The notes under the pieces are model-generated. The model did not search any database, was not told the origin of the DNA, and saw only the letters and a list, made by a program, of their open reading frames with translations. 64,000 bases of DNA, taken from contig CM097885.1 in assembly GCA_044892525.1 (NCBI GenBank), positions 10,356,001 to 10,420,000 of the forward strand. The letters run 5' to 3'. The position numbers and the translations under genes are program-made. This document shows positions 1 to 64,000 of the stretch, in pieces (the first letter of the stretch is position 1; every line of letters begins with the position of its first letter). The stretch comes from Schmidtea polychroa (Eukaryota).

Positions 1-3000
1 ATGTGAAAAGTATTAATGTTCAAATGATTACTAATATGACGCTCATTCAATTAAAGTGTTATTTTGTTTTAATAAACTAAAAAGTACATGTAAGGAATAA
101 GTTAAATAAACCTAAACTTAATTAATTAACTAATTTAAATATTGTATATTAATTAATTTAGAATTTAATAAGTATGGTATGTAAATAATAATTGTATAGA
201 TCATATTAATAATTCAAATGTAAGTATAATTATAATATAATTATATAATTTAAATTAATAGAATGATTGTAAAATGATCTTTTCTTGCTCCAGATATTAT
301 TGGTGTAAAATAATCCTCTTGTTTGAATTTTGTGAATCAGAATAAATATTTGAAATTCGAATCTTTAATTAATTTAAATGGATACTGTGAGGTGTTTTCA
401 GCTGAGAATTAAATATTTCAATATTTTATTAAGACAATTTTAAATGATAATTAATTGACTATTTGAAATAACTTTTAAAAACATTTTTAAATTGGATTTT
501 TTAAATTGAAATTTTTAAATTTTTAAATTAAACAAGCTTTTATTAGTAAATCATTTTTAAATAAATATATTTTAAATATGTAGATTTTAATAAATGGTTT
601 TTAAAATATTTTATTCAACGCTGAAAATTTGTTTGGAAATTATACAATATTTCATTAAAGAAATACTTGGAATTATGACGTTAACTTTGCACCGGATTTA
701 AAAAATAATTTAGAAGATGTGTTAGCAGCTTCGAATAGATACAATTAATACTTGATTCACACAGTCTAGCAGTACATATCTGAGGGTTAATAATAACGTT
801 GAGTTGTTGGAAAGTCTCATTTGTCACTGCATTTTTCACAGGCTTCACAAAAGGAGCAATATGACGAAACTTGTGAAAAATTGTATGTTGTGTTGGCTCA
901 TTAACTGCCAATGCTAGCACATTTCTCTTATTGTTCAAACATTACAAAGATTGGGATTCATTCTACATATATGCAATCGGATAACAGGTAAATATATTAA
1001 ATTGTTGAGTTAATATTACTATGTGGTAGGGAAAAGCTAACTTTTTATGTCCTCGATCAAAATAAGAAACTCAACACAATAAGTTTTATTTGCACTACAA
1101 AATCTGCACTACAAAAATTGTCCCTAAAGGAGACCGCCTCAAGTTGAACGAATCTGATATCGATTCTAAAGGAAATGTTAACTAACTTTCGCTTTCAGAT
1201 TAATCTTTCTTCCGCCGTTATTATGATTCGCAATGTTTTTCGCTCTTTTTACAGCGAAACGAATTTACAAGCAAATTGATACTGGTTGATACGGGCATTG
1301 ATACACAATTGGATACCAGTGGTACTATAACAAAGTTTGACGTTACTGGAATTCAGATGACCTTCTTTGAAACTTCTTATTAGGTGGCGTATCTGTATGG
1401 TAAGAGAAAATGCCACATAATAGCTGAGAATTTGGTAAAGACGTGCATTTAAAATAACAAGAATTGTATTCGGTTTTGAAGTACAAAGTAAAATTCAACA
1501 GATTCCTTTATCGAAACATCTGAATCAGTTCTCATTCAAGATCCCAATGTTAATATTTTACTTTAAGAAGCAGAAAATATCAAAGGCCATTCAAATTGAG
1601 AATTCAACTGGAAGAGTCGATTGGTGCGGATAATTGCGGTCATTTGTTGGTATTTGTGCGATGCATTAAAGAAAAGAAAAGTTGAAATAATTTTCTTTTG
1701 TAACTCATTGCAATTGACGAAGAAAAGTTAAATATGAGCAGAAAGTAAACACGGTTCATACAATTTATATAGTAATACAAGTATTTGGACAATAAATTGC
1801 ATGCTAATTTTTAAATTTTAAAAGGAAATTGTGAATATTTGTGATGATAGTTATGAGGATTTCACATCATCAACCCTTCTTTATAAAAAAAGTTACAAAA
1901 ACATAAATTTATATATAAATTTAAAGTATTACTAATTTATAAAATTTTCTGTAAATTTTTACCCAAAAATAATTTACAGAGAAATTTTTTAAGCAAAATT
2001 ATTAGAAATGAAACCGAATTTCGAAAAAATAAATTATATAATAGTTGAAAAAATATTTACATACCAAATTCAAATGAATATCTTACTTTTATTGTTAAAA
2101 ATTCGTCATATTTTCTTAAAAAAATTTTTAAATGAAATTTAATTTCGAACCACTTAATAATTATTATTAAATTAATATTTTATATTTAGAAAACATAAAT
2201 TATAAAATAAAATAAAATAAATTAAATCCGTGCTTACCAAAAATATTGTTGTATTGTGGAAACACACAAACGTACCTGTGTGCTGAATTTTAATAAAGCA
2301 TGAAACTATTTACTATAGAGATTGAAAGTAGTAGAAAAATTAATGTAATACACAAGCACAACATATAATAAAATATGCATATGAACTTTTGATATGTAGT
2401 ATTGTAGTAATATGTAGTAATATTACATGGAATAAATGAATTTTAAAACTTTTTTAATTACAATATTTTTTGAAAAACAGTTAAAAAATCTACTAAGTTG
2501 CAGAGAAAATGACAAAATTATTATAAATTTAATATTTCTATAGAATTTCATATATTTCTATTAAAATGTTGCTTTTTATGAAGGTAAAGAGCTGACAACT
2601 TAAAATTTATTCTTGAAATTACAAATCAGTTTTAGATTTTACAGTATTTCAGATATTTCTCGTCAAATTCTGCCTTTTTGTGAAGTTGAAAAAGTGATTA
2701 AAAATAAATTAAAATAGAAAAATTATAAAAAGTAGTATTTGTAAAGTTAATGATCTCATATCAAAAAACATTTTGTTTTACTTGGTAGCCATTTTCCAAA
2801 ATTGTTTCAAAATATTCATAAATACTAAAAATGATCACAAAAATGACGACTCATACAGTTGATTTACACACCAACCTCCATTATAGATGTGATTATTACG
2901 TGAAATCAAATTAGCGTATTTTTTATCGTATTTTTTGCATTGAGTGAAAAATCAGTTCTGTTCATAATTTAGCTTCTTTATCACATTGAAATAAAGCAGG

Positions 3001-3127
3001 GATTTTTAATTGTACAGGGAAATTATACTGTTTTTTACTAATTAGAATTGTGATTAAGTTATAACTTTTGAGAAAATAGATGAAAAACTTTGACTGATCT
3101 ACTTAGCAAATATTTAGTCATCTGAAT

Positions 3128-3358
3128 AAATTAAAAGAGACTGCCGAAGACTTATGTATGGTGCTGCTAGAGGTGAAATTATTATACCATCAGCAGACAA
3201 ACTACTGCGACAACATTCGCCAAGAATATTATCATTAATCAAGAACGAATGTCAAGGATCAAAGTCGATTAGATACCGTCCTAGTTCTGACCATAAACTA
3301 TGCCAACTGACAGTTAGTAAAGATGATTTAATTCTTCTTACTAGATGTCACTGGGAAA
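3128..3358 (+). rRNA. 18S rRNA pseudogene fragment, 5' part (degenerate)
   Basis: Diverged matches to conserved 18S tracts: GCTAGAGGTGAAATT, CATTAATCAAGAACGAA, ATTAGATACCGTCCTAGTTCTGACCATAAACTATGCC. Interrupted by a hAT element at 3359. Confidence 0.9.
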
Positions 3359-4453
3359 TAGGGATTGTAAATTTACCGGTTTTTTCATTTACCGGTAAAT
3401 CGGTAAATGAAAAAAATTACCGGGAAATTTCTTTTTCTAAAAGATAAAATAAAGTTGAAAGAAAAAACAAGTTTAAATTTACATTTCATGATTTTTATTT
3501 CAAAAATATAAAATATGAAGATTAATGTATTATTATAAATTTAAACAAACTATAATAATATTTTAGAAACAAATAAAAATAAAGTTAAAAAAATAATAAT
3601 GACACAGAAATAGCTTTATTAACTAATAGTTTTCTATTTATAAACATTTTTTAAAAAATAGCTCCTCAAAACACTTAAATTATTTAAAGTGATATCTCAA
3701 AATTTTGTTCTTATTTTTGTACAAAATAACCCAGAGCCCGAGAATGCACTTTCTGAATCATCACTTGTTGGACGAATTGTCTTCAAATAATCATATACCA
3801 TTTGAATATACTTTCCTCGTATATATTGCCATATATATATATATTGCCATTTTTTTGTTTTTTTGTTGTGGAACTGATCTTTCCTGGCATTCTGTTTTTT
3901 GTTTTATCAGATCGTATAATTTCTGTTTTATAGGCATTTCTACATTTACTGTAGAAGTGTCAATATTTTTATTATCTGACTCTAAGCTGGTATCCAAATC
4001 AGTATGATTTAACTGAATCTGACTATCAACAACAATAATCGAAAGTATATCCACAATACTTTTGATTATTGTTGCTTTTTTGGAGATATGAAAAATATCG
4101 TAGTTTTCCTGTCAAATATTGCTTAACATGGAGTTACTCGATTTGGTAAGTGACACGTTAATATCAAATGTAATAGCATAATAGTAAAATAAAAACTTAC
4201 CTTAGCTTTCAAAACTCGCACAAATTCAAACAAATTAACTTCGAAAATATGTAATATAAAGTAATTTATTTATAAAAATTATAGCGTTTTGTAAATCCTG
4301 TAAAGGACTCGTAACTCTCACTTTTAGGTATTTATAAATACGATATTTTACACATAAAAATGTCTAGCAAAGATTTTTAATTTACCGAATTTACCGGTAA
4401 ATTTACCGAATGTGTTTTTGCCAATTTACCGGTTTACCGGTATACAATCCCTA
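3359..4453 (-). mobile_element. Non-autonomous hAT DNA transposon (1095 bp)
   Basis: TIRs TAGGGATTGTA / TACAATCCCTA, 8-bp TSD CTGGGAAA (3351-3358, 4454-4461), subterminal TTTACCG repeats. Minus-strand relic of the hAT dimerisation domain LKTIRPTSDDSESAFSGSGLFCTKIRTKF*DITLNNLSVLRSYF at ~3655-3787. Confidence 0.92.
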
Positions 4454-4880
4454 CTGGGAAACCAAAGATTTTGGGTTCCGGGGGAAGTATGGTTACAATG
4501 ATGAAACTTAAAGAAATTGACGGAAGGGCACTACAAGGAGTGGAACCTGCGGCTTAATTTGACTCAACACGGGTGATCTCACCCGGTACAGACACTATGA
4601 GGATTGACAGATTGATAGCTCTTTCTTGATTGGGTGGGTGGTAGTGCATTGCATTGCGAAAGAGGCTCTGACTTACTAAATAGTGAATTTATATTCAATG
4701 TGAATTCTCATTTCTTAGAAAATTAAATAGCGTTTAGCTATTTGAAATAGAGCAATAACAGGTCTGTGATGCCCTTAGATGTCCGGGGCCGCACTCACAC
4801 TACAATGGAAGTACTAACTAGTTTTCCTTACTAGAAATAGTCGGGTAATCTCTTGAGATACTGTCGTGAACGAGGAATTG
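4454..4880 (+). rRNA. 18S rRNA pseudogene fragment, 3' part (degenerate, internal deletions)
   Basis: GGGTTCCGGGGGAAGTATGG, GAAACTTAAAGAAATTGACGGAAGGGCAC, GCGGCTTAATTTGACTCAACACGGG, GCAATAACAGGTCTGTGATGCCCTTAGATGT. Confidence 0.92.
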
Positions 4881-5124
4881 TAAGCTCAAGTGACTCTCTT
4901 TCTATCTCGATTTCACATCCATCCGTTGAGCAAAAGAGAAATGTAAACATCCACACTTATGAACAATGTATTATAAAAAGATTTATAAGCACTAACTGCA
5001 ACTTGAACCATGAAACGTTAACAAGGTAATGATTTTGTTATACCCGGAAAGATATCCAGACATTTACACTTCATTTGCCAATAAATATTTTTATAATAAC
5101 CGATTTTTTATTATAACTGATTTT

Positions 5125-5266
5125 ATTATAACCGGGTAAATTTACATTGACAAAATAGGTCAGGCGCTATTGCCATAAAACCTTTTTTTATACCCGAGGT
5201 TTTAGCAATGTTTTATGGCAATAGCGCCTGACCTATTTTGTCAATGTAAATTTAACCGGTTATAAT
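5125..5266. repeat. Near-perfect inverted repeat (~57-bp arms, ~28-bp spacer), probable MITE or foldback relic
   Basis: ATTATAACCGGGTAAATTTACATTGACAAAATAGGTCAGGCGCTATTGCCATAAAAC and its reverse complement at 5210-5266, one mismatch. Confidence 0.8.
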
Positions 5267-5317
5267 TTCCAAACAAATTTTCATTGTTGAATAAAATATT
5301 CCAAAAAACATTTTATT

Positions 5318-5320
<3 letters not shown>

Positions 5321-5378
<58 letters not shown>
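5321..5378. repeat. (TA)n microsatellite
   Basis: Read directly. Confidence 0.95.
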
Positions 5379-5381
<3 letters not shown>

Positions 5382-6313
5382 TTGAAAAAGGCGGTTCCGA
5401 AAATTCGTGGAAATAAAAGAAGCATCGATATATATATATATATACTGATACATAGTCAAGCTTTTTAATAAATATAATGTCAATTGAAACGAAATCAATG
5501 GTGTAAATTGAAGAAAGTTATTATAATATATATAAGTTTAAAAAACTAATGGGTATATTAATAAAAAATATTTTATACAAAATTATTGTGGCATACATAC
5601 AGTGACATGCTATGTATAGAGGTGATATAAAATAATTTTAATTATTTCCTTTCAGTAATCCAAATTTAAAATGACAATTCAGATTACATCTTCCCAAACC
5701 ATGAAACGTGTAATAGTGTGTTGCAATGGACCAAAATAGGAGATGTTTTACGAAATAAGGTGGGATGATGGATTAAAATATGAGGACGTAATGGTGTTGG
5801 AAATGTCTACCACTATTTGAGATAATAACATTGAAAACCAAATAAATAAGGAGTAACGCCGAGCCGAATGCAAATTTTATCCAAGCTTTTGCCAGATAAT
5901 AACGATAGAAATAATTCGCATGATATTTACTAACCACTCTCTTTATTCAGACCGAGGATTTGTAGCAAAAGGCAGCTTATTTGACAATATGACAATAGAA
6001 AGGCTCAGAAATAACAATATTTTCAATTTATCATTAAAAGATTCAATTGTGAAATTTCACCACTCAATAAATGTTTTCAATGAAAATATCAGCATAAATG
6101 ATATTAAAATTAATATTTATACGAACTCAATTATCGTCACTAGCGATTCAATCGTCAGGCGAATATCGCTAGAATTTTGCTCAATGGATTGCTCGTAAGT
6201 TTCAGTTGTTTTTATTATAATATTTATATTTAACAGATTAATTAAAATAATGAAATTAATCTAAAATGTTGATTGGCTGACACTTACATTAAGTTGTGCA
6301 AAATATTTGTGGT

Positions 6314-6445
<132 letters not shown>

Positions 6446-7249
6446 ATAAAGTGATGAATTCTTGGTAGCAGCATTTATTATTTAAAACAATAAAGTGATA
6501 ATTTAAGCCTTTAGCTGCAAATAATGTATTTAATGAAAAATGTTTCGACTATAAGATAGTCCTTGTCAATCTCCTGGAATTTATCAATCTTCTTACCGAA
6601 CATACATCTCGATCTTTCTTTTATTTCCTTATTCTTACTTCTCATTTGTTAAAAGTATAATATAATGATATTCTTTCTTTTTCTGAATTTTTAAAAAATT
6701 TTATTTAAAATTAAAATAAATATCATTTAAAATTCAAAATGAAACACCAACAAAAAGTTTTAAAGCTTCTATAATTAGTCCCTAGAAGCCTATTTTAATA
6801 AAATATTTTAAAATATTTATAAAATAAAGATTCCAATAACTATTATTATACGCGATTTAAATATTTTAATAAATGTGTCAATTTTGATTTTTAATTCCCA
6901 TCTTTTGAAAGTATATTTCCTAAATGTAATAATAATAATGATAATATAAGCAGCACAAGCTTTGTGATACCCAGTGCAAATCCCAATTGTAGACGAGTGT
7001 CGAGCTTTTGGCTTTCATCAGTACTATGCATGACATTGTGAAAAATGCGCGTATTGGCCTGCTGGAAACGGGATTGTAGAAAGAAACCACCGGACGATAA
7101 AGTGTCATGCAGCCATAATGTATGCAGATTCTCGGGATATCATCTTTTGGTTTAACACTGCATTTAGAAATGGCACCATTTATGACACAGTGTCACTGGA
7201 GAAATTATTAGGGAAAAGAATTTAAAATGCTCAGTAACCTGTAAATATA

Positions 7250-7560
7250 AAACAGTATACAGGGTCGTCGTGAATTATTTTAACAATGTTCACAACTCGA
7301 TGGCCCATTGGAATTGTTAGTGGCAATAATTCAGCCATAAACACAGAGGTGAATGTAACATCACGTCACATAGTGCACATCCGACCAGTACTAGAAGAGA
7401 ATATAGTTAACGATAACTCTGAAAATGAATCTGAGACGAGACGAATTAGTGAAGAAGAGCTGGGCGTTACCACAGGTAAAGATTAGCCGAGACGACCCCG
7501 AAGGAAGCCGCTATATATTGCTCAGTACGATCTGATACATCGTATCGACATAGAGGGAAT
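7250..7560 (+). mobile_element. Probable Ty3/Gypsy integrase C-terminal relic
   Basis: TTRWPIGIVSG...EVNVTSRHIVHIRPV followed by an acidic stretch, a PRRPRRKPLYIAQY tail and a purine tract (AGAGGGAA); resembles 3' ends of Gypsy pol. Confidence 0.4.
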
Positions 7561-8244
7561 ATAATAAAAAATTGTTTTGTTTATAATAATTCAAAAAATC
7601 TTCAGGCATCTTTGTTAATACAATAAAAGTTATTAATTCATTTTTGATTTTGAAATAAATGAAATATAAACAAATAATTTAATTAATTTTATAATTAATG
7701 AAATAAAATCACAAATTAGAACATTCGATTTAGGTAAATTTCCTCTTTATTCTACAATTGAAGTAATAATAATTCAGCTATTTAAAAACGGTTTTATTAG
7801 GTAAAGCACCTCTTTGTTTCACACGCCGGTTGATAAATTTTCTTTTCTCCATTTATTAAAATAGAAATAATAAAAAATAATAGTTTTTAAATTGGATTGA
7901 ATTTGCTCACGTAACCAATCTTGTCGGAAAATAGAAAAATATCCCTCTCGATCCCTAAGACTGTAACTAAGCAGAGGTAAGCACTTCTAGTGCACTTCAC
8001 ACACAATAACTATGCGTACCTTTGATCAATTGAAATTTATTAAAATATTTGAAAATCAGTATAATGTCGATGGAATTTAGATTAAAATTATAAATTTATT
8101 ATTGAGTATAATTATATTATGCTTTAAATGATTTGTAACTGATCTGAATCGATTTCTAGATCATGCAACACAAGTCCTGATCCAATGTGTCAATGGAATC
8201 CCAAAACACAAATATGCGAGATTAAACCTCTTAGCAGGTAAGGT

Positions 8245-8245
8245 A

Positions 8246-8324
<79 letters not shown>
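8245..8324. repeat. (ATT)n microsatellite
   Basis: Read directly. Confidence 0.95.
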
Positions 8325-9569
8325 TGTTTCGACCAGTCAGAGGGGGAATAGCATTTACCTCTGACTGGCAGTTTGTTTGGTGGTTTTTGCATCGCGATCT
8401 GTGTGGGCGGTATGGTTAAACCGATTCTTGTTAGTGTGCGCACACAGACGCGAGAAGTTGGTTTCTATTTTTTATGTTGTGGTTTTAGATTAAATTGTAG
8501 ATTTAAATTGATTTAATTTTTTTCTGGAGGTGAAGTTTTGTTTAAATGGAGATTGATGTGGAATTTTTGAATTTTCGGCTTTAGTTAAAGATGCTATTAG
8601 ATCATCTGGTGAATATTATGACCTTTATATTGGACCAAGTATCGACAGAATAATTGCTGCAAAAGATAGTGCTATATATGATGCTGGAGCTTCGTTTAAA
8701 GTTACAAGTCAAACCATAGATTTTTGGATAATTTTTGTTCATCGTTTCATGTCAAAGAATAATAAAGCAGAATATGGAACTGCCGAGAAGAAGGAATATG
8801 ATATTCTATTTAATCGAGCTCTTAAAACGATCAACACAATTCAAATGTTTACTAGCCAAAGTGTTGAACAATTATCCAATGTTTAAAATTCAATCATGGC
8901 TCAATCTCAAGTTATTGGACACGTTAAATGGTTTAATAAAGAATGGTTGAACCAATATTATGATGACTGCACAGATGAAATGATAACAGTTGTGCGTAAC
9001 GTTTTGTGTAATAAAGAAACTCTTCTGATTTGTCTTAGACGAATATAATAATAATAATAATTATTATTATTATCATTATTATTAATATTGTTGTTGTTGG
9101 GAATTCTACAAAAATGTAATAAATAAGTTGAAAATGGAAATTGATAAAAATTAATCGAAAGCTAATTAAATATTCGACAAAGTAAAGATTAGTATTGAGA
9201 GTGATATCCGGAAATAAATTAAAAGTTAAAGATGAATATAATTATTTTACAATGTTTGGAGAAAGAAGCCAGTGCGAAAAAAATTAATTAATCGTATTTA
9301 TTATTCAAGAAAAATGCATAAATCACTGGGGAAATCTCGGAGTTGACAATTTGATCATTTGACTAAATCATTCAAGTAATTGCTTATTCGTCTCCAAGAG
9401 CTGCCTGGAAGCGAGTAATTAACCATGAATATTGATAACAACCAATATATAAAAATAAGAGCACTATGTAATGAAATTTGCAACTTTTGGGTCAGAACAA
9501 TTAAAGTAAATGTTAACAAAAAGAATAAAGCTTAAACAAATAACCAACCATCTTATTGCATATATTATT

Positions 9570-9611
<42 letters not shown>

Positions 9612-10201
9612 GAGAGATGTTGATAAATACTGTAAAGATTTCTATAAATGAATTGTAATAAAAGTATTTTGTAAAGGAAACAATTCTTTTAAAGTAAAAA
9701 TAATTATCAAGTAAAACTTTATTATTAGAATAGTTAAAATCAAAATTAAAATTACAATAAAAAGTTTAATAAAATTTTATTATATATATAAAGGTTTATT
9801 AAGATATAACTGAAATTAATTAAAAAATATAAATGACAATAAAAAATACAGTAATTAAAAATCGTATGTTGAATGTATTTATGAATATTTTAAAAGATCA
9901 TGTCAAGAAAAATTGCATAGTTTGGATTCTCCTAACTTTGTTTAAATATTGTGTGTTAAAATTATATTTTTATTGAAATTTACTTGTAATTTAGTGATCG
10001 ATGCAATTAACACCCGAAGTTCGGGAAAAGAAGATACCAACAATTATTGTTTAAACAAATATTATTAAAACTTTTTCTAGCATTTTAATTATGATTTTCA
10101 ATTATTAAAATTAAATTCAATTAATCACTACATCAACATACATAATTTGCATGTTCAATCAGTTGTAAGCAGACAAATGTGTACACTGCCGGATAGATGT
10201 G

Positions 10202-10266
10202 CAGGTAACCCTCCTACAACACGGCATTTTAGGAACCTATCTACCGCGTTGTAAGAGGGTTACCTG
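10202..10266. mobile_element. Miniature pogo/Tc1-mariner-type MITE (little more than two TIRs)
   Basis: CAGGTAACCCTCCTACAACACGG ... CCGCGTTGTAAGAGGGTTACCTG followed by TA. Confidence 0.6.
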
Positions 10267-10529
10267 TACATATACATTTTAGTGAAATGCAGTCAGAATC
10301 ACGGAATAAATGGAAAATACATCCGGTTTTATTCACATAAATCAAAAACACAAATGAGCCCACAATTTTAAGTTAATTATGAGTTTGGATATTTTTATAT
10401 AACCACAAAAAATGTCACGTGAATATGACTTTAAACAGTCAATTAAATTGTAAATTTCTAGGCCAATATTTGCAACATTGATTGAAACAGTACGTATTTA
10501 AATGAGAGCTTTGATATTTCTTTGATTAA

Positions 10530-11215
10530 CCCTTTGAGTCCAGAATTTTTCTTTCAACCAAAATTAATTTATTTGGAAGATTACTTCATGATAATTATTT
10601 TACACATTTATAAAATTTTGATTCCCCGTTCGCATAATTTTCTGTGAAATCCTCCATTTTGGCATAAAAAATATTTTATGAACAAAAATAACTGAAATAT
10701 GATAGTTTGACAAGAGTTACTTTGATAGAATATTGAAGAAAGCACTGAATCAAAATTCACTTATTACAAATTCAGAGAAAATTTATTTATTGATGATAAC
10801 TAATAAAATTTTTGATAACAAGCAATTTGCTGATGGATATTTTTTATCAAATTTTTTCTTCTAGAAAATTTCTAAAAGTTAAATTTTGTATTTCTCATCT
10901 TGCAAAGATGAAATGGCGTGGACGTTTGCAAATTTGATTCAGAGATTTCTAAATTATTCAAATTTATAAGAAAAAAATTCAAATATTTTCAAAAATAGGT
11001 TTTACTATTTTGATTATTTTACTCAGGTTCTAGAAAGATTTTCTATGAGGTTTTTAACTCCATTATCTGACTATCAGAATATGATAAAACTTTGTTTTAT
11101 ATCTCAAAATGTTCACGATTATTCGTTCTAAATAATGATGTAAAAGCTTTTGTTTTCTGCCTTATACTTTCGGAGAAAATCACTCTGACCCATAGGTCAC
11201 GCCGTATTCAAAGGG
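10530..11215. mobile_element. Non-autonomous piggyBac-like element
   Basis: TTAA|CCCTTTGAGT ... ATTCAAAGGG|TTAA: CCC/GGG termini with TTAA on both sides. Confidence 0.7.
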
Positions 11216-12429
11216 TTAATTAAAATTTAATCAACAGTATTGCTAGTACTAGAAACTATCATCAACATTTTGTCTGCTTATCTCAGAGATCCTCGGTAAT
11301 TGACAAAGAATTATTCAAATCCATATTATATTAAAGAATAATATATAAATTTTCAAATAAAACCTTTAAAATAAATTTAGAAAATTTCATTTATTAACCT
11401 TAACCTAGCCATAGATCGAATTTTATGGACATCGACATCATAAATATATCTTTTTATGATTATTAAATAATTGAAGCCAGTTTAAAACTTTAAAAAGAAT
11501 TTTCCTATTTATTTTTACATAATAAAATTTAGTGTAAAATAACGGAGGGGGGCTGATTTATCCAGATCACAAAATTGAATATAAACAGATGTTGAAAATT
11601 AATTTGTGTTTTCTTTACAATTTCCAATTTTTTTATTATTGACAGGTGCTTATTTAATTCTGAATTTAGAAATCCTTTATTATTTGTAGATATTTTTAAA
11701 AATGGTTTAAAATATTTAGATAATTTTTTTTTTGGTATTATGATTGGTATTGTAAATAATTTTGTTTTAATATTTATTTAATTCAAGTATTAAAGGAAAT
11801 CGTAAAGAAAAATATTAATAGCAAAATACATATTATTATCTAATAACAAATATCTATATATTGTTTAAATACACCACAGCAAATGATTAATTTGATTATT
11901 ATATATTGATTCTGAAATTTAATCAATTACATAATTATCTGTTATTTATTTTTCATCTTTTTTACAAAATTTCTTTATCCTCATTTCTAATTTAGACCAT
12001 CAATCAATATAAAACAAAATATTGATCGATAGTCTTAAAGGAAATGAAGGGTTAGAAACAGAGGATGTTTTATAATATATTGATTAAAGCACTGTATTTC
12101 CTTTGATATCTATTTTATTGGATTTTTATTAAATTAGAAATTATTTTAGGTAGTTAGTTAACATTTGAATAATATATAAATATCAAAATAATATTTTTCT
12201 AATTTTTTAATTTTAGACAAATGAATATTATCCAGTTGTACAACTGCCAATCAGGTATAATAATATTTCATATAAATAATATTAATTTTATTATAATAAT
12301 TATTATTATTATTACCATAACAAATTGGATTCACAATATTTATTTTGAAAAATCCAAATATTTTGTCTCTTCATAAACAAATTTGAATTGGGATACATAA
12401 AGATTGATGATGGTTTCTAAATAATTATA

Positions 12430-12719
12430 TAAAGCCGTTCATAAAGTACGTCACACTTTCGAAAAAAAATTTTTTTAATTAACACCGAATTAAAATTCAA
12501 TCTAAAATACACTTCTGCATTAAAATATAAAATTCACCGTAAAATTATACCAGACAATTATATAATACACATCAAAAAATAAAAAAAATTAGAAATCAAA
12601 TAAAAAAAAATTAATATGTGAGGTCACACATGGCCTGAACCCGATCCTCCCCTTGTCACAAACCGTCACATTTTCTTACACCCCTCACTGGAGCGTGGCG
12701 TACTTTATGGACGGCCCCT
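12430..12719. mobile_element. MITE with ~25-bp imperfect TIRs (PIF/Harbinger-like)
   Basis: GCCGTTCATAAAGTACGTCACAC ... GCGTGGCGTACTTTATGGACGGCCCCT. Confidence 0.6.
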
Positions 12720-12834
12720 GTGCAATTCTTATAATAAATGTTCACGTTTTATATTTACATATTAAATAGTTGTTTTACTATGTCTAACTATATGTTTTAC
12801 ATTATATATACACATATATTATTATATATTATAC

Positions 12835-13215
12835 AGGGTGAGCCAAAAAGATCTTAACCAAAATTAAATTAAAAAATATAAATAAAAAGTATTTTTACTT
12901 ATCAACTGTACATATTATGATATTTTATTTCATTTTCTTTCAAAAGTAACATCAGTCAAATGTTCGCAGTTAGTGGCCACATACTGTTGAAGACATTCTT
13001 GAAAGTTTTCTATAAGTCGGTGGATCATTTCATGTGGAATAGACTCCATTTCTCGACGAATTGCGTCTTTCAATTGTTTAATAGGTTGGGGCGATAAATG
13101 TATACCTTTGATTTTAGGTATCTCCTGAGTAAAAAATCACATTGATTCAAGTCAGATTATCGGGTAGGCCAACCAAAGTCACCGCAAAATGAAATTAATA
13201 GCGGTGTCATGTTTT
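12835..13215 (-). mobile_element. Tc1/mariner transposon 3' relic
   Basis: TA|CAGGGTGAGCCAAAAA end. Minus strand reads WPTR*SDLNQCDF...YLKSKVY...QLKDAIRREMESIP, a degenerate WPxxSPDLNPxDF transposase C-terminus. Confidence 0.75.
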
Positions 13216-13499
13216 TGTGCCGAACGTCGAGGAGACTGATTTATTGAGATATTTACTGATTTTTTTATATTCACGAATTTTCAGCATGAATTATTACAAT
13301 AGAGAAAAAGAACCTATCAGCAGACCATTAATTTACCTACGTTTTCTTTTCTTACACAATATAATCAGATCTTACATTCGCAATACGAAGTTACCAATTG
13401 ATATTTCCCCAAACTTTACCACCTCTGAACCTTTGAAATCATAACTTCGGGTATCTATAAAATCTCCAACATAAGACCTATTTCATCGAGATTGTCTAT

Positions 13500-13800
13500 A
13501 CCACTTTTGTACTAAAGTTTTTGCTTCTCAAAAACATTGTATATCAAATCACTTGCACAATATGCGACGCATCGTACATAGGGGAAACACATAGAACATT
13601 CCGAACAAGACTCAATGAACACATCAAAAAAAAACCCAGCAATTATCGTGAACACTAGACAAAAGTACACAAATCAGCAGCACTCGTACACGAAACAAAA
13701 TGCCAAATATTACAAGATGCGTTCAAAAATACATTACAATGATTAGTCGCAGAAACTATTTTTATCAAAAAAACATAAACCCTCCATTAACATTTAACTA
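13500..13800 (+). mobile_element. Penelope-like retroelement GIY-YIG endonuclease relic
   Basis: KNIVYQITCTICDASYIGETHRTFRTRLNEH from ~13531, then frameshifts. Confidence 0.8.
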
Positions 13801-13942
13801 AATTAGATTAAATCTTTTTTATTAATTTAATTTAAATTAAAAAATAAATATCTTTAATATCATTTAAAATATAAAATTAAATTTTAATTTAAAACATCGA
13901 TATCTTTATTGATTCATAGTCAAATATTTTCTAATAAATACA

Positions 13943-14182
<240 letters not shown>

Positions 14183-14199
14183 ATTTATACTATTTAGAT

Positions 14200-14718
14200 A
14201 TGCCATTTCGAAGTAGAAATAAGCAAAAAGAAAAAACTGTGGATTATTTTTGGTTGATATTCAGCATTGTAACATTTTTCAATGTTTTTTCTGTCGTTTT
14301 AACCGTATCTATTATAATCCGTTATTCGTCTGTATCTTTTCCTGGTCCCTCGCGAAGAACTCGGTCGACGATTTATCGAATCGTTAAAAGTGAAGAAAGA
14401 AATAAATCTGTAAGAAAAGAAAAAGCAGTCTGCAGTTCAATTGTGTCATCTTTAAGTGATATTTCTCCAACAAAATATTTTACAATGAGATCCTTCAAAA
14501 AGAGATTTAATTTCCAAAATTCAACCAAAGAATCCCTGATCTATGAGAATAGAGTTTATATAAATTCGCGGCATAAACCAAAAGATAAATCAAAAGTTTA
14601 CAGTTATAAAAGAAATGAAATAAAAGAAATGCATTTTCTTTCCGATTCTAAGAATATTCCCCTCTTACATAACTGGAAATCGTGTGACGCAATATTTCAA
14701 ATTGGAACGCAACTTTGA
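14200..14718 (+). CDS. Possible exon or ORF with one hydrophobic segment, unknown product
   Basis: 172-codon open frame after TTTAG; hydrophobic YFWLIFSIVTFFNVFSVVLTVSIIIRY; no family recognised. Confidence 0.3.
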   Translation: MPFRSRNKQKEKTVDYFWLIFSIVTFFNVFSVVLTVSIIIRYSSVSFPGPSRRTRSTIYRIVKSEERNKSVRKEKAVCSSIVSSLSDISPTKYFTMRSFKKRFNFQNSTKESLIYENRVYINSRHKPKDKSKVYSYKRNEIKEMHFLSDSKNIPLLHNWKSCDAIFQIGTQL

Positions 14719-14862
14719 TAATATTTGTTGTATATAAATAAATGCATTTTATTACTTTTTATTTAAAATATTATTATTTAAATATTTGTTTTAATTTATA
14801 CTTTTTCTTCATTATTAGACTTTTAGGATGGTTTAAGTATCACTTTTGCATCTCGTGACACC

Positions 14863-15636
14863 CAGGCCCGGTTCTTCACAAGATAACGGTACTCCACTTG
14901 AAGTTATAAGGTTCATATACAACAGCAAATTGCAAGACGTGTTTCCAAATGTTAGGACTGCTTTACGTATTTCATTAAAAATACCTATAACGGTGGCATC
15001 AGTCGAACGCAGTTTTTCAAAATTGAAAATAATTAAGACATACTTACGTTCTACGATGTCACAAAATGGACTTGTTGGATTAGCACAAATTTCTATCGAA
15101 AATGACATTGCTTCTGAACTCGACTATTTAGCATTATCTGACAATTTTTTCCAAACATGAAAGCAAAAAAAAAGTAAATTCATATAAAGCAAAAATAAAA
15201 ATATTTATTTATTCAGGCGTTCACTCGGTGCTTTGAGGCAAAATAACTATACTTTGCTAGCTAGTAGCTGTTATAACTACTTTGTACTTTTACGTGAGGG
15301 GGTTCCTAGAATATTTCATATATATTTTTTTATTCGATTCAAAGTTTTAAAATCTAAAGTAATTGATAATTTGAGTTCTATTTTTAAAATATGAAAAAAA
15401 ACTTAGAAAATTGTGATAAATTATCTAATAAACTAAGTAAAATATGGATGGATAAATTATTGATGCAAAAATAATATTTTATATGTAATATCGATACTTA
15501 TATAAAAAACTCGACAAAAAACGAAAATAAGTTTTCCTCCAAGTCATTGACATGGTGACATTGATATATCATATATGGGTAGAGTAGCCAACATGTTGCT
15601 CTGTCTAAAGCCACCAAATGACAGGAACCGGGCCTG
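14863..15636 (+). mobile_element. Internally deleted hAT (ZMYM1-type transposase C-terminus)
   Basis: TIRs CAGGCCCGGTTC / GAACCGGGCCTG; FPNVRTALRISLKIPITVASVERSFSKLKIIKTYLRSTMSQ is the hAT dimerisation domain. Confidence 0.85.
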
Positions 15637-18600
15637 GGTGTCACAAATGATGTTTTGTTTCTTTAATCTCTTGTTAGCGAGTCTCTAATCGTTTTGCTGA
15701 ACTTTTACTTATTTTCCTATTGATAGTTCTCTGTTTCAAGCGTTTCATATCATTGCGTCTTTCTGGATTATTTAATCTTAATATATGATTCTAAACCTTT
15801 CCGTTTGAATAAAAATATTTAAAATATTTATTATAATTAAAAAAAATTATAAAAATTTAATATGTTCAAAATCTATAATAATTATATAGATTTCTTATAA
15901 TTAAATTGTTGCCATGTATGCTTAACTATTTATTCAATAATTAAATTTAGTCACAGTTTGCAATGTTGTGTACCGGGGAGGGCCTTGAATTGAAATATAA
16001 AACTGGTGATATAAATTTGTTGCTCTTCTAACTTCATAAAATAAATTTTTATGCAAATAAACTTAATATAGAAAAGAAAATACAAAGATAAAAATCTCAA
16101 AATATCTTTGCAAAGAAATATGCAAAAATATTCATCATTGTCAGTATCAATTTATTCCAAAAACTATATTAACTGGTAAAGGTTCATGCCATATTTTCGT
16201 TATATCTTCCATGTTAATATCTTCCATTTTCAACCTTTTAAACGAAGCAAGATTATCTCTGACTTCGAAATTTTGATCTATACCACTCATGAAAATGAAT
16301 AATTACCCAATTAGCATGCACGAGTCGCGAATCTATCCAAGGCAATTTGCAGCTAGTTGACTTGTTGTTTTAAGAAAATATAAGAAAACCTGGCGCTATA
16401 TACTATATAACTTCTTGATAGAACCACCAACTTATCGAAAATCACAAGAGATGATATGCAAGTCATACCGACATTTTATACAGATAGCAATTGGTGTGCA
16501 TAGAACACCATTTTAACGCAAGTGGTTAATGGAGAAGTTTTCAATTCCTTTAGTTACAGTTGAACCAGTTAGACTCAAAATTCTTGATTTGAACAAGACA
16601 TAGAAATGTTCGTTTTGCAAATTAGTCTTTAACAAACATTCTACATTCTTCAACAAAAATTTATTTCAAGAATCTCAAAACGGCAGCAGGTTTTTCATTA
16701 GAATTTTACAAATTAAAATTTTTTTCATAAAAATAAAAATTATTTAATTTATATTAAAAGAACTTTTTTTCAAATTTTACTACTGATTTCTTTATCATCG
16801 ACATTGTATTTACTGATTCATAGTCAAGCTTTTTAATAAATATAATATTAAATTGATGAATTTAGTGGTTGTAAATTAACAGAAGTGTAAACATAAAGTC
16901 GAAATAAGAAAAGCTGTAGCTTAAATTGTATTCAAATATTTAAGTGCAGTAATTATGGGGAAAGTTTTGGAAACGTATCTAAAAAAAACAATGAAAAATT
17001 TTAATTGTTTAATCAGTTTATCTAGTTGTAATCAGTAAAGCGGATATTAAATTGTAATTGTGCTGATCAATAAATTTTAATACATTATTTCGCGTTCATT
17101 CTTGTTATTCAAGCACGCATGAAATCAAATTAATAATTGTTAATATCATAAATTCGCCGAAATTCATAAAATAAAATTAAAAGAAAAAAATCTTATTGTT
17201 GAAATTGAAAGTAAATTACAATTATTATAATTACTTAATGAGCAATATTTAGAAAATGAATTACGCAAAAATTAATTCAAAATTAATTTTTTGTGAAAGC
17301 TTTTTTAATTCCAATAATTAAATAAAAATTTTACTAAATTTAACATTCACATTCCATAAAAATTATATTTTTAAAATCAACATAATCCTCTTAAATCGGA
17401 AAATTTTTCATTAATTCCCCCATTTAATAAATTGCAGTTTTTGTAATTCTTTCTTGTAATTCTTATTTGATGATACTCTAGGGATAAATACATAACATCA
17501 AAAGCGAAAATTTTTATTTGATTTTTTCACTTTCTAACAAAATTTTATTTAATTGAAAAAAATATATTAATAAGAATTGACTTCAATTCTTTATTGAGCT
17601 TAATTTATTTTTCCTTTTGATTAATAAAATATAACAAATATACATTTATTAATTTTTGTTGTGAAAAAAAAATAATACTATTTATATTTTCTGGCATTTG
17701 CTGATAAAACATGAATAATTAAATAAAATTCCCATCACTTTGAAAATATCTCAATTCATTTGACAATATTACATTTCATTTTTCCGAGTTTATATTTTTT
17801 AATTAAAATTATTAGATATAGGGAAATTAATTTAATTTAAATGTAGTGCATTTTACTTTCAAATTAATTTAATAATTAAATTACAAATACATTAAATTAA
17901 TATGTTTTTAAGTGGTACTTATTTATTCAAATATTATAATACTAGTTAATTGCAAGGCGCCTAAGGCGCCCTTTGACAAATCATAAAATAAATGAACAGT
18001 TTGACATACTAAATATTTATTAAAAATTCAATTTCTTGTATTCTTAAGCAATTTGAAAATTATTTCTGTTATATATATATATATATAGAATGTAAAAAAA
18101 AATTGCCAAAAAAATTGTTTTTATTGAAGAACTTCTTTTTTTTGCAAAATAAACTTAGAAAGCGCTTTTTCAAAACTCGTTATTCGTGTAAAAATTCTAT
18201 GATAGTATTAGTGAGAGAGAGAAGTTTTTTATGATATTGTTAGGATCAACCAATCAGCGAGCGTTTTAGAATTTGTCAGTGAATCAGTCAGTGAATCAGT
18301 GATGAGCGTAATTATATTATAAGATTATTATTACGATATATGTTCCATTATATTCTTGTTATCTAATTACTGTTGTGGTTATTTAAAATTATTATTATCA
18401 TTATTGTTATGTCTATTAAAATTATTATTGTTGTATATTAAATAATTATTTTTATTTTACAGTTAACATTATTGAAATTATTAAATCATTATTCTTAGTG
18501 GTCTATGATTACTCTGCTGCGAATTAAGATTTTTTCAAGCGAATAATATAGTTATTCGGATTTATTGAAATCTGCTTTATTGGAATCAGCTGTGTATTTA

Positions 18601-18807
18601 ATTTATTTCTTTTTTCCATTACTAATTATTTCCCTTTTTTTAAATATATTTTTTATGTAAAATAATTAGGCATAAACCGAGATGCATGAAAATTAATAGA
18701 ATAATACTACAGATAGTTAAGTATACACCGATAAGTCGTAAAATATTTTACAATATTGAAAAAAATACCGATACACAACAAAAATGTTCATAATTGTCTA
18801 AGATAAA

Positions 18808-18925
<118 letters not shown>

Positions 18926-19385
18926 CAATTGTTCATTAAATAGAGTATTTCTCAGCGAATGAATTAATGTTCACAAATTGATTGTTCGTGATTGTTCGGC
19001 TTGGCTACCTAAGTTGTGCGGGCTCCAAGTGGATGTTTACCCGATATTTGTTTGGACCGGTCTTATAATATTTATTTAGGTGAAATCCGTTGATTCTCGA
19101 CCCCTGTCATCTAACACTATTATAAAATAATCCTTTTCAGCTCTTTTAAAATTTAGCTTAAGTAAATAAAAGGTTTAAGAGCTTTTATGGAATGAAAATG
19201 AAAATTCGAAATATTAATTTTAGAAGTAGTTTCAGAGTTACAACTTTTTAAAAAGAGGGCTTTTGAGAAACTTGTGGAATTTTAAATTGTAATTAAACAA
19301 ATGAAAAAAGCCGAAAATGAATGTTAAAACTAAAACCAACAAAATCCAGCTAAATAGCAAAACCTTATCTTGAAAATATCAGGAG

Positions 19386-19960
19386 ATGGCTTCACGAATC
19401 ACTAAGTTCAAAACTCTCAACAACAATACCAATATACCAGCCCATTTTTTCGGGCCTGAGGTTCTCGCTCCACCTGCTTGTTTATGTTGTGCAACATCGA
19501 CACCTTCAACCCTAACCCCACGTCGCCTCAAGATAATCTGGAGTTCAGCCCCAGGTTACAACTATTACTCTTCGCACGTCCGTTCCGGAACCACCTCAGA
19601 AGAAGTCAGACATCTTACTAAGGCCGAGCGCAAACCTGGGCCACCAACTCCTACGATTAAGATGTCCGAAGAAACCCGGCCTCTTGTGTTTCCTAAAAAA
19701 TTTGACCTGGATACCTTATTAACTGAAATCGATAGTTACGGTTGGTGATAATGTGATTGTACAGATATGTCATCTTGTGATCTTAGTCACCATTTGTACC
19801 GTATATTGTACCCGTTGTTATCTCTTTATCATAAATATTTGTGTTGTTTCTTTTTATATTTTTTTATTTTAGATTATGGAATCAGATCTTCATCGGAGTC
19901 TGACCACAGTAAGTTCAACATCCAGCCCGAGGCAAAATATGGGAAAAGGTGGAAAGGCGA
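19386..19960 (+). pseudogene. Possible spliced gene remnant, unknown product
   Basis: GC-richer 120-codon ORF, possible GT donor at ~19742 and polypyrimidine-AG acceptor at ~19872; downstream frame has stops. Confidence 0.25.
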
Positions 19961-20310
19961 ATAGGTTTTTGTGTGTCATCACTCGTCATCAAAGTATTCA
20001 TATGACCATAAATTAGTCGTGAATACATCTGACATAAGACCTTCTATCTGTCTTCCAGAACCAGTCAAATATTATCGGGTACTAGTGTTAAGGTAGACAC
20101 TCACCTGCCCTTTAATTTTTTCGCCACTTTTGGGCAGTACCAACCTGATGATTGTCAGGGGCTCTCTGTGTGGACTAGTATAAAGTCATATGCACTTAGA
20201 GACTGAAGTTATAGCTCATTTTTACAACCCAAGCGCCAACACAATTTACATTTTATATTCAAAGTGATATTCTGTCCACTGATCAAAATAGCAATTCACA
20301 AATTTGTAAG

Positions 20311-21276
20311 AGTAGTGTGTATATATCCCTAACCAAAACAGCCCTCCCAACAAATCATGCCTCCATTTCACTTAAACCATTAGAAAAACAACCTAAAACT
20401 TATACTTTTATAGTATTTTAACCCTATATTTTTGAAAACAACCACCCTTAATAGCCCTAACTGTTTTAATCTTTAAAGCCTCATAAACATAAAGAGAATA
20501 GAAAAGAAAATGGCATTATGAAAAAAGTTAGAGGGCTATTTTGGTTAGGGATATATACACACTACTTGAGGCATTGTTTTGATCGTAATCAAACTCCGGA
20601 GTTGATCTTTATCAGATTATTGATTTTAAATTATATAAATTAAAAAATAAATGAAAAAGAATAAAACTGCTCTGAGAGGACAGTGGTATTTTTTTTTCAC
20701 TGTCCTCTCAACAGTTTTTTTGATCCGGATCATTTCAACCTCTTTCGTTTATCAAATTTCTTCCAATATACAAGCTGGCCAGACTCATACATCAGAATCA
20801 ATTCGATAATAGCAGCACACCTTATTATTCGCTTCTCGCTCGAATACGATTTCATCGGCGTTTTAAGCATGCTGCTCGAAAGTACAAATGAATTCGAAAG
20901 CGAATCCGAAAGAGGTCCGAAAACAACTGAGAAATAAATGTGCACATTATAGAATCGATCCTGGGGTGTTCGAAAGACTGGTGGCGATAATTACCGGTTC
21001 GCCATCACACCCGTTTCAATAATTTTTTTTTCATATTTATGTTTAAAAAATAAAATATACAAGATAAAAATAAAATAAAATAAAATAAAAATAAATAAAA
21101 TAAAATATAAATCTAAGATACCCACACTATTATTTTCATATTTTTAATATTATTTTATGTTGAAAAAAAAACTAACCTCAGATGTGATTTGAACCACTAG
21201 CATTTGAACCACTGTGTCAGTCTAGCCCACTGCGCTATTAGACTTTGGATTTTTATTTATAAAATTCTAAAAATTA
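20311..21276 (+). repeat. Polinton left TIR (966 bp)
   Basis: Reverse complement of 31538-32503; about 4 substitutions seen by eye. Confidence 0.95.
21163..21244 (-). ncRNA. Putative tRNA-derived Pol III transcript in left TIR
   Basis: Mirror copy of 31570-31651 (A box, two B-box-like motifs, T9 terminator). Confidence 0.5.
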
Positions 21277-21495
21277 AATAATCGATTCAAGTTCTTTAAC
21301 TCTTTCCTGTAATTGTTTCATTTTCTTTAACCTTATCTCAGCAACTTCTACAGCTTTCATATAAAAATGTCGATACTTTTCATTCTCTACCATCAACTCT
21401 TTGATGTATTCTAATGGTTCTTCTTCTCTTCTTTTCATTCTCTTATGTTTAACTTCATTCAATTCATTTCTCGTTCTTTCAATTAAGTCAGTCAT
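21274..21495 (-). CDS. Small coiled-coil Polinton protein (73 aa)
   Basis: Charged heptad-rich ORF, AAAATG start, divergent from MCP; stop codon at the TIR boundary. Confidence 0.6.
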   Translation of the reverse strand: MTDLIERTRNELNEVKHKRMKRREEEPLEYIKELMVENEKYRHFYMKAVEVAEIRLKKMKQLQERVKELESII

Positions 21496-21541
21496 TTTAT
21501 AAATATTTTTTTATTGGATATATTAATTTTAATATATAAAA

Positions 21542-22834
21542 ATGAATAATATAAATCTTAAAATTCATGAAACAAATAAATTAAATCTTGATTATAATAA
21601 AGAATTTACTCATGTAATTAAAAGAAATTATGTACTTAAAATCTCACCAACTTCAGGATCTATTGCAAACTTAAATCGTAGGGGTGATATAGTTTTTCAA
21701 TCTCTTCAAACATCAAACCCAATAGATATTTGTAATGCTAAATTATATTATAAAATTGAATTAGAAATTGAAGCAAACAAAGATATAACCCTAGAAAATA
21801 ATTTCTTTCCAAATTTATTCTCCAACATGAGATTAAAACTAGGATCATCAGAAATTGAAACTGTTTTACATCCAGGAGTATATTCTACAATGTTAAATTT
21901 TATTTTGACTGGTTGTGATTATAAAAACGAATATGGTGAATTAACAGGTTGGATTCCTGATATTAATAAAGGAGATTTAGATAAAGATGGTTTAGATATA
22001 AATTATGGTTATTATAAAAGAGTTGAACTTTATAAATCTAAAAAATTTGAAGGTTATTTTGAATTAAAACACTTGTTTGGATTCCTTCAAAACTATAATC
22101 GTATACTTCATAATGTTTTTATAGAATTCATCTGTAATAGACTAGAAGGTGATAAAAGATTGTTCTATGGAGACAAGGATACAAAAGCTAAATTAAAATT
22201 ATCAACACTTGAATTGCATATACCTGAATGGACATTAAACCCACATTCTGAAATCAAACTCCTTGAAAGATTAAATTCCAACAAGTCTATAAATGTAAAT
22301 TATTTAAATAGAATCTGTAGTGAATTTAGTATGACAGAGGGTTCAACATATTCTATAAAGGTAGCAAATTTAGCATACCGACCAAGATATATCTTGATTG
22401 GATTCAAAGAAGTAGATTCATCTTTCCAAAAAAATGGCAACTTGTTTATTCAAAAGATTGGAGATGATAATTTAAAAACAATCCAAATTCAATTAAATAG
22501 TTCTTATTATCCAATAAATAGAATGGAATTTAATATTGAAAATAATGAAAACATATTCCCATATCTAAATTATATTGAAACATGTTATGATTTCAAAGTT
22601 GAACCGCAATTAAGTTTAGAAGATTTCAAAAATTTATATTCTATATTTTGTATAAATGTTTCAGACCAAGATGATCGCCTAGCTATAAATAATGTTGATG
22701 TTACACTTCATGTAACAAAGGATTCTAATTTCAAAGCTAAAGTATATACATTAATATTAGAAGAAAAGAAAATAGAAATGAAATTATATGGTGGAAAGAT
22801 TTCAATTATTGAAAATGTTAGGGGAGATTCTTAA
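21542..22834 (+). CDS. Double jelly-roll major capsid protein (Polinton/adintovirus hexon)
   Basis: 430 aa, intact; motifs NNFFPNLFSNMRLKLGSSEIE, LKHLFGFLQNY, RPRYILIGF, QLNSSYYP, FKNLYSIFCINVS typical of Polinton MCPs. Confidence 0.88.
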   Translation: MNNINLKIHETNKLNLDYNKEFTHVIKRNYVLKISPTSGSIANLNRRGDIVFQSLQTSNPIDICNAKLYYKIELEIEANKDITLENNFFPNLFSNMRLKLGSSEIETVLHPGVYSTMLNFILTGCDYKNEYGELTGWIPDINKGDLDKDGLDINYGYYKRVELYKSKKFEGYFELKHLFGFLQNYNRILHNVFIEFICNRLEGDKRLFYGDKDTKAKLKLSTLELHIPEWTLNPHSEIKLLERLNSNKSINVNYLNRICSEFSMTEGSTYSIKVANLAYRPRYILIGFKEVDSSFQKNGNLFIQKIGDDNLKTIQIQLNSSYYPINRMEFNIENNENIFPYLNYIETCYDFKVEPQLSLEDFKNLYSIFCINVSDQDDRLAINNVDVTLHVTKDSNFKAKVYTLILEEKKIEMKLYGGKISIIENVRGDS

Positions 22835-22851
22835 TATTTTAACATTTTAAA

Positions 22852-24226
22852 ATGTCTCTAAATAAACCGTATTGGAGATGTGAAACTTGTAATTGTCAAG
22901 TTACAAAACATCACAAAGCAAGTCATCTAAAAACTAAAAAACATACAGGAGGCGACCTAATTCCACGAGCTGGAGGCGATTTGCAATCTTCAAAAGTAAT
23001 GTCTTCAATATTAAAACCTTTTACTACAGAAAAATATCCAGGTGAAAGACATTTATTTAAACACAACTATACCGGACCAGGAACAAGATTAGATATTAGA
23101 TTAGATGAAAATAATAATCCTAAACAAGGAGAAGAACCAATAAATAGAATTGATCAAGCAGCTTTAAAACATGATATTGCTTACAACTCAGAAGATCTTA
23201 GAGATAGACATGTTGCTGATGTTAATTTAATACATAATTTAAATAATATACAAAATCCATCAACTCAAGAAAAGATTCAAAGAGCTCTAGTTAAATTAGC
23301 AATGAAAGGTAAGATTTTCATAGGCGCAGGACTTCCTATGGGTGCAAGACTTCCTAGGAAAGCAAAAGATGTTGCTAATAAAAAGATCCTCGAACAAGCA
23401 GAGATTGAAAGATCCCTCGAGAATATATCCAAGACTAGTTTATTAACCCCAACAGAATCACAAATAAAATATGCCAACGAATTACACCATGAATTTAGAA
23501 AAAATAAAAAATATTTAAAAGTTCAAGTACATGAAAAAGATCAAACATGGTCTGCTGATTTAGTCTTTATGCCAACCAAATCATCAGACCCTGAAAAATA
23601 TAAAATAATTTTAACTGTAATAGATTTATATACAAGATTTGCCTTTGCAAGGTGTTTAGAAAATAGAACAGGATATTCTATTACAGAAGCATTTGAAAAT
23701 ATATTTGAAGAACATCAAAGAATTCCAAAATATTTATGGAGTGATAAAGGAACAGAATTTTATAACAAAGTTTTTACAAAGTTTTTAAATGAAAATGATA
23801 TTAAATTATATTCAACAGAAAACGAAGGAAAAGCAGTCGTAGTTGAAAGATTAAATAGAACATTAAAAAATAAAATGTGGAAATATTTTACTGCTATTGG
23901 AAAACAAAAATGGAACAATGAATTGTTACAAAAGATTGTAAATGAATATAATAATAAATGCTTCCTTGAATCCTTTGGAACTCATGAATCTTGAAACCAT
24001 TAAAGTGGTAAATGAAAAACCAAAGGTTAAAATTGGTGAACGAGTAAGAATATTTAAATATAAAAATAAATTTGAAAAAGGATTCACAGCAAAATGGACA
24101 AATGAAATTTTTATTATAAATAAAATACATTATACAACTCCAATAACATATAGCATCATTGATTTAAATAATGAAAAAATATTAGGTAGATTTTATAATA
24201 ATGAACTACAGAAAACAGATTTCTAA
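22852..24226 (+). CDS. Zinc finger + parvovirus-type PLA2 + retroviral-like (rve) integrase fusion; C-terminus frameshifted at ~23960-24010
   Basis: CETC...HLKTKKH finger; HNYTGPGT...PINRIDQAALKHDIAY...RHVAD PLA2; DDE in WSADLVFM, LWSDKGTEF, VVERLNRTLK. Polinton integrase tail KIGERVRI...FEKGFTAKWTNEIF...GRFYNNELQK is in the shifted frame (23942-24226). Confidence 0.9.
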
Positions 24227-24237
24227 ATTGACAACCC

Positions 24238-25046
24238 CTAAAATAAACTTTTCCATATTTCAGCTTCTTCTCTATCCAAATAAATATAATTATATTTTTC
24301 TTTCCAATGATTATCAACAAACATATCAAACATATTCTTATCAGGTTCAACATTTGAAAATAAATTATTATAAATCATATTCTTATCACGGCGATCTAAT
24401 TTAAAAAATATAAAACAATTGGAATTATTTCTTATAGAGTTTTTATCTAAAGCATAATAAGTTTGAGATATATAAATAACATTACAATTATTATGTCGAC
24501 CTCGTGTAAAGTAACTCTTTTGAATCTCTTGATTTTTCATGTTGACAACATCATCAAATATAACTAGATTCTTTTTATCTTTAGGAAGTAAATCACAATG
24601 TAAAACATCTTCAGGTTTATTAGAGAATAAAACCTGAATTCCTTCTGCTTGCGCTTGCCCCTGCCCCTGCCCCTCACAGATGTAATCATTTTTATTATTA
24701 ATATCTGATTCTAAAATCTTTTCCTTATACCAATCAACCATATCACAAGGTTGAAAAACTTCTTCGGGACACCTATGTTGATTTTAAAAATATCAATTAT
24801 TGCTTTTTTAGTTAATTTATTTTCAAATCCACATTTCAAAAGTTGTAATTCTGGTTGATTTATGGTTGTAGAATAAAAGATTAAATTATTATAATCTAAA
24901 AAACCATCTTCAAGTAACATTCTCAAAAGAAGTACATTCTTTCCACATCCAGAAGAACCAACAATTAATAATCTAAAATTATCAGGAAATACTTTATTAT
25001 TAAATTTAGATTTATGTCTATTTAAAATTGGTTTCCAAATATCCAT
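24238..25046 (-). pseudogene. A32/FtsK-like packaging ATPase, split by a frameshift at ~24740-24780
   Basis: Walker A LIVGSSGCGKN, Walker B LVIFDD, motif FTRGRHNNCNVIYISQ. Confidence 0.9.
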
Positions 25047-25061
25047 TTTATTTATTATAAA

Positions 25062-25657
25062 ATGACAACTGAAGAATCTTTGCAAGAATTAATAAATTCA
25101 AATAAAAATAAATCAGTTGTAATTGATGGTAAAAATATTTTATTGGAAAACATGTAAAAGAACAAGTAAAAGAACGTATGGGGAGTTCCTCCAAATCCGG
25201 CGGCATTCTTCCATTAGCTGCATTAATACCTGCAATCATTGCCGGACTATCAGGTGCTGCTAGAATAGCTGGAGGAATTGCAACTACAGTTCAAAAAGCT
25301 AAAGAATCTCAAAAGACAGACTTGGAAAAAGAAAAATTACAAACTGAAATCGATTCAATGAAGAAGAGGGGAAAGGGTCTCTATCTTAATCCTTATGAGG
25401 GGAGTTCCTCTCAGGGGACTCTGTCCGAAGGTCAAAAGTCTCAGGGGAGTTCCTCCAAGGGTAAAGCTCTCTATCTTGATCCTTATAAAGGCCGTGGTTT
25501 AAATGATTTTTTAAAAAATCAAATTTCTACATCTGAATCTTTATCTTCAAAAGATAAAGATGATTCAAAAAAAATATGTAAATCTTTAAAGAATGGATGC
25601 CTTTGTAAAACTAAAAATGGTAAAGGATTATACTTGAAGCCCTTCGAACCCCATTGA
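25062..25657 (+). CDS. Virion core/membrane-active protein resembling adenovirus pX precursor (5' frameshift at ~25135)
   Basis: GGILPLAALIPAIIAGLSGAARIAGGIAT plus repeated GKGLYLxPY/F motifs. Confidence 0.65.
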
Positions 25658-25679
25658 TACCATTTTTGATACCATTAAA

Positions 25680-26542
25680 ATGGTATATGAAGAAAGATTA
25701 GCACTTTTAAAAAAATTACAATCAGAACAAAACAAGTATAATAAAAAAGATACAACACAACATGCTGAATCTATAATATTAAATGAGGTAATCCAACATT
25801 AACAGGGGCCAACAATTAAAGCTATAAAAGGATTAAATGAGCAAGCAAAATTTAAAGAGTTGGAATTAAAAGATAAAAAACAAAAATTAAAGAATTGGAG
25901 TGGGAGGATAAAGAAACAGAGCTCACTGAAAGAAATCAAAGAAAACGTAGAAGAACCTCTAATGTGGAAGAAGAAGAAATGATTTTTAAAACAAAACCTC
26001 TTAAACTAGATCCTAAAATTAGAGATGATTTACCTCCTTCAATTAGACCCATATTTAATACTAATACTGAAGGATATACAATAATAACAATTAATAAACA
26101 AAACTTTACTTTATATACAACTCCAGAAAATAAATCACATATTCATTCACAAAATGTTTATAATAATGAATATTTAGACTTTGAATTTACAGATGATTTT
26201 TATAGATTACTTTGTGGATATCCTTCAGATAATAATAAAGAAATTGAAAAATATTTAAATTTAATAAGATTAGTAGGTGGAAGTTCTAAAGCAAAACACA
26301 TTCAAGATTTAAAGAATTATTTAGATAGAAATGAAAAGGGTTATGTTGTTACAGAGGGTAAGGGGATGCCTGCGGAAGGATTGGTTGGAAATCCCATCAA
26401 TCTTTTTATTGAATTAAGAAAACTATTAGCAGCTAAAAAAGCAGGACATAATAATTTAGATTCTGATATTTTAAAGATTTCTAAAGATTTGTTAAAACAA
26501 GGAATAATTTCAAAAGATAAATTTAACAAGTATATAAAATGA
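25680..26542 (+). pseudogene. Conserved Polinton protein (C-terminal LAAKKAGHN...DLLKQGII motif), nonsense codon at ~25800 and frameshift at ~25890
   Basis: AAAATG at 25680, interrupted frame continuing into the 215-aa ORF; C-terminal motif recurrent in Polintons. Confidence 0.6.
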
Positions 26543-26988
26543 CTCCTTCAATATTAGATTTTTTAAAAACATTTGGAATAAATGCAAAAACAAATTTTGA
26601 TTTAAAAGATTATGCAAATTATTTAAATTTAAAAATAAAAATATTAATGAATGATGAATTTTCGAGTCTGAAGGACATTCTGAAAGAAGACAGTCCCCTG
26701 AATATAATAATCAATTATCAAAATTCAAATGAAAAAGGATCTCATTGGGTTTGTATATATAATAAATCTATCTACTTTGATTCTTTTGGGATTAAACCTA
26801 CTAAAGAAGTTGAAGATTATCTCTCGAAGGGTTCCCCAACTTTTAATTCTTTACAAGTTCAACCTAATAATACTAAAATATGTGGTATTTTAAGCTTATA
26901 TGTTTTGTATAGATTGAATAAATCCAAAGGAGAAGGTTTCACTTCCTTAATCCAAGAAATTTATAATAATTTAAAATCTCTATTATAA
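26539..26988 (+). CDS. Adenain-like cysteine maturation protease
   Basis: GSHWVCIY, YFDSFG, QVQ...ICG give His/Asp/Gln/Cys catalytic residues; intact 149 aa. Confidence 0.92.
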   Translation: MTPSILDFLKTFGINAKTNFDLKDYANYLNLKIKILMNDEFSSLKDILKEDSPLNIIINYQNSNEKGSHWVCIYNKSIYFDSFGIKPTKEVEDYLSKGSPTFNSLQVQPNNTKICGILSLYVLYRLNKSKGEGFTSLIQEIYNNLKSLL

Positions 26989-26989
26989 A

Positions 26990-27775
26990 ATGGAGCTTCG
27001 CAACCTTCCGGAAGATTATTTAATAAAAATGGTAAACATAATGTCAGATAAATATTCAAGAAGTTTATTAATAAATTCAAAAGAATCAGACTTTACTATA
27101 AATTTTGAAGATTCAATAAATTTAGATCAAGATTTAAATTATGAATTAGGACTCTTGTGGTTTAGCTGTTTTAATACTATTTTTAATATAAATAATAATA
27201 ATAATAAATTTATTATAGTTAAGAGTGATATTTCATCCAAAGATCCTTTTTCAGTTATTAAATCTAATATTATAACAATCGAACCAGGATCATATGAAAT
27301 AGCAGATTTAGCTAAAACAATTCTAAAAGAAACAAATGGAGAAGTAGAAATAAAAGCAGATATTCAAACTTCAAAATGTATTACAACTTTAAAAAATGTT
27401 GCACTTACTGTTACTAAATCCAGTTTCTTTCATACTATTTTAGGTTTTGAAGCTAGAGCTTATGGCACCAACCATTCACCTATTAAATCTAAAAATATTA
27501 TACAATTAACAAATACAAATTCTATAAATATAGAGTGTGATTGTATAATGGGATCATACATTAATGGTAAACATGCAAATATTTTATATTCCATTCCTTC
27601 TAATACCGTGCGAGTTGGATATAAAATGGTTGAAAGAATGAATCCCCCAAATTATTTACCTTTATGCAGAAAAAATATAATGGATATTAGTTTTAGAATT
27701 GTTGATGAAAATGGGGAATTAATTAATTTTAATGGAGAAAAGATTTCAATGTATTTACATTTGAAACAAGTCTAG
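26990..27775 (+). CDS. Minor capsid protein (penton, single jelly-roll)
   Basis: YELGL, IEPGSYEI, LGF, INIECDCIMGSYINGKHANILYS, PNYLPL, FRIVDENGELINFNGE motifs; intact 261 aa. Confidence 0.88.
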   Translation: MELRNLPEDYLIKMVNIMSDKYSRSLLINSKESDFTINFEDSINLDQDLNYELGLLWFSCFNTIFNINNNNNKFIIVKSDISSKDPFSVIKSNIITIEPGSYEIADLAKTILKETNGEVEIKADIQTSKCITTLKNVALTVTKSSFFHTILGFEARAYGTNHSPIKSKNIIQLTNTNSINIECDCIMGSYINGKHANILYSIPSNTVRVGYKMVERMNPPNYLPLCRKNIMDISFRIVDENGELINFNGEKISMYLHLKQV

Positions 27776-27804
27776 AGGAACTTCTAAGGATTTTTTACTA
27801 TAAA

Positions 27805-28805
27805 ATGAATTATGCTAATTATAATAAGTTGGGATTATATAATGATGGATTAAAAGATGAAGATGTTATATCTCTTACAGAAAAGAGATATGTTAATGAA
27901 AGAGGTGATTCAATGAAAGGAGATTTAAATTTAAATGGACACAAGATAAAAGATTTATCTTTACCAACTGATGATTCTGATGCTGCTAATAAAAAATATG
28001 TAGATGGTGTTAAAAATTATACTGATTTAACAACAACAAGAATTGAAAGTTCATTAACAATAAAGCTTAATAATATCGAACAACGATTTAATGATAAATT
28101 TGACAAGTTACAAAGTCTGTTAACTGAACAAGTTGTAAAGTTAAATACTAGTATATTAAATTCTAAAGATAAACGAATTATGAATAATAAATTTAATACA
28201 ATATATAATATAATAAATGAGATGATTACATCATTTAATAAAAGACTTTCAAATTTAGAGTCTCATACAACACATATTAACACAACACACAGTATTAGAA
28301 AAAGAGCTGCTGAATTAGAACAGAATAAAACATTATTACCCCATACATATAAACATTTTATAGAACCAACTTTAATAACAACAAATAGTAAAGAATGGAG
28401 TGTTTTTATGGTTGTAAAGATTATTGATCCTTATTTCTATTTATTTGATGATGATGGTGAAAGAATGAAATGGTTTGCGAAATGTGATTATAATAGTGAG
28501 TTTGAAAGGGTGATGTTATAATTACTGGTTATGATTTACCACACAGACAATGGCATGATAAAACTCATTCTGATACCACACATAAAACTAAAAGTAAGAA
28601 TATTATTTTTAAAAGCACACTTGTAAGTTATATAGATTTAATATTTTATGAAAAAAAGGTTGATGTTGATGAAGTTCGTAAAGCGTTGAGAGAATTGTAT
28701 AAAGATATTCTCTCAACACGAGGTTCTTATGAAATGCGAGTATTGGTACTATTGGAATCAGATAGTACTTCCAGTCAGAGGGTTAAAGTCTTGTTGAGAG
28801 TTTAA
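27805..28805 (+). CDS. Fibre/spike-like protein (frameshift at ~28500)
   Basis: GDSMKGDLNLNGHKIKDLSLPTDDSDAANKKYVD fibre-type repeat, then a long coiled coil; another frame continues to ~28805. Confidence 0.6.
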
Positions 28806-28825
28806 TTATTTTTTTAATTATTAAA

Positions 28826-29371
28826 ATGGAAGTAAGAGAAGAAAAAATTTACCCAGAATTGAGATCATCAGGATATTATTCCCCCAAGGCCTCAGCTCCC
28901 ACAGAACTTGAAATTATGAGAGTGAAAGAATTTAAATCAGAAACCTTACATTTACAAGATTTATTAAAGCATTATAAAAAAATTAAAAATAGATGGAATA
29001 AAGGGAATACAGTTTTAAAAGTTATAGGTTATTCTTTAGGATTTGCATCTGCAATATTAACAGTTATTTTACCTATAACTTTACCGGTTGTTACTCTTGC
29101 GCCTGTAATACTTGGAAGTATTTCTGTAGCTGATGGTTTCTTAACTGAAATAGTTTCACTATCTTATACTTCTAAAAAGAAAAGTTTATATAGAGAAGTT
29201 TGTTTATCAATAGAATTAGGAATCTCTAAATTATTTTTATTTCAATTAAAAGCTTTGGAAGATGGAATCTTAACTGATGATGAAATAATGAAATCAAATC
29301 AAATAATACAAGATATTAAAAATAATATTAATAGATTGAAAAGTGCTAATGTTATAACTAATGAATTATAA
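28826..29371 (+). CDS. Two-hydrophobic-helix Polinton membrane protein (possibly the family annotated GasderminX)
   Basis: N-terminal IYPEL, KHYKK, hydrophobic hairpin VIGYSLGFASAILTVILPITLPVVTLAPVILGSISV, C-terminal KALEDGILTDDE. Confidence 0.6.
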   Translation: MEVREEKIYPELRSSGYYSPKASAPTELEIMRVKEFKSETLHLQDLLKHYKKIKNRWNKGNTVLKVIGYSLGFASAILTVILPITLPVVTLAPVILGSISVADGFLTEIVSLSYTSKKKSLYREVCLSIELGISKLFLFQLKALEDGILTDDEIMKSNQIIQDIKNNINRLKSANVITNEL

Positions 29372-29374
29372 CTA

Positions 29375-31459
29375 CTGATTTATATTTTTCCTTTGTAAGT
29401 CCTATAACTTTGAAAGAGTTTTTAGCATTTTCTGCTAATTGTTTAATAAATAGATGTATGTCATAACCAAAAAGATTATGAAATATAACAGGTACAAATT
29501 TAGGAGTATAACAATTAATATTGCAATTTTTATGAGCTGCTCCTCGATAATTATTTTCCTTTTTTAAATGATCATGATCGGGGACTTTTATATTTTTCGA
29601 AGATTGTAGTTGTCTTTCATGAAACATTCTTTGTTCTTCTTCTTCAATAGTTTCATTATTCGGAGACTGTATTTAAAGACTCTTCAAGGAGTTGATCCTC
29701 AAACGGTTGTTTACACATCCAACAATTTGAAGAATTTTCATATTCTTCCCATTGTTCGGTTGAAAAATTTATTTCATATTTTGTTTCTAATACTTTAAAT
29801 ATTTTATGTTCTAGATCATTTATACTTTTGGTAAAATGATTTAAAACATCTTCTGAAATTCCTTGAAATGTATATTCTCTAGATTCTATGAGTTCAGGAT
29901 AATTACTTTTAAATAATAATTTATAAGCAGATGGTAATTGTTTAGTTTTTTTTAACACTATTAGGTTTATTTCTTTTTCTTAGAAAGGCTTTCATCCTCT
30001 CTGGTTTCATCTTCTCTCCTGAGGAGTTCCATGAATCCATGAGTTTATTTTATTCTATTATTTTTAAATATTGATTAACCAAATCTTGTTTACGATTTAT
30101 AGATTCAAAGTCTCCATAAATCACTCCTACTGTTTGTAGTAAATTTGAAAAGTTTTTAAAATTCATCTTGGGATCTTTAGGCATGTTAATTAAAGCTGGT
30201 TCATCTTTTTCACAAAATCTTGTATGTTTAATCATAGAGTTTTTAGTTGTTGAATAATGAAGACATCTTTTACATGTTCCTCCTCCACTAGTTGGATTCT
30301 CTGGTGATGTAAAAGCTTGAAAGTTTTTTATTAAAATATAATGTTGATTATTTTGTTGTTCCAAGATTAAAAGATATATTTCTCTAGGGTTTTCTGTTCC
30401 ACTATCAGAAATGTAAATTGGAATAATTTCTCTGCTATTAACATGTTTCCCTTTAACACATTCATAAATATTAATTTTAAGATTATTTAATTTTTCAAAT
30501 TCCGGAATGTCTTCGAGTTTCATTGGATGTTTGAATCCTTTGGGAAATATTAATTCATTTTCACATTGTTTGTATTTTGAAACTCTTTGAGGGTTTGATT
30601 CTAGAGGATGTAAATGTTTAAGTATTGACCAGATGAAACATTTGTTATCATTATTCTGTATGTTTATAACATTTTTAGATTTAAAGGGTGTAGGAATATA
30701 AGATTTAGGATTAGGTGGTAATCCTCTCCAATAATCAATCACTAAAGTTTGGAAAGAGTTGAATACTAAGTTTGAATCTCCTAATTCATTTTCTACTTCC
30801 TCTTGTTTTGCTTCTGCTGCTTTAATTATTTCTTTGATGGTTTTATCAAATCCTTTAGTTGAAAATAAATATTTAAAGGGTATTCCAATTTCAACATCTA
30901 AAGGTGTTGTCTTTTCTTCTGCTCCTCGCCAGTATTTTGCTTTGATTATAATCTTATATTTTATAACATTATACCTTGTCGGTTTATAATTTTTTAAAGC
31001 TTCAGTGAAAGAATTTTTAATATTTTTTTTATTTTTATTTATATATTCTCCAGGAGTTGCAGGTCCATTAATTTTTAATTGAAATTCATCTATATGATTA
31101 AAATTATCACAGTTATATTTTTCTCTTTCAACATGATCAGGTTCTCCTTCTGAATGACATTCCTCATCGTCAGAATTTTGTTTTTTATTTTAACATTCTT
31201 TTATATGTTCTAAATAATAGAAATTTAGTTTTGTTGGAAAGTTACAATGAGGACATGTAAATATTTCTCTATTTTTCCCAATACAATTTTCAAAATGTTT
31301 ATTATATCCAGAATGTAGAAATCTTCCTTTACATTTAGGACAAAGTTTTGAATTTCTATCATTAAGATTATTTTCTTTTAATAAATGAGCTTTCGATTTT
31401 AAATGAGAAATTAATCCAGTTTTATTTTTAAAAACTTTATTACAAATATTACAATTCAT
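29375..31459 (-). pseudogene. Protein-primed family B DNA polymerase, N-terminal half only (ZnF, terminal-protein region, OTU-like, exonuclease with EndoVII/HNH insert)
   Basis: C2H2 fingers; INIQNNDNKCFIWS...HYILIK; VIYGDFES (Exo I); CWMC...DHDH...YRGAAHKNCN; HNLFGYDIH (Exo II). Stops at 31190 and 30050 plus frameshifts; ends abruptly after KEKYKS with no palm motifs. Confidence 0.9.
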
Positions 31460-31537
31460 TTTTAGAAAAAAACTTTTTATTGGATACCCTGTTTTCATTT
31501 TTTATGTTTTTATATTCATTTTCATAATGTGACAGTC

Positions 31538-32503
31538 TAATTTTTAGAATTTTATAAATAAAAATCCAAAGTCTAATAGCGCAGTGGGCTAGACTGACAC
31601 AGTGGTTCAAATGCTAGTGGTTCAAATCACATCTGAGGTTAGTTTTTTTTTCAACATAAAATAATATTAAAAATATGAAAATAATAGTGTGGGTATCTTA
31701 GATTTATATTTTATTTTATTTATTTTTATTTTATTTTATTTTATTTTTATCTTGTATATTTTATTTTTTAAACATAAATATGAAAAAAAAATTATTGAAA
31801 CGGGTGTGATGGCGAACCGGTAATTATCGCCACCAGTCTTTCGAACACCCCCGGATCGATTCTATAATGTGCACATTTATTTCTCAGTTGTTTTCGGACC
31901 TCTTTCGGATTCATTTTCGAATTCATTTGTACTTTCGAGCAGCATGCTTAAAACGCCGATGAAATCGTATTCGAGCGAGAAGCGAATAATAAGGTGTGCT
32001 GCTATTATCGAATTGATTCTGATGTATGAGTCTGGCCAGCTTGTATATTGGAAGAGATTTGATAAACGAAAGAGGTTGAAATGATCCGGATCAAAAAAAC
32101 TGTTGAGAGGACAGTGAAAAAAAAATACCACTGTCCTCTCAGAGCAGTTTTATTCTTTTTCATTTATTTTTTAATTTATATAATTTAAAATCAATAATCT
32201 GATAAAGATCAACTCCGGAGTTTGATTACGATCAAAACAATGCCTCAAGTAGTGTGTATATATCCCTAACCAAAATAGCCCTCTAACTTTTTTCATAATG
32301 CCATTTTCTTTTCTATTCTCTTTATGTTTATGAGGCTTTAAAGATTAAAACAGTTAGGGCTATTAAGGGTGGTTGTTTTCAAAAATATAGGGTTAAAATA
32401 CTATAAAAGTATAAGTTTTAGGTTGTTTTTCTAATGGTTTAAGTGAAATGGAGGCATGATTTGTTGGGAGGGCTGTTTTGGTTAGGGATATATACACACT
32501 ACT
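31538..32503 (-). repeat. Polinton right TIR (966 bp)
   Basis: Reverse complement of 20311-21276. Confidence 0.95.
31570..31651 (+). ncRNA. Putative tRNA-derived Pol III transcript in right TIR
   Basis: A box TAGCGCAGTGG (31577), GGTTCAAATGC (31604) and GGTTCAAATCA (31619), T9 run at 31643-31651. Confidence 0.5.
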
Positions 32504-32712
32504 TGTAAGAATTTATAAAAATATTTCTGAAATGTTTTCTTGGATAAATTGATAAAAAAAAATATTTTTTGCCCATTCATATTTCCTATATGCAAATAAA
32601 TGGAATTTTTGGAAAATGTGCTTTTCTAGTTTCAAATGTAATATATTAAACTATTATTGGATTTGTATTGTTTAAATATTCATAATTTATTAAATTTTGT
32701 GAAATCTTTTAA

Positions 32713-33347
32713 ATGTCTAAGTTTAAAGATGAAGAAATGAAATTTTATATAAATGCAATCAGTAATAAATACCAATTTTTGTATAAGATATAATTTATAT
32801 TAGATATAATTTAAAAAACAGATTAAACATGTTGATAAAGATGAATTTCAATTATTTGATGATATAGAATCAGGATCGGATGAAGATTTTGTTATTGGGT
32901 CTGATAATAAAACACTTGGACGTATTTATGAACCAAGGAATTGAAGAAAGGAGGACAATTCTAACGCAAATGGAAATAACAGATGAAAATTTGATACAAA
33001 TATATCTAGTAAAATTGAAGAAGATATGAAGAAAAGAGAAAGTGAAATGATAATAGATAACTTGAATGAATGTTAGACAATTGCTAATAAAACTAAATGG
33101 TAAAATGTGATGCTATGCATGATGTGTTTATTGGATTCTAGTTTCTCTGACAATGAACTAGTGGATTGTGATGGATGTGGAATTGTTGTCCATGAAGGTG
33201 TATAAATGTGATTATCGAGTGAATTGATGCAGTTAGCATATAGATTGCTTTAAGATATATGACAGCGTGTTCATGTCCGTTGATACTAGTGATTCCAGCA
33301 CTGATCCTTGGTTTTGTGATGCATGCTTGTCAAATGTTTCTGATCCG
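32713..33347 (+). pseudogene. PHF14: PHD finger protein 14-like 5' fragment with in-frame stops
   Basis: LCMMCLLDSSFSDNELVDCDGCGIVVHE / intron / CFKIYDSV...DSSTDPWFCDACLS matches the first PHD finger of PHF14; upstream in-frame TAG and TAA. Confidence 0.75.
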
Positions 33348-34004
33348 GTGAGAATTATTATTATTATCTATTATTTCTATCTTTATAAGCTTTCGTAATG
33401 TTTTAATATTTATGAACATTTCTAATTAGCCAGTAAATTTAATTAATATTATAATGGCATTTGATAGGAATATTGAGTGAGAGAGGGAGAGAAATCATTC
33501 TGCTTGACAGGGCGCCATTGTTCCCCCTCTGATATTGATATTGATTGATTGCTATATTTGCAGGAGGAAATATCGATTTCATTTCAATGATTTCCTCATT
33601 CAATATTTGAAACTTTCATTTTTTCACCAGCAAAAATTTAATTTTGCTTAATTAAGAAAAATCGATAAATATTTTCCTTTTCCGTATTATTTTGAATTTG
33701 GAAAAAATTTCCATTGGAAAAATTAATCTTATCGAATTTTTTTGTCCATTTCCTTGCATTAATTGCCACTGAAAATTTATGCATTTTCTAAAATTGAAAT
33801 TGGCGCATTTCGATTGGTTGATATTGATTGGTTGTTATTATGGCGGATATAATTGGCACTTTTCAATCCTTTCTCTCTCTCTCTTGATTTTATATTTTAT
33901 TATTTTTATTTATTTAATATTTTATCATTTTTAAAAATTAATTTTTTTAATATTATTTTTGATTTAATATTTTATTTATTATTAATTTATTTTATATTTA
34001 CTTT

Positions 34005-36007
34005 TATTTTTTGATTTAGTATTTTAATTTTTCTATTTAATATTTTCATAATTTTATTTCTTTTCCATTGGAAAAATTCTTGTCAAATTATTTTTTCAAT
34101 TTCCCTACATATTGCTAGTGAAAATTTGATTTACTATTTTATTTTTATTTTATATTTGAATTATTTATTAAATATAATTTTTTTTCTAATATTTTTATTT
34201 ATCTTATATTTGATATTTAATTATTTATTAATTTTAAATTTTTTATTATTTTATTTTTTTGTTTATTGATTTAATTATTTTTATTTTCGATTTAATATTT
34301 CTATTTATTTGATATTTAATTATTTATTTATTTTATTTTTTTATTTTTTATTTTGATTTAACATTTCAATTATTTATTATTTTTGTAACCACAAGCTGTC
34401 ATATCCTTGTTTAAACATTTCAGCTGCTCATTTTCCAAGGGATTCCAACTGATGATTGGTTGTTATTATGGTGGATATATTTGGCCCTTTCCGCGGACCC
34501 CTGAATAATCCAGGGCACCCCAGGGCGTCAGTAGGGACCAATTTGGGAACCATTGCTCTACATCATAATCAATTATTTCCTAAACTAATTGCTTTCACCC
34601 GAAAATCTCACCATCGATATGCTCAATAAAAATCTCGTATTGCTGTGAACTGTGTAAAATAAAAATACAATTTTGTATGTTGTCATAACTTTTATTTTTA
34701 ACCGACAACATAACATTTTTATTTCAATATTATCTGAAAATCGACTTTTCTCTATCGATTGGTGTTTAAATATTCGAATTTAGACAATGATTTCTGTCTC
34801 AACCGTTGCACTATGTTAAATAATAACAAAAACTTTTAAATGAATTTAATTTATTGATTTGAATATTTGTTTAATAATTTTTAATTTCAATCGATAATCA
34901 AACATGTAATGCAATAATAAATATTATTATTTATCTATACAATTGAATGTAGAAATTTGAAACTATTGTATATAATAATCCAAATCGAGCAAGAATGAGC
35001 AAACAAAACATGAATACATTTAAACAAATGGAAAATATCGTTATTTATTATTAATTTATTTGATATTTACTATTATTTTTTGATTTAGTATTTTAATTTT
35101 TCTATTCAATATTTTAATAATTTTATTTCTTTTCCATTGGAAAAATTCTTGTCAAATTATTTTTTCAATTTCCCTACATATTGCTAGTGAAAATTTGATT
35201 TAATATTTTATTATTTTTATTTTATATTTGAATTATTTATCAAATATAATTTTTTTCTAATATTTTTATTTATCTTACATTTGATATTTAATTATTTATT
35301 AATTTTAAATTTTTTTATTTATTGATTTAATTATTTTAATTTTTGATTTAATATTTCAATTATTTATTATTTTTTGTAACCACAAGCTGTCATATCCTAG
35401 TTTAAACATTTGTTTCAGCTGCTCATTTTCCAAGGGATTCCAACTGATGATTGGTTGTTATTATGGTGGATATATTTGGCCCTTTCCGCGCACCCCAGGG
35501 CGTCTGTAGGGACCAATTTGGGAACCATTGCTCTACATCATAATTAATTATTTCCTAAACTAATTGCTTTCACCCGAAAATCTCACCATCGATATGCTCA
35601 ATAAAAATCTCGTATTGCTGTGAACTTTGTAAAATAAATCTACAATTTTGTATGTTGCCATAACTTTTATTTTTAACCGACAACATAACATTTTTATTTC
35701 AATATTATCTGAAAATCGACTTTTCTCTATCGATTGGTGTTTAAATATTCGAATTTAGACAATGATTTCTGTCTCAACCGTTGCACTATGTTAAATAATA
35801 ACAAAACCTTTTTAATGAATTTAATTTATTGATTTGAATATTTGTTTAATAATTTTTAATTTCAATCGATAATCAAACATTTAATGCAATAATAAATATT
35901 ATTATTTATCTCTACAATTGAATGTAGAAATTTGAAATTATTGTATATAATAATCCATATCCAGCAAAAATGAGCAAACAAAACATGAATGCATTTAACC
36001 AAATGGA
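34005..36007. repeat. ~1-kb tandem duplication (34005-35030 and 35075-36007)
   Basis: Shared blocks such as GTAACCACAAGCTGTCATATCC (34385, 35376) and GGGACCAATTTGGGAACCATTGCTCTA (hAT-like end). Confidence 0.85.
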
Positions 36008-36883
36008 ATGAATTGGACAAATCAATGAATTGGAGTGAAAATATTAATATATGTGCTCAAGGAGTGGAAAATATATTCAAACTATTTATTACACTAACGG
36101 ATACCTCCTTATACTATCACCATCCTAATATTATCAATAAAAGTTTATTTATCAATATATAAATATATCAATAAAATTTATAAGTATATTATTTGAATAT
36201 TTGACATTAATGATTTTTAATGTATAAATTTATGCCCCATAAATATGCCCAAAAGAACTTATACGATTGCATTTAAAAAAGAAATCTTATGATATATAGA
36301 TCAATGGAACGCCCCCTACAAGCAGCGCAATACTTTTCATCCCGTGATAAATATATTATCGATCCATCAATGTTTTATCAATGCCCCTTGTATACTGTTT
36401 TGAACTTGATCCCGGTCTGTCGCTTTGATTTGGATCTTTATGGTTCATTCATTGTGTTGATATGATTTGAATCTTTGTAATTCATTCATGTCGTTGTTAA
36501 CAATAACTATAAATTTCTAGATTGGAATTTATAATAATTATTTTCTTACTGGCTGTAGATCACTGGCTATTGGTCCCTGGTTAATATATACAACTATCAC
36601 AAACTGATTCGAATATATTAATATTAATAATAATAATAATAAAACAATAAAATGATAATTTAAGCCTTTTGCTGCAAATAATGTATTTAATGAAAGAATT
36701 TTCGACTATAAGATAGTCCTTGTCAATAATAACTATAATAAATTGTTATTAATAAATTAGTTGATATAATTTATAAAAATATCTAATGATGAAAAGAGTA
36801 ATGAAAACTAAAACGAGTTTTCAATATAGAAATTTTCTACATCATAAAATAGAACGCTAAAATAAATTTTTTAAAAGATTTAT

Positions 36884-37088
36884 TAATCACTTAATAAAAC
36901 ATCGTCGATATCGAAGTCATCAAAATCAATATCTACATTATTCACAATTTCTATATTATCATTGTCATCTGATGCAGTGTTATCATCATCAAAGCTCGGG
37001 CTGAAACCTCCACATTGCGGCCTGACTTCTTCAAATACTTGGTCACTATCTACAACTACAATATTAATAACCCTAACTTGTCCTTTAT
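36884..37088 (-). CDS. Possible acidic terminal exon of an unknown gene
   Basis: TTTGCAG acceptor, then KGQVRVINIVVVDSDQVFEEVRPQCGG...DIDDVLLSD*. Confidence 0.3.
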
Positions 37089-39049
37089 CTGCAAATAGAT
37101 AAATTTCGAAATATTGATTAAGTAATTATTACAATAACTTTGAGTATATTTGTTATTGTAATGCATGTTTACTACAGCATTATACTGTAACGAAAAGCCT
37201 TATTGAATTTGAAATTTAAGAGGACTATTCTATGGAAGCTCATTTTTCTCTGAATAGTTTAGGAAATATATTTGTGCAATCACAAGCCTTATAATAGGAA
37301 ATGGTAATATTGATAATAATAATATTTTGGCAATTGATTAATCAATGCTAAATTAACTCAATTTATAAATAATTTCAAATTAAATTTACTATTAGATTTT
37401 AATTGTAAATTTTATCCTCTATTTGTGGTACTTAATTTAATCTGTAATAATTAAAATCAAAAGTATTTGTCAAAATGTTAACTTGGAGGTAAATGGGTTC
37501 CACAGTCCACAACAATAAATGATTTTGTGTTTAAATATTCATATTGTAATAAATTTTATGAGAAACAATTTTTGAGGTCTAATATATTGATATTGATCAA
37601 AATTATTGATTTTATTGGTTTGAAGCTTTCACCTAAATATTTAACATGTAAACAAAAGTTTTTGTAAATCATTCGATTATTAAAATTTTTGCTATAAATT
37701 GTTGTTGAAAAAATTAATCTATCCAGGACGCTCAATAATGAGTTTGATATGATATCAATGATATCTTGACTGAATGTGTTTATCTTTATGATTGAAATCA
37801 ATAGCCATAAGTTCGTATACAAAACGCTAGGGCTAGCGCGCGCACGCACACACACAGATTTAGCAATGAAAATTTAAAAATAAATAATTAGCATTTATTA
37901 CAGTTATTCATTTGATACGATTTCTCAACAATTTTACTCTGTTTTCAAATTTTGATTTAAATAATTTTGTAAGATATTTAAAAATATTAACGGTTTTTTT
38001 AAAAAAAAATTTGGCAATTAAGTTACAAATAAATAAGAAAAAAACATAAAAATTAACATTAGGCAAATCTCAATTTAATCTAAAAACCAATATTTATAAA
38101 ATGTTTGTTTATCTACATCAAAAAGCATATTTTAAATATTGAAATTTCAAAAGTAAGAGGAAATAATTATTATTTATAATTTTTATGAATGTTGAAAAAC
38201 TTTGAACTATTTTAATAATTTCATAATGATATTTAATTGATTTATTTTCACAATTATTGATTTGAACTTATTCAAATCGGACAAAATATTTGGGTTTTAA
38301 CATTTTCACAGATATTAATATTTTATTTATTTATTCATTTTACTACAAATTTTCATTTTCCCGTTTGACTTATTTTAATTATTTCTTAAAATTCTTGATA
38401 CAAGAATTAGATTAAATCTTCTGAGTGAATTATATTCTAATATTTGGATCAGTGAAATATCCTTATCCAATTATGGATCATTCCCAATATTTATAACCAT
38501 AACGAGATCATTAGATCAAATGCCAAAACCCCACAATTTCTGAATACATTATTAACCCGTTTAGCGTTACCCACTAAAATGTTATTCAAATCTTAAACAA
38601 TTTTTCCTTAAAAAATTATTGAAAATTTTTGTTGAAAAGTATTTGATAAATCAATATTGATTTTATTTGAATTTCTATTTTTGGTCTGATGATTTTGAGT
38701 TCCTTTCTAATCTGTTCAAATAAATTTTATTTTAATATTTTATGAAAAATATTTGTTTTTATATTTTGATCTATTTTTAATTTAGATTTTCCGATAAAAA
38801 AATGTTATTTAATTTCCCATCAAAATTTTATAAATGAGAAAAACACTGGAAATTAGCATTAAAATAAAAATAATAAAATTTCAAATTGCGCTCAAAGCTA
38901 AAATACAATACTTATAAAATGTTTGTTTATCTACATCAAAATAAAAATTATAAATATTGAAATTGTAAACGTCAGAAGAAATAATTAATATAATAAGTAT
39001 GATTGATGAATGTTGTAAATTTTGAAATATTTTGTTAATTTTAGATAAA

Positions 39050-40520
39050 ATGTTTTCAAGCGTATGGGAAATAATGAAGAGAAATAAATTTGAATTTGAT
39101 AATGAAATCAGCAGTGAATTGATATGCACAATTTGCAAATGTTTAATGATAAAAGCTTGCAATGCTCCTTGTGGTTGTCGCTTTTGTTCTGATTGCATTG
39201 AGCATTATTTGGATGGAAAAGATAAATTCTGTCCAGGAGCAGCAAAATATTGTCAAGTTCAAACGATTCTTTTCACTACAGATGTTTCTGTTGATCATGC
39301 AGCCAATTTAAAAATATCTGAAGTTATTGTAAAATGCCCAATGCAAAATTGTGAATTGAAAACCGAGTTGTGCATGATGGAGAGCCACATGAGAACATGC
39401 AACAAGCAACCAATAAAATGTCCGTTCAATAGAATTGGATGCGAAATGAATGAGGTGGAGAAGGACGAAATGAAAGTCCATCTCAATGAGAACAATGAAA
39501 GCCATAGCAAATTATTGATCGATCAGATCAGTAATTTATGTAATGAGATGCAATCAATGAGAGATGATAATGTGAGATTGCGCAACGAAATTATCCAATT
39601 GAAAGGAGAAATGACGCAATTCAAACAACAATTTGATAATTTCAATGTAAATTTTATTTGTAATTAATTTATTGATATTTGTAATTGAAGGTAAAACTGT
39701 GCAATGTTGAAAGGAAAGAGGCGGAGAACAGAGATGAAATAGAAGCATTGAATGAGGAAATGGTTGCATTGAAGAATGAGAATCGCTCATTGAGAATGGA
39801 GATGGAGATAAATATTGGATCAATCAATCAAGTTTGATTATTGATTTGATTTTTTATTGATTTGTTATTGATGCAAAGCAGATCAGACAGCAAATTGAGG
39901 TGATTGAATCAAAATGTCAACAGCAAATTGATGAGATGAAAGAGAAAAGCGAGCAGCGGCTGCAACAGGAGAATGAAAAGGTGATTTATTGATTATTTGA
40001 AATATTTGAATTTGAGATTCAGTTGCAGCTTGAAATGGCGAAATGCGCTAATGAAATTCGGCAGAATGAAACAAAATTAGCAAATGAAAAATATATAAAT
40101 TACGGATTTTTTGAATGGGAAATCGATAAATTTTCACAACTAAAGAGAGATGAAAGGACTTACAGCAAGTCATTTTATTCCGGGCCAATCGGTTACAAAA
40201 TGTGCTTGTGGGTGTGGATTGAGGGTAATTGGGTTTGGGCTGGTTTCTGTTTCATGCGTGAACCAAATGATGAGCAATTGGATTGGCCGTTCAAACAATC
40301 TGTGACAATCGATGTGATCGATCCAGCAAATGGCAGCATTTATATGAGCAAGTCAATGAAATATTCAGATTGCCCTCTTGATGATGCCGGATGGAGGAAA
40401 CCGTCAAATGACAGGAATAATGCAATTGCCATTTATAATGGTCCCGAAGCCAGCTCAATATATAAATTAGCAGCCAAAAGTGATAAATTGCTGATCAGGT
40501 GCAGAATTGAAAAATTATGA
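39050..40520 (+). CDS. TRAF: TNF receptor-associated factor family protein (RING, TRAF zinc finger, coiled coil, MATH); 4 exons ~39050-39646, 39691-39831, 39882-39980, 40023-40520
   Basis: CTIC...CGCRFCSDC RING; CPFNRIGC...H TRAF finger; MATH motifs FEWEI, SKSFYSGPIGYKMCL, DEQLDWPF; short GT-AG introns keep the frame. Confidence 0.92.
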
Positions 40521-40599
40521 AAACTAAAAAAACATTTCAATAAAAATTTGATTTATTTTGGTTTCTGATCAGTTTTATTATTTGCCTTGTGCTGGTGGA

Positions 40600-41054
40600 T
40601 CAAGACCACGACTCGTCAGATGACTCATCAGGGTAAAAAAAAATTTTCAAGGTCATTTCAACTCATCAAGGCCATTTTCAAGGTCATATGACTCGTCAAA
40701 GTCATTCTCAAGGTCATCTGAGTCATCCTATGACTCATCAACATTTTTTCAAGGTCATTTGACTCATACTATGACTTATCAAAAATTTTTCAAGGTCATC
40801 TGAGTCGTCATATGACTCATCAAGGTCATTTTCAAGGTCGCATGACTCATCCAAGGCCATTCTCAAGGTCATATGACTCATCCGAGAAGTCATCAAGGTC
40901 ATATTATTACTTTTAAAAAATATTATTATTTTATTTTTAATTTTTTCAAAGTTCCCGTCAACGAAAATTAATAATCGATAGCTTATTTTAAAGCTCAATC
41001 CAAGACCTTTCGAATGAGCTATATTATTGTTATTACGATTATTATTTCTAAAGA

Positions 41055-41095
<41 letters not shown>

Positions 41096-42196
41096 GTATT
41101 AATCTATATACTCCGAATCTATCCGACAAAATATTTTGTCCCCCTATGGGTAATGCTCACAATGGTACTGGTCACGCTCAACAACTCGCAAATCAGCAAA
41201 TCAACAAAACATACATTTATTTAAACAATAAAATAATGTAAAATTAACAAAGGTACTACTATTCGCAGCAATATTGTTTGAAAACAAACGGCAATACAAA
41301 AGTACTCATCGATCACTCATTTATTTTTTGAACAAAGACAATGACGCGCCCATGGGATATATTATTTATTACTATCAATAGTATTATTATTATTAATATT
41401 AATATTATTATTATTATTATTATCATCAAGTTTTAATTACCAAGGTAATTTAAACAAAGACCATGACTCAGTCGCTGTATCATCAAGGTCGTTCTATTTT
41501 TAGTAACAAAGACATCTATTTTTAGTAACATTTTGAATATATTTTTAGTAACATTTTTGATTTTAGTTTTTTTGGTTTAATTATCGATTACGCAATAATT
41601 TAATTTATCATTATTATTGGGAAAGATATTAACGCCCGCGCGGAAGATGTTATTTACAAAATTATTATTTTCAAAGTTTTAATCAATATTATTATTATTA
41701 TTATTTCCAAAGTTATTTTGAAAGTTTTTATGAAAATTCTTCTTCTTATTATTATTATTATAATTTGCAAATATTCATAAAACCTAATTTCTACGTCCAT
41801 TTCATGCTTTTCAGCATTTTCATGATTATTTCCGGAACATTTTCATCAAATATTTTTCAAAGTATTATTTTCAAAGAATTATTTTCAAAGAATTATTATT
41901 ATTATTTTTTATTATTATTATTTTTATTATTATTTGCAAAGTTCTAATTATTATTTTAATTTAGAAGTTTCATTATTATTATTTACTTAAATATTCATAA
42001 AACTTAATTTCTACGTCAATTACATGATTTTCAACATTTTCATCATTTGCATGATTATTTTAATAATTTTCAACATTTTCAATATTTTCACGATTTTCAA
42101 CATTTTCATGATTATTTCAGGAACTTTTCATCGAATATTTTTCAAAGTATTATTTTCAAAGATTTATTTTCAAATTATTTTCAAAGTTTTTATCAA

Positions 42197-42263
<67 letters not shown>

Positions 42264-45200
42264 GGTAAAGAAAAATCTAAAATATGGTTTACACGCACAA
42301 CCCATTTTAGATTAAGATTTTTTATCAAATTTGTGATAATTTGACTGATTCAATTTGATAGAGTTATTGTTAATTCGTTTTATTATATATATACTCTGAG
42401 TTTATCCGACAACATATTTTCTCCCTCTATGGGTACTGCTTGTAAGGGTATTGGTCGTAAGGGTACTGGTCGTAAAGGTACTGTTGTGTTTTAATGATTT
42501 TATTTAGGCAAATTTTTGGTTATTATTTGGCATTAAATTCATTGGTAATTTTTTAGAGTTAGCGGGATTTTACTAACATTTTTTGTGAATTTCATGTTAA
42601 TTGAAAGAATATTTAAAAATTTAAGGTTTAGTGTTAATTCTAAGATAAATTTAATTAATTTCTTGATAATTTGCTATATTTTATTGACTTTTTTTAAATT
42701 TTAAATAAAAATTAATTTTTAATGTTAATAATCAAGTGATAGGATAAATTTGATGATGATGACTTTGTAATGATATTGATTTTGACTAATTAATTTTTTC
42801 ATATATTTTTCTAAGAATATTTACACATTGATGAACTTTAAAATATTGAAAATCTAAAGTTGAAACCAGATAATTTTTTCACGATGATGATATATTTGAA
42901 ATTTACTTGAAAATTATTGTAAAATATACCGAAATTTAGTTTGAAAGATATATCATGTTATAATGGTTATAATTAGTTGAATCGATGAAGAATTATGATC
43001 AATCAATGAGATATTATCATCTCTAGTTAGGTATTTGATGATACATGTGATTAAATATTTATTTTAATGAATTTTGATCTTTTAGTGAACTCTTTGAATT
43101 TAGCTACTAAATTATTTCAATGGAAGAATGTTTTTAACAATTAAATCTCTATTTAAATCGACAATGTTCTTATTGGTAAAATATCAAATTTTCAAAGGAA
43201 ATAGTCAGTATTTAGCTATGAATTAATAATAATTCCAGTGAACTTATATCGTTTTAGAGGTTTATTAGGTCGTGATGAATGTTATTGCACAGTAATTTAG
43301 ATTTATGTTTTAGAACAAGTTTTTATTAATTATCCACTGTTTTATTAAGTCGTTTAGGGTTAATGATCTATTTACTTGGTTTTGACAATGAAATGTTTGA
43401 AATCTTTAGAGATAATTGATATCAAAGGTTATTTCTTTAAATTAGTTTATTTAAGAAGTTATTTTATTCATTGTGAGGATATCAGTGAAGGAAATTTATG
43501 ATTTTAATTAGATTTCTAGAAATTAAATCGGTTAAATATCAGTTAATCTATTGAAGGAATATTGTTATCGGATGGATAAATGATATTTTGCTAAATTACC
43601 TTTGCTAAATATTATTTTAAGTGACTAAAAATAACAAAATTAACCAATATTCATAAATTTTTCCCACAAAATATCCATGTTTTGGTTACTCAAACATCTG
43701 AAATTTCTCGCAAAGATATATTACGTCTAATGATCATCTAATTAAATTAGAAAAGAAATATAACCCTATATGAACATGTATTTTTAACTAATAAGCACCT
43801 TATTTGGTTAAATGATAACCATATTTCTATTATGACTCCTTTAAATATTTTTGCCTCGAACAAATTTACTCCAAATGATAAAGAATTTAAAATTATCAAT
43901 GAATAATGACCATGTTTTTCTCATATTAATAACTATTGTAACGAACATTAGATGAATAAATTACCTTTTGCTTTAAATGTCAAAAAGGTTAACCAATAAA
44001 TTAGTCGCTCGACATAAGTGTAAAGTTACATTTAAAATATTCACGAATTTCTGATCATCTCACTAAATTACCTAAGAATTTCTAAATGATTATTATACCC
44101 TTGCGACATGTTGAATGTGACCAGTACCCTTACGACCAATACCCATAGGGGGACAGAATATTTTGCCGGATGAACTCGGAGTATATGGTCTTTATTGATA
44201 TATCAAAATACTGTTATTTATAAATTAACTAAAAAATACTATATTATTTTACTGAATGATAACTTAAATGTTTTTAATATACCTATTTCTAAAGTAAATC
44301 GACAGCTCAGACCAACAACATGTATGGATGACCACCCATTGTTAATTTATTTCCAGTGTCACGTCCCTCAAAAATACCGTGAGTGTTTTAACAAAACTGA
44401 GCTCAAAGAAACTTTCCAGATAACAACTCACCTGAATGTTTTGAACAAAAATGATCGAAATTGAGAACAAACGATTAGATGGCGATTAACTTCTGGCCAC
44501 AACCCTAACAACATGAAAATTAAGATTTAATTATTGAATTCGTTGTTTTCTGCCTGGAAATACTAACAGAATATTTTTTAATTCAAAGAATCTTCATTAT
44601 AAATTTTTGAATTTAAAAAATTAAATGAAGGATATATAAGTGTACATAAAATTATAATATTATATAAAATTATACTGTATTTATTAATAAATTTAGAATA
44701 CATAAAATTATAATATTATAATATTATATAAAATTATACTATATAATAATATTAATGTTTAAATATGCTTAAATAACTAAATTGTTTAAATATTTTTAAA
44801 TAACTAAATTTAAATTATTTAAATAAACTTTTCATATAACTTTATTTCTTTCGTTTTAGTATCCATAAAGTAAGTATATAAAGAATTTACTACAATATTT
44901 TAATTATTTTACTTAGTAATGAAGAAAATGAATTATATAATTATGAAGAAGATGAATAGTGAAACACTAAAAGACTTATGTTCTGGATTTAGAGATTTCT
45001 TATTAAAACATGAATTATTGGATTATGGGGAAGATGACCAGACAAAATGGTGAAACACTAAAGGAGTTATAGTTCCGGATTTCTTAAATGAATTAGCTGA
45101 TTGTGGGTGTCCTTCAACATGAATGTTTACTTATCAGACTTAAATTATGTAAACTTTCAACGAATGTCAAAAAAATGGGAAAAATCGATGTTTTAGCAAT

Positions 45201-46787
45201 TAAGTAAAGTACTCGTCATACCTGAAGAATATTATTATTAATGTAAGACATGAATTAATTCTTTAAAATATATATATATATTATATTTAGGTATCTGTGT
45301 TTTATGGTGGGAAATGACATGGAAAAAGTATACCACAAATAACAGTTGACTAATTTATCAAGCCTGTGACGATAAAATGTTAGATAATGTAAGTTAATTG
45401 CTTTTAAATCAATATAAATTTTAGCAATGATAGTTGACGCCGCATCAGAAACTAAGAAATACGTCCAATTTGCAAGATGTATTCCAAATGGCCCGATGGA
45501 GATGATAATTTTGAGATAGATTACCAGCAGAAGAGCGAGAAAAATTTGTAAATTAAATATAAAAGGGTTGGGTGGGTCCTCTTTATCCCTTAATTAATAT
45601 ATATTTACAAGCTGATCGTCGTGGTGGGCGGTTGTAATCCAACTAGTGGGAGGCCTCTGTAAATATATATTGTTGTTAGTGAAAACATTAATTAATTTGG
45701 TTATAGTGCCAATGACGCATGTATTTTGAAATTATACGTTTCGAATGTACTGGTAGTTGACTACCCATGTTAGGCGTAATGTTCCGTACGGAAAACTATA
45801 ATGCCCAGGTTCTTTTGACCCCACTTGGGGAAGGCACAGACGACCCTTGTGGACGCGAACAAATATCCACCGTGTCTTTCAGGCACAGATATTTGGTCAC
45901 TGCTCATTAGACCTGGCAATACTAAATGCATAAACTTTGCCTTGTCCTCTCTTGTCTTGATTTTTATAGTTTAAATAATTATTAAAAATAGTATGTGTGA
46001 TAAGTTTTATTTACTAACCTTAATTAATTTACCCTTGCGACATGTTGAGTGTGAGTAGTACCCTTGTGAGCAATACCCATAGGGAGACAGAATATCTTGT
46101 CGGATAGACTAGGAGTATATACATCCATTTTAAAAAGGTATGTGTATATAGAATGTATGTATAAAATTATCACTCCTTATTGACAATTTCCTGTAAAGGC
46201 AAACACAGAATACTGCAAACATATAATAATTCTCTACCCCATAACTTAGTGTGTAAAAATTATTTTAAGTTTTTGACTAATTATAATAATAATAATAATA
46301 ATAATAAAGTTCAAAGGGTTGTATATGTGTGTAGAAAATATTTTAGGTTTTCACTAATATTGATAATAATTGTTAATGGGTTGTGTGTGTGTGTAAAAAT
46401 ATTTTATGTTTTTAATATTGATAATAATAATAATAATGGTTGATGGGTTGTGCGTGTAAACCATATTTTAGATTTTTCTTTACCAATAATAATAATAATA
46501 ATAATATTAATAATAATAATAATAATATTGATAAAAAACACAACAGTACCTTTACGACCAGTACCCTTACGACCAATACCCTTACAAGCAGTACCCATAG
46601 AGGGAGAAAATATGTTGTCGGATAAACTCAGAGTATATATATAATAAAACGAATTAACAATAACTCTATCAAATTGAATCAGTCAAATTATCACAAATTT
46701 GATAAAAAATCTTAATCTAAAATGGGTTGTGCGTGTAAACCATATTTTAGATTTTTCTTTACCAATAATAATAATAATAATAATAAT

Positions 46788-46827
<40 letters not shown>

Positions 46828-49025
46828 TTGATAAAAACTTTGAAAATAATTTGAAAATAAATCTTTGAAAATAATACTTTGAAAAATATTCGATGAAAAG
46901 TTCCTGAAATAATCATGAAAATGTTGAAAATCGTGAAAATATTGAAAATGTTGAAAATTATTAAAATAATCATGCAAATGATGAAAATGTTGAAAATCAT
47001 GTAATTGACGTAGAAATTAAGTTTTATGAATATTTAAGTAAATAATAATAATGAAACTTCTAAATTAAAATAATAATTAGAACTTTGCAAATAATAATAA
47101 AAATAATAATAATAAAAAATAATAATAATTCTTTGAAAATAATTCTTTGAAAATAATACTTTGAAAAATATTTGATGAAAATGTTCCTGAAATAATCATG
47201 AAAATGCTGAAAAGCAAGAAATGGTCGTAGAAATTAGGTTTTATGAATATTTGCAAATTATAATAATAATAATAAGAAGAAGAATTTTCATAAAAACTTT
47301 CAAAATAACTTTGGAAATAATAATAATAATATTGATTAAAACTTTGAAAATAATAATTTTGTAAATAACATCTTCCGCGCGGGCGTTAATATCTTTCCCA
47401 ATAATAATGATAAATTAAATTATTGCGTAATCGATAATTAAACAAAAAAAACTAATATAATCAACGATTTAAACAAAATTAAATTATTACATAATTGATA
47501 ATTTAAACAAAAATATTATTGCATAATCAACGATTTAAACAAAATTAAGGTATTAAGTAATCGATAATTAAAATAAAAATATTATCATACAATCAACGAT
47601 TTAAACAAAATTAAATTATTACATAATTGATAATTAAAACAAAAAAAATATTATTATATAATTAACGATTTAAACAATATTAAATTATTAAGTAATCGAT
47701 AATTAAAAAAAAAATATTAAGTAATCGATAATTAAAACCAAAATAAAAATATTATCATATAATCAACGATTTAAACAAAACTAAAATAAAATAATAATAT
47801 GACCTTGAAATAATAATATTTTGAAAAATAATAATATGACCTTGAAAATAATAATATAACCTTGAAAATAATAATATTTTGAAAAATAATAATATGACCT
47901 TGAAAATAATAATATGACCTTGAAAAATAATAATATGACCTTGAAAAATATAATAATATTTTGAAAAATAATAATATGACCTTGAAAATAATAATATTTT
48001 GAAAAATAATAATATGACCTTGAAAATAATAATATTTTGAAAAATAATAATATGACCTTGAAAATAATAATATTTTGAAAAATAATAATATGACCTTGAA
48101 AATAATGAAGTTATAATAATAATATTAATACCCTTGCGACATGTTGAATGTGACCAGTACCCTATCTACAAATACACATAGGGGGACACAATATTTTGTC
48201 GGATAAACTCGGACTATATAATTATAATAATAATAAAAATAATATTGATTAAAACTTCGAAAATAATAATTTTGAAAATAACATTTTCCGCGCGAGCGGT
48301 AATATCTTTCCCAATAATAATGATAAATTAAATTATTACGTAATCGATAATTAAATCAAAAAATATTACATAATCAACGATTTAAACAAAATTAAATTAT
48401 TGAGTAATCGATAATTAAAACAAAACATGTTATTATTACATAATCAACGATTTAAACAAAATTAAATTATTACGTATTCGATAATTAAAACAAAAATAAA
48501 CCGCTGGAACAAAAATAGATGTCTTTGTTACTAAAAATAGAATGACCTTGGCGAGTCATCGGATCAATGATCGGATCAAAAATGTTACTAAAAATAGATG
48601 TCTTTGTTACTAAAAATAGAACGACCTTGATGATTCAGCGACTGAGTCATGGTCTTTGTTTAAATTACCTTGGTAATTAAAACTTGATGATAATAATAAT
48701 AATATTAATAATAATAATAATACTATTGATAGTAATAAATAATATATCCCATGGGCGCGTCATTGTCTTTGTTCAAAAAATAAATGAGTCATCGATGAGT
48801 ACTTTTGTATTGCCGTTTGTTTTCAAACAATATTGCTGCGAATAGTAGTACATCAATATTTAGTTTACCTTTGTTAATTTTACATTATTTTATTGTTTAA
48901 ATAAATGTATGTTTTGTTGATTTGCTGATTTGCGAGTTGTTGAGCGTGACCAGTACCATTGTGAGCATTACCCATAGGGGGACAAAATATTTTGTCGGAT
49001 AGATTCGGAGTATATAGATTAATAC

Positions 49026-49063
<38 letters not shown>

Positions 49064-49877
49064 TCTTTAGAAATAATAATCGTAATAACAATAATATAGC
49101 TCATTCGAAAGGTCTTGGATTGAGCTTTAAAATAAGCTATCGATTATTAATTTTCGTTGACGGGAACTTTGAAAAAATTAAAAATAAAATAATAATATTT
49201 TTTAAAAATAATAATAAAATTAATAATATTTTTTAAAAGTAATAATATGACCTTGATGACTTCTCGGATGAGTCATATGACCTTGAGAATGGCCTTGGAT
49301 GAGTCATGCGACCTTGATGAGTCATAGGATGACTCAGATGACCTTGAAAATGACCTTGAAAATTTTGATGAGTCATAGGGTTACTCAGATGACCTTGAAA
49401 TTGACCTTGAATGAGTCCTTTGACCTTGAGAATGACCTTGAATGAGTCATATGACCTTGAGAATGAACTAGAATGAGTCATGGTCCTTGTTTAAATGACC
49501 TTGAAAATTTTTATGGCTTATCGGATGAGTCATATGACCTTGAAAATGACCTTGATGAGTCATTGTATGAGGCATATGACCTTGATAATGACCTTGATGA
49601 GTCATTGTCTTTGTTTAAATGACCTTGAAAAAAATTTTTGGCCTTGACGAGTCATATTATGAGTCGTATGGCCTTGAAAATGTCCTTGATGAGTCATAGG
49701 ATGAGTCATGGTCTTTGTTTCAATGACCTTGATGAGTCATATGTCTTTGTTTAAATTTGACCTTGAAAAAAAATGTACTTTTAGACTTAGAATTTTTTTA
49801 AAATTTTACGACCGGGGGAGGGGGAGGGAGTACTGTGCTAGCGGTGCCCTGTGCCAGCGGTGCCCAATCCATCTACT
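40600..49877. mobile_element. ~9.3-kb element with multi-kb inverted arms (foldback-like or degenerate Polinton-like)
   Basis: 40900-41520 is inverted at ~48580-49220 and 41570-42490 at ~46540-47450; matching TGACTCA/TCAAGGTCA arrays at both ends; right end ...CATCTACT. Confidence 0.7.
47450..48110. repeat. Minisatellites (AATCAACGATTTAAACAAAA-type and AAATAATAATATGACCTTGA-type units)
   Basis: Read directly. Confidence 0.85.
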
Positions 49878-50699
49878 AAATATATATCGATGTTTTTGAT
49901 ATTCACAAATTTTCGGCACTGCTTTTTTTTTGACTTTCCAGATTTATTTAATTTCTTTGAAATTTTTTAATAAATATTTGTTTATTTTTTTTAACAAAAT
50001 ACGAAATAAATGCAATTTTGGCAGCATTTATGTAGCAATAACAAAATAATTACTTTACACCATTTCCAAATGAGGTCTGTTATAAATGGAAAATTTCTAC
50101 GTGATATTCATTTTACTGTCACTCTTTTATTTTACATTTCTTTAAGTTTTATTGTTTGTGAATTTTAGATAACTTTGTTTAAATGAAATCTCAAAACTCA
50201 TGAATATTTGGCTTTTCGTGAGATCCCCTTAAAGAATTTTGATTTTTTTTGAAGTTTTATCTGTGCATATCGATGTTATTTGGTGTCAATGTGAAGCAAT
50301 AAATTGACCTGCGTGATTTGGTTTGAAAAGCCAATTTTTTACATGCTTGAAAATTTTTTTTGATCAACTATAAAAAAATTTTTTTTTAAGTTAATTTTTG
50401 AATAATTATTTATTTTGACTTTTTTTTATTTCTTTATATATTTAGTACATATTATTTTATTTTTTTCAAAATCCATTTATTTATATTTAGATTATTATTT
50501 ATATTTTTTATTGAACCAAAAATCTTATTTAAAATACAAAGATAAAATTGTATTATCAATATATAAAGAACATCGATAATTATATTTAATTTTATATTTA
50601 TTTACGTTTATGAAGTTTCTTTTAAATTTATTAATTAAATATTATATTTATATTAATATTTATAAAAATTAATATATAAAAATTAATTTTCTCAAACAT

Positions 50700-51330
50700 G
50701 GATCCTTAGGAGTGTGATTTTTTGATTTTTGTGATCTGGCTGTAATTTTGTTGAGGTGTGTGAGTCTGATGAGTTAAAATTATTAAATAGTGTGAGCAAG
50801 GATGATGAGCCTAAATTTTTGTTAGTATTGCGGTATTCAGAAAGTTTTAAGGATTATAAAGTGAATATAAGAAAACAGTTAGGGAATTTAAACTATAGGA
50901 TAGTGTCAACTTCATGGAAAGTACGCAATATGTTTATTAATATGTCAAAAACTCCGGTCGAATTGTGTTCCGATCTCGTTTATCAGTTTACATGTAATGG
51001 GTGTAATGCCACATACATTAGAGAGACTTCCAGTCATCTCTGTATTCGAGCTCGAGAACATTGTAGACCGAAGGCTTTGACCTATATTAGTGAGCACAAT
51101 AAGGGCTGTAAGATTAAAATAGGTATGTCTGATTTTAAAATTTTATTAAAAAATTTCGATAATTATTGGGAACGTGTGATTTGTGAGGCGTTGTTGATAA
51201 AGTCATTGAATCAAAAAATTAATTTGCAGAATGCAGTGAATACTTGTATTTTAAATGTTTTTAAATATTTTTTTTCTTATATATTGTATGTATTGATTAT
51301 TGTGGTAAATTAATTAATTAATAAAATTTT
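50700..51330 (+). mobile_element. Penelope-like retroelement 3' part (GIY-YIG endonuclease)
   Basis: LVYQFTCNGCNATYIRETSSHLCIRAREH...ICEALLIKSLNQKIN. Confidence 0.82.
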
Positions 51331-51896
51331 TTAAATTATTAAATTAAATTTTGAATGTTAAATTCTGAAATTTCTAAAATAATATCTTAGATATACTATT
51401 TTTGTTAAAAATCTAAATATAGTAATTGTTTATTACTATTTATAATTAAATTCTAAACTTAGTAATTTTAATTCTATTTTTGGTAATTATTTAATACTAT
51501 TAATAATTAATTTTTTATTTAACTCAAAGATTTCATAATACTTTTAGTTCCGGTTCCTACTGAACCCCAACATGTCTTCCCCCTAACAAGATTTTCGTCC
51601 CAAAAATTAAAGCGGTAAAGACAGGACCATTGCAGCTGATAACATAAAAAAATAAAAATAAATAAAATAAACTGATTAATATATATATGATGCAAGCAAA
51701 AATAAATAATAACTAGAACAAAGTTTCAAATCACAAAATCAGAATAATCAATTATTGGTCACATAGGATAGAGCAAATGTTATTGTTCGTTAAATGTTTA
51801 TCAATTTGAATAATTGGATTGGGTTGGATTGTCGAAGGTGTTGGGATTGGGGACGTATAGCAAATAGCTAGGTCCGTTGAATACATAGCAGAATTG

Positions 51897-52283
51897 CTAA
51901 TATTTTCTCCTTTTCATGACTTTGGCACTTTCATTACGGATTCTTTGTTCTACTATGTCCGGTCTGTAACTGACCACCAATGTCTCCCGTGTACTTACTT
52001 CTTTGTACACGATTGGTGAGATGATATAAGAACCCTCATTAGCCTCCAATACTCCGTTATCGGGGAAATTGGACACGGCTGCTTCTTGGATTGGGCCTCC
52101 GTCGTTTTCCTTGATACGCGGTTTCCATTCACTATCGGGTCTCTGCCACCAACTAGGATCTTCTCTGTCGGCATCTTTCCGTATTTGAATTGAGTTACCC
52201 CTTCCAATGAATTCGCCTTCTTTCACTACAATTGGCTCTCCTTCAACCATGGGTTCAACCTTTGTTGTCAATATCTTGGTCAA
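51897..52283 (-). CDS. Accessory ORF of the LTR element, unknown function
   Basis: 128-aa ORF just upstream of the 3' UTR and PPT. Confidence 0.4.
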   Translation of the reverse strand: MTKILTTKVEPMVEGEPIVVKEGEFIGRGNSIQIRKDADREDPSWWQRPDSEWKPRIKENDGGPIQEAAVSNFPDNGVLEANEGSYIISPIVYKEVSTRETLVVSYRPDIVEQRIRNESAKVMKRRKY

Positions 52284-52579
52284 TGCAGGATCTGGTGGCT
52301 GTTAGTGACTTTATAACAGATCGTCATCCTCATCCTGGATGGATATCCTAGGCATTTTCTTTTTTGTACTCTTTGGGATCTCCTTTTTTCTTTTTGTAGA
52401 GGTAGGGACATTTTTCTCCCTGGCCTCTTTCTGAGTGGGTTCGACCGTTGTCTTCTTTTTGAATTCCAAGTCTTGTAGTTTGAGTAGTGGTACTACAGCT
52501 TGGGGTAATGCTCCTCCTTCTGCTCCTCCCTTGGATTCGCTCAACTGGACTAATGCTTTCAAGTCCTTGGTGACCCGTT

Positions 52580-53230
52580 CAACCGTGATTTTTCCCTCGT
52601 ATTCTCGTAATTCTACTGAGTAATCTTCTATATCTACCACATAGGAAACTAAATTGCTACCGCGAATTTTCTTTCTTCCTTCGCAGGTTCCATCTGAGGC
52701 AATTGTTCCTCCTCGAGTTATTGTTATTCCCAATGTTTTCCAATTTCGGCCGATATTGATACCTCATTGCCTATCCTCACACTTCCTTTCCGAAACGCAT
52801 CTAAGCAATCTTCGGGCATTATGTTTACCGGCCTGGAATTAATGTTGCAGATAGGAAAGCAGAATAGCTATTACTACCGCAATAATATTCAAATGTATCT
52901 CTCTGAATTCTACATTCCTTTATCGTGATTCTATAAAATTCACTCTCTTGGTAGACGTAATATTCTACCTTTTCCTCTTGATGAACCTTCTCTGGATACG
53001 CCTCTTTGCACTCAATTGCATCTACTAGCGAATATATCCGAGACAGTTTGGGATTGCTACAATCAAACACTGTCAATGAATTAGTTTGTTTTAATATGCC
53101 CATCATTACCAGAAACAATCATGCTTGTCATGTTGCCTGTGCTTGAACTACCATTATTTATAGCTTCTTCCACGACTTCATATCGTGGTTTTGGGATCAT
53201 TTCCTTTTCCCAAAATTTGTTTACGGTCAT
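52580..53230 (-). pseudogene. env-like glycoprotein (chuvirus/herpes gB-type class III fusogen), N-terminal ~200 aa, frameshifted and truncated
   Basis: Signal-like LFLVMMGIL, then LTVFDCSNP...YSLVDAIEC...VYQE...KECRI...YYCGSNSY...PEDCLDAFRKG...RGGTIASDGTCEG cysteine pattern. Confidence 0.72.
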
Positions 53231-54142
53231 TCATACCTCAAGGTAATAATCTACCATTTCTACTATTTGATCGATTTCTCGTTCTATAAGCTTTCTATCG
53301 TCCCCTGCTCGGGCTAAGGCATTTTGAATTAACAATGATAGCGATGTTACCACTTTCCCTCTTGGTAATCCTTGCTGTACGAATGCTTCTATGGCATCCT
53401 GAATATTTCCTGTTGATACATTTTTGGATACTTTATCTATTGTCTTCTTGACCTCTTTCATTATCTTCTTCACTTCGATTCCCTTGATCTTTGGAATTCT
53501 CCATTTGGGCCTAATAATCTTGATCATTTGTTGTATACGTTGCCACAATAACGACCTCTCTGGCGTTGTCTCTTCTTCCACCTGGTCGTCCACTTCTTGA
53601 GCTATCCCTGCTAATGTTTTTAGCTGAATTTTATGAATCGTTTCCGGATTTAACTGCTCCTTGGGTGGAGGTTTCATTTGATCCTTTCTAGGACGTCCAC
53701 GTCTATCTTTTTTCACTTTCTTCGGGGGTTTTTCAGTCTCCGGATTTGTTACAGCATGTGACGTAGTAGCTCCTACGTTTGTTTATCCTGGATTTAATCT
53801 GACGTACTCTGAGAAGTAATCTTCCTTGTCAATGTCCACCATTTGACAGGGGTTAATTTCTACTAGCCTTATTTCCTCGATTTCTTCCACAATTTCGTTT
53901 GCTATATCTTGCAGTCTCATTAATGACCACTGGAATTCGGGTGGAGTTACTGGGATGATCATTACCGTGGTTGTTGCCAACGGTAGACAACCCACATCCA
54001 CTAGATATTCATCATCATCCACTTGCCTACCATGGACCATTATCAGGAATTTATTATTATATCTATCAAGTGCCAACCCAACCAACAACAGTCCAACATC
54101 AATCAAACCAACCAAACCAGTCTTTTTTATTGTATTTACCAA
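53231..54142 (-). pseudogene. Accessory ORF (~300 aa, one in-frame stop at 53783) with an AT-hook
   Basis: ORFs 53783-54142 and 53231-53716 are in the same frame; RRGRPRK motif. Confidence 0.55.
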
Positions 54143-54344
54143 GTGTCAACCCAACCAACACTGACCAGTCAAGCGTCTCCCTTGTTGTATTGCCTTTTCC
54201 TATATTTGATTTATATTTAATATTTATAATCATACCAACACCACCATCGACTAACCAATACCTATATCCCTACACTGATCCCTTTTCCTTCACTGGTCTT
54301 CATCTTCTCTCTCCAACTTATACCCGCCTATATCTTTATATACT

Positions 54345-54712
54345 TCTACCTTCCAACCTCTACCTTCCTCTATCGTCCAACCTCTACCTTCGAACCTCTA
54401 CCTCTACCGTCCAACCTCTACCATCCAACCTCTACCATCCAACCTCTACCATCCAACCTCTATCATCCAACCCTATCGTCCAACCTCTACCTTCCAACCT
54501 CTACCTTCCTCTATCGTCCAACCTCTACCTTCCGCTATCGTCCAACCTCTAACTCTTCCGTCCAACCTCTACCTCTACCGTCCAACCTCTACCTCTACCG
54601 TCCAACCTCTACCGTCCAACTTCTACCTCTACCGTCAAACCTCTACCTCTACCGTCCAACCTCTACCGTCCAACCTCTACCGTCCAACCTATACCGCCCA
54701 ATCTCTAACCTC
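54345..54712. repeat. CCAACCTCTA(CCGT)-type tandem repeat inside the LTR element
   Basis: Read directly. Confidence 0.9.
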
Positions 54713-55139
54713 TTTACACAAAACTTCTCCCAAACTTCTACCCCTTACTCACACACTAGTACAAAGAAAAGCTCATAAAAAAAACCTCCTACTCCACTAT
54801 TTCTTCTGAACTACCAAAAACCCACTTACTATATCCTATATATAATACTGTATTCCCAGGCATAACCTTATTTATACCAAAAATATCTTTATTATATTAA
54901 ATAGAAGCTTATCTCAAGAAGCTTCTACATCAACCAGTCAAAAGAAGTTTATCTCAGGAAACTTCTACACCAATCAGTCAAACCTCTCGTTTAACGCTTG
55001 AGCACCTTCTCAGCGTTCGTCAGATAACAGAAGAAAAGCTTTAGACTTCAAAGGGTCGAGAATATCTCCCCTTTTGCCCGATGGGCCTTATGGATTTAAT
55101 AAAATAAAATTTGATTTTTTTTTTTTTTTTTTTTACCTG

Positions 55140-57275
55140 TAGTTTGATCGGTGGCAATCACATCTCTCCTTAATATTTTGACCTTGATATAACAATTATA
55201 AATCATTGTTAATGGTTCTTTTCCCATTTTTCGCACGTCTAGATTAATGTTGCCTTGTCTATCAGGCTGACTTCGGATAGCTTTCCCATTTCTCCTCATC
55301 AGTGCTTCGATTTGCGTCTGGAATGGGCTTGTTTCCTTTACTACTGGTAGTATAAGTGGAATTATTGCTTCCAACAAATCTACTGGTATTCGTAATACTA
55401 ACATCCAGTCAAGTATTTCTTTTATGGTCTCTCCATCTCGTGGAGATTTCTGCAATTCCAGCCCTAGACGCTGGGTTAATTGTTGAGTTTCCTCCAATCC
55501 CTCGATTTCCATCTGAGTAATCAAGAATACGCTATCTTGATCCATTACTGCCAGTGGCATCGGTGCTCTCTTTGCTGTGAGCTTCGTCACTCTACCTGGG
55601 AGTATCCCGTTCTGTAGAAGTGTTTGGTTTGCTTCTAATTTTATTCCACATAAGTATAAGTCATATCCTTGATGCTTAATACTTGTCAATGTTTCTGTTA
55701 ATTTATCGGCTCGACTTCTTACGTTTATATCGAGATTATACTCTTTATCCTGTGGGAGTTTTATATTGAGTTGAGCATCTTGGAGGTCTCACTCATGTTC
55801 CATGAGTTTTCCTAATTTCCTTAGGATTTTGTACGTGTCGTTATCATACTTTGGATCATCTTCGACCTGCGATATCAGTTTTACTACTGTATCGATTTCG
55901 TGAATTTTAATCTCCGTTTCTCCCAATTTTTCTAATGGTCTAGCCAGCTTCTGCTGGTATTCATATCTGGAATCCACCAGTTTTAAACAATTTGTTAAGG
56001 TATCTGACCCTTCTTTTACCTTTGCTTTCACTGGCAAGGTTACATCGAACTCGCTTAGTATGGTGGCCATACTAGGTTCATCATCGGAACTCTCCTCTGA
56101 TTCCGTTTCCTGAAGGTCCTCTCTAATGGAGTCCTTTTTTCTAAGAGACTTTTCCTCATCTCTTCCAAATTGTACCATAAAGATGGTGCCTTCTTGGTCG
56201 GTCAATCTAGCCAACATATTCTTTTCCTCCTATATTTCCATTTCCAGTTGTTGCAGATAAGTTAACCCTTGATCCTGGTTAACCATAAATGTCGTCTTAG
56301 GCTTGTTCACATTACCCTTATCGGTATTTTTATGTAACTGACCAGTGTTACGACTCTGATTCTGAGAACATGACCTCATTATATATCCGAATTTCCCACA
56401 TCCGTGACATTTTATCTTTCCTGATGAATTTATATCATCTCTTTTAATAGTACTAAAAATATTGCTGTTCTGAGGACTTCTAGTCCTGCAGACTGCAGCA
56501 ACATGCCCCTTTCGTTTACATTTTTCACATTGCAAATTCTGTACTGTACAGTTTTCCGCGCCGTGGTTAATTCGTCCACACTTGGTACATTGTATACTTT
56601 TACGATTGTCCATATTTTTCCTACTGGTACAATATTTCGCTATATGCCCTTTCTATGGCAATTGAAACACTCTACCGGTGTTCTCTCACTGTTTACAAGG
56701 AACATGGATGACTTTTCCAAACTGCTTTCAATTACGACAGCTTTCCGTGTCAATTTGTCAAAATCATCACTAGTGTGTAGTATTGGGGCGTTCCTCATGG
56801 TAGGAGTAAGTCCTGCCCATAACTGATCCTTAACTAACAATTCTGTTGGCTTTGCCCATGTGGTTTTCGGCCCAAATGCTCTTTCGGCAATTAATGATAG
56901 CTGATGTGCAAATTCCCCCACATGTTCATTGGCATTTCGTTTTCGATGATAAAATTGTTGTCTAAATATTCTTCCCGCATCTCCGGGCAATATTCGAGCA
57001 GTCATTGCCTCTCTCATTTCGGCCCATGTTTTCGGTACTTGAGTGACTGGTAATGCTATTATGTCATTATATTTTTCCCTTGCTAGCCCCTTTAGGTATA
57101 TGGGTAACCTTTGTATCATGATATTATCTGGGTAAGTATATGCTTTTGCCATCTGGTAATATTCAGACATAAACTCTGGGAATTCTCCTGGATCCCCGCT
57201 GAATGCCTTTACGGGCAGAGTGGGATATCTGGCAAATGCGTTTACATTAGCTTCTTCTGCCATTTGATTATTCAA
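55140..57275 (-). pseudogene. Extended gag: capsid domain, 4 CCHC knuckles, acidic linker, ubiquitin-like domain (1 frameshift, 2 nonsense codons)
   Basis: FSGDPGEFPEF...YLKGLAREKY...FYHRKRNANEHVGEF capsid; CFNCHRKG, CTKCGRINH..C, CEKCKRKGH..C, CHGCGKFG..C; the frame continues across TAG (56230) and TGA (55789). Confidence 0.85.
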
Positions 57276-57341
57276 TTTTACTCTGGCTCTAGTTCCTAAC
57301 GCTATTTTGTTTTATTTCAATTTCTACCCGATGATAATTTT

Positions 57342-57359
57342 ATCACGTCGGGCTCACCA
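57342..57359 (-). promoter_or_regulatory. Primer-binding site complementary to tRNA-Trp
   Basis: TGGTGAGCCCGACGTGAT matches the classical tRNA-Trp PBS TGGTGACCCCGACGTGAT at 17/18 positions, 3 nt after the LTR end. Confidence 0.85.
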
Positions 57360-57849
57360 AAATGTTAGGTTCGATGGGTACTTCGATCTAACACAAAAAG
57401 ATTTGACTCCACAAATTATATGTAAGGTTGCGCGTGAATATTAAACCAATAAATAACAATATGAATTAAAGATTTATTTAAATGAAATATGTATTAAATA
57501 CAACTCGATAACCAAATAATAACTAGCTGCACGCTAAAGCACAGATATCGGTTATACAAACCACCCTAAAGAGTATTTCAAAGGATCAAGGCTGGCCCTA
57601 AATGCGCCAACAGCCCGATATAGGTGAACGGATAAAGAGGACGGGTTACCGAAGTTTTACCGCTATACTATTAACCCAGATAAATAGTAAATAGTCGTAA
57701 TCAAAACAGTCAAAACAGCTACAAAAGTGTTGGCTGGTGACTGTGTCCCTTTATTTATGAGAAAAATGAGATAGGTATTAATATATGTATATATATTTAT
57801 ATATTTATCAATATTAACTAACTAATTTATAACGAACCCGAAAATTGGT

Positions 57850-59722
57850 TGTTAAACGGAAATTCAATTGAGGCTAATAGATTACATTATTATCCACCTG
57901 GGACTGAGTTACGGAAGGCACAGGTGCAACAATTAATGACACAATCATCTAACCAACAGTCATTTCTTTTGAGATCAAGTACAAAGTCGAAGACAACCAC
58001 CATGGCCTCATTCAAGGTAGCTGAAATTTTATTAAAACATAAGAAGCCCTTTGAAGACGGCGAAATATGGAAAGAGAGTTATATTAAAGCTGGAGAATTT
58101 TTATTTCAAAATTTTAAAAATAAATCTGAATTTATCGCTTCGATTAAAGAAATGTCACTGTCGCGATACATCGTTATGCGCAGAACAGAAGCGATGAGTA
58201 AAAATTTAGAAGAGATTCTGAAAGAAAATATTAATGAAGGCAGGTTTCTATCCTTACAATTCGGCGAATCAACGGATGTCACAGGTACCGCACAGCTATG
58301 TGTATTTATTCGAATGTGTTTCCATGATATATCTGTTAGAGAAAAATTGTTAACAATTTTACCGATGAAGGACAAACGAGAAATCAAGATATATATAATT
58401 TGTTTAAATTTTTCATCAATAAAACAAAATTTCCAATAGATAAACTGGTGTCGATTACGACTGATGGAGCTCCTTCTATGGTTGGGAATCATAATGGGTT
58501 CATAACTCTTTGTAAGAATGATGATGATATTCCAAGTTTTACCAACTACCATTGCATTATCCATCAGCAGGCCCTGTGCCCAAAAATATTAAATTCAGAC
58601 GATGTGATGAATGTCACCTTCAAAATGGTTAATTCTATTCGTGGAAGCAGTTTGCAAAGACGCAGCTTTAGACCACTACTAGAGGAATGTGAATCTGATC
58701 TCGGGGAATTACTATTACACACAGATGTAAGATGATTAAGCCGTACTAAGTTTTTAAAAAGATTCTTGGATCGTTTACCTGAAATAAAAGAGTTTATGGC
58801 AACGCTTAAGAAAACATATCCTCAATTGGAAGATGATAAGTGGGTGCGTGATCTTGCTTTTCTCTCTGATATTACAGGAAAGCTAAATGAATTAAATTAT
58901 GGCAGCTAATTCTACAGATAGAAGCTCACATGAATATGATCAATGTGCTAATAAGATCTCTCTGTTACAAAATGAGTTTGATAGAAGATTTAAAGATATT
59001 TCAAAAATAGAAGATATAATATCATTCGTGTCATTCCCATTCAATGATGAAATTCAAAAAGAAGAAATATCAGTAAAATTAAAAGAATTTCTAGATGTAG
59101 ACCAAATACTAGTTGAAAATGAAATCCTTAACTTAAAAAGCAAAATATTTTTGAAATCAAGAACTTGTTCTCAAAAATGTTATTGGAACTTACTCTGTGA
59201 AGAAAAATATCCATGTTTGTGGAGATGTGCGGCATATCTAACACCTTTTTTCGGTTCTACTTACCTCTGCGAAACAACATTTTCTACCATGAATGCAATC
59301 AAAATAAAACATCGCTCCCGTTTGACAGATGATCATTTGGCAGCATTTTATGAATAGCTGTCAGTACACATGAACCACAATATGATAGACTTGCCTAATA
59401 TATTCAATGTCAAGTTTCCAGCGCGTCCTCTGATACGACCTAAATAATGCAAGTTCATATTTACAAGCACATTGTTTGCATTAATAAAATAAAATAAAAG
59501 AACATATTGTTTTATTTATAAATTATTTTTATGTTTGTGTAGTAATCATTGATTTCTGTTATTAAAATAACTTGGTATTGAATAGGTATTGACATTATCT
59601 ATGTTTATATGAAATTTAAACTTATTTTTTGCAATAAATTACTACTTTTCGATGTTAGTCGACCGCCGGCAATAATTTTAGAAGCAAGTCGCCCGTGGTC
59701 ATCAAAGGTTTGGCCACCCCTG
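57850..59722 (+). mobile_element. hAT (Charlie/SPIN, GTF2IRD2-like) transposon, 5'-truncated, transposase pseudogene
   Basis: KKPFEDGE, SLQFGESTDVTGTAQLCVFIR, SITTDGAPSMVG, HCIIHQQAL, LLHTDVR, FGSTYLCETTFS; right TIR GTTTGGCCACCCCTG ending at 59722. Confidence 0.9.
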
Positions 59723-60290
59723 AACTATATAAACTACTACTCCCTTGAATATCATTTCTTCTAGCACTGTGTGCATCAGTCTCTGGAATGTCGCAGGGGC
59801 TGTTGCCAAGCCAAACGGTAGTCTATTGATGCAAAATTGTCCTTCTCTTGTACTGAATGCAGTCATTTCTTGAATTTCTGGAGCCAATTCCACTTGATAA
59901 TACGCCTGACCTAAATCGATTGACGAAAATATTTTTGCATTCACGAGACTTTCTAGTGAGAATTTGGTATTAGGCATAGGAAATGACTCCTTTTCTGTTA
60001 TGGCATTCGATCCACGATAATCTACACACATCCTGATAGATCCATCTTTCTTCCTTACTATCACTAACTGGGCATTCCAAGGACTTTTGCAACACCAAAT
60101 AACATTTGCTTTCATTAACTCTTTTATCAGCTCTTCAATCCTTTTCTCGATGTGCATTAGTTGACGTCGAGGATGTTGCATTATTTGGACTCTTGTTATC
60201 CGCATCTCATGTCGAACTAAGTTTGTAAATCCCAGATCGAATTTCGATGCCATAAATTTCCGCCGTATTTCTTGATCATTCCTTCAATAT
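59723..60290 (-). mobile_element. Gypsy reverse transcriptase N-terminal half (inverted)
   Basis: SPWNAQLVIVRKKDGSIRMCVDYR, FSSIDLGQAYYQV, TAFST, RLPFGLATAPATFQRLM, ending at VVVYI. Confidence 0.9.
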
Positions 60291-60321
60291 CTTTTATATT
60301 TTCAATATCTTTACTATCTAT

Positions 60322-62680
60322 ATTATAGATTATATCTTGGTATATGGTAAAAGTCAAAAAGACCACGATGAGCTATTAAGGGAAATATTCAGAAGAATTC
60401 AAATGGCAGGACTGAAGATAAATCCAGAAAAATGCAAATTCAATAAAACAGAACTGTGTTTCCTTGGTCACACAATTAACGAGAAGGGTATCCAGACAAA
60501 CAGAAAGAAAGTGGAAGAGATCGAGAAAGTAGAAGTACCAAAATATTCAAAACAATTGAGTCGTTTCTCGGATTAACGAACTACTATAGAAGATTCATCA
60601 AAGACTATGCCAAAATCGCCGAATTATTATAAGCTGCAACATCTAGATGCAATAAATATATAAATTGTATTAAAGAATGCAATGAGAGCTTCCAAACACT
60701 GAAGAGAAGCTGTGCGAACCACCAATCCTTGATTTTTCAAGGGAAGATAGGATTTTTATCCTATACACAGACGCTAGTTTCGGAGCCATTGCTGCAGTTT
60801 TGAGTCAAATTACAGAAAATGGAAAAGAATCTGTCATCGCTTATGGCTCGAGACATATGTCATCACATGAAAAGGGATACTGTGTAACCAGGAAAGAACT
60901 GCTCGCCGTACATGAATACGTCATGAATTTTAGAGAATATCTGTACGGAAGAAAATTCGTAATTCGCACCGACAACAAAGCATTGGTTTTAATGAACACT
61001 ACAAAGACGCCAATCAGTACGCAGTTTCAAACATGGTTAGCTAACCGGTCGGAATATGATTTTGGACTAAAATATCGGAAAGGCGAAGAATACTCGAATG
61101 TAGATGGACTATCAAGATTAAAAAGTATGATTTTCACCCATTGTCAAACAAGATATGAAGAAGCTAAAAAGGAAAATCAAAGATATATATATATAAGGAC
61201 ATATATAAGGACATACGGTTTCGAGAGCTGCGAGAGATATTGGCAAATGGGTGTACACGGGAGAAAAGAATTGTTTTCCTTTTAACGTAAAAAATACACG
61301 AATTGATGGAGGATTGATAACAGTAGAAAAGAATAGAAAAATCTTGATGTTAGTCCCAGAAACATTTGCAGGCCTGTTAACAACAACCCTACATGAAGAA
61401 CTATGTCACATTGAAGTTAAAAAATTATTTCATTATATGGAAAAGATATTTTATTGTCCGAAAATGCAAGAAACAATCCAACTCTGTTTACTATGTTGCG
61501 AGATCTGCGCTAAGAGAAACATCGATCAGACAAGAACCAAGGATCATTTATTCCTAGATAAAGCTCTGGATACAGATTGTTATAGATGTGGCTTACATGA
61601 AAATAAATGCCATAAAAAATATATGGTAGTAATGGTGGACCGTTTTAGCAAACTGATTTCTTTAACTGCAATCACAAAGCAAGACGAAGGGACAATTTTC
61701 AAAACGATACTTAATAGTTGGATCTATCGATTTAGAAAACCGAAAAGCATTTTAACAGATAGAGGCCGCAATTTCGAAGGGAATTTCCTAAGACAGAAGC
61801 TACAGAAACTTAGAATCAAACAGGAATTCAGCTCACCTTACCAGCACCATTCAAATGGTTTAGCCGAACGAGCCATACGAACGATAAAATATCTTATTAC
61901 AGCAACATTGGCAGGTGGATGTGAAGTGAGAAACTGGCACGAACTTCTACCTAGCATAAAATTCACTATAAATAGCAGTCGACAAAGTGCTACAGGTTTA
62001 TCACTATTTCAGATAATTTAACCTACACTCTAACCTGAAACAAGATGAGATATCAAGAAGCGAAAGAATGGAAGACGCGAGATTTAACTCGAGTAAAGTC
62101 GCAGACACTATGAGAGCTATGGATAAGACAAAGAGGGGCACTCATGTTTTCGAGGTGTGGCAGAAGGTACACGTACGTAAAGAGTCGCAGAACAGGCACA
62201 AGAATGGTATGCAATACGATGGCCCATATACAATCGTCAGATTTCTATCACCTCATCGAGTCGAACTACATTCACAGGAAGGAACGAAAGAAAGAAGAAT
62301 CGAGTAGCTGAAGAAGTGGAAAAAGTCTTATGAAGGGGAGAGTTAGATATCTTTTTGTTTTAATAATTGGAGTTGGTGGTTTTGTGAAAAATTAAAAACT
62401 TGTTATTTAAAAATCCTTTGATTTAATATATATTGTTGGTTTATAGATTTTTGCTGAGAAATTTAAAGATGGATTTAAAGTGGGATTTAACTTTATAAAT
62501 GAAATTACTTCTAGGAGTTATTAAATCTTGCCAATAGGAGTTACAATAGTAAAGTTAGATTCAGTCACAAAATCATCATAGATCAGCAGCTATATAATTC
62601 TTTAAATAAAAGTGAGATCTTTCGATAAAACAGATCTTACATCAATCATCTATTATATTCATTGTAAATAATATCTTATA
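60322..62680 (+). mobile_element. Gypsy pol remainder (RT C-terminus, RNase H, integrase), PPT and probable 3' LTR
   Basis: IDYILVYGK, GLKINPEKC, YTDAS, KELLAV, TDNKAL, VDRFSK, TDRGRNF, HSNGLAERAI, YDGPY; GAAGGGGAGAG purine tract at ~62332. Confidence 0.88.
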
Positions 62681-62889
62681 TAATAATTATAAAATATATT
62701 TTTTTGAATTTTTTTGTATATAGCTGTGCTGTTATTTATTAGTAGATATTAAATATTGAAAAGCAATTTGTTTAAATATTCATTTGGAACATCATTTAAA
62801 TATTATATTTTATTATTATTATTGCATCACTAGTATTTATTAATTTAATTTTTCTTTATTATTTCACTAGCAATATTTGATATTTTATT

Positions 62890-63596
62890 ATGGATCGAGT
62901 TTTATTTTACAAAAATATGATGAAAGTAGCTCAACGCCTACCCGATCATTACAAAAAGCGTTATGATAATTTTGTTAATAACACCTTACGTTCACCTCAT
63001 ATGGCATACGAAGAGGGTAATTGGAAAAAAATAGAAGAAACTAATAAAATGTATTTTTAAACTTATTTCTTAAATGATTAACTATCGTCAAGATATCCTA
63101 TGTCATATTTTAATATTCCTCCTAAAGTTATTCATCCACCTGAAATGGACAAAGGATTGTTTTCTGGTGAAGGTATTGTTGTAGGTTTAAAAAAAAGAAC
63201 TGATCATCAGCCATACGAGTAAAATTTAACACTTAGATAAGCCCTGGAAAAGTTTATGTTTAGATCTCCACGAACTTGGAGACCAGCAGTTGTCGAAGAA
63301 CTGTTTTATAGTGAAGTATTAGATCGGTGGATGATAATACTTGTAACAATGAAAACATTAAAATTAATTGAACAATGTGGTGGATTCGATGATTATATCA
63401 TCAAGGTACAATTGGAAAGTTTTATTAAAATAGACTAACATTTTGTTAGTTGTCTGATGCTGAAATACACAGCCGATTAGGGCTTCACTTGAAACGAGAA
63501 ATGCTCATGAAACTAGCAAATATAGATAAACTTTATCCAAATGATGAAAAGAAAAGAAATGAACTGTTAGAGAAATTTAAAGATTTTCTCATTCCG
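62890..63596 (+). CDS. MRPL28: Mitochondrial ribosomal protein L28, first four exons (62890-63050, 63093-63218, 63264-63405, 63450-63596); no further exon recognised in the window
   Basis: RLPDHY, PPEMDKGLFSGEG, WRP...FYSEVLDR...VTMKTLKLIEQCGGFDDYI, GLHLKREML...KFKDFLIP; GT-AG introns preserve the frame. Confidence 0.88.
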
Positions 63597-64000
63597 GTAA
63601 TAATTTTATAATTTCCAGGAATTTTATTTTATTAAATCATTTTTTAGGTAATTTAATTTAATTTTAATAATTAATTAATGATGAATTTAATTGAAACATG
63701 AGGAGGGGTGTGGGGGGGGGGGGGGGGTACTGCTGGTTCTCTTTATTTTTGATATATTTTAATTTATTCATTTGATATTTTATTTTTAATTACACAATAT
63801 TATTATTTAATTTCTAATTTATTATTAAATTCAGTTAAAAAAGGCGCCAATTTTCATTTCATTATTATTATTAATTAAATCTATTTTTAGTAACATTATA
63901 ATTTTTGTATAAACTATATTAATATAAAATGAGAAATCAATTGGTGGTGATAAAACGCTGCTAAAATGTTGCTGCGGTTGTGGATGGATATAAGAAAATA

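What the first reader, a model, noticed from the sequence alone, without database searches (positions are those of the whole stretch)
22852..24226. Zinc finger + parvovirus-type PLA2 + integrase in one open reading frame
Seen: one uninterrupted frame joins a zinc finger, an apparently catalytic PLA2 (YTGPGT calcium loop, HD dyad, downstream D; ~23060-23225) and a DDE integrase. Known: parvoviral VP1u PLA2 mediates endosomal escape, and PLA2-like genes occur in adintoviruses. Inference: fusion would co-package the integrase with a membrane-breaching enzyme, coupling entry to integration. Gly-rich sites (TGGD, AGGD, IGAG) flank the PLA2 and could be cut by the element's own protease.
Basis: partly seen in the sequence, partly recalled or inferred. 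Interest (0 to 1): 0.7.

Follow-up and report, generated by a model that had tools for sequence, protein, structure and literature searches.

The report
Polinton phospholipase–integrase precursor, Gag-Pol style
A virus-like jumping element in an animal genome encodes a parvovirus-type phospholipase and its integrase as one protein, as do many relatives; the pair is likely packed into the virus particle and likely cut apart there by the element's own protease, and some sister lineages likely make the same fusion by a programmed ribosome slip, as retroviruses do for Gag-Pol.

Summary
The fusion is real and conserved, but this copy is broken. One frame (22852-23994) joins a CCHH-type leader, a PLA2 with intact catalytic residues and the integrase DDE core. 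It stops at 23994; the integrase tail lies in another frame, a break specific to this copy. The gene sits in a 12.2-kb Polinton. 106 of 120 listed homologs carry both domains, and 115 of 116 keep H-D-Y-D. The junction reads GG or GxG in 43 of 45 de-duplicated fusions, the rule shown for the mavirus protease. The PLA2 is therefore likely released at maturation, so co-packaging is likelier than a physically coupled enzyme. The in-frame fusion is already labelled in a 2024 supplement. Not found in print: in sister lineages PLA2 and integrase overlap in the -1 frame, and no Met precedes the first catalytic Asp. Ten of 15 such loci have an in-register slippery heptamer. Counting a later hold-out, nine distinct elements also have a hairpin 5-7 nt downstream. 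This looks like a Gag/Gag-Pol-like way of loading integrase. Packaging, cleavage and frameshifting are inferred, not shown.

The parts
20305..20310 (.). left 6-bp target-site duplication (TGTAAG)
   Evidence: sequence; same 6 bp at 32504-32509
20311..21276 (.). left terminal inverted repeat, begins AGTAGT
   Evidence: I1: 982 nt, 99% complementary
21542..22834 (+). major capsid protein (double jelly roll); ends with an L-Y-G-G site near its C-terminus
   Evidence: PF21738 E 4e-27
22852..23994 (+). leader-PLA2-integrase core ORF, 380 aa (P0001)
22879..22944 (+). CCHH zinc-finger-like leader (aa 10-31), a replaceable N-terminal module
   Evidence: sequence; 15 of 121 homologs have it; no Pfam hit here
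22972..22977 (+). conserved GG (aa 41-42), predicted protease site before the PLA2
   Evidence: G in 101 and 93 of 121; 21 of 22 de-duplicated fusions with a leader
23050..23295 (+). parvovirus-type PLA2 domain (YTGPGT loop, H107, D108, Y111, D123)
   Evidence: PF08398 E 3.4e-10
23323..23331 (+). G-A-G (aa 158-160), predicted protease site between PLA2 and integrase
   Evidence: rule from PMC6048507
23473..23955 (+). integrase catalytic core, D236 / D298 / E332
   Evidence: PF00665 E 1.5e-12
23955..24013 (+). copy-specific break; the frame is lost and stops at 23994
24013..24226 (+). integrase C-terminal part, out of frame in this copy; no chromodomain
   Evidence: sisters end at the same residue
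24238..25088 (-). A32-type packaging ATPase, in two frames
25178..25657 (+). stand-alone pX-like core protein with several GG/GxG sites (the part that PLA2X genes carry behind the PLA2)
   Evidence: 31% over 70 aa to the PLA2X tail of L095, E 3e-4; no Adeno_PX Pfam hit here
26539..26988 (+). adenain-like cysteine protease, open frame with His, Asp, Gln and Cys motifs
   Evidence: (tblastn with the L054 protease, E 3e-18)
26990..27775 (+). penton-like minor capsid protein
   Evidence: E 9e-14 to the L059 penton-like protein
29358..31189 (-). protein-primed PolB in pieces; nothing matches beyond residue 628 of the 1258-aa L059 polymerase
31538..32503 (.). right terminal inverted repeat, ends ACTACT, followed by TGTAAG

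Best explanation
The gene is a conserved PLA2-integrase fusion of a Polinton (adintovirus-like) element, likely made as a precursor that is packed into the particle and likely cut by the element's adenain-like protease at Gly sites on both sides of the PLA2, which would free a phospholipase for membrane escape and an integrase for the incoming genome. Shown: the fusion, its spread, intact catalytic residues, the GG-or-GxG pattern, and a protease gene in the element. Inferred: packaging, cleavage and PLA2 activity. In this lineage the fusion is in frame (one PLA2 per integrase). Sister lineages have the two genes overlapping in the -1 frame, with a slippery A AAA AAC and a downstream hairpin. 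They would make mostly free PLA2 precursor and a minority of PLA2-integrase, as with Gag and Gag-Pol. The PLA2 module would thus serve as the integrase's ticket into the virion. This copy can still encode leader, PLA2 and DDE core, but its integrase tail, ATPase and polymerase are broken, so it is likely non-autonomous.
For: Fusion: 106 of 120 listed homologs carry both Pfam domains (the query favours fused forms). 20 of the 150 best representatives found with the integrase core alone also carry PLA2. The window's integrase lies in a 51-row clade with 48 fusions (support 96). PLA2 and integrase identities co-vary over 49 de-duplicated fusions (Mantel rho 0.41, 0 of 999 permutations). Activity: H107, D108, Y111 and D123 are kept in 115 of 116 and 49 of 49 de-duplicated. 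Cleavage: the junction is GG or GxG in 174 of 181 fusions and 43 of 45 after de-duplication (GGG 2, GGx 4, GxG 37, neither 2; either/or Fisher p 0.0014). GG/GxG occurs 5 times in 6880 integrase-core residues. The mavirus protease cuts GG|X or GX|G, and mavirus virions hold the integrase and a cleaved predicted lipase (PMC6048507, passages). The motif follows the PLA2 in 11 of 11 Polinton-type loci without fused integrase, and in 1 of 22 PLA2 loci with no matched Polinton virion gene (rows not independent). Several stand-alone relatives end within a few residues of that G. Frameshift: 15 distinct loci have a -1 overlap and 3 a +1 overlap. In the 12 printed, the first Met lies behind the first catalytic Asp. 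10 of 15 have an in-register heptamer, against 0.69 expected from coding background and 4.6 from Lys-rich in-frame linkers (p 0.004). TCAAAAAACT is invariant in 6 elements whose integrases are 64-86% identical. Hairpins start 5-7 nt downstream in 7 of the 10 (z -1.4 to -5.1; L045 -2.2 in a shorter window), against 1 of 11 in-frame heptamer loci with z below -2. Hold-out loci L151, L152 and L153 show the full signature. L152 and L059 look intact otherwise. In three proteins the integrase is fused behind the protease instead, with a Gly junction (weak Peptidase_C5 hits).
Against: No protein, virion or ribosome data. The adenovirus P4 rule (M/L) is met by only 8 of 49 junctions; P4 is K in 26 and F here. 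The linker from the G to the integrase's first helix is only 4 residues in 8 of 49, which may be hard for a protease to reach. The G motif also ends stand-alone PLA2s, so it could be a structural cap. Most integrases (130 of 150) are not PLA2-fused, so fusion is not needed for packaging. For the frameshift: 5 of 15 -1 loci lack a heptamer, and L043, L073, L082 and L155 have one without a stem. 11 of 35 in-frame linkers also carry a heptamer. Covariation in the hairpin of 4 sequences does not beat column shuffles (158 of 500). One of the six distinct hold-out loci with an upstream PLA2 is +1. The window's own linker has no heptamer or stable structure.
Confidence: 0.68

Rival explanations
1. 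The fusion works uncut: a bifunctional protein whose PLA2 tethers the integrase-genome complex to membranes (endosome or nuclear envelope), physically coupling entry to integration. This is the strong form of the first reader's idea.
For: Linkers as short as 4 residues in 8 of 49. P4 does not fit the adenovirus rule. The two domains have been inherited together.
Against: The either/or GG / GxG pattern matches a protease rule. Linker length ranges from 4 to 52 residues with no conserved sequence. The same motif separates PLA2 from pX in PLA2X genes.
Confidence: 0.13
2. The link serves expression only: integrase borrows the promoter and start codon of a late gene, and the frameshift keeps its dose low. 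Packaging does not depend on the PLA2 part.
For: Integrase has no start codon of its own in -1 loci. Integrase also occurs behind other genes and as a separate gene right after the PLA2 stop (L063). Mavirus packages an integrase annotated as its own gene.
Against: The confirmed fusion partners (PLA2, protease) are predicted virion proteins, and the junctions keep a site for a protease thought to act at virion maturation. Fused integrases mostly begin at the A-x-E-L-H helix without the N-terminal extension seen in many free ones.
Confidence: 0.14
3. The -1 overlaps in relatives are decay or sequencing slips in an A-run, and only the in-frame fusion is real.
For: A-runs vary in length in one decayed family, which has 0, +1 and -1 copies. 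L002 looks like a mutated in-frame copy.
Against: The same ten bases are invariant in 6 divergent elements, wobble positions included. A stop directly follows the heptamer in L054, L056, L058 and L059. Unrelated hairpins sit at the same spacing. The surrounding genes of L059 and L152 are open. Hold-out loci repeat the pattern.
Confidence: 0.07
4. The fusion is an accident of this copy (a deletion joining two genes).
For: This copy is decayed elsewhere.
Against: Uninterrupted fused sisters at 90-92% identity and over a hundred fused homologs.
Confidence: 0.01

Closest known systems
Adintovirus 'PLA2-Integrase' proteins (Adinto15303, Adinto6405) in supplementary file 2 of Buck et al. 2024, PMC11071296
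   Same: Same in-frame PLA2-integrase architecture, as labelled by the authors (headers and first lines seen).
   Different: Only a label: the main-text passages read do not discuss it. They mention predicted -1 frameshifts only for Penton and Hexon-Adenain. No cleavage rule, spread or frameshifted PLA2-integrase form was seen, but the file is cut at 4 MB.
PLA2X of Alpha adintoviruses / group 2 Polintons (Starrett 2021 PMC8502044; Yutin 2013, 2015; Geisler 2018)
   Same: Same parvovirus-type PLA2, proposed to be packaged and to aid entry; same K-x3-G-x-G end.
   Different: There the PLA2 is followed by a pX-like domain and the integrase lies elsewhere. Here the integrase follows the PLA2, and the pX-like part is a separate gene.
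Mavirus virophage maturation (Born 2018, PMC6048507)
   Same: Protease rule GG|X or GX|G; integrase and a processed predicted lipase in the virion; capsid cut near its C-terminus.
   Different: The mavirus lipase is an alpha/beta hydrolase and is a separate protein from the integrase.
Retroviral Gag / Gag-Pol (recalled, no call)
   Same: Works like it: integrase rides into the particle on a structural precursor, in some lineages by -1 frameshifting at A AAA AAC with a downstream stem, and is released by the element's protease.
   Different: DNA virus-like element, cysteine protease, and the carrier is a phospholipase rather than a capsid protein; no homology beyond the DDE core.
Parvovirus VP1u PLA2 (Pfam PF08398)
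   Same: Calcium-loop and HD-x2-Y...D motifs; profile match above cut-off.
   Different: Not attached to a capsid protein; flanked by Gly sites, which PLA2s of loci lacking Polinton virion genes mostly do not show.

Membership tests
Polinton/Maverick | long terminal inverted repeats with AG...CT ends and a 6-bp target duplication | tested here: met
   the defining values are recalled
Polinton/Maverick | retrovirus-like (rve) integrase | tested here: met
   tail out of frame in this copy
Polinton/Maverick | protein-primed PolB | tested here: met
   only N-terminal pieces remain in this copy
Polinton/Maverick | capsid, penton, packaging ATPase, protease | tested here: met
Adintovirus as defined by Buck 2024 | integrase with C-terminal chromodomain | tested here: not met
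   window and sisters end without it; present in more distant fused homologs and L152
Adintovirus as defined by Buck 2024 | PolB with N-terminal OTU-like domain | tested here: inconclusive
   no Pfam hit on the N-terminal PolB piece
Adintovirus as defined by Buck 2024 | hexon reciprocally recognisable with the reference hexons | not tested
   reference sequences not fetched
PLA2X | pX-like domain C-terminal to the PLA2 | tested here: not met
   integrase follows; pX-like part is a separate ORF
Parvovirus-type PLA2 (PF08398) | profile match and catalytic H, D, Y, D plus Gly loop | tested here: met
Parvovirus-type PLA2 (PF08398) | calcium-dependent phospholipase activity | not testable with these tools
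   needs an assay
Substrate of a clan CE viral protease | GG|X or GX|G (mavirus rule) | tested here: met
   43 of 45; rule
Substrate of a clan CE viral protease | M/L/I at P4 (adenovirus rule) | tested here: not met
   8 of 49; F in the window
Programmed -1 frameshift (relatives, not the window) | in-register X XXY YYZ inside a -1 overlap | tested here: met
   10 of 15; 4 of 4 hold-out -1 loci other than the duplicate L131; absent in the window
Programmed -1 frameshift (relatives, not the window) | stimulatory structure 5-9 nt downstream | tested here: inconclusive
   present in 7 of 10 and 3 of 4 hold-out loci, absent in L043, L073, L082, L155
Programmed -1 frameshift (relatives, not the window) | trans-frame product | not testable with these tools
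   needs reporter or proteomics
Retroviral integrase N-terminal domain | HHCC zinc finger next to the core | tested here: not met
   the finger is CCHH and lies before the PLA2; HHCC order recalled

The most novel reading that the evidence does not exclude
Polintons have their own Gag-Pol strategy. Integrase is loaded into the virion as the tail of a packaged precursor (usually the PLA2, sometimes the protease). Its amount is set either by in-frame fusion or by a programmed -1 ribosomal frameshift, and it is released by the maturation protease. This is a sequence-level sign that these elements make infectious particles that carry integrase, convergent with retroviruses.
Probability: 0.6. Interest if true: 0.78.

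Novelty: new variant of a known kind. Interest (0 to 1): 0.58.

Why it matters
[quoted passage not shown] Conserved maturation sites that separate a membrane-lytic enzyme from the integrase make sense mainly if both travel in a particle. They give precise, cheap tests: two cut sites and one slippery site. The frameshifted form also means that many annotated Polinton integrases in these lineages are called from an internal Met that omits the first catalytic Asp (L152: rve match starts at model position 18), so intact elements can be mistaken for dead ones.

Tried and rejected
No whole genome was held, so copies in this assembly could not be counted; public runs were used instead. No RNA holder was listed on record; runs guessed as RNA were not used as evidence of expression. 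A viral-contig scan with P0001 alone found nothing. The structure job had not finished, so there is no model, and the accessibility of the Gly sites is untested. PDB sequence searches gave only weak integrase hits and nothing for the PLA2 or the pX-like ORF. Stop-start coupling (ATGA/TAATG) as the cause of the -1 overlaps was rejected: no Met precedes the first catalytic Asp in the 12 loci printed; only L084 has one. Several origins of the fusion or frameshift are not shown: the FastTree needs 21 changes for linked versus unlinked and 4 for the frameshift label, but starred branches force only 1 for the latter, and 'unlinked' rows include fragments. Hairpin covariation is not significant against column shuffles. 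Codon positions of differences between copies (5 of 6 third-position in PLA2, 0 of 5 in the linker) come from 19 places picked from a cut table, so they are only suggestive. Not in print as far as searched: paper searches gave no text on a PLA2-integrase fusion mechanism or frameshift. Supplements of Starrett 2021 and Buck 2024 were cut when stored, and Repbase and subscription papers were not searchable. Earlier scan findings on this fusion: none.

Full report
Observation. The ATG at 22852 opens a 380-aa frame that ends at 23994. It holds a C-x2-C-x11-H-x5-H leader, a PF08398 PLA2 domain (aa 67-148, E 3.4e-10) and an rve core (aa 227-320, E 1.5e-12). It does not run to 24226: the integrase tail is in another frame. 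Sisters P0003 and P0126 (90% and 92% identical) are uninterrupted. Contigs from 3 of 4 laid runs leave this copy at 23955, where depth also dips, so the break belongs to this copy.

Context. The gene lies in a 12,193-bp element (20311-32503) with 982-nt arms that are 99% complementary, AGTAGT...ACTACT ends and a TGTAAG duplication. It also encodes a double-jelly-roll capsid, an A32 ATPase in two frames, a protease, a penton-like protein and polymerase pieces that stop at residue 628 of a 1258-aa relative. It is a Polinton, recently inserted by the likeness of its arms, and likely non-autonomous (inference). The ORF at 25178 matches the pX-like tail that PLA2X genes carry behind the PLA2 (31% over 70 aa, E 3e-4). 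Here the PLA2 has the integrase behind it and the pX-like part stands alone.

The fusion is a family trait. Of 253 homologs, 120 were listed and 106 of these carry both Pfam domains (a fused query and a 209-665 aa window favour them). Searching with the integrase core alone, 20 of the best 150 representatives carry a PLA2. In 121 aligned proteins, 116 span both domains; 115 keep H107, D108, Y111 and D123, and 111 keep the DDE triad. The window's integrase sits in a 51-row clade with 48 fusions, and the two domains' identities co-vary (rho 0.41). The leader is interchangeable: CCHH in 15, four-Cys DUF5679-type in 43, short in 35, other in 25 and no HD motif in 3 of 121.

Predicted cleavage. After the PLA2, a Lys is followed four residues on by a Gly in nearly all fusions. 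The next two residues give GG or GxG in 174 of 181, and in 43 of 45 after de-duplication at 70%. When one Gly is lost the other is nearly always kept (p 0.0014), and such motifs occur 5 times in 6880 core residues. A GG or GxG also precedes the PLA2 in 21 of 22 fusions with a leader. Born et al. 2018 (PMC6048507, passages) showed that the mavirus protease cuts GG|X or GX|G and that mavirus virions contain the integrase and a cleaved predicted lipase. The window's capsid ends in L-Y-G-G, and its pX-like protein has five such sites. The motif follows PLA2 in 11 of 11 Polinton-type loci without fused integrase, and in 1 of 22 loci where no Polinton virion gene matched (near-copies among them). 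Against this: the adenovirus P4 rule (PMC7998265, passages) is met in only 8 of 49. Eight of 49 linkers are 4 residues long. Stand-alone PLA2s end at the same Gly, which fits either a mature end or a structural cap.

A frameshifted form in relatives. Among 130 loci plus the window, junction classes were: in frame 35 (window included), -1 overlap 16 (15 distinct), +1 overlap 3, in frame with a stop 8, separate 2, motif not located 10, PLA2 without downstream integrase 50, no PLA2 7. In the 12 -1 loci printed, the first Met of the integrase frame lies behind the first catalytic Asp. Ten of 15 carry an in-register slippery heptamer, nine of them A AAA AAC. Expected were 0.69 from coding background and 4.6 from the Lys-rich in-frame linkers (p 0.004). 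Six elements with 64-86% identical integrases share an invariant TCAAAAAACT. Seven of the ten have a hairpin starting 5-7 nt downstream, of several unrelated sequences; L043, L073 and L082 have none. Eleven of 35 in-frame linkers also have a heptamer, but only 1 has z below -2.

Hold-out test. Of 43 loci fetched afterwards with a query built from these integrases, 36 had no upstream PLA2 and one repeated L002. L151, L152 and L153 (the last two 98% alike) showed the full signature. L155 was -1 with an A-run and no stem, L154 was +1, and L170 was in frame. L059 and L152 have open capsid, penton, ATPase and polymerase genes. The hairpin pairs hold in all 45 cells of four sequences, with two double changes, but this does not beat column shuffles. 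The window's own linker has neither heptamer nor stable fold. L063 shows a third state, with separate adjacent genes, and three proteins fuse the integrase behind the protease instead.

Mechanism. Most likely (0.68) the protein is a virion precursor. The leader and PLA2 bring the integrase into the particle, and the element's protease cuts on both sides of the PLA2 at maturation. The PLA2 then helps the particle leave the endosome, as proposed for Polinton lipases by analogy with parvoviruses (PMC4642659, passages), and the integrase inserts the genome. In-frame lineages make the two one to one; frameshifting lineages would make excess PLA2 and little integrase, like Gag and Gag-Pol (recalled). 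Shown are the architecture, conservation and motifs; packaging, cutting, activity and frameshifting are inferred. Rivals: an uncut bifunctional protein (0.13), a link that serves expression only (0.14), -1 overlaps as decay (0.07), a copy-specific accident (0.01).

What is known. PLA2 genes of Polintons are described as separate genes or as PLA2X in Starrett 2021, Yutin 2013 and 2015, Geisler 2018, Barth 2024 and a 2026 preprint (passages). The supplement of Buck 2024 labels two proteins PLA2-Integrase and lists PLA2X-Adenain forms (file cut at 4 MB). Its main-text passages mention predicted -1 frameshifts only for Penton and Hexon-Adenain. Passages of four further papers had nothing on the fusion. 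Nine searches found no account of the cleavage pattern or of a frameshifted PLA2-integrase; unseen parts of supplements and Repbase could hold one.

Verdict. What raises it above ordinary is the cleavage signature and the Gag-Pol-like frameshift in sister lineages, which make integrase packaging by Polintons directly testable. New variant of a known kind; interest 0.58.

Noticed in passing
window 20311-20566 (mirrored in the right arm): The outer 256 bp of each arm is itself bounded by a 36-nt inverted copy of the element's end (97% complementary), so each terminus could fold back or move as a small unit.
   Followed up: partly
P0255, P0267, P0291: Integrase fused behind an adenain-like protease with a Gly-rich junction; predicted proteins only, DNA not seen.
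   Followed up: partly
P0189, P0190, P0191: The closest PLA2 relatives outside the sister cluster (67-74% identical) are short stand-alone proteins ending within a few residues of the conserved Gly; whether an integrase follows by readthrough or frameshift is unknown.
   Followed up: partly
window 25178-25657 (+): pX-like core protein with repeated G-x-G-L-Y-L-x-P motifs, candidate protease sites.
   Followed up: partly
window 24238-25088 (-) and 29358-31189 (-): ATPase in two frames and a polymerase lacking its catalytic C-terminal half, inside arms that are 99% alike: a defective copy that still inserted recently.
   Followed up: partly
window 31190-31501 (-): Small C2H2 zinc-finger gene beside the polymerase (zf-met E 5e-7).
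   Followed up: no
window 39026-40520 (+): Host TRAF-like gene in two frames (RING, zf-TRAF, MATH).
   Followed up: no
window about 40900-42500 and 46500-49200: A large interrupted inverted repeat (several arms 93-100% complementary), unrelated to the finding.
   Followed up: no
L151, L152, L153, L154, L155: Polinton-type contigs sit in records titled as prokaryotic genome bins; likely mis-binned.
   Followed up: no
L085-L099 and similar 2-4 kb viral contigs: Small viral genomes with a related PLA2 and no matched Polinton genes; used only as a control.
   Followed up: no
PMC11071296 supplement file 2, uAdinto13024_PLA2: A short PLA2 in that file appears to end in a Lys-Asn just after the Gly motif, like the frameshifting loci; DNA not seen.
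   Followed up: no

Follow-up and report, generated by a model that had tools for sequence, protein, structure and literature searches.

Putative tRNA-derived Pol III units in the terminal inverted repeats of a Polinton family and units of similar geometry in the host rDNA spacer

Polintons are related to adenoviruses, in whose genomes the VA RNA genes are centrally located, and are regarded as elements that encode proteins only; the way in which they escape elimination by piRNA/RNAi control is an open question. In a planarian, Polintons have been reported to be direct PIWI targets (PMC8532177). VA RNAs are described as stably folded dsRNA mimics of ~160 nt with a terminal stem, a central domain and an apical stem (PMC7589676), and MHV68 is reported to carry near its genome end a cluster of tRNA-like Pol III genes, the TMERs, that give rise to non-functional tRNAs (PMC4337559). 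On the host side, tRNA genes have been described as heterochromatin barriers and nucleosome-free sites (10.1101/412247).

Here we analyze a stretch of 64,000 nucleotides of the Schmidtea polychroa genome (the window), which contains a Polinton with, in both terminal inverted repeats (TIRs), a putative tRNA-derived unit (unit A) and a larger candidate RNA gene (unit G; Table 1). As far as the sources cited describe them, VA RNAI and VA RNAII resemble unit A in their internal A and B boxes, oligo-U end, tandem genes and proposed tRNA origin, but they are strongly folded with conserved GGGU/ACCC pairing, whereas unit A is about half as long, unfolded and situated in the TIRs (PMC7589676). The vtRNAs of MHV68 keep an RNase Z-processed tRNA fold that unit A has lost, while the TMER layout, in which hairpins with weak internal terminators come after a tRNA head, fits unit G, although G is longer (~360 nt vs. 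~200 nt for TMER1), is carried by an integrated Polinton and is a candidate RNA known from sequence (PMC4337559). BocaSR of bocavirus, a virus whose linear DNA has hairpin ends, is, like unit A, a Pol III type-2 unit and is encoded in terminal non-coding sequence, but it is a single structured RNA of 140 nt with a replication role, whereas the Polinton possesses a multi-unit array (PMC11194592). The tRNAs of Polinton-like viruses and virophages also represent tRNA-derived sequence in a Polinton-class element, but these are detectable with Rfam and ARAGORN and are read as codon support, whereas unit A is undetectable in this way and cannot fold as a tRNA (PMC12220804, whose supplementary text files, as searched, contained no relevant rows). 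tDNA/TFIIIC barrier insulators consist of A/B-box DNA acting via occupancy, as proposed below for unit A, but they are host genes, whereas unit A is mobile cargo and its barrier is putative (10.1101/412247). Helenus/Cassandra TRIMp3 and tRNA-derived SINEs likewise have a tRNA-derived Pol III promoter in the terminal repeat of a mobile element; in these retroelements the promoter makes the transposition intermediate, whereas the Polinton is a DNA element with an outward-directed unit and a T run ~90 nt on (PMC10886601).

A literature search of titles and abstracts, with most subscription journals outside its scope, yielded no description of such a Pol III arrangement in a Polinton, nor of an rDNA spacer array of the type reported below. 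Unit A is real and conserved, and units of this kind would be a variant form of viral or mobile Pol III units. A Polinton Pol III module would extend the range of viral Pol III RNAs (VA, EBER, TMER, BocaSR) to the Polinton branch.

Structure of the Polinton and signals of unit A

The element of 12.2 kb was assigned to the Polintons/Mavericks on the basis of its long TIRs, its true ends AGTAGT (at 20311) and ACTACT (at 32503), a 6-bp target site duplication (TGTAAG; 20305-20310 and 32504-32509), an integrase, a packaging ATPase and a DJR capsid; AGTAGT is what we take to be the Polinton/Maverick terminal motif. The raw inverted repeat extends over 982 nt (20295-21276 paired with 31538-32519), and the TIRs themselves differ at 4 of 966 positions. 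Their palindromic ends are bounded by AGTAGT...ACTACT, and this fold-back layout is kept in sister subfamilies, in which the internal sequences and lengths of the palindromic ends differ. The genes of this copy are split or partial. A protein-primed DNA polymerase B was found in this copy neither by Pfam nor by tblastn with the polymerase-like ORF of a relative, and the ORFs at 29358-30523 presumably contain N-terminal exonuclease-like motifs only. This Polinton belongs to a very large family that has thousands of genomic copies; a capsid search of the own genome gave 98 scored matches with 96-97% identity among 3231 candidates, and when distant capsids were used as queries they matched only this Polinton family.

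Table 1. Coordinates of the Polinton, its genes and its terminal units in the 64-kb window.
Feature	Position	Strand	Basis or remark
Polinton/Maverick (adintovirus-like) element	20311..32503	.	AGTAGT...ACTACT termini, TSD, Pfam genes
Left TIR, 966 nt	20311..21276	.	Inverted-repeat comparison
Right TIR	31538..32503	.	Inverted-repeat comparison
Terminal 256-nt palindromic TIR segment	32248..32503, mirror 20311-20566	.	Sequence comparison
Unit A, putative degenerate tRNA-derived type-2 Pol III unit	31560..31651	+	Boxes, spacing, conservation
Unit A, mirror copy in left TIR	21163..21254	-	Sequence match
Unit A, A box TAGCGCAGTGG	31577-31587	+	Sequence
Unit A, inner B-like motif without the conserved C	31602..31612	+	Absent from paralogues B, C, D
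Unit A, B box GGTTCAAATC	31619..31629	+	43 nt from A-box T
Unit A, T9 terminator	31643..31651	+	23 nt after G53
Unit G, candidate ~360-nt Pol III RNA gene	31800..32160	+	Boxes, fold, copy comparison
Unit G, mirror copy in left TIR	20654..21014	-	Sequence match
Unit G, A-box-like motif	31810-31820	+	44 nt before B-box-like motif
Unit G, B-box-like motif with atypical GATCGA loop	31853-31863	+	Sequence
Unit G, predicted hairpin, 61 nt, pre-miRNA-sized	~32005-32065	+	Fold prediction
Unit G, predicted terminal hairpin, then T4 and T5 runs	~32103-32142	+	Fold prediction
73-aa ORF, ends just upstream of left unit A	21274..21495	-	ORF list
Site of ~490-bp C-B cassette in most sampled sister copies; empty in this copy	21520..21535	.	
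Double jelly-roll major capsid protein	21542..22834	+	PF21738
PLA2-like domain and retroviral-type integrase	22852..23994	+	PF08398, PF00665
A32-like packaging ATPase, two ORFs	24238..25046	-	PF04665
C2H2 zinc-finger ORF, in head-to-head orientation relative to right unit A	31190..31498	-	Pfam

The start of unit A is 32 nt from the inner edge of the TIR (31538); the unit points outward and has a tRNA-equivalent body at 31570-31642. A preliminary description of this locus had reported an A box, a duplicated B-box-like motif and a T9 run in both TIRs, and all coordinates proved exact, including the mirror copy at 21163-21244, in which the mirrored boxes and T run lie at 21163-21237. Both copies of the duplicated motif, AGTGGTTCAAAT, are indeed present (31601-31612 and 31617-31628), but only the downstream one is a full B box, the upstream copy being a partial duplicate. 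This inner B-like motif overlaps a second A-box-like motif in most unit A copies; in sister copies, at ~31595-31605, a second perfect A-box-like motif is fused to it, 25-26 nt from the true B box, with one change in the copy studied here.

As a yardstick for these signals we used the A-box/B-box consensus and tRNA-like spacing. Unit A shows sequence features of a type-2 Pol III gene, i.e., a tRNA-like A/B spacing (43 nt vs. 44-45 nt in host tRNAs) and an oligo-T stretch past the B box. If the usual tRNA-gene geometry applies, as we assume, the predicted primary transcript would start near 31560 and have a length of about 85-90 nt, compared to the ~75-80 nt suggested earlier. A regular expression for A box, B box and T run matched exactly two sites in the 64-kb window, both of them unit A, compared to a mean of 0.04 and a maximum of 1 in 50 block-shuffled windows. 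In the right TIR the A box is 79 nt from the ATG of the zinc-finger ORF, and on the left the mRNA of the 73-aa ORF could run through unit A. Judged from sequence, the interpretation of unit A as a tRNA-derived type-2 Pol III unit that is fixed in the Polinton family appears supported.

Distribution, conservation and fold of unit A

The core of unit A has 2633 exact matches in the genome, against none for the reversed pattern. All 30 best matches examined (of 40 scored) and all of the first 30 by position lie in Polinton ends, which argues that unit A is not a free SINE; a free tRNA-derived SINE with its own TSD and tail was, therefore, rejected. The grounds on which the preliminary description would have been abandoned, i.e., a common SINE, presence in this copy only, or boxes that are not conserved, thus all fail in view of the 2633 matches in Polinton ends and the invariant boxes. 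Among left ends selected by capsid similarity (20 of the 98 matches), unit A occurs in 20 out of 20, and two further units, B and C, which sit between the capsid gene and the TIR, in 14 each; some Polinton copies, including this one, have a capsid gene without an adjoining unit. Unit A is present in one to three tandem copies per end, with a period of about 231 nt. A sister subfamily (capsid ~80-87% identical) harbors the further paralogues A', D and E and an older B, and units are present at both ends in the two subfamilies.

A shared variant was found at none of the 13 core box positions, which were taken from the known consensus, compared to 27 of the 60 other positions (Fisher p=0.0012, a value that is optimistic because the copies are related); 118 of 119 copies were kept for this comparison, with anchoring on the downstream flank rather than on the boxes. 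When one natural copy of each of the six paralogue types is compared, the boxes are 73-100% identical but the middles only 13-52% (87% for the A'-E pair). The A-to-B spacing is 43-45 nt in 112 of the 121 typed distinct sequences (A 58/60, A' 12/16, B 20/22, C 12/12, D 8/8, E 2/3), a count that leaves out 46 rows, nearly all representing the inner A-like motif of A units, and in which types B to E were partly identified via the box regular expression. The distance from the B box to the T run is mostly 21-23 nt across types, and a terminator of T6-9 is present in all of them. However, when the TIR in the window is compared with 25 TIRs of the sister subfamily, the boxes show identities of 0.80 and 0.82 and the flank a median of 0.80, i.e., the boxes are no more conserved than their surroundings.

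No unit was detected in 20 right ends of the sister family that have another TIR, nor in 18 stretches around other putative Polinton types, where one loose match lacked tRNA spacing. A capsid search gave 41 homologues. Among metagenomic relatives, 36 loci (92 kb, many too short to include ends) contained no unit; no distant relatives were found in IMG/VR, and a 14-mer scan of viral contigs gave matches at chance level. In one distant metagenomic Polinton, whose capsid is 36% identical, a lone B-box with a 16-nt match to a unit-A variant lies between two convergent genes; it is accompanied by neither an A box nor a T run and is possibly due to chance. Since degenerate units of this type are invisible to ARAGORN and Rfam, those of other Polintons may have been missed.

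The earlier statement that no full cloverleaf is evident was borne out, as ARAGORN predicted no genes in the window and Rfam gave no match over the unit at E<=10. The stems are broken across the units (1-5 of 7 acceptor pairs; 2 of 5 T-stem pairs in A, A', D and E), and a tRNA gene was, therefore, rejected as an explanation. Predicted folding of unit A is at the level of shuffled sequences (z -0.19); the z values of A, A', C, D and E lie between -0.5 and +1.5, and a search for common base pairs over nine representative units yielded none, which also led us to reject a conserved fold. Paralogue B scores 32.4 bits as a tRNA, above the cut-off of 29; its likeness to host tRNA-Cys resides in the 5' half, and overall it matches Cys at 46 of 72 positions but Lys at 47 of 73. 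Outside its boxes unit A is 30-43% identical to host tRNA-Cys, -Lys and -Arg, and the copy in the window is closer to B (55-59%), an order that is reversed for another A variant. The proposed resemblance of the 3' part to tRNA-Trp and an origin from this tRNA were not supported, since this segment differs among subfamilies; the host tRNAs compared were Cys, Lys and Arg, and among the first 100 of 1859 matches only Cys was listed. The host tRNA genes themselves form long single-species tandem arrays with periods (Lys 424 bp, Arg 278 bp, Cys 281 bp, and 253 bp for one more, intron-bearing, array) close to the period of 231-243 bp observed for the units of Polinton and spacer.

In a sequencing run from the same organism that is presumed, by guess, to be RNA, 35 contigs covered 31545-31665. 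Word depth of unit-A contigs is high (670 for one) and decreases across the T run (707, then 219, then 160), but these contigs show neither ends, strand nor polymerase, and the 3' end of an mRNA would explain them just as well. One contig has a poly(A) end at 31661, 10 nt past T9, which is possibly the 3' end of the mRNA of the 73-aa ORF or a polyadenylated read-through product. The apparent start at 31560 carries no weight, because variants in the length of an A run can cause a graph branch. Three runs of other organisms contained no unit-A contigs, which is no proof of absence.

The folded unit G and the rDNA spacer array

The A-box-like motif of unit G lies 233 nt further out than the A box of unit A, and G was found downstream of A in 29 of 30 position-ordered loci. 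The predicted fold of 31795-32146, which in addition to its hairpins (Table 1) holds nested long helices, has an energy of -115.6 kcal/mol (z -5.36; none of 100 shuffles as good); for 14 sampled copies out of 98 distinct ones z ranges from -3.8 to -11.4, and in 8 out of 8 copies it is the sense strand, not the antisense strand, that gives the better fold. With the structure of the window copy as reference, 97% of the cells are paired across 44 of the 98 G copies. Covariation support for this fold is mixed. Double changes occur in 36 cells, compared to 8.4 in shuffles and 8-16 in slid controls, including an A-U to G-C swap in the last hairpin of 15 copies and a re-lettered helix in two copies. 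However, the number of double-changed pairs (8) is not above the slid controls (6-8), further pair types fall below the shuffles, and the structure that RNAalifold itself derived lacks the terminal hairpin and has a covariation term of just -0.05. An internal T4, present in 40 of the 44 copies, could give rise to shorter G products. Rfam contained no VA match for A or G. The layout of G is TMER-like, with a tRNA-like head, stable hairpins and a terminator, and its predicted fold makes G, rather than unit A, the better candidate for a VA/TMER-like RNA. The VA-RNA analogy that had been drawn for unit A is not supported, in view of its z of -0.19 and of paralogues without common base pairs; of the two units in the module, unit A is the one less similar to a VA RNA.

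Units B and C connect the Polinton with the rDNA of its host. The unit B pattern has 3134 matches in the genome; of the first 25, 19 are in Polinton ends and six elsewhere. These six point to a junction that has 733 matches, a large number of them in 12-14-kb tandem arrays that were identified with Rfam as rDNA. The intergenic spacer contains degenerate tRNA-like, Pol III-type units in the order F, C and one to four copies of B, with a period of ~240 bp; their geometry is that of the Polinton units, and they are positioned ~2.9-3.8 kb upstream of the 18S gene on the opposite strand. This F-C-B array is missing from two sampled rDNA spacers. The C-B cassettes of the Polinton are 95-99.6% identical to the host rDNA spacer (17 loci) and the older B is 88-90% identical to it (2 loci). 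Since these rDNA-like cassettes differ in extent and insertion place between the two subfamilies, and no other Polinton sequence was found in the rDNA spacer, repeated capture from the rDNA is favored, and transfer from the rDNA spacer to the Polinton is, from this sequence comparison, the likely direction. Units A and G, on the other hand, are both absent from 20 rDNA stretches, and comparison of the unit A spacer with the rDNA-spacer repeats revealed no homology (no pair above z 2.6). The spacer array and the Polinton cassettes expose sequence traffic between rDNA and a virus-like transposon. Some Polinton copies are inserted in rDNA-containing regions, and in one of these a diverged pair of B-type repeats (82%) is located immediately upstream of the 18S gene.

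Possible roles of the terminal units

We tentatively favor the explanation, to which we would give slightly less than an even chance, that unit A is kept as a TFIIIC-bound, Pol III-transcribed promoter-terminator that opens the end of the element and fences off G. Host TFIIIC would bind the boxes of unit A and load TFIIIB and Pol III, and the unit would be transcribed into a short unstructured RNA. Occupied and nucleosome-free, it may form a local barrier against silencing as well as a terminator between the inner genes and G, and G may supply the RNA product that matters, in the manner of TMER, EBER or VA RNAs. The element may enlarge its array both by tandem duplication of A and by uptake of equivalent rDNA-spacer units. 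A role via occupancy and transcription is favored because sequence and fold have drifted whereas the signals, the length and the terminator have been retained, and because the number of copies can vary and foreign units with this geometry have been added; a variable number of units and the presence of unrelated rDNA-spacer units with equal geometry are to be expected if occupancy, and not the sequence of the RNA, matters. Of the functions suggested earlier, an insulator or TFIIIC site, therefore, fits best. A pure TFIIIC barrier, however, would need neither the terminator nor the transcript length that are conserved. Also counting against the favored explanation are the boxes, which between subfamilies are no more conserved than the flank, and the lack of units in other Polinton ends and relatives, by which such units are not general to Polintons. 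A reading in terms of occupancy alone is further challenged by MHV68, where a single tRNA-like RNA is reported to be functional on its own (PMC4337559).

A more far-reaching version is that the Polinton encodes a Pol III small-RNA module in both TIRs, in which unit A would open and fence off the end, while unit G would give rise to a TMER/VA-like RNA of ~360 nt with a 61-nt hairpin that either is processed or saturates the Dicer/PIWI silencing of the host, and in which the Pol III-type boundary array of the rDNA spacer is repeatedly stolen as reinforcement. We consider this version doubtful in its entirety; if true, A and G would be the first non-coding RNA system directed against silencing to be described in a Polinton, and such a module would be a plausible reason for the expansion to thousands of copies.

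Rather unlikely, in our view, is the alternative that the unstructured tRNA-like RNA of ~85-90 nt, made in abundance as in the vtRNA module of MHV68, is itself the product and soaks up La, tRNA-processing or RNA-sensing proteins. It would account for the T6-9 terminator and the tRNA-length spacing that are kept in all types, and it agrees with the greater divergence of the C-B middle (z 0.3) than of the C-B spacer (z 5.0) and with the report that one vtRNA is enough for a viral phenotype (PMC4337559). That neither fold nor internal sequence is conserved argues against it, as does the interchangeability of the units with rDNA-spacer units, of which the host already has hundreds of copies. The unit-A contigs in the putative RNA run, with their high depth that drops across the T run, also fit a discrete product, but contigs do not reveal ends, and polyadenylation 10 nt beyond the T run speaks for an mRNA.

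Unit A could also be a neutral hitchhiker, i.e., an old captured fragment of a tRNA or of the rDNA spacer that was duplicated by unequal exchange, which we judge to be unlikely. Accidental capture would be easy for Polinton copies that sit inside rDNA-containing regions, the element can do without the C-B cassette, and both the equal conservation of boxes and TIR flank between subfamilies and the lack of the unit in other Polinton ends and relatives are as expected for neutral cargo. It is, however, difficult to see why in such a fragment variation affects 45% of the other positions but none of those in the box cores, why the spacing is kept across types whose middles have near-random identity, and why the unit is found at both ends in two subfamilies with capsids that are ~80-87% identical.

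Improbable is a function in terminal DNA metabolism (replication start, fork pausing, or nucleolar/condensin tethering) by mimicry of the rDNA spacer. The terminal position beside palindromic ends, the repeated uptake of rDNA-spacer DNA and the support of viral DNA replication reported for BocaSR, a terminal Pol III RNA of bocavirus (PMC11194592), would agree with such a function, but other Polinton ends in the genome do without the units. That unit A itself is a VA-RNA-like double-stranded decoy or small-RNA precursor, as its type-2 promoter and terminator, its tandem arrangement and its residence in a virus-like element might suggest, is very improbable, since it folds no better than shuffled sequence, shares no pairs with its paralogues, has half the length of a VA RNA and no long stems, and the folded candidate is G.

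Elsewhere in the window, a second, nested inverted-repeat structure at 40902-49216 has arms of 150-370 nt that are 93-100% complementary, with AT-rich subrepeats. Pieces of host genes with ORFs for a TRAF-type zinc finger and a MATH domain occur at 39050-40520, and the region 58899-62021 contains a hAT dimerisation fragment together with RT, RNase H and integrase fragments of LTR retrotransposons.
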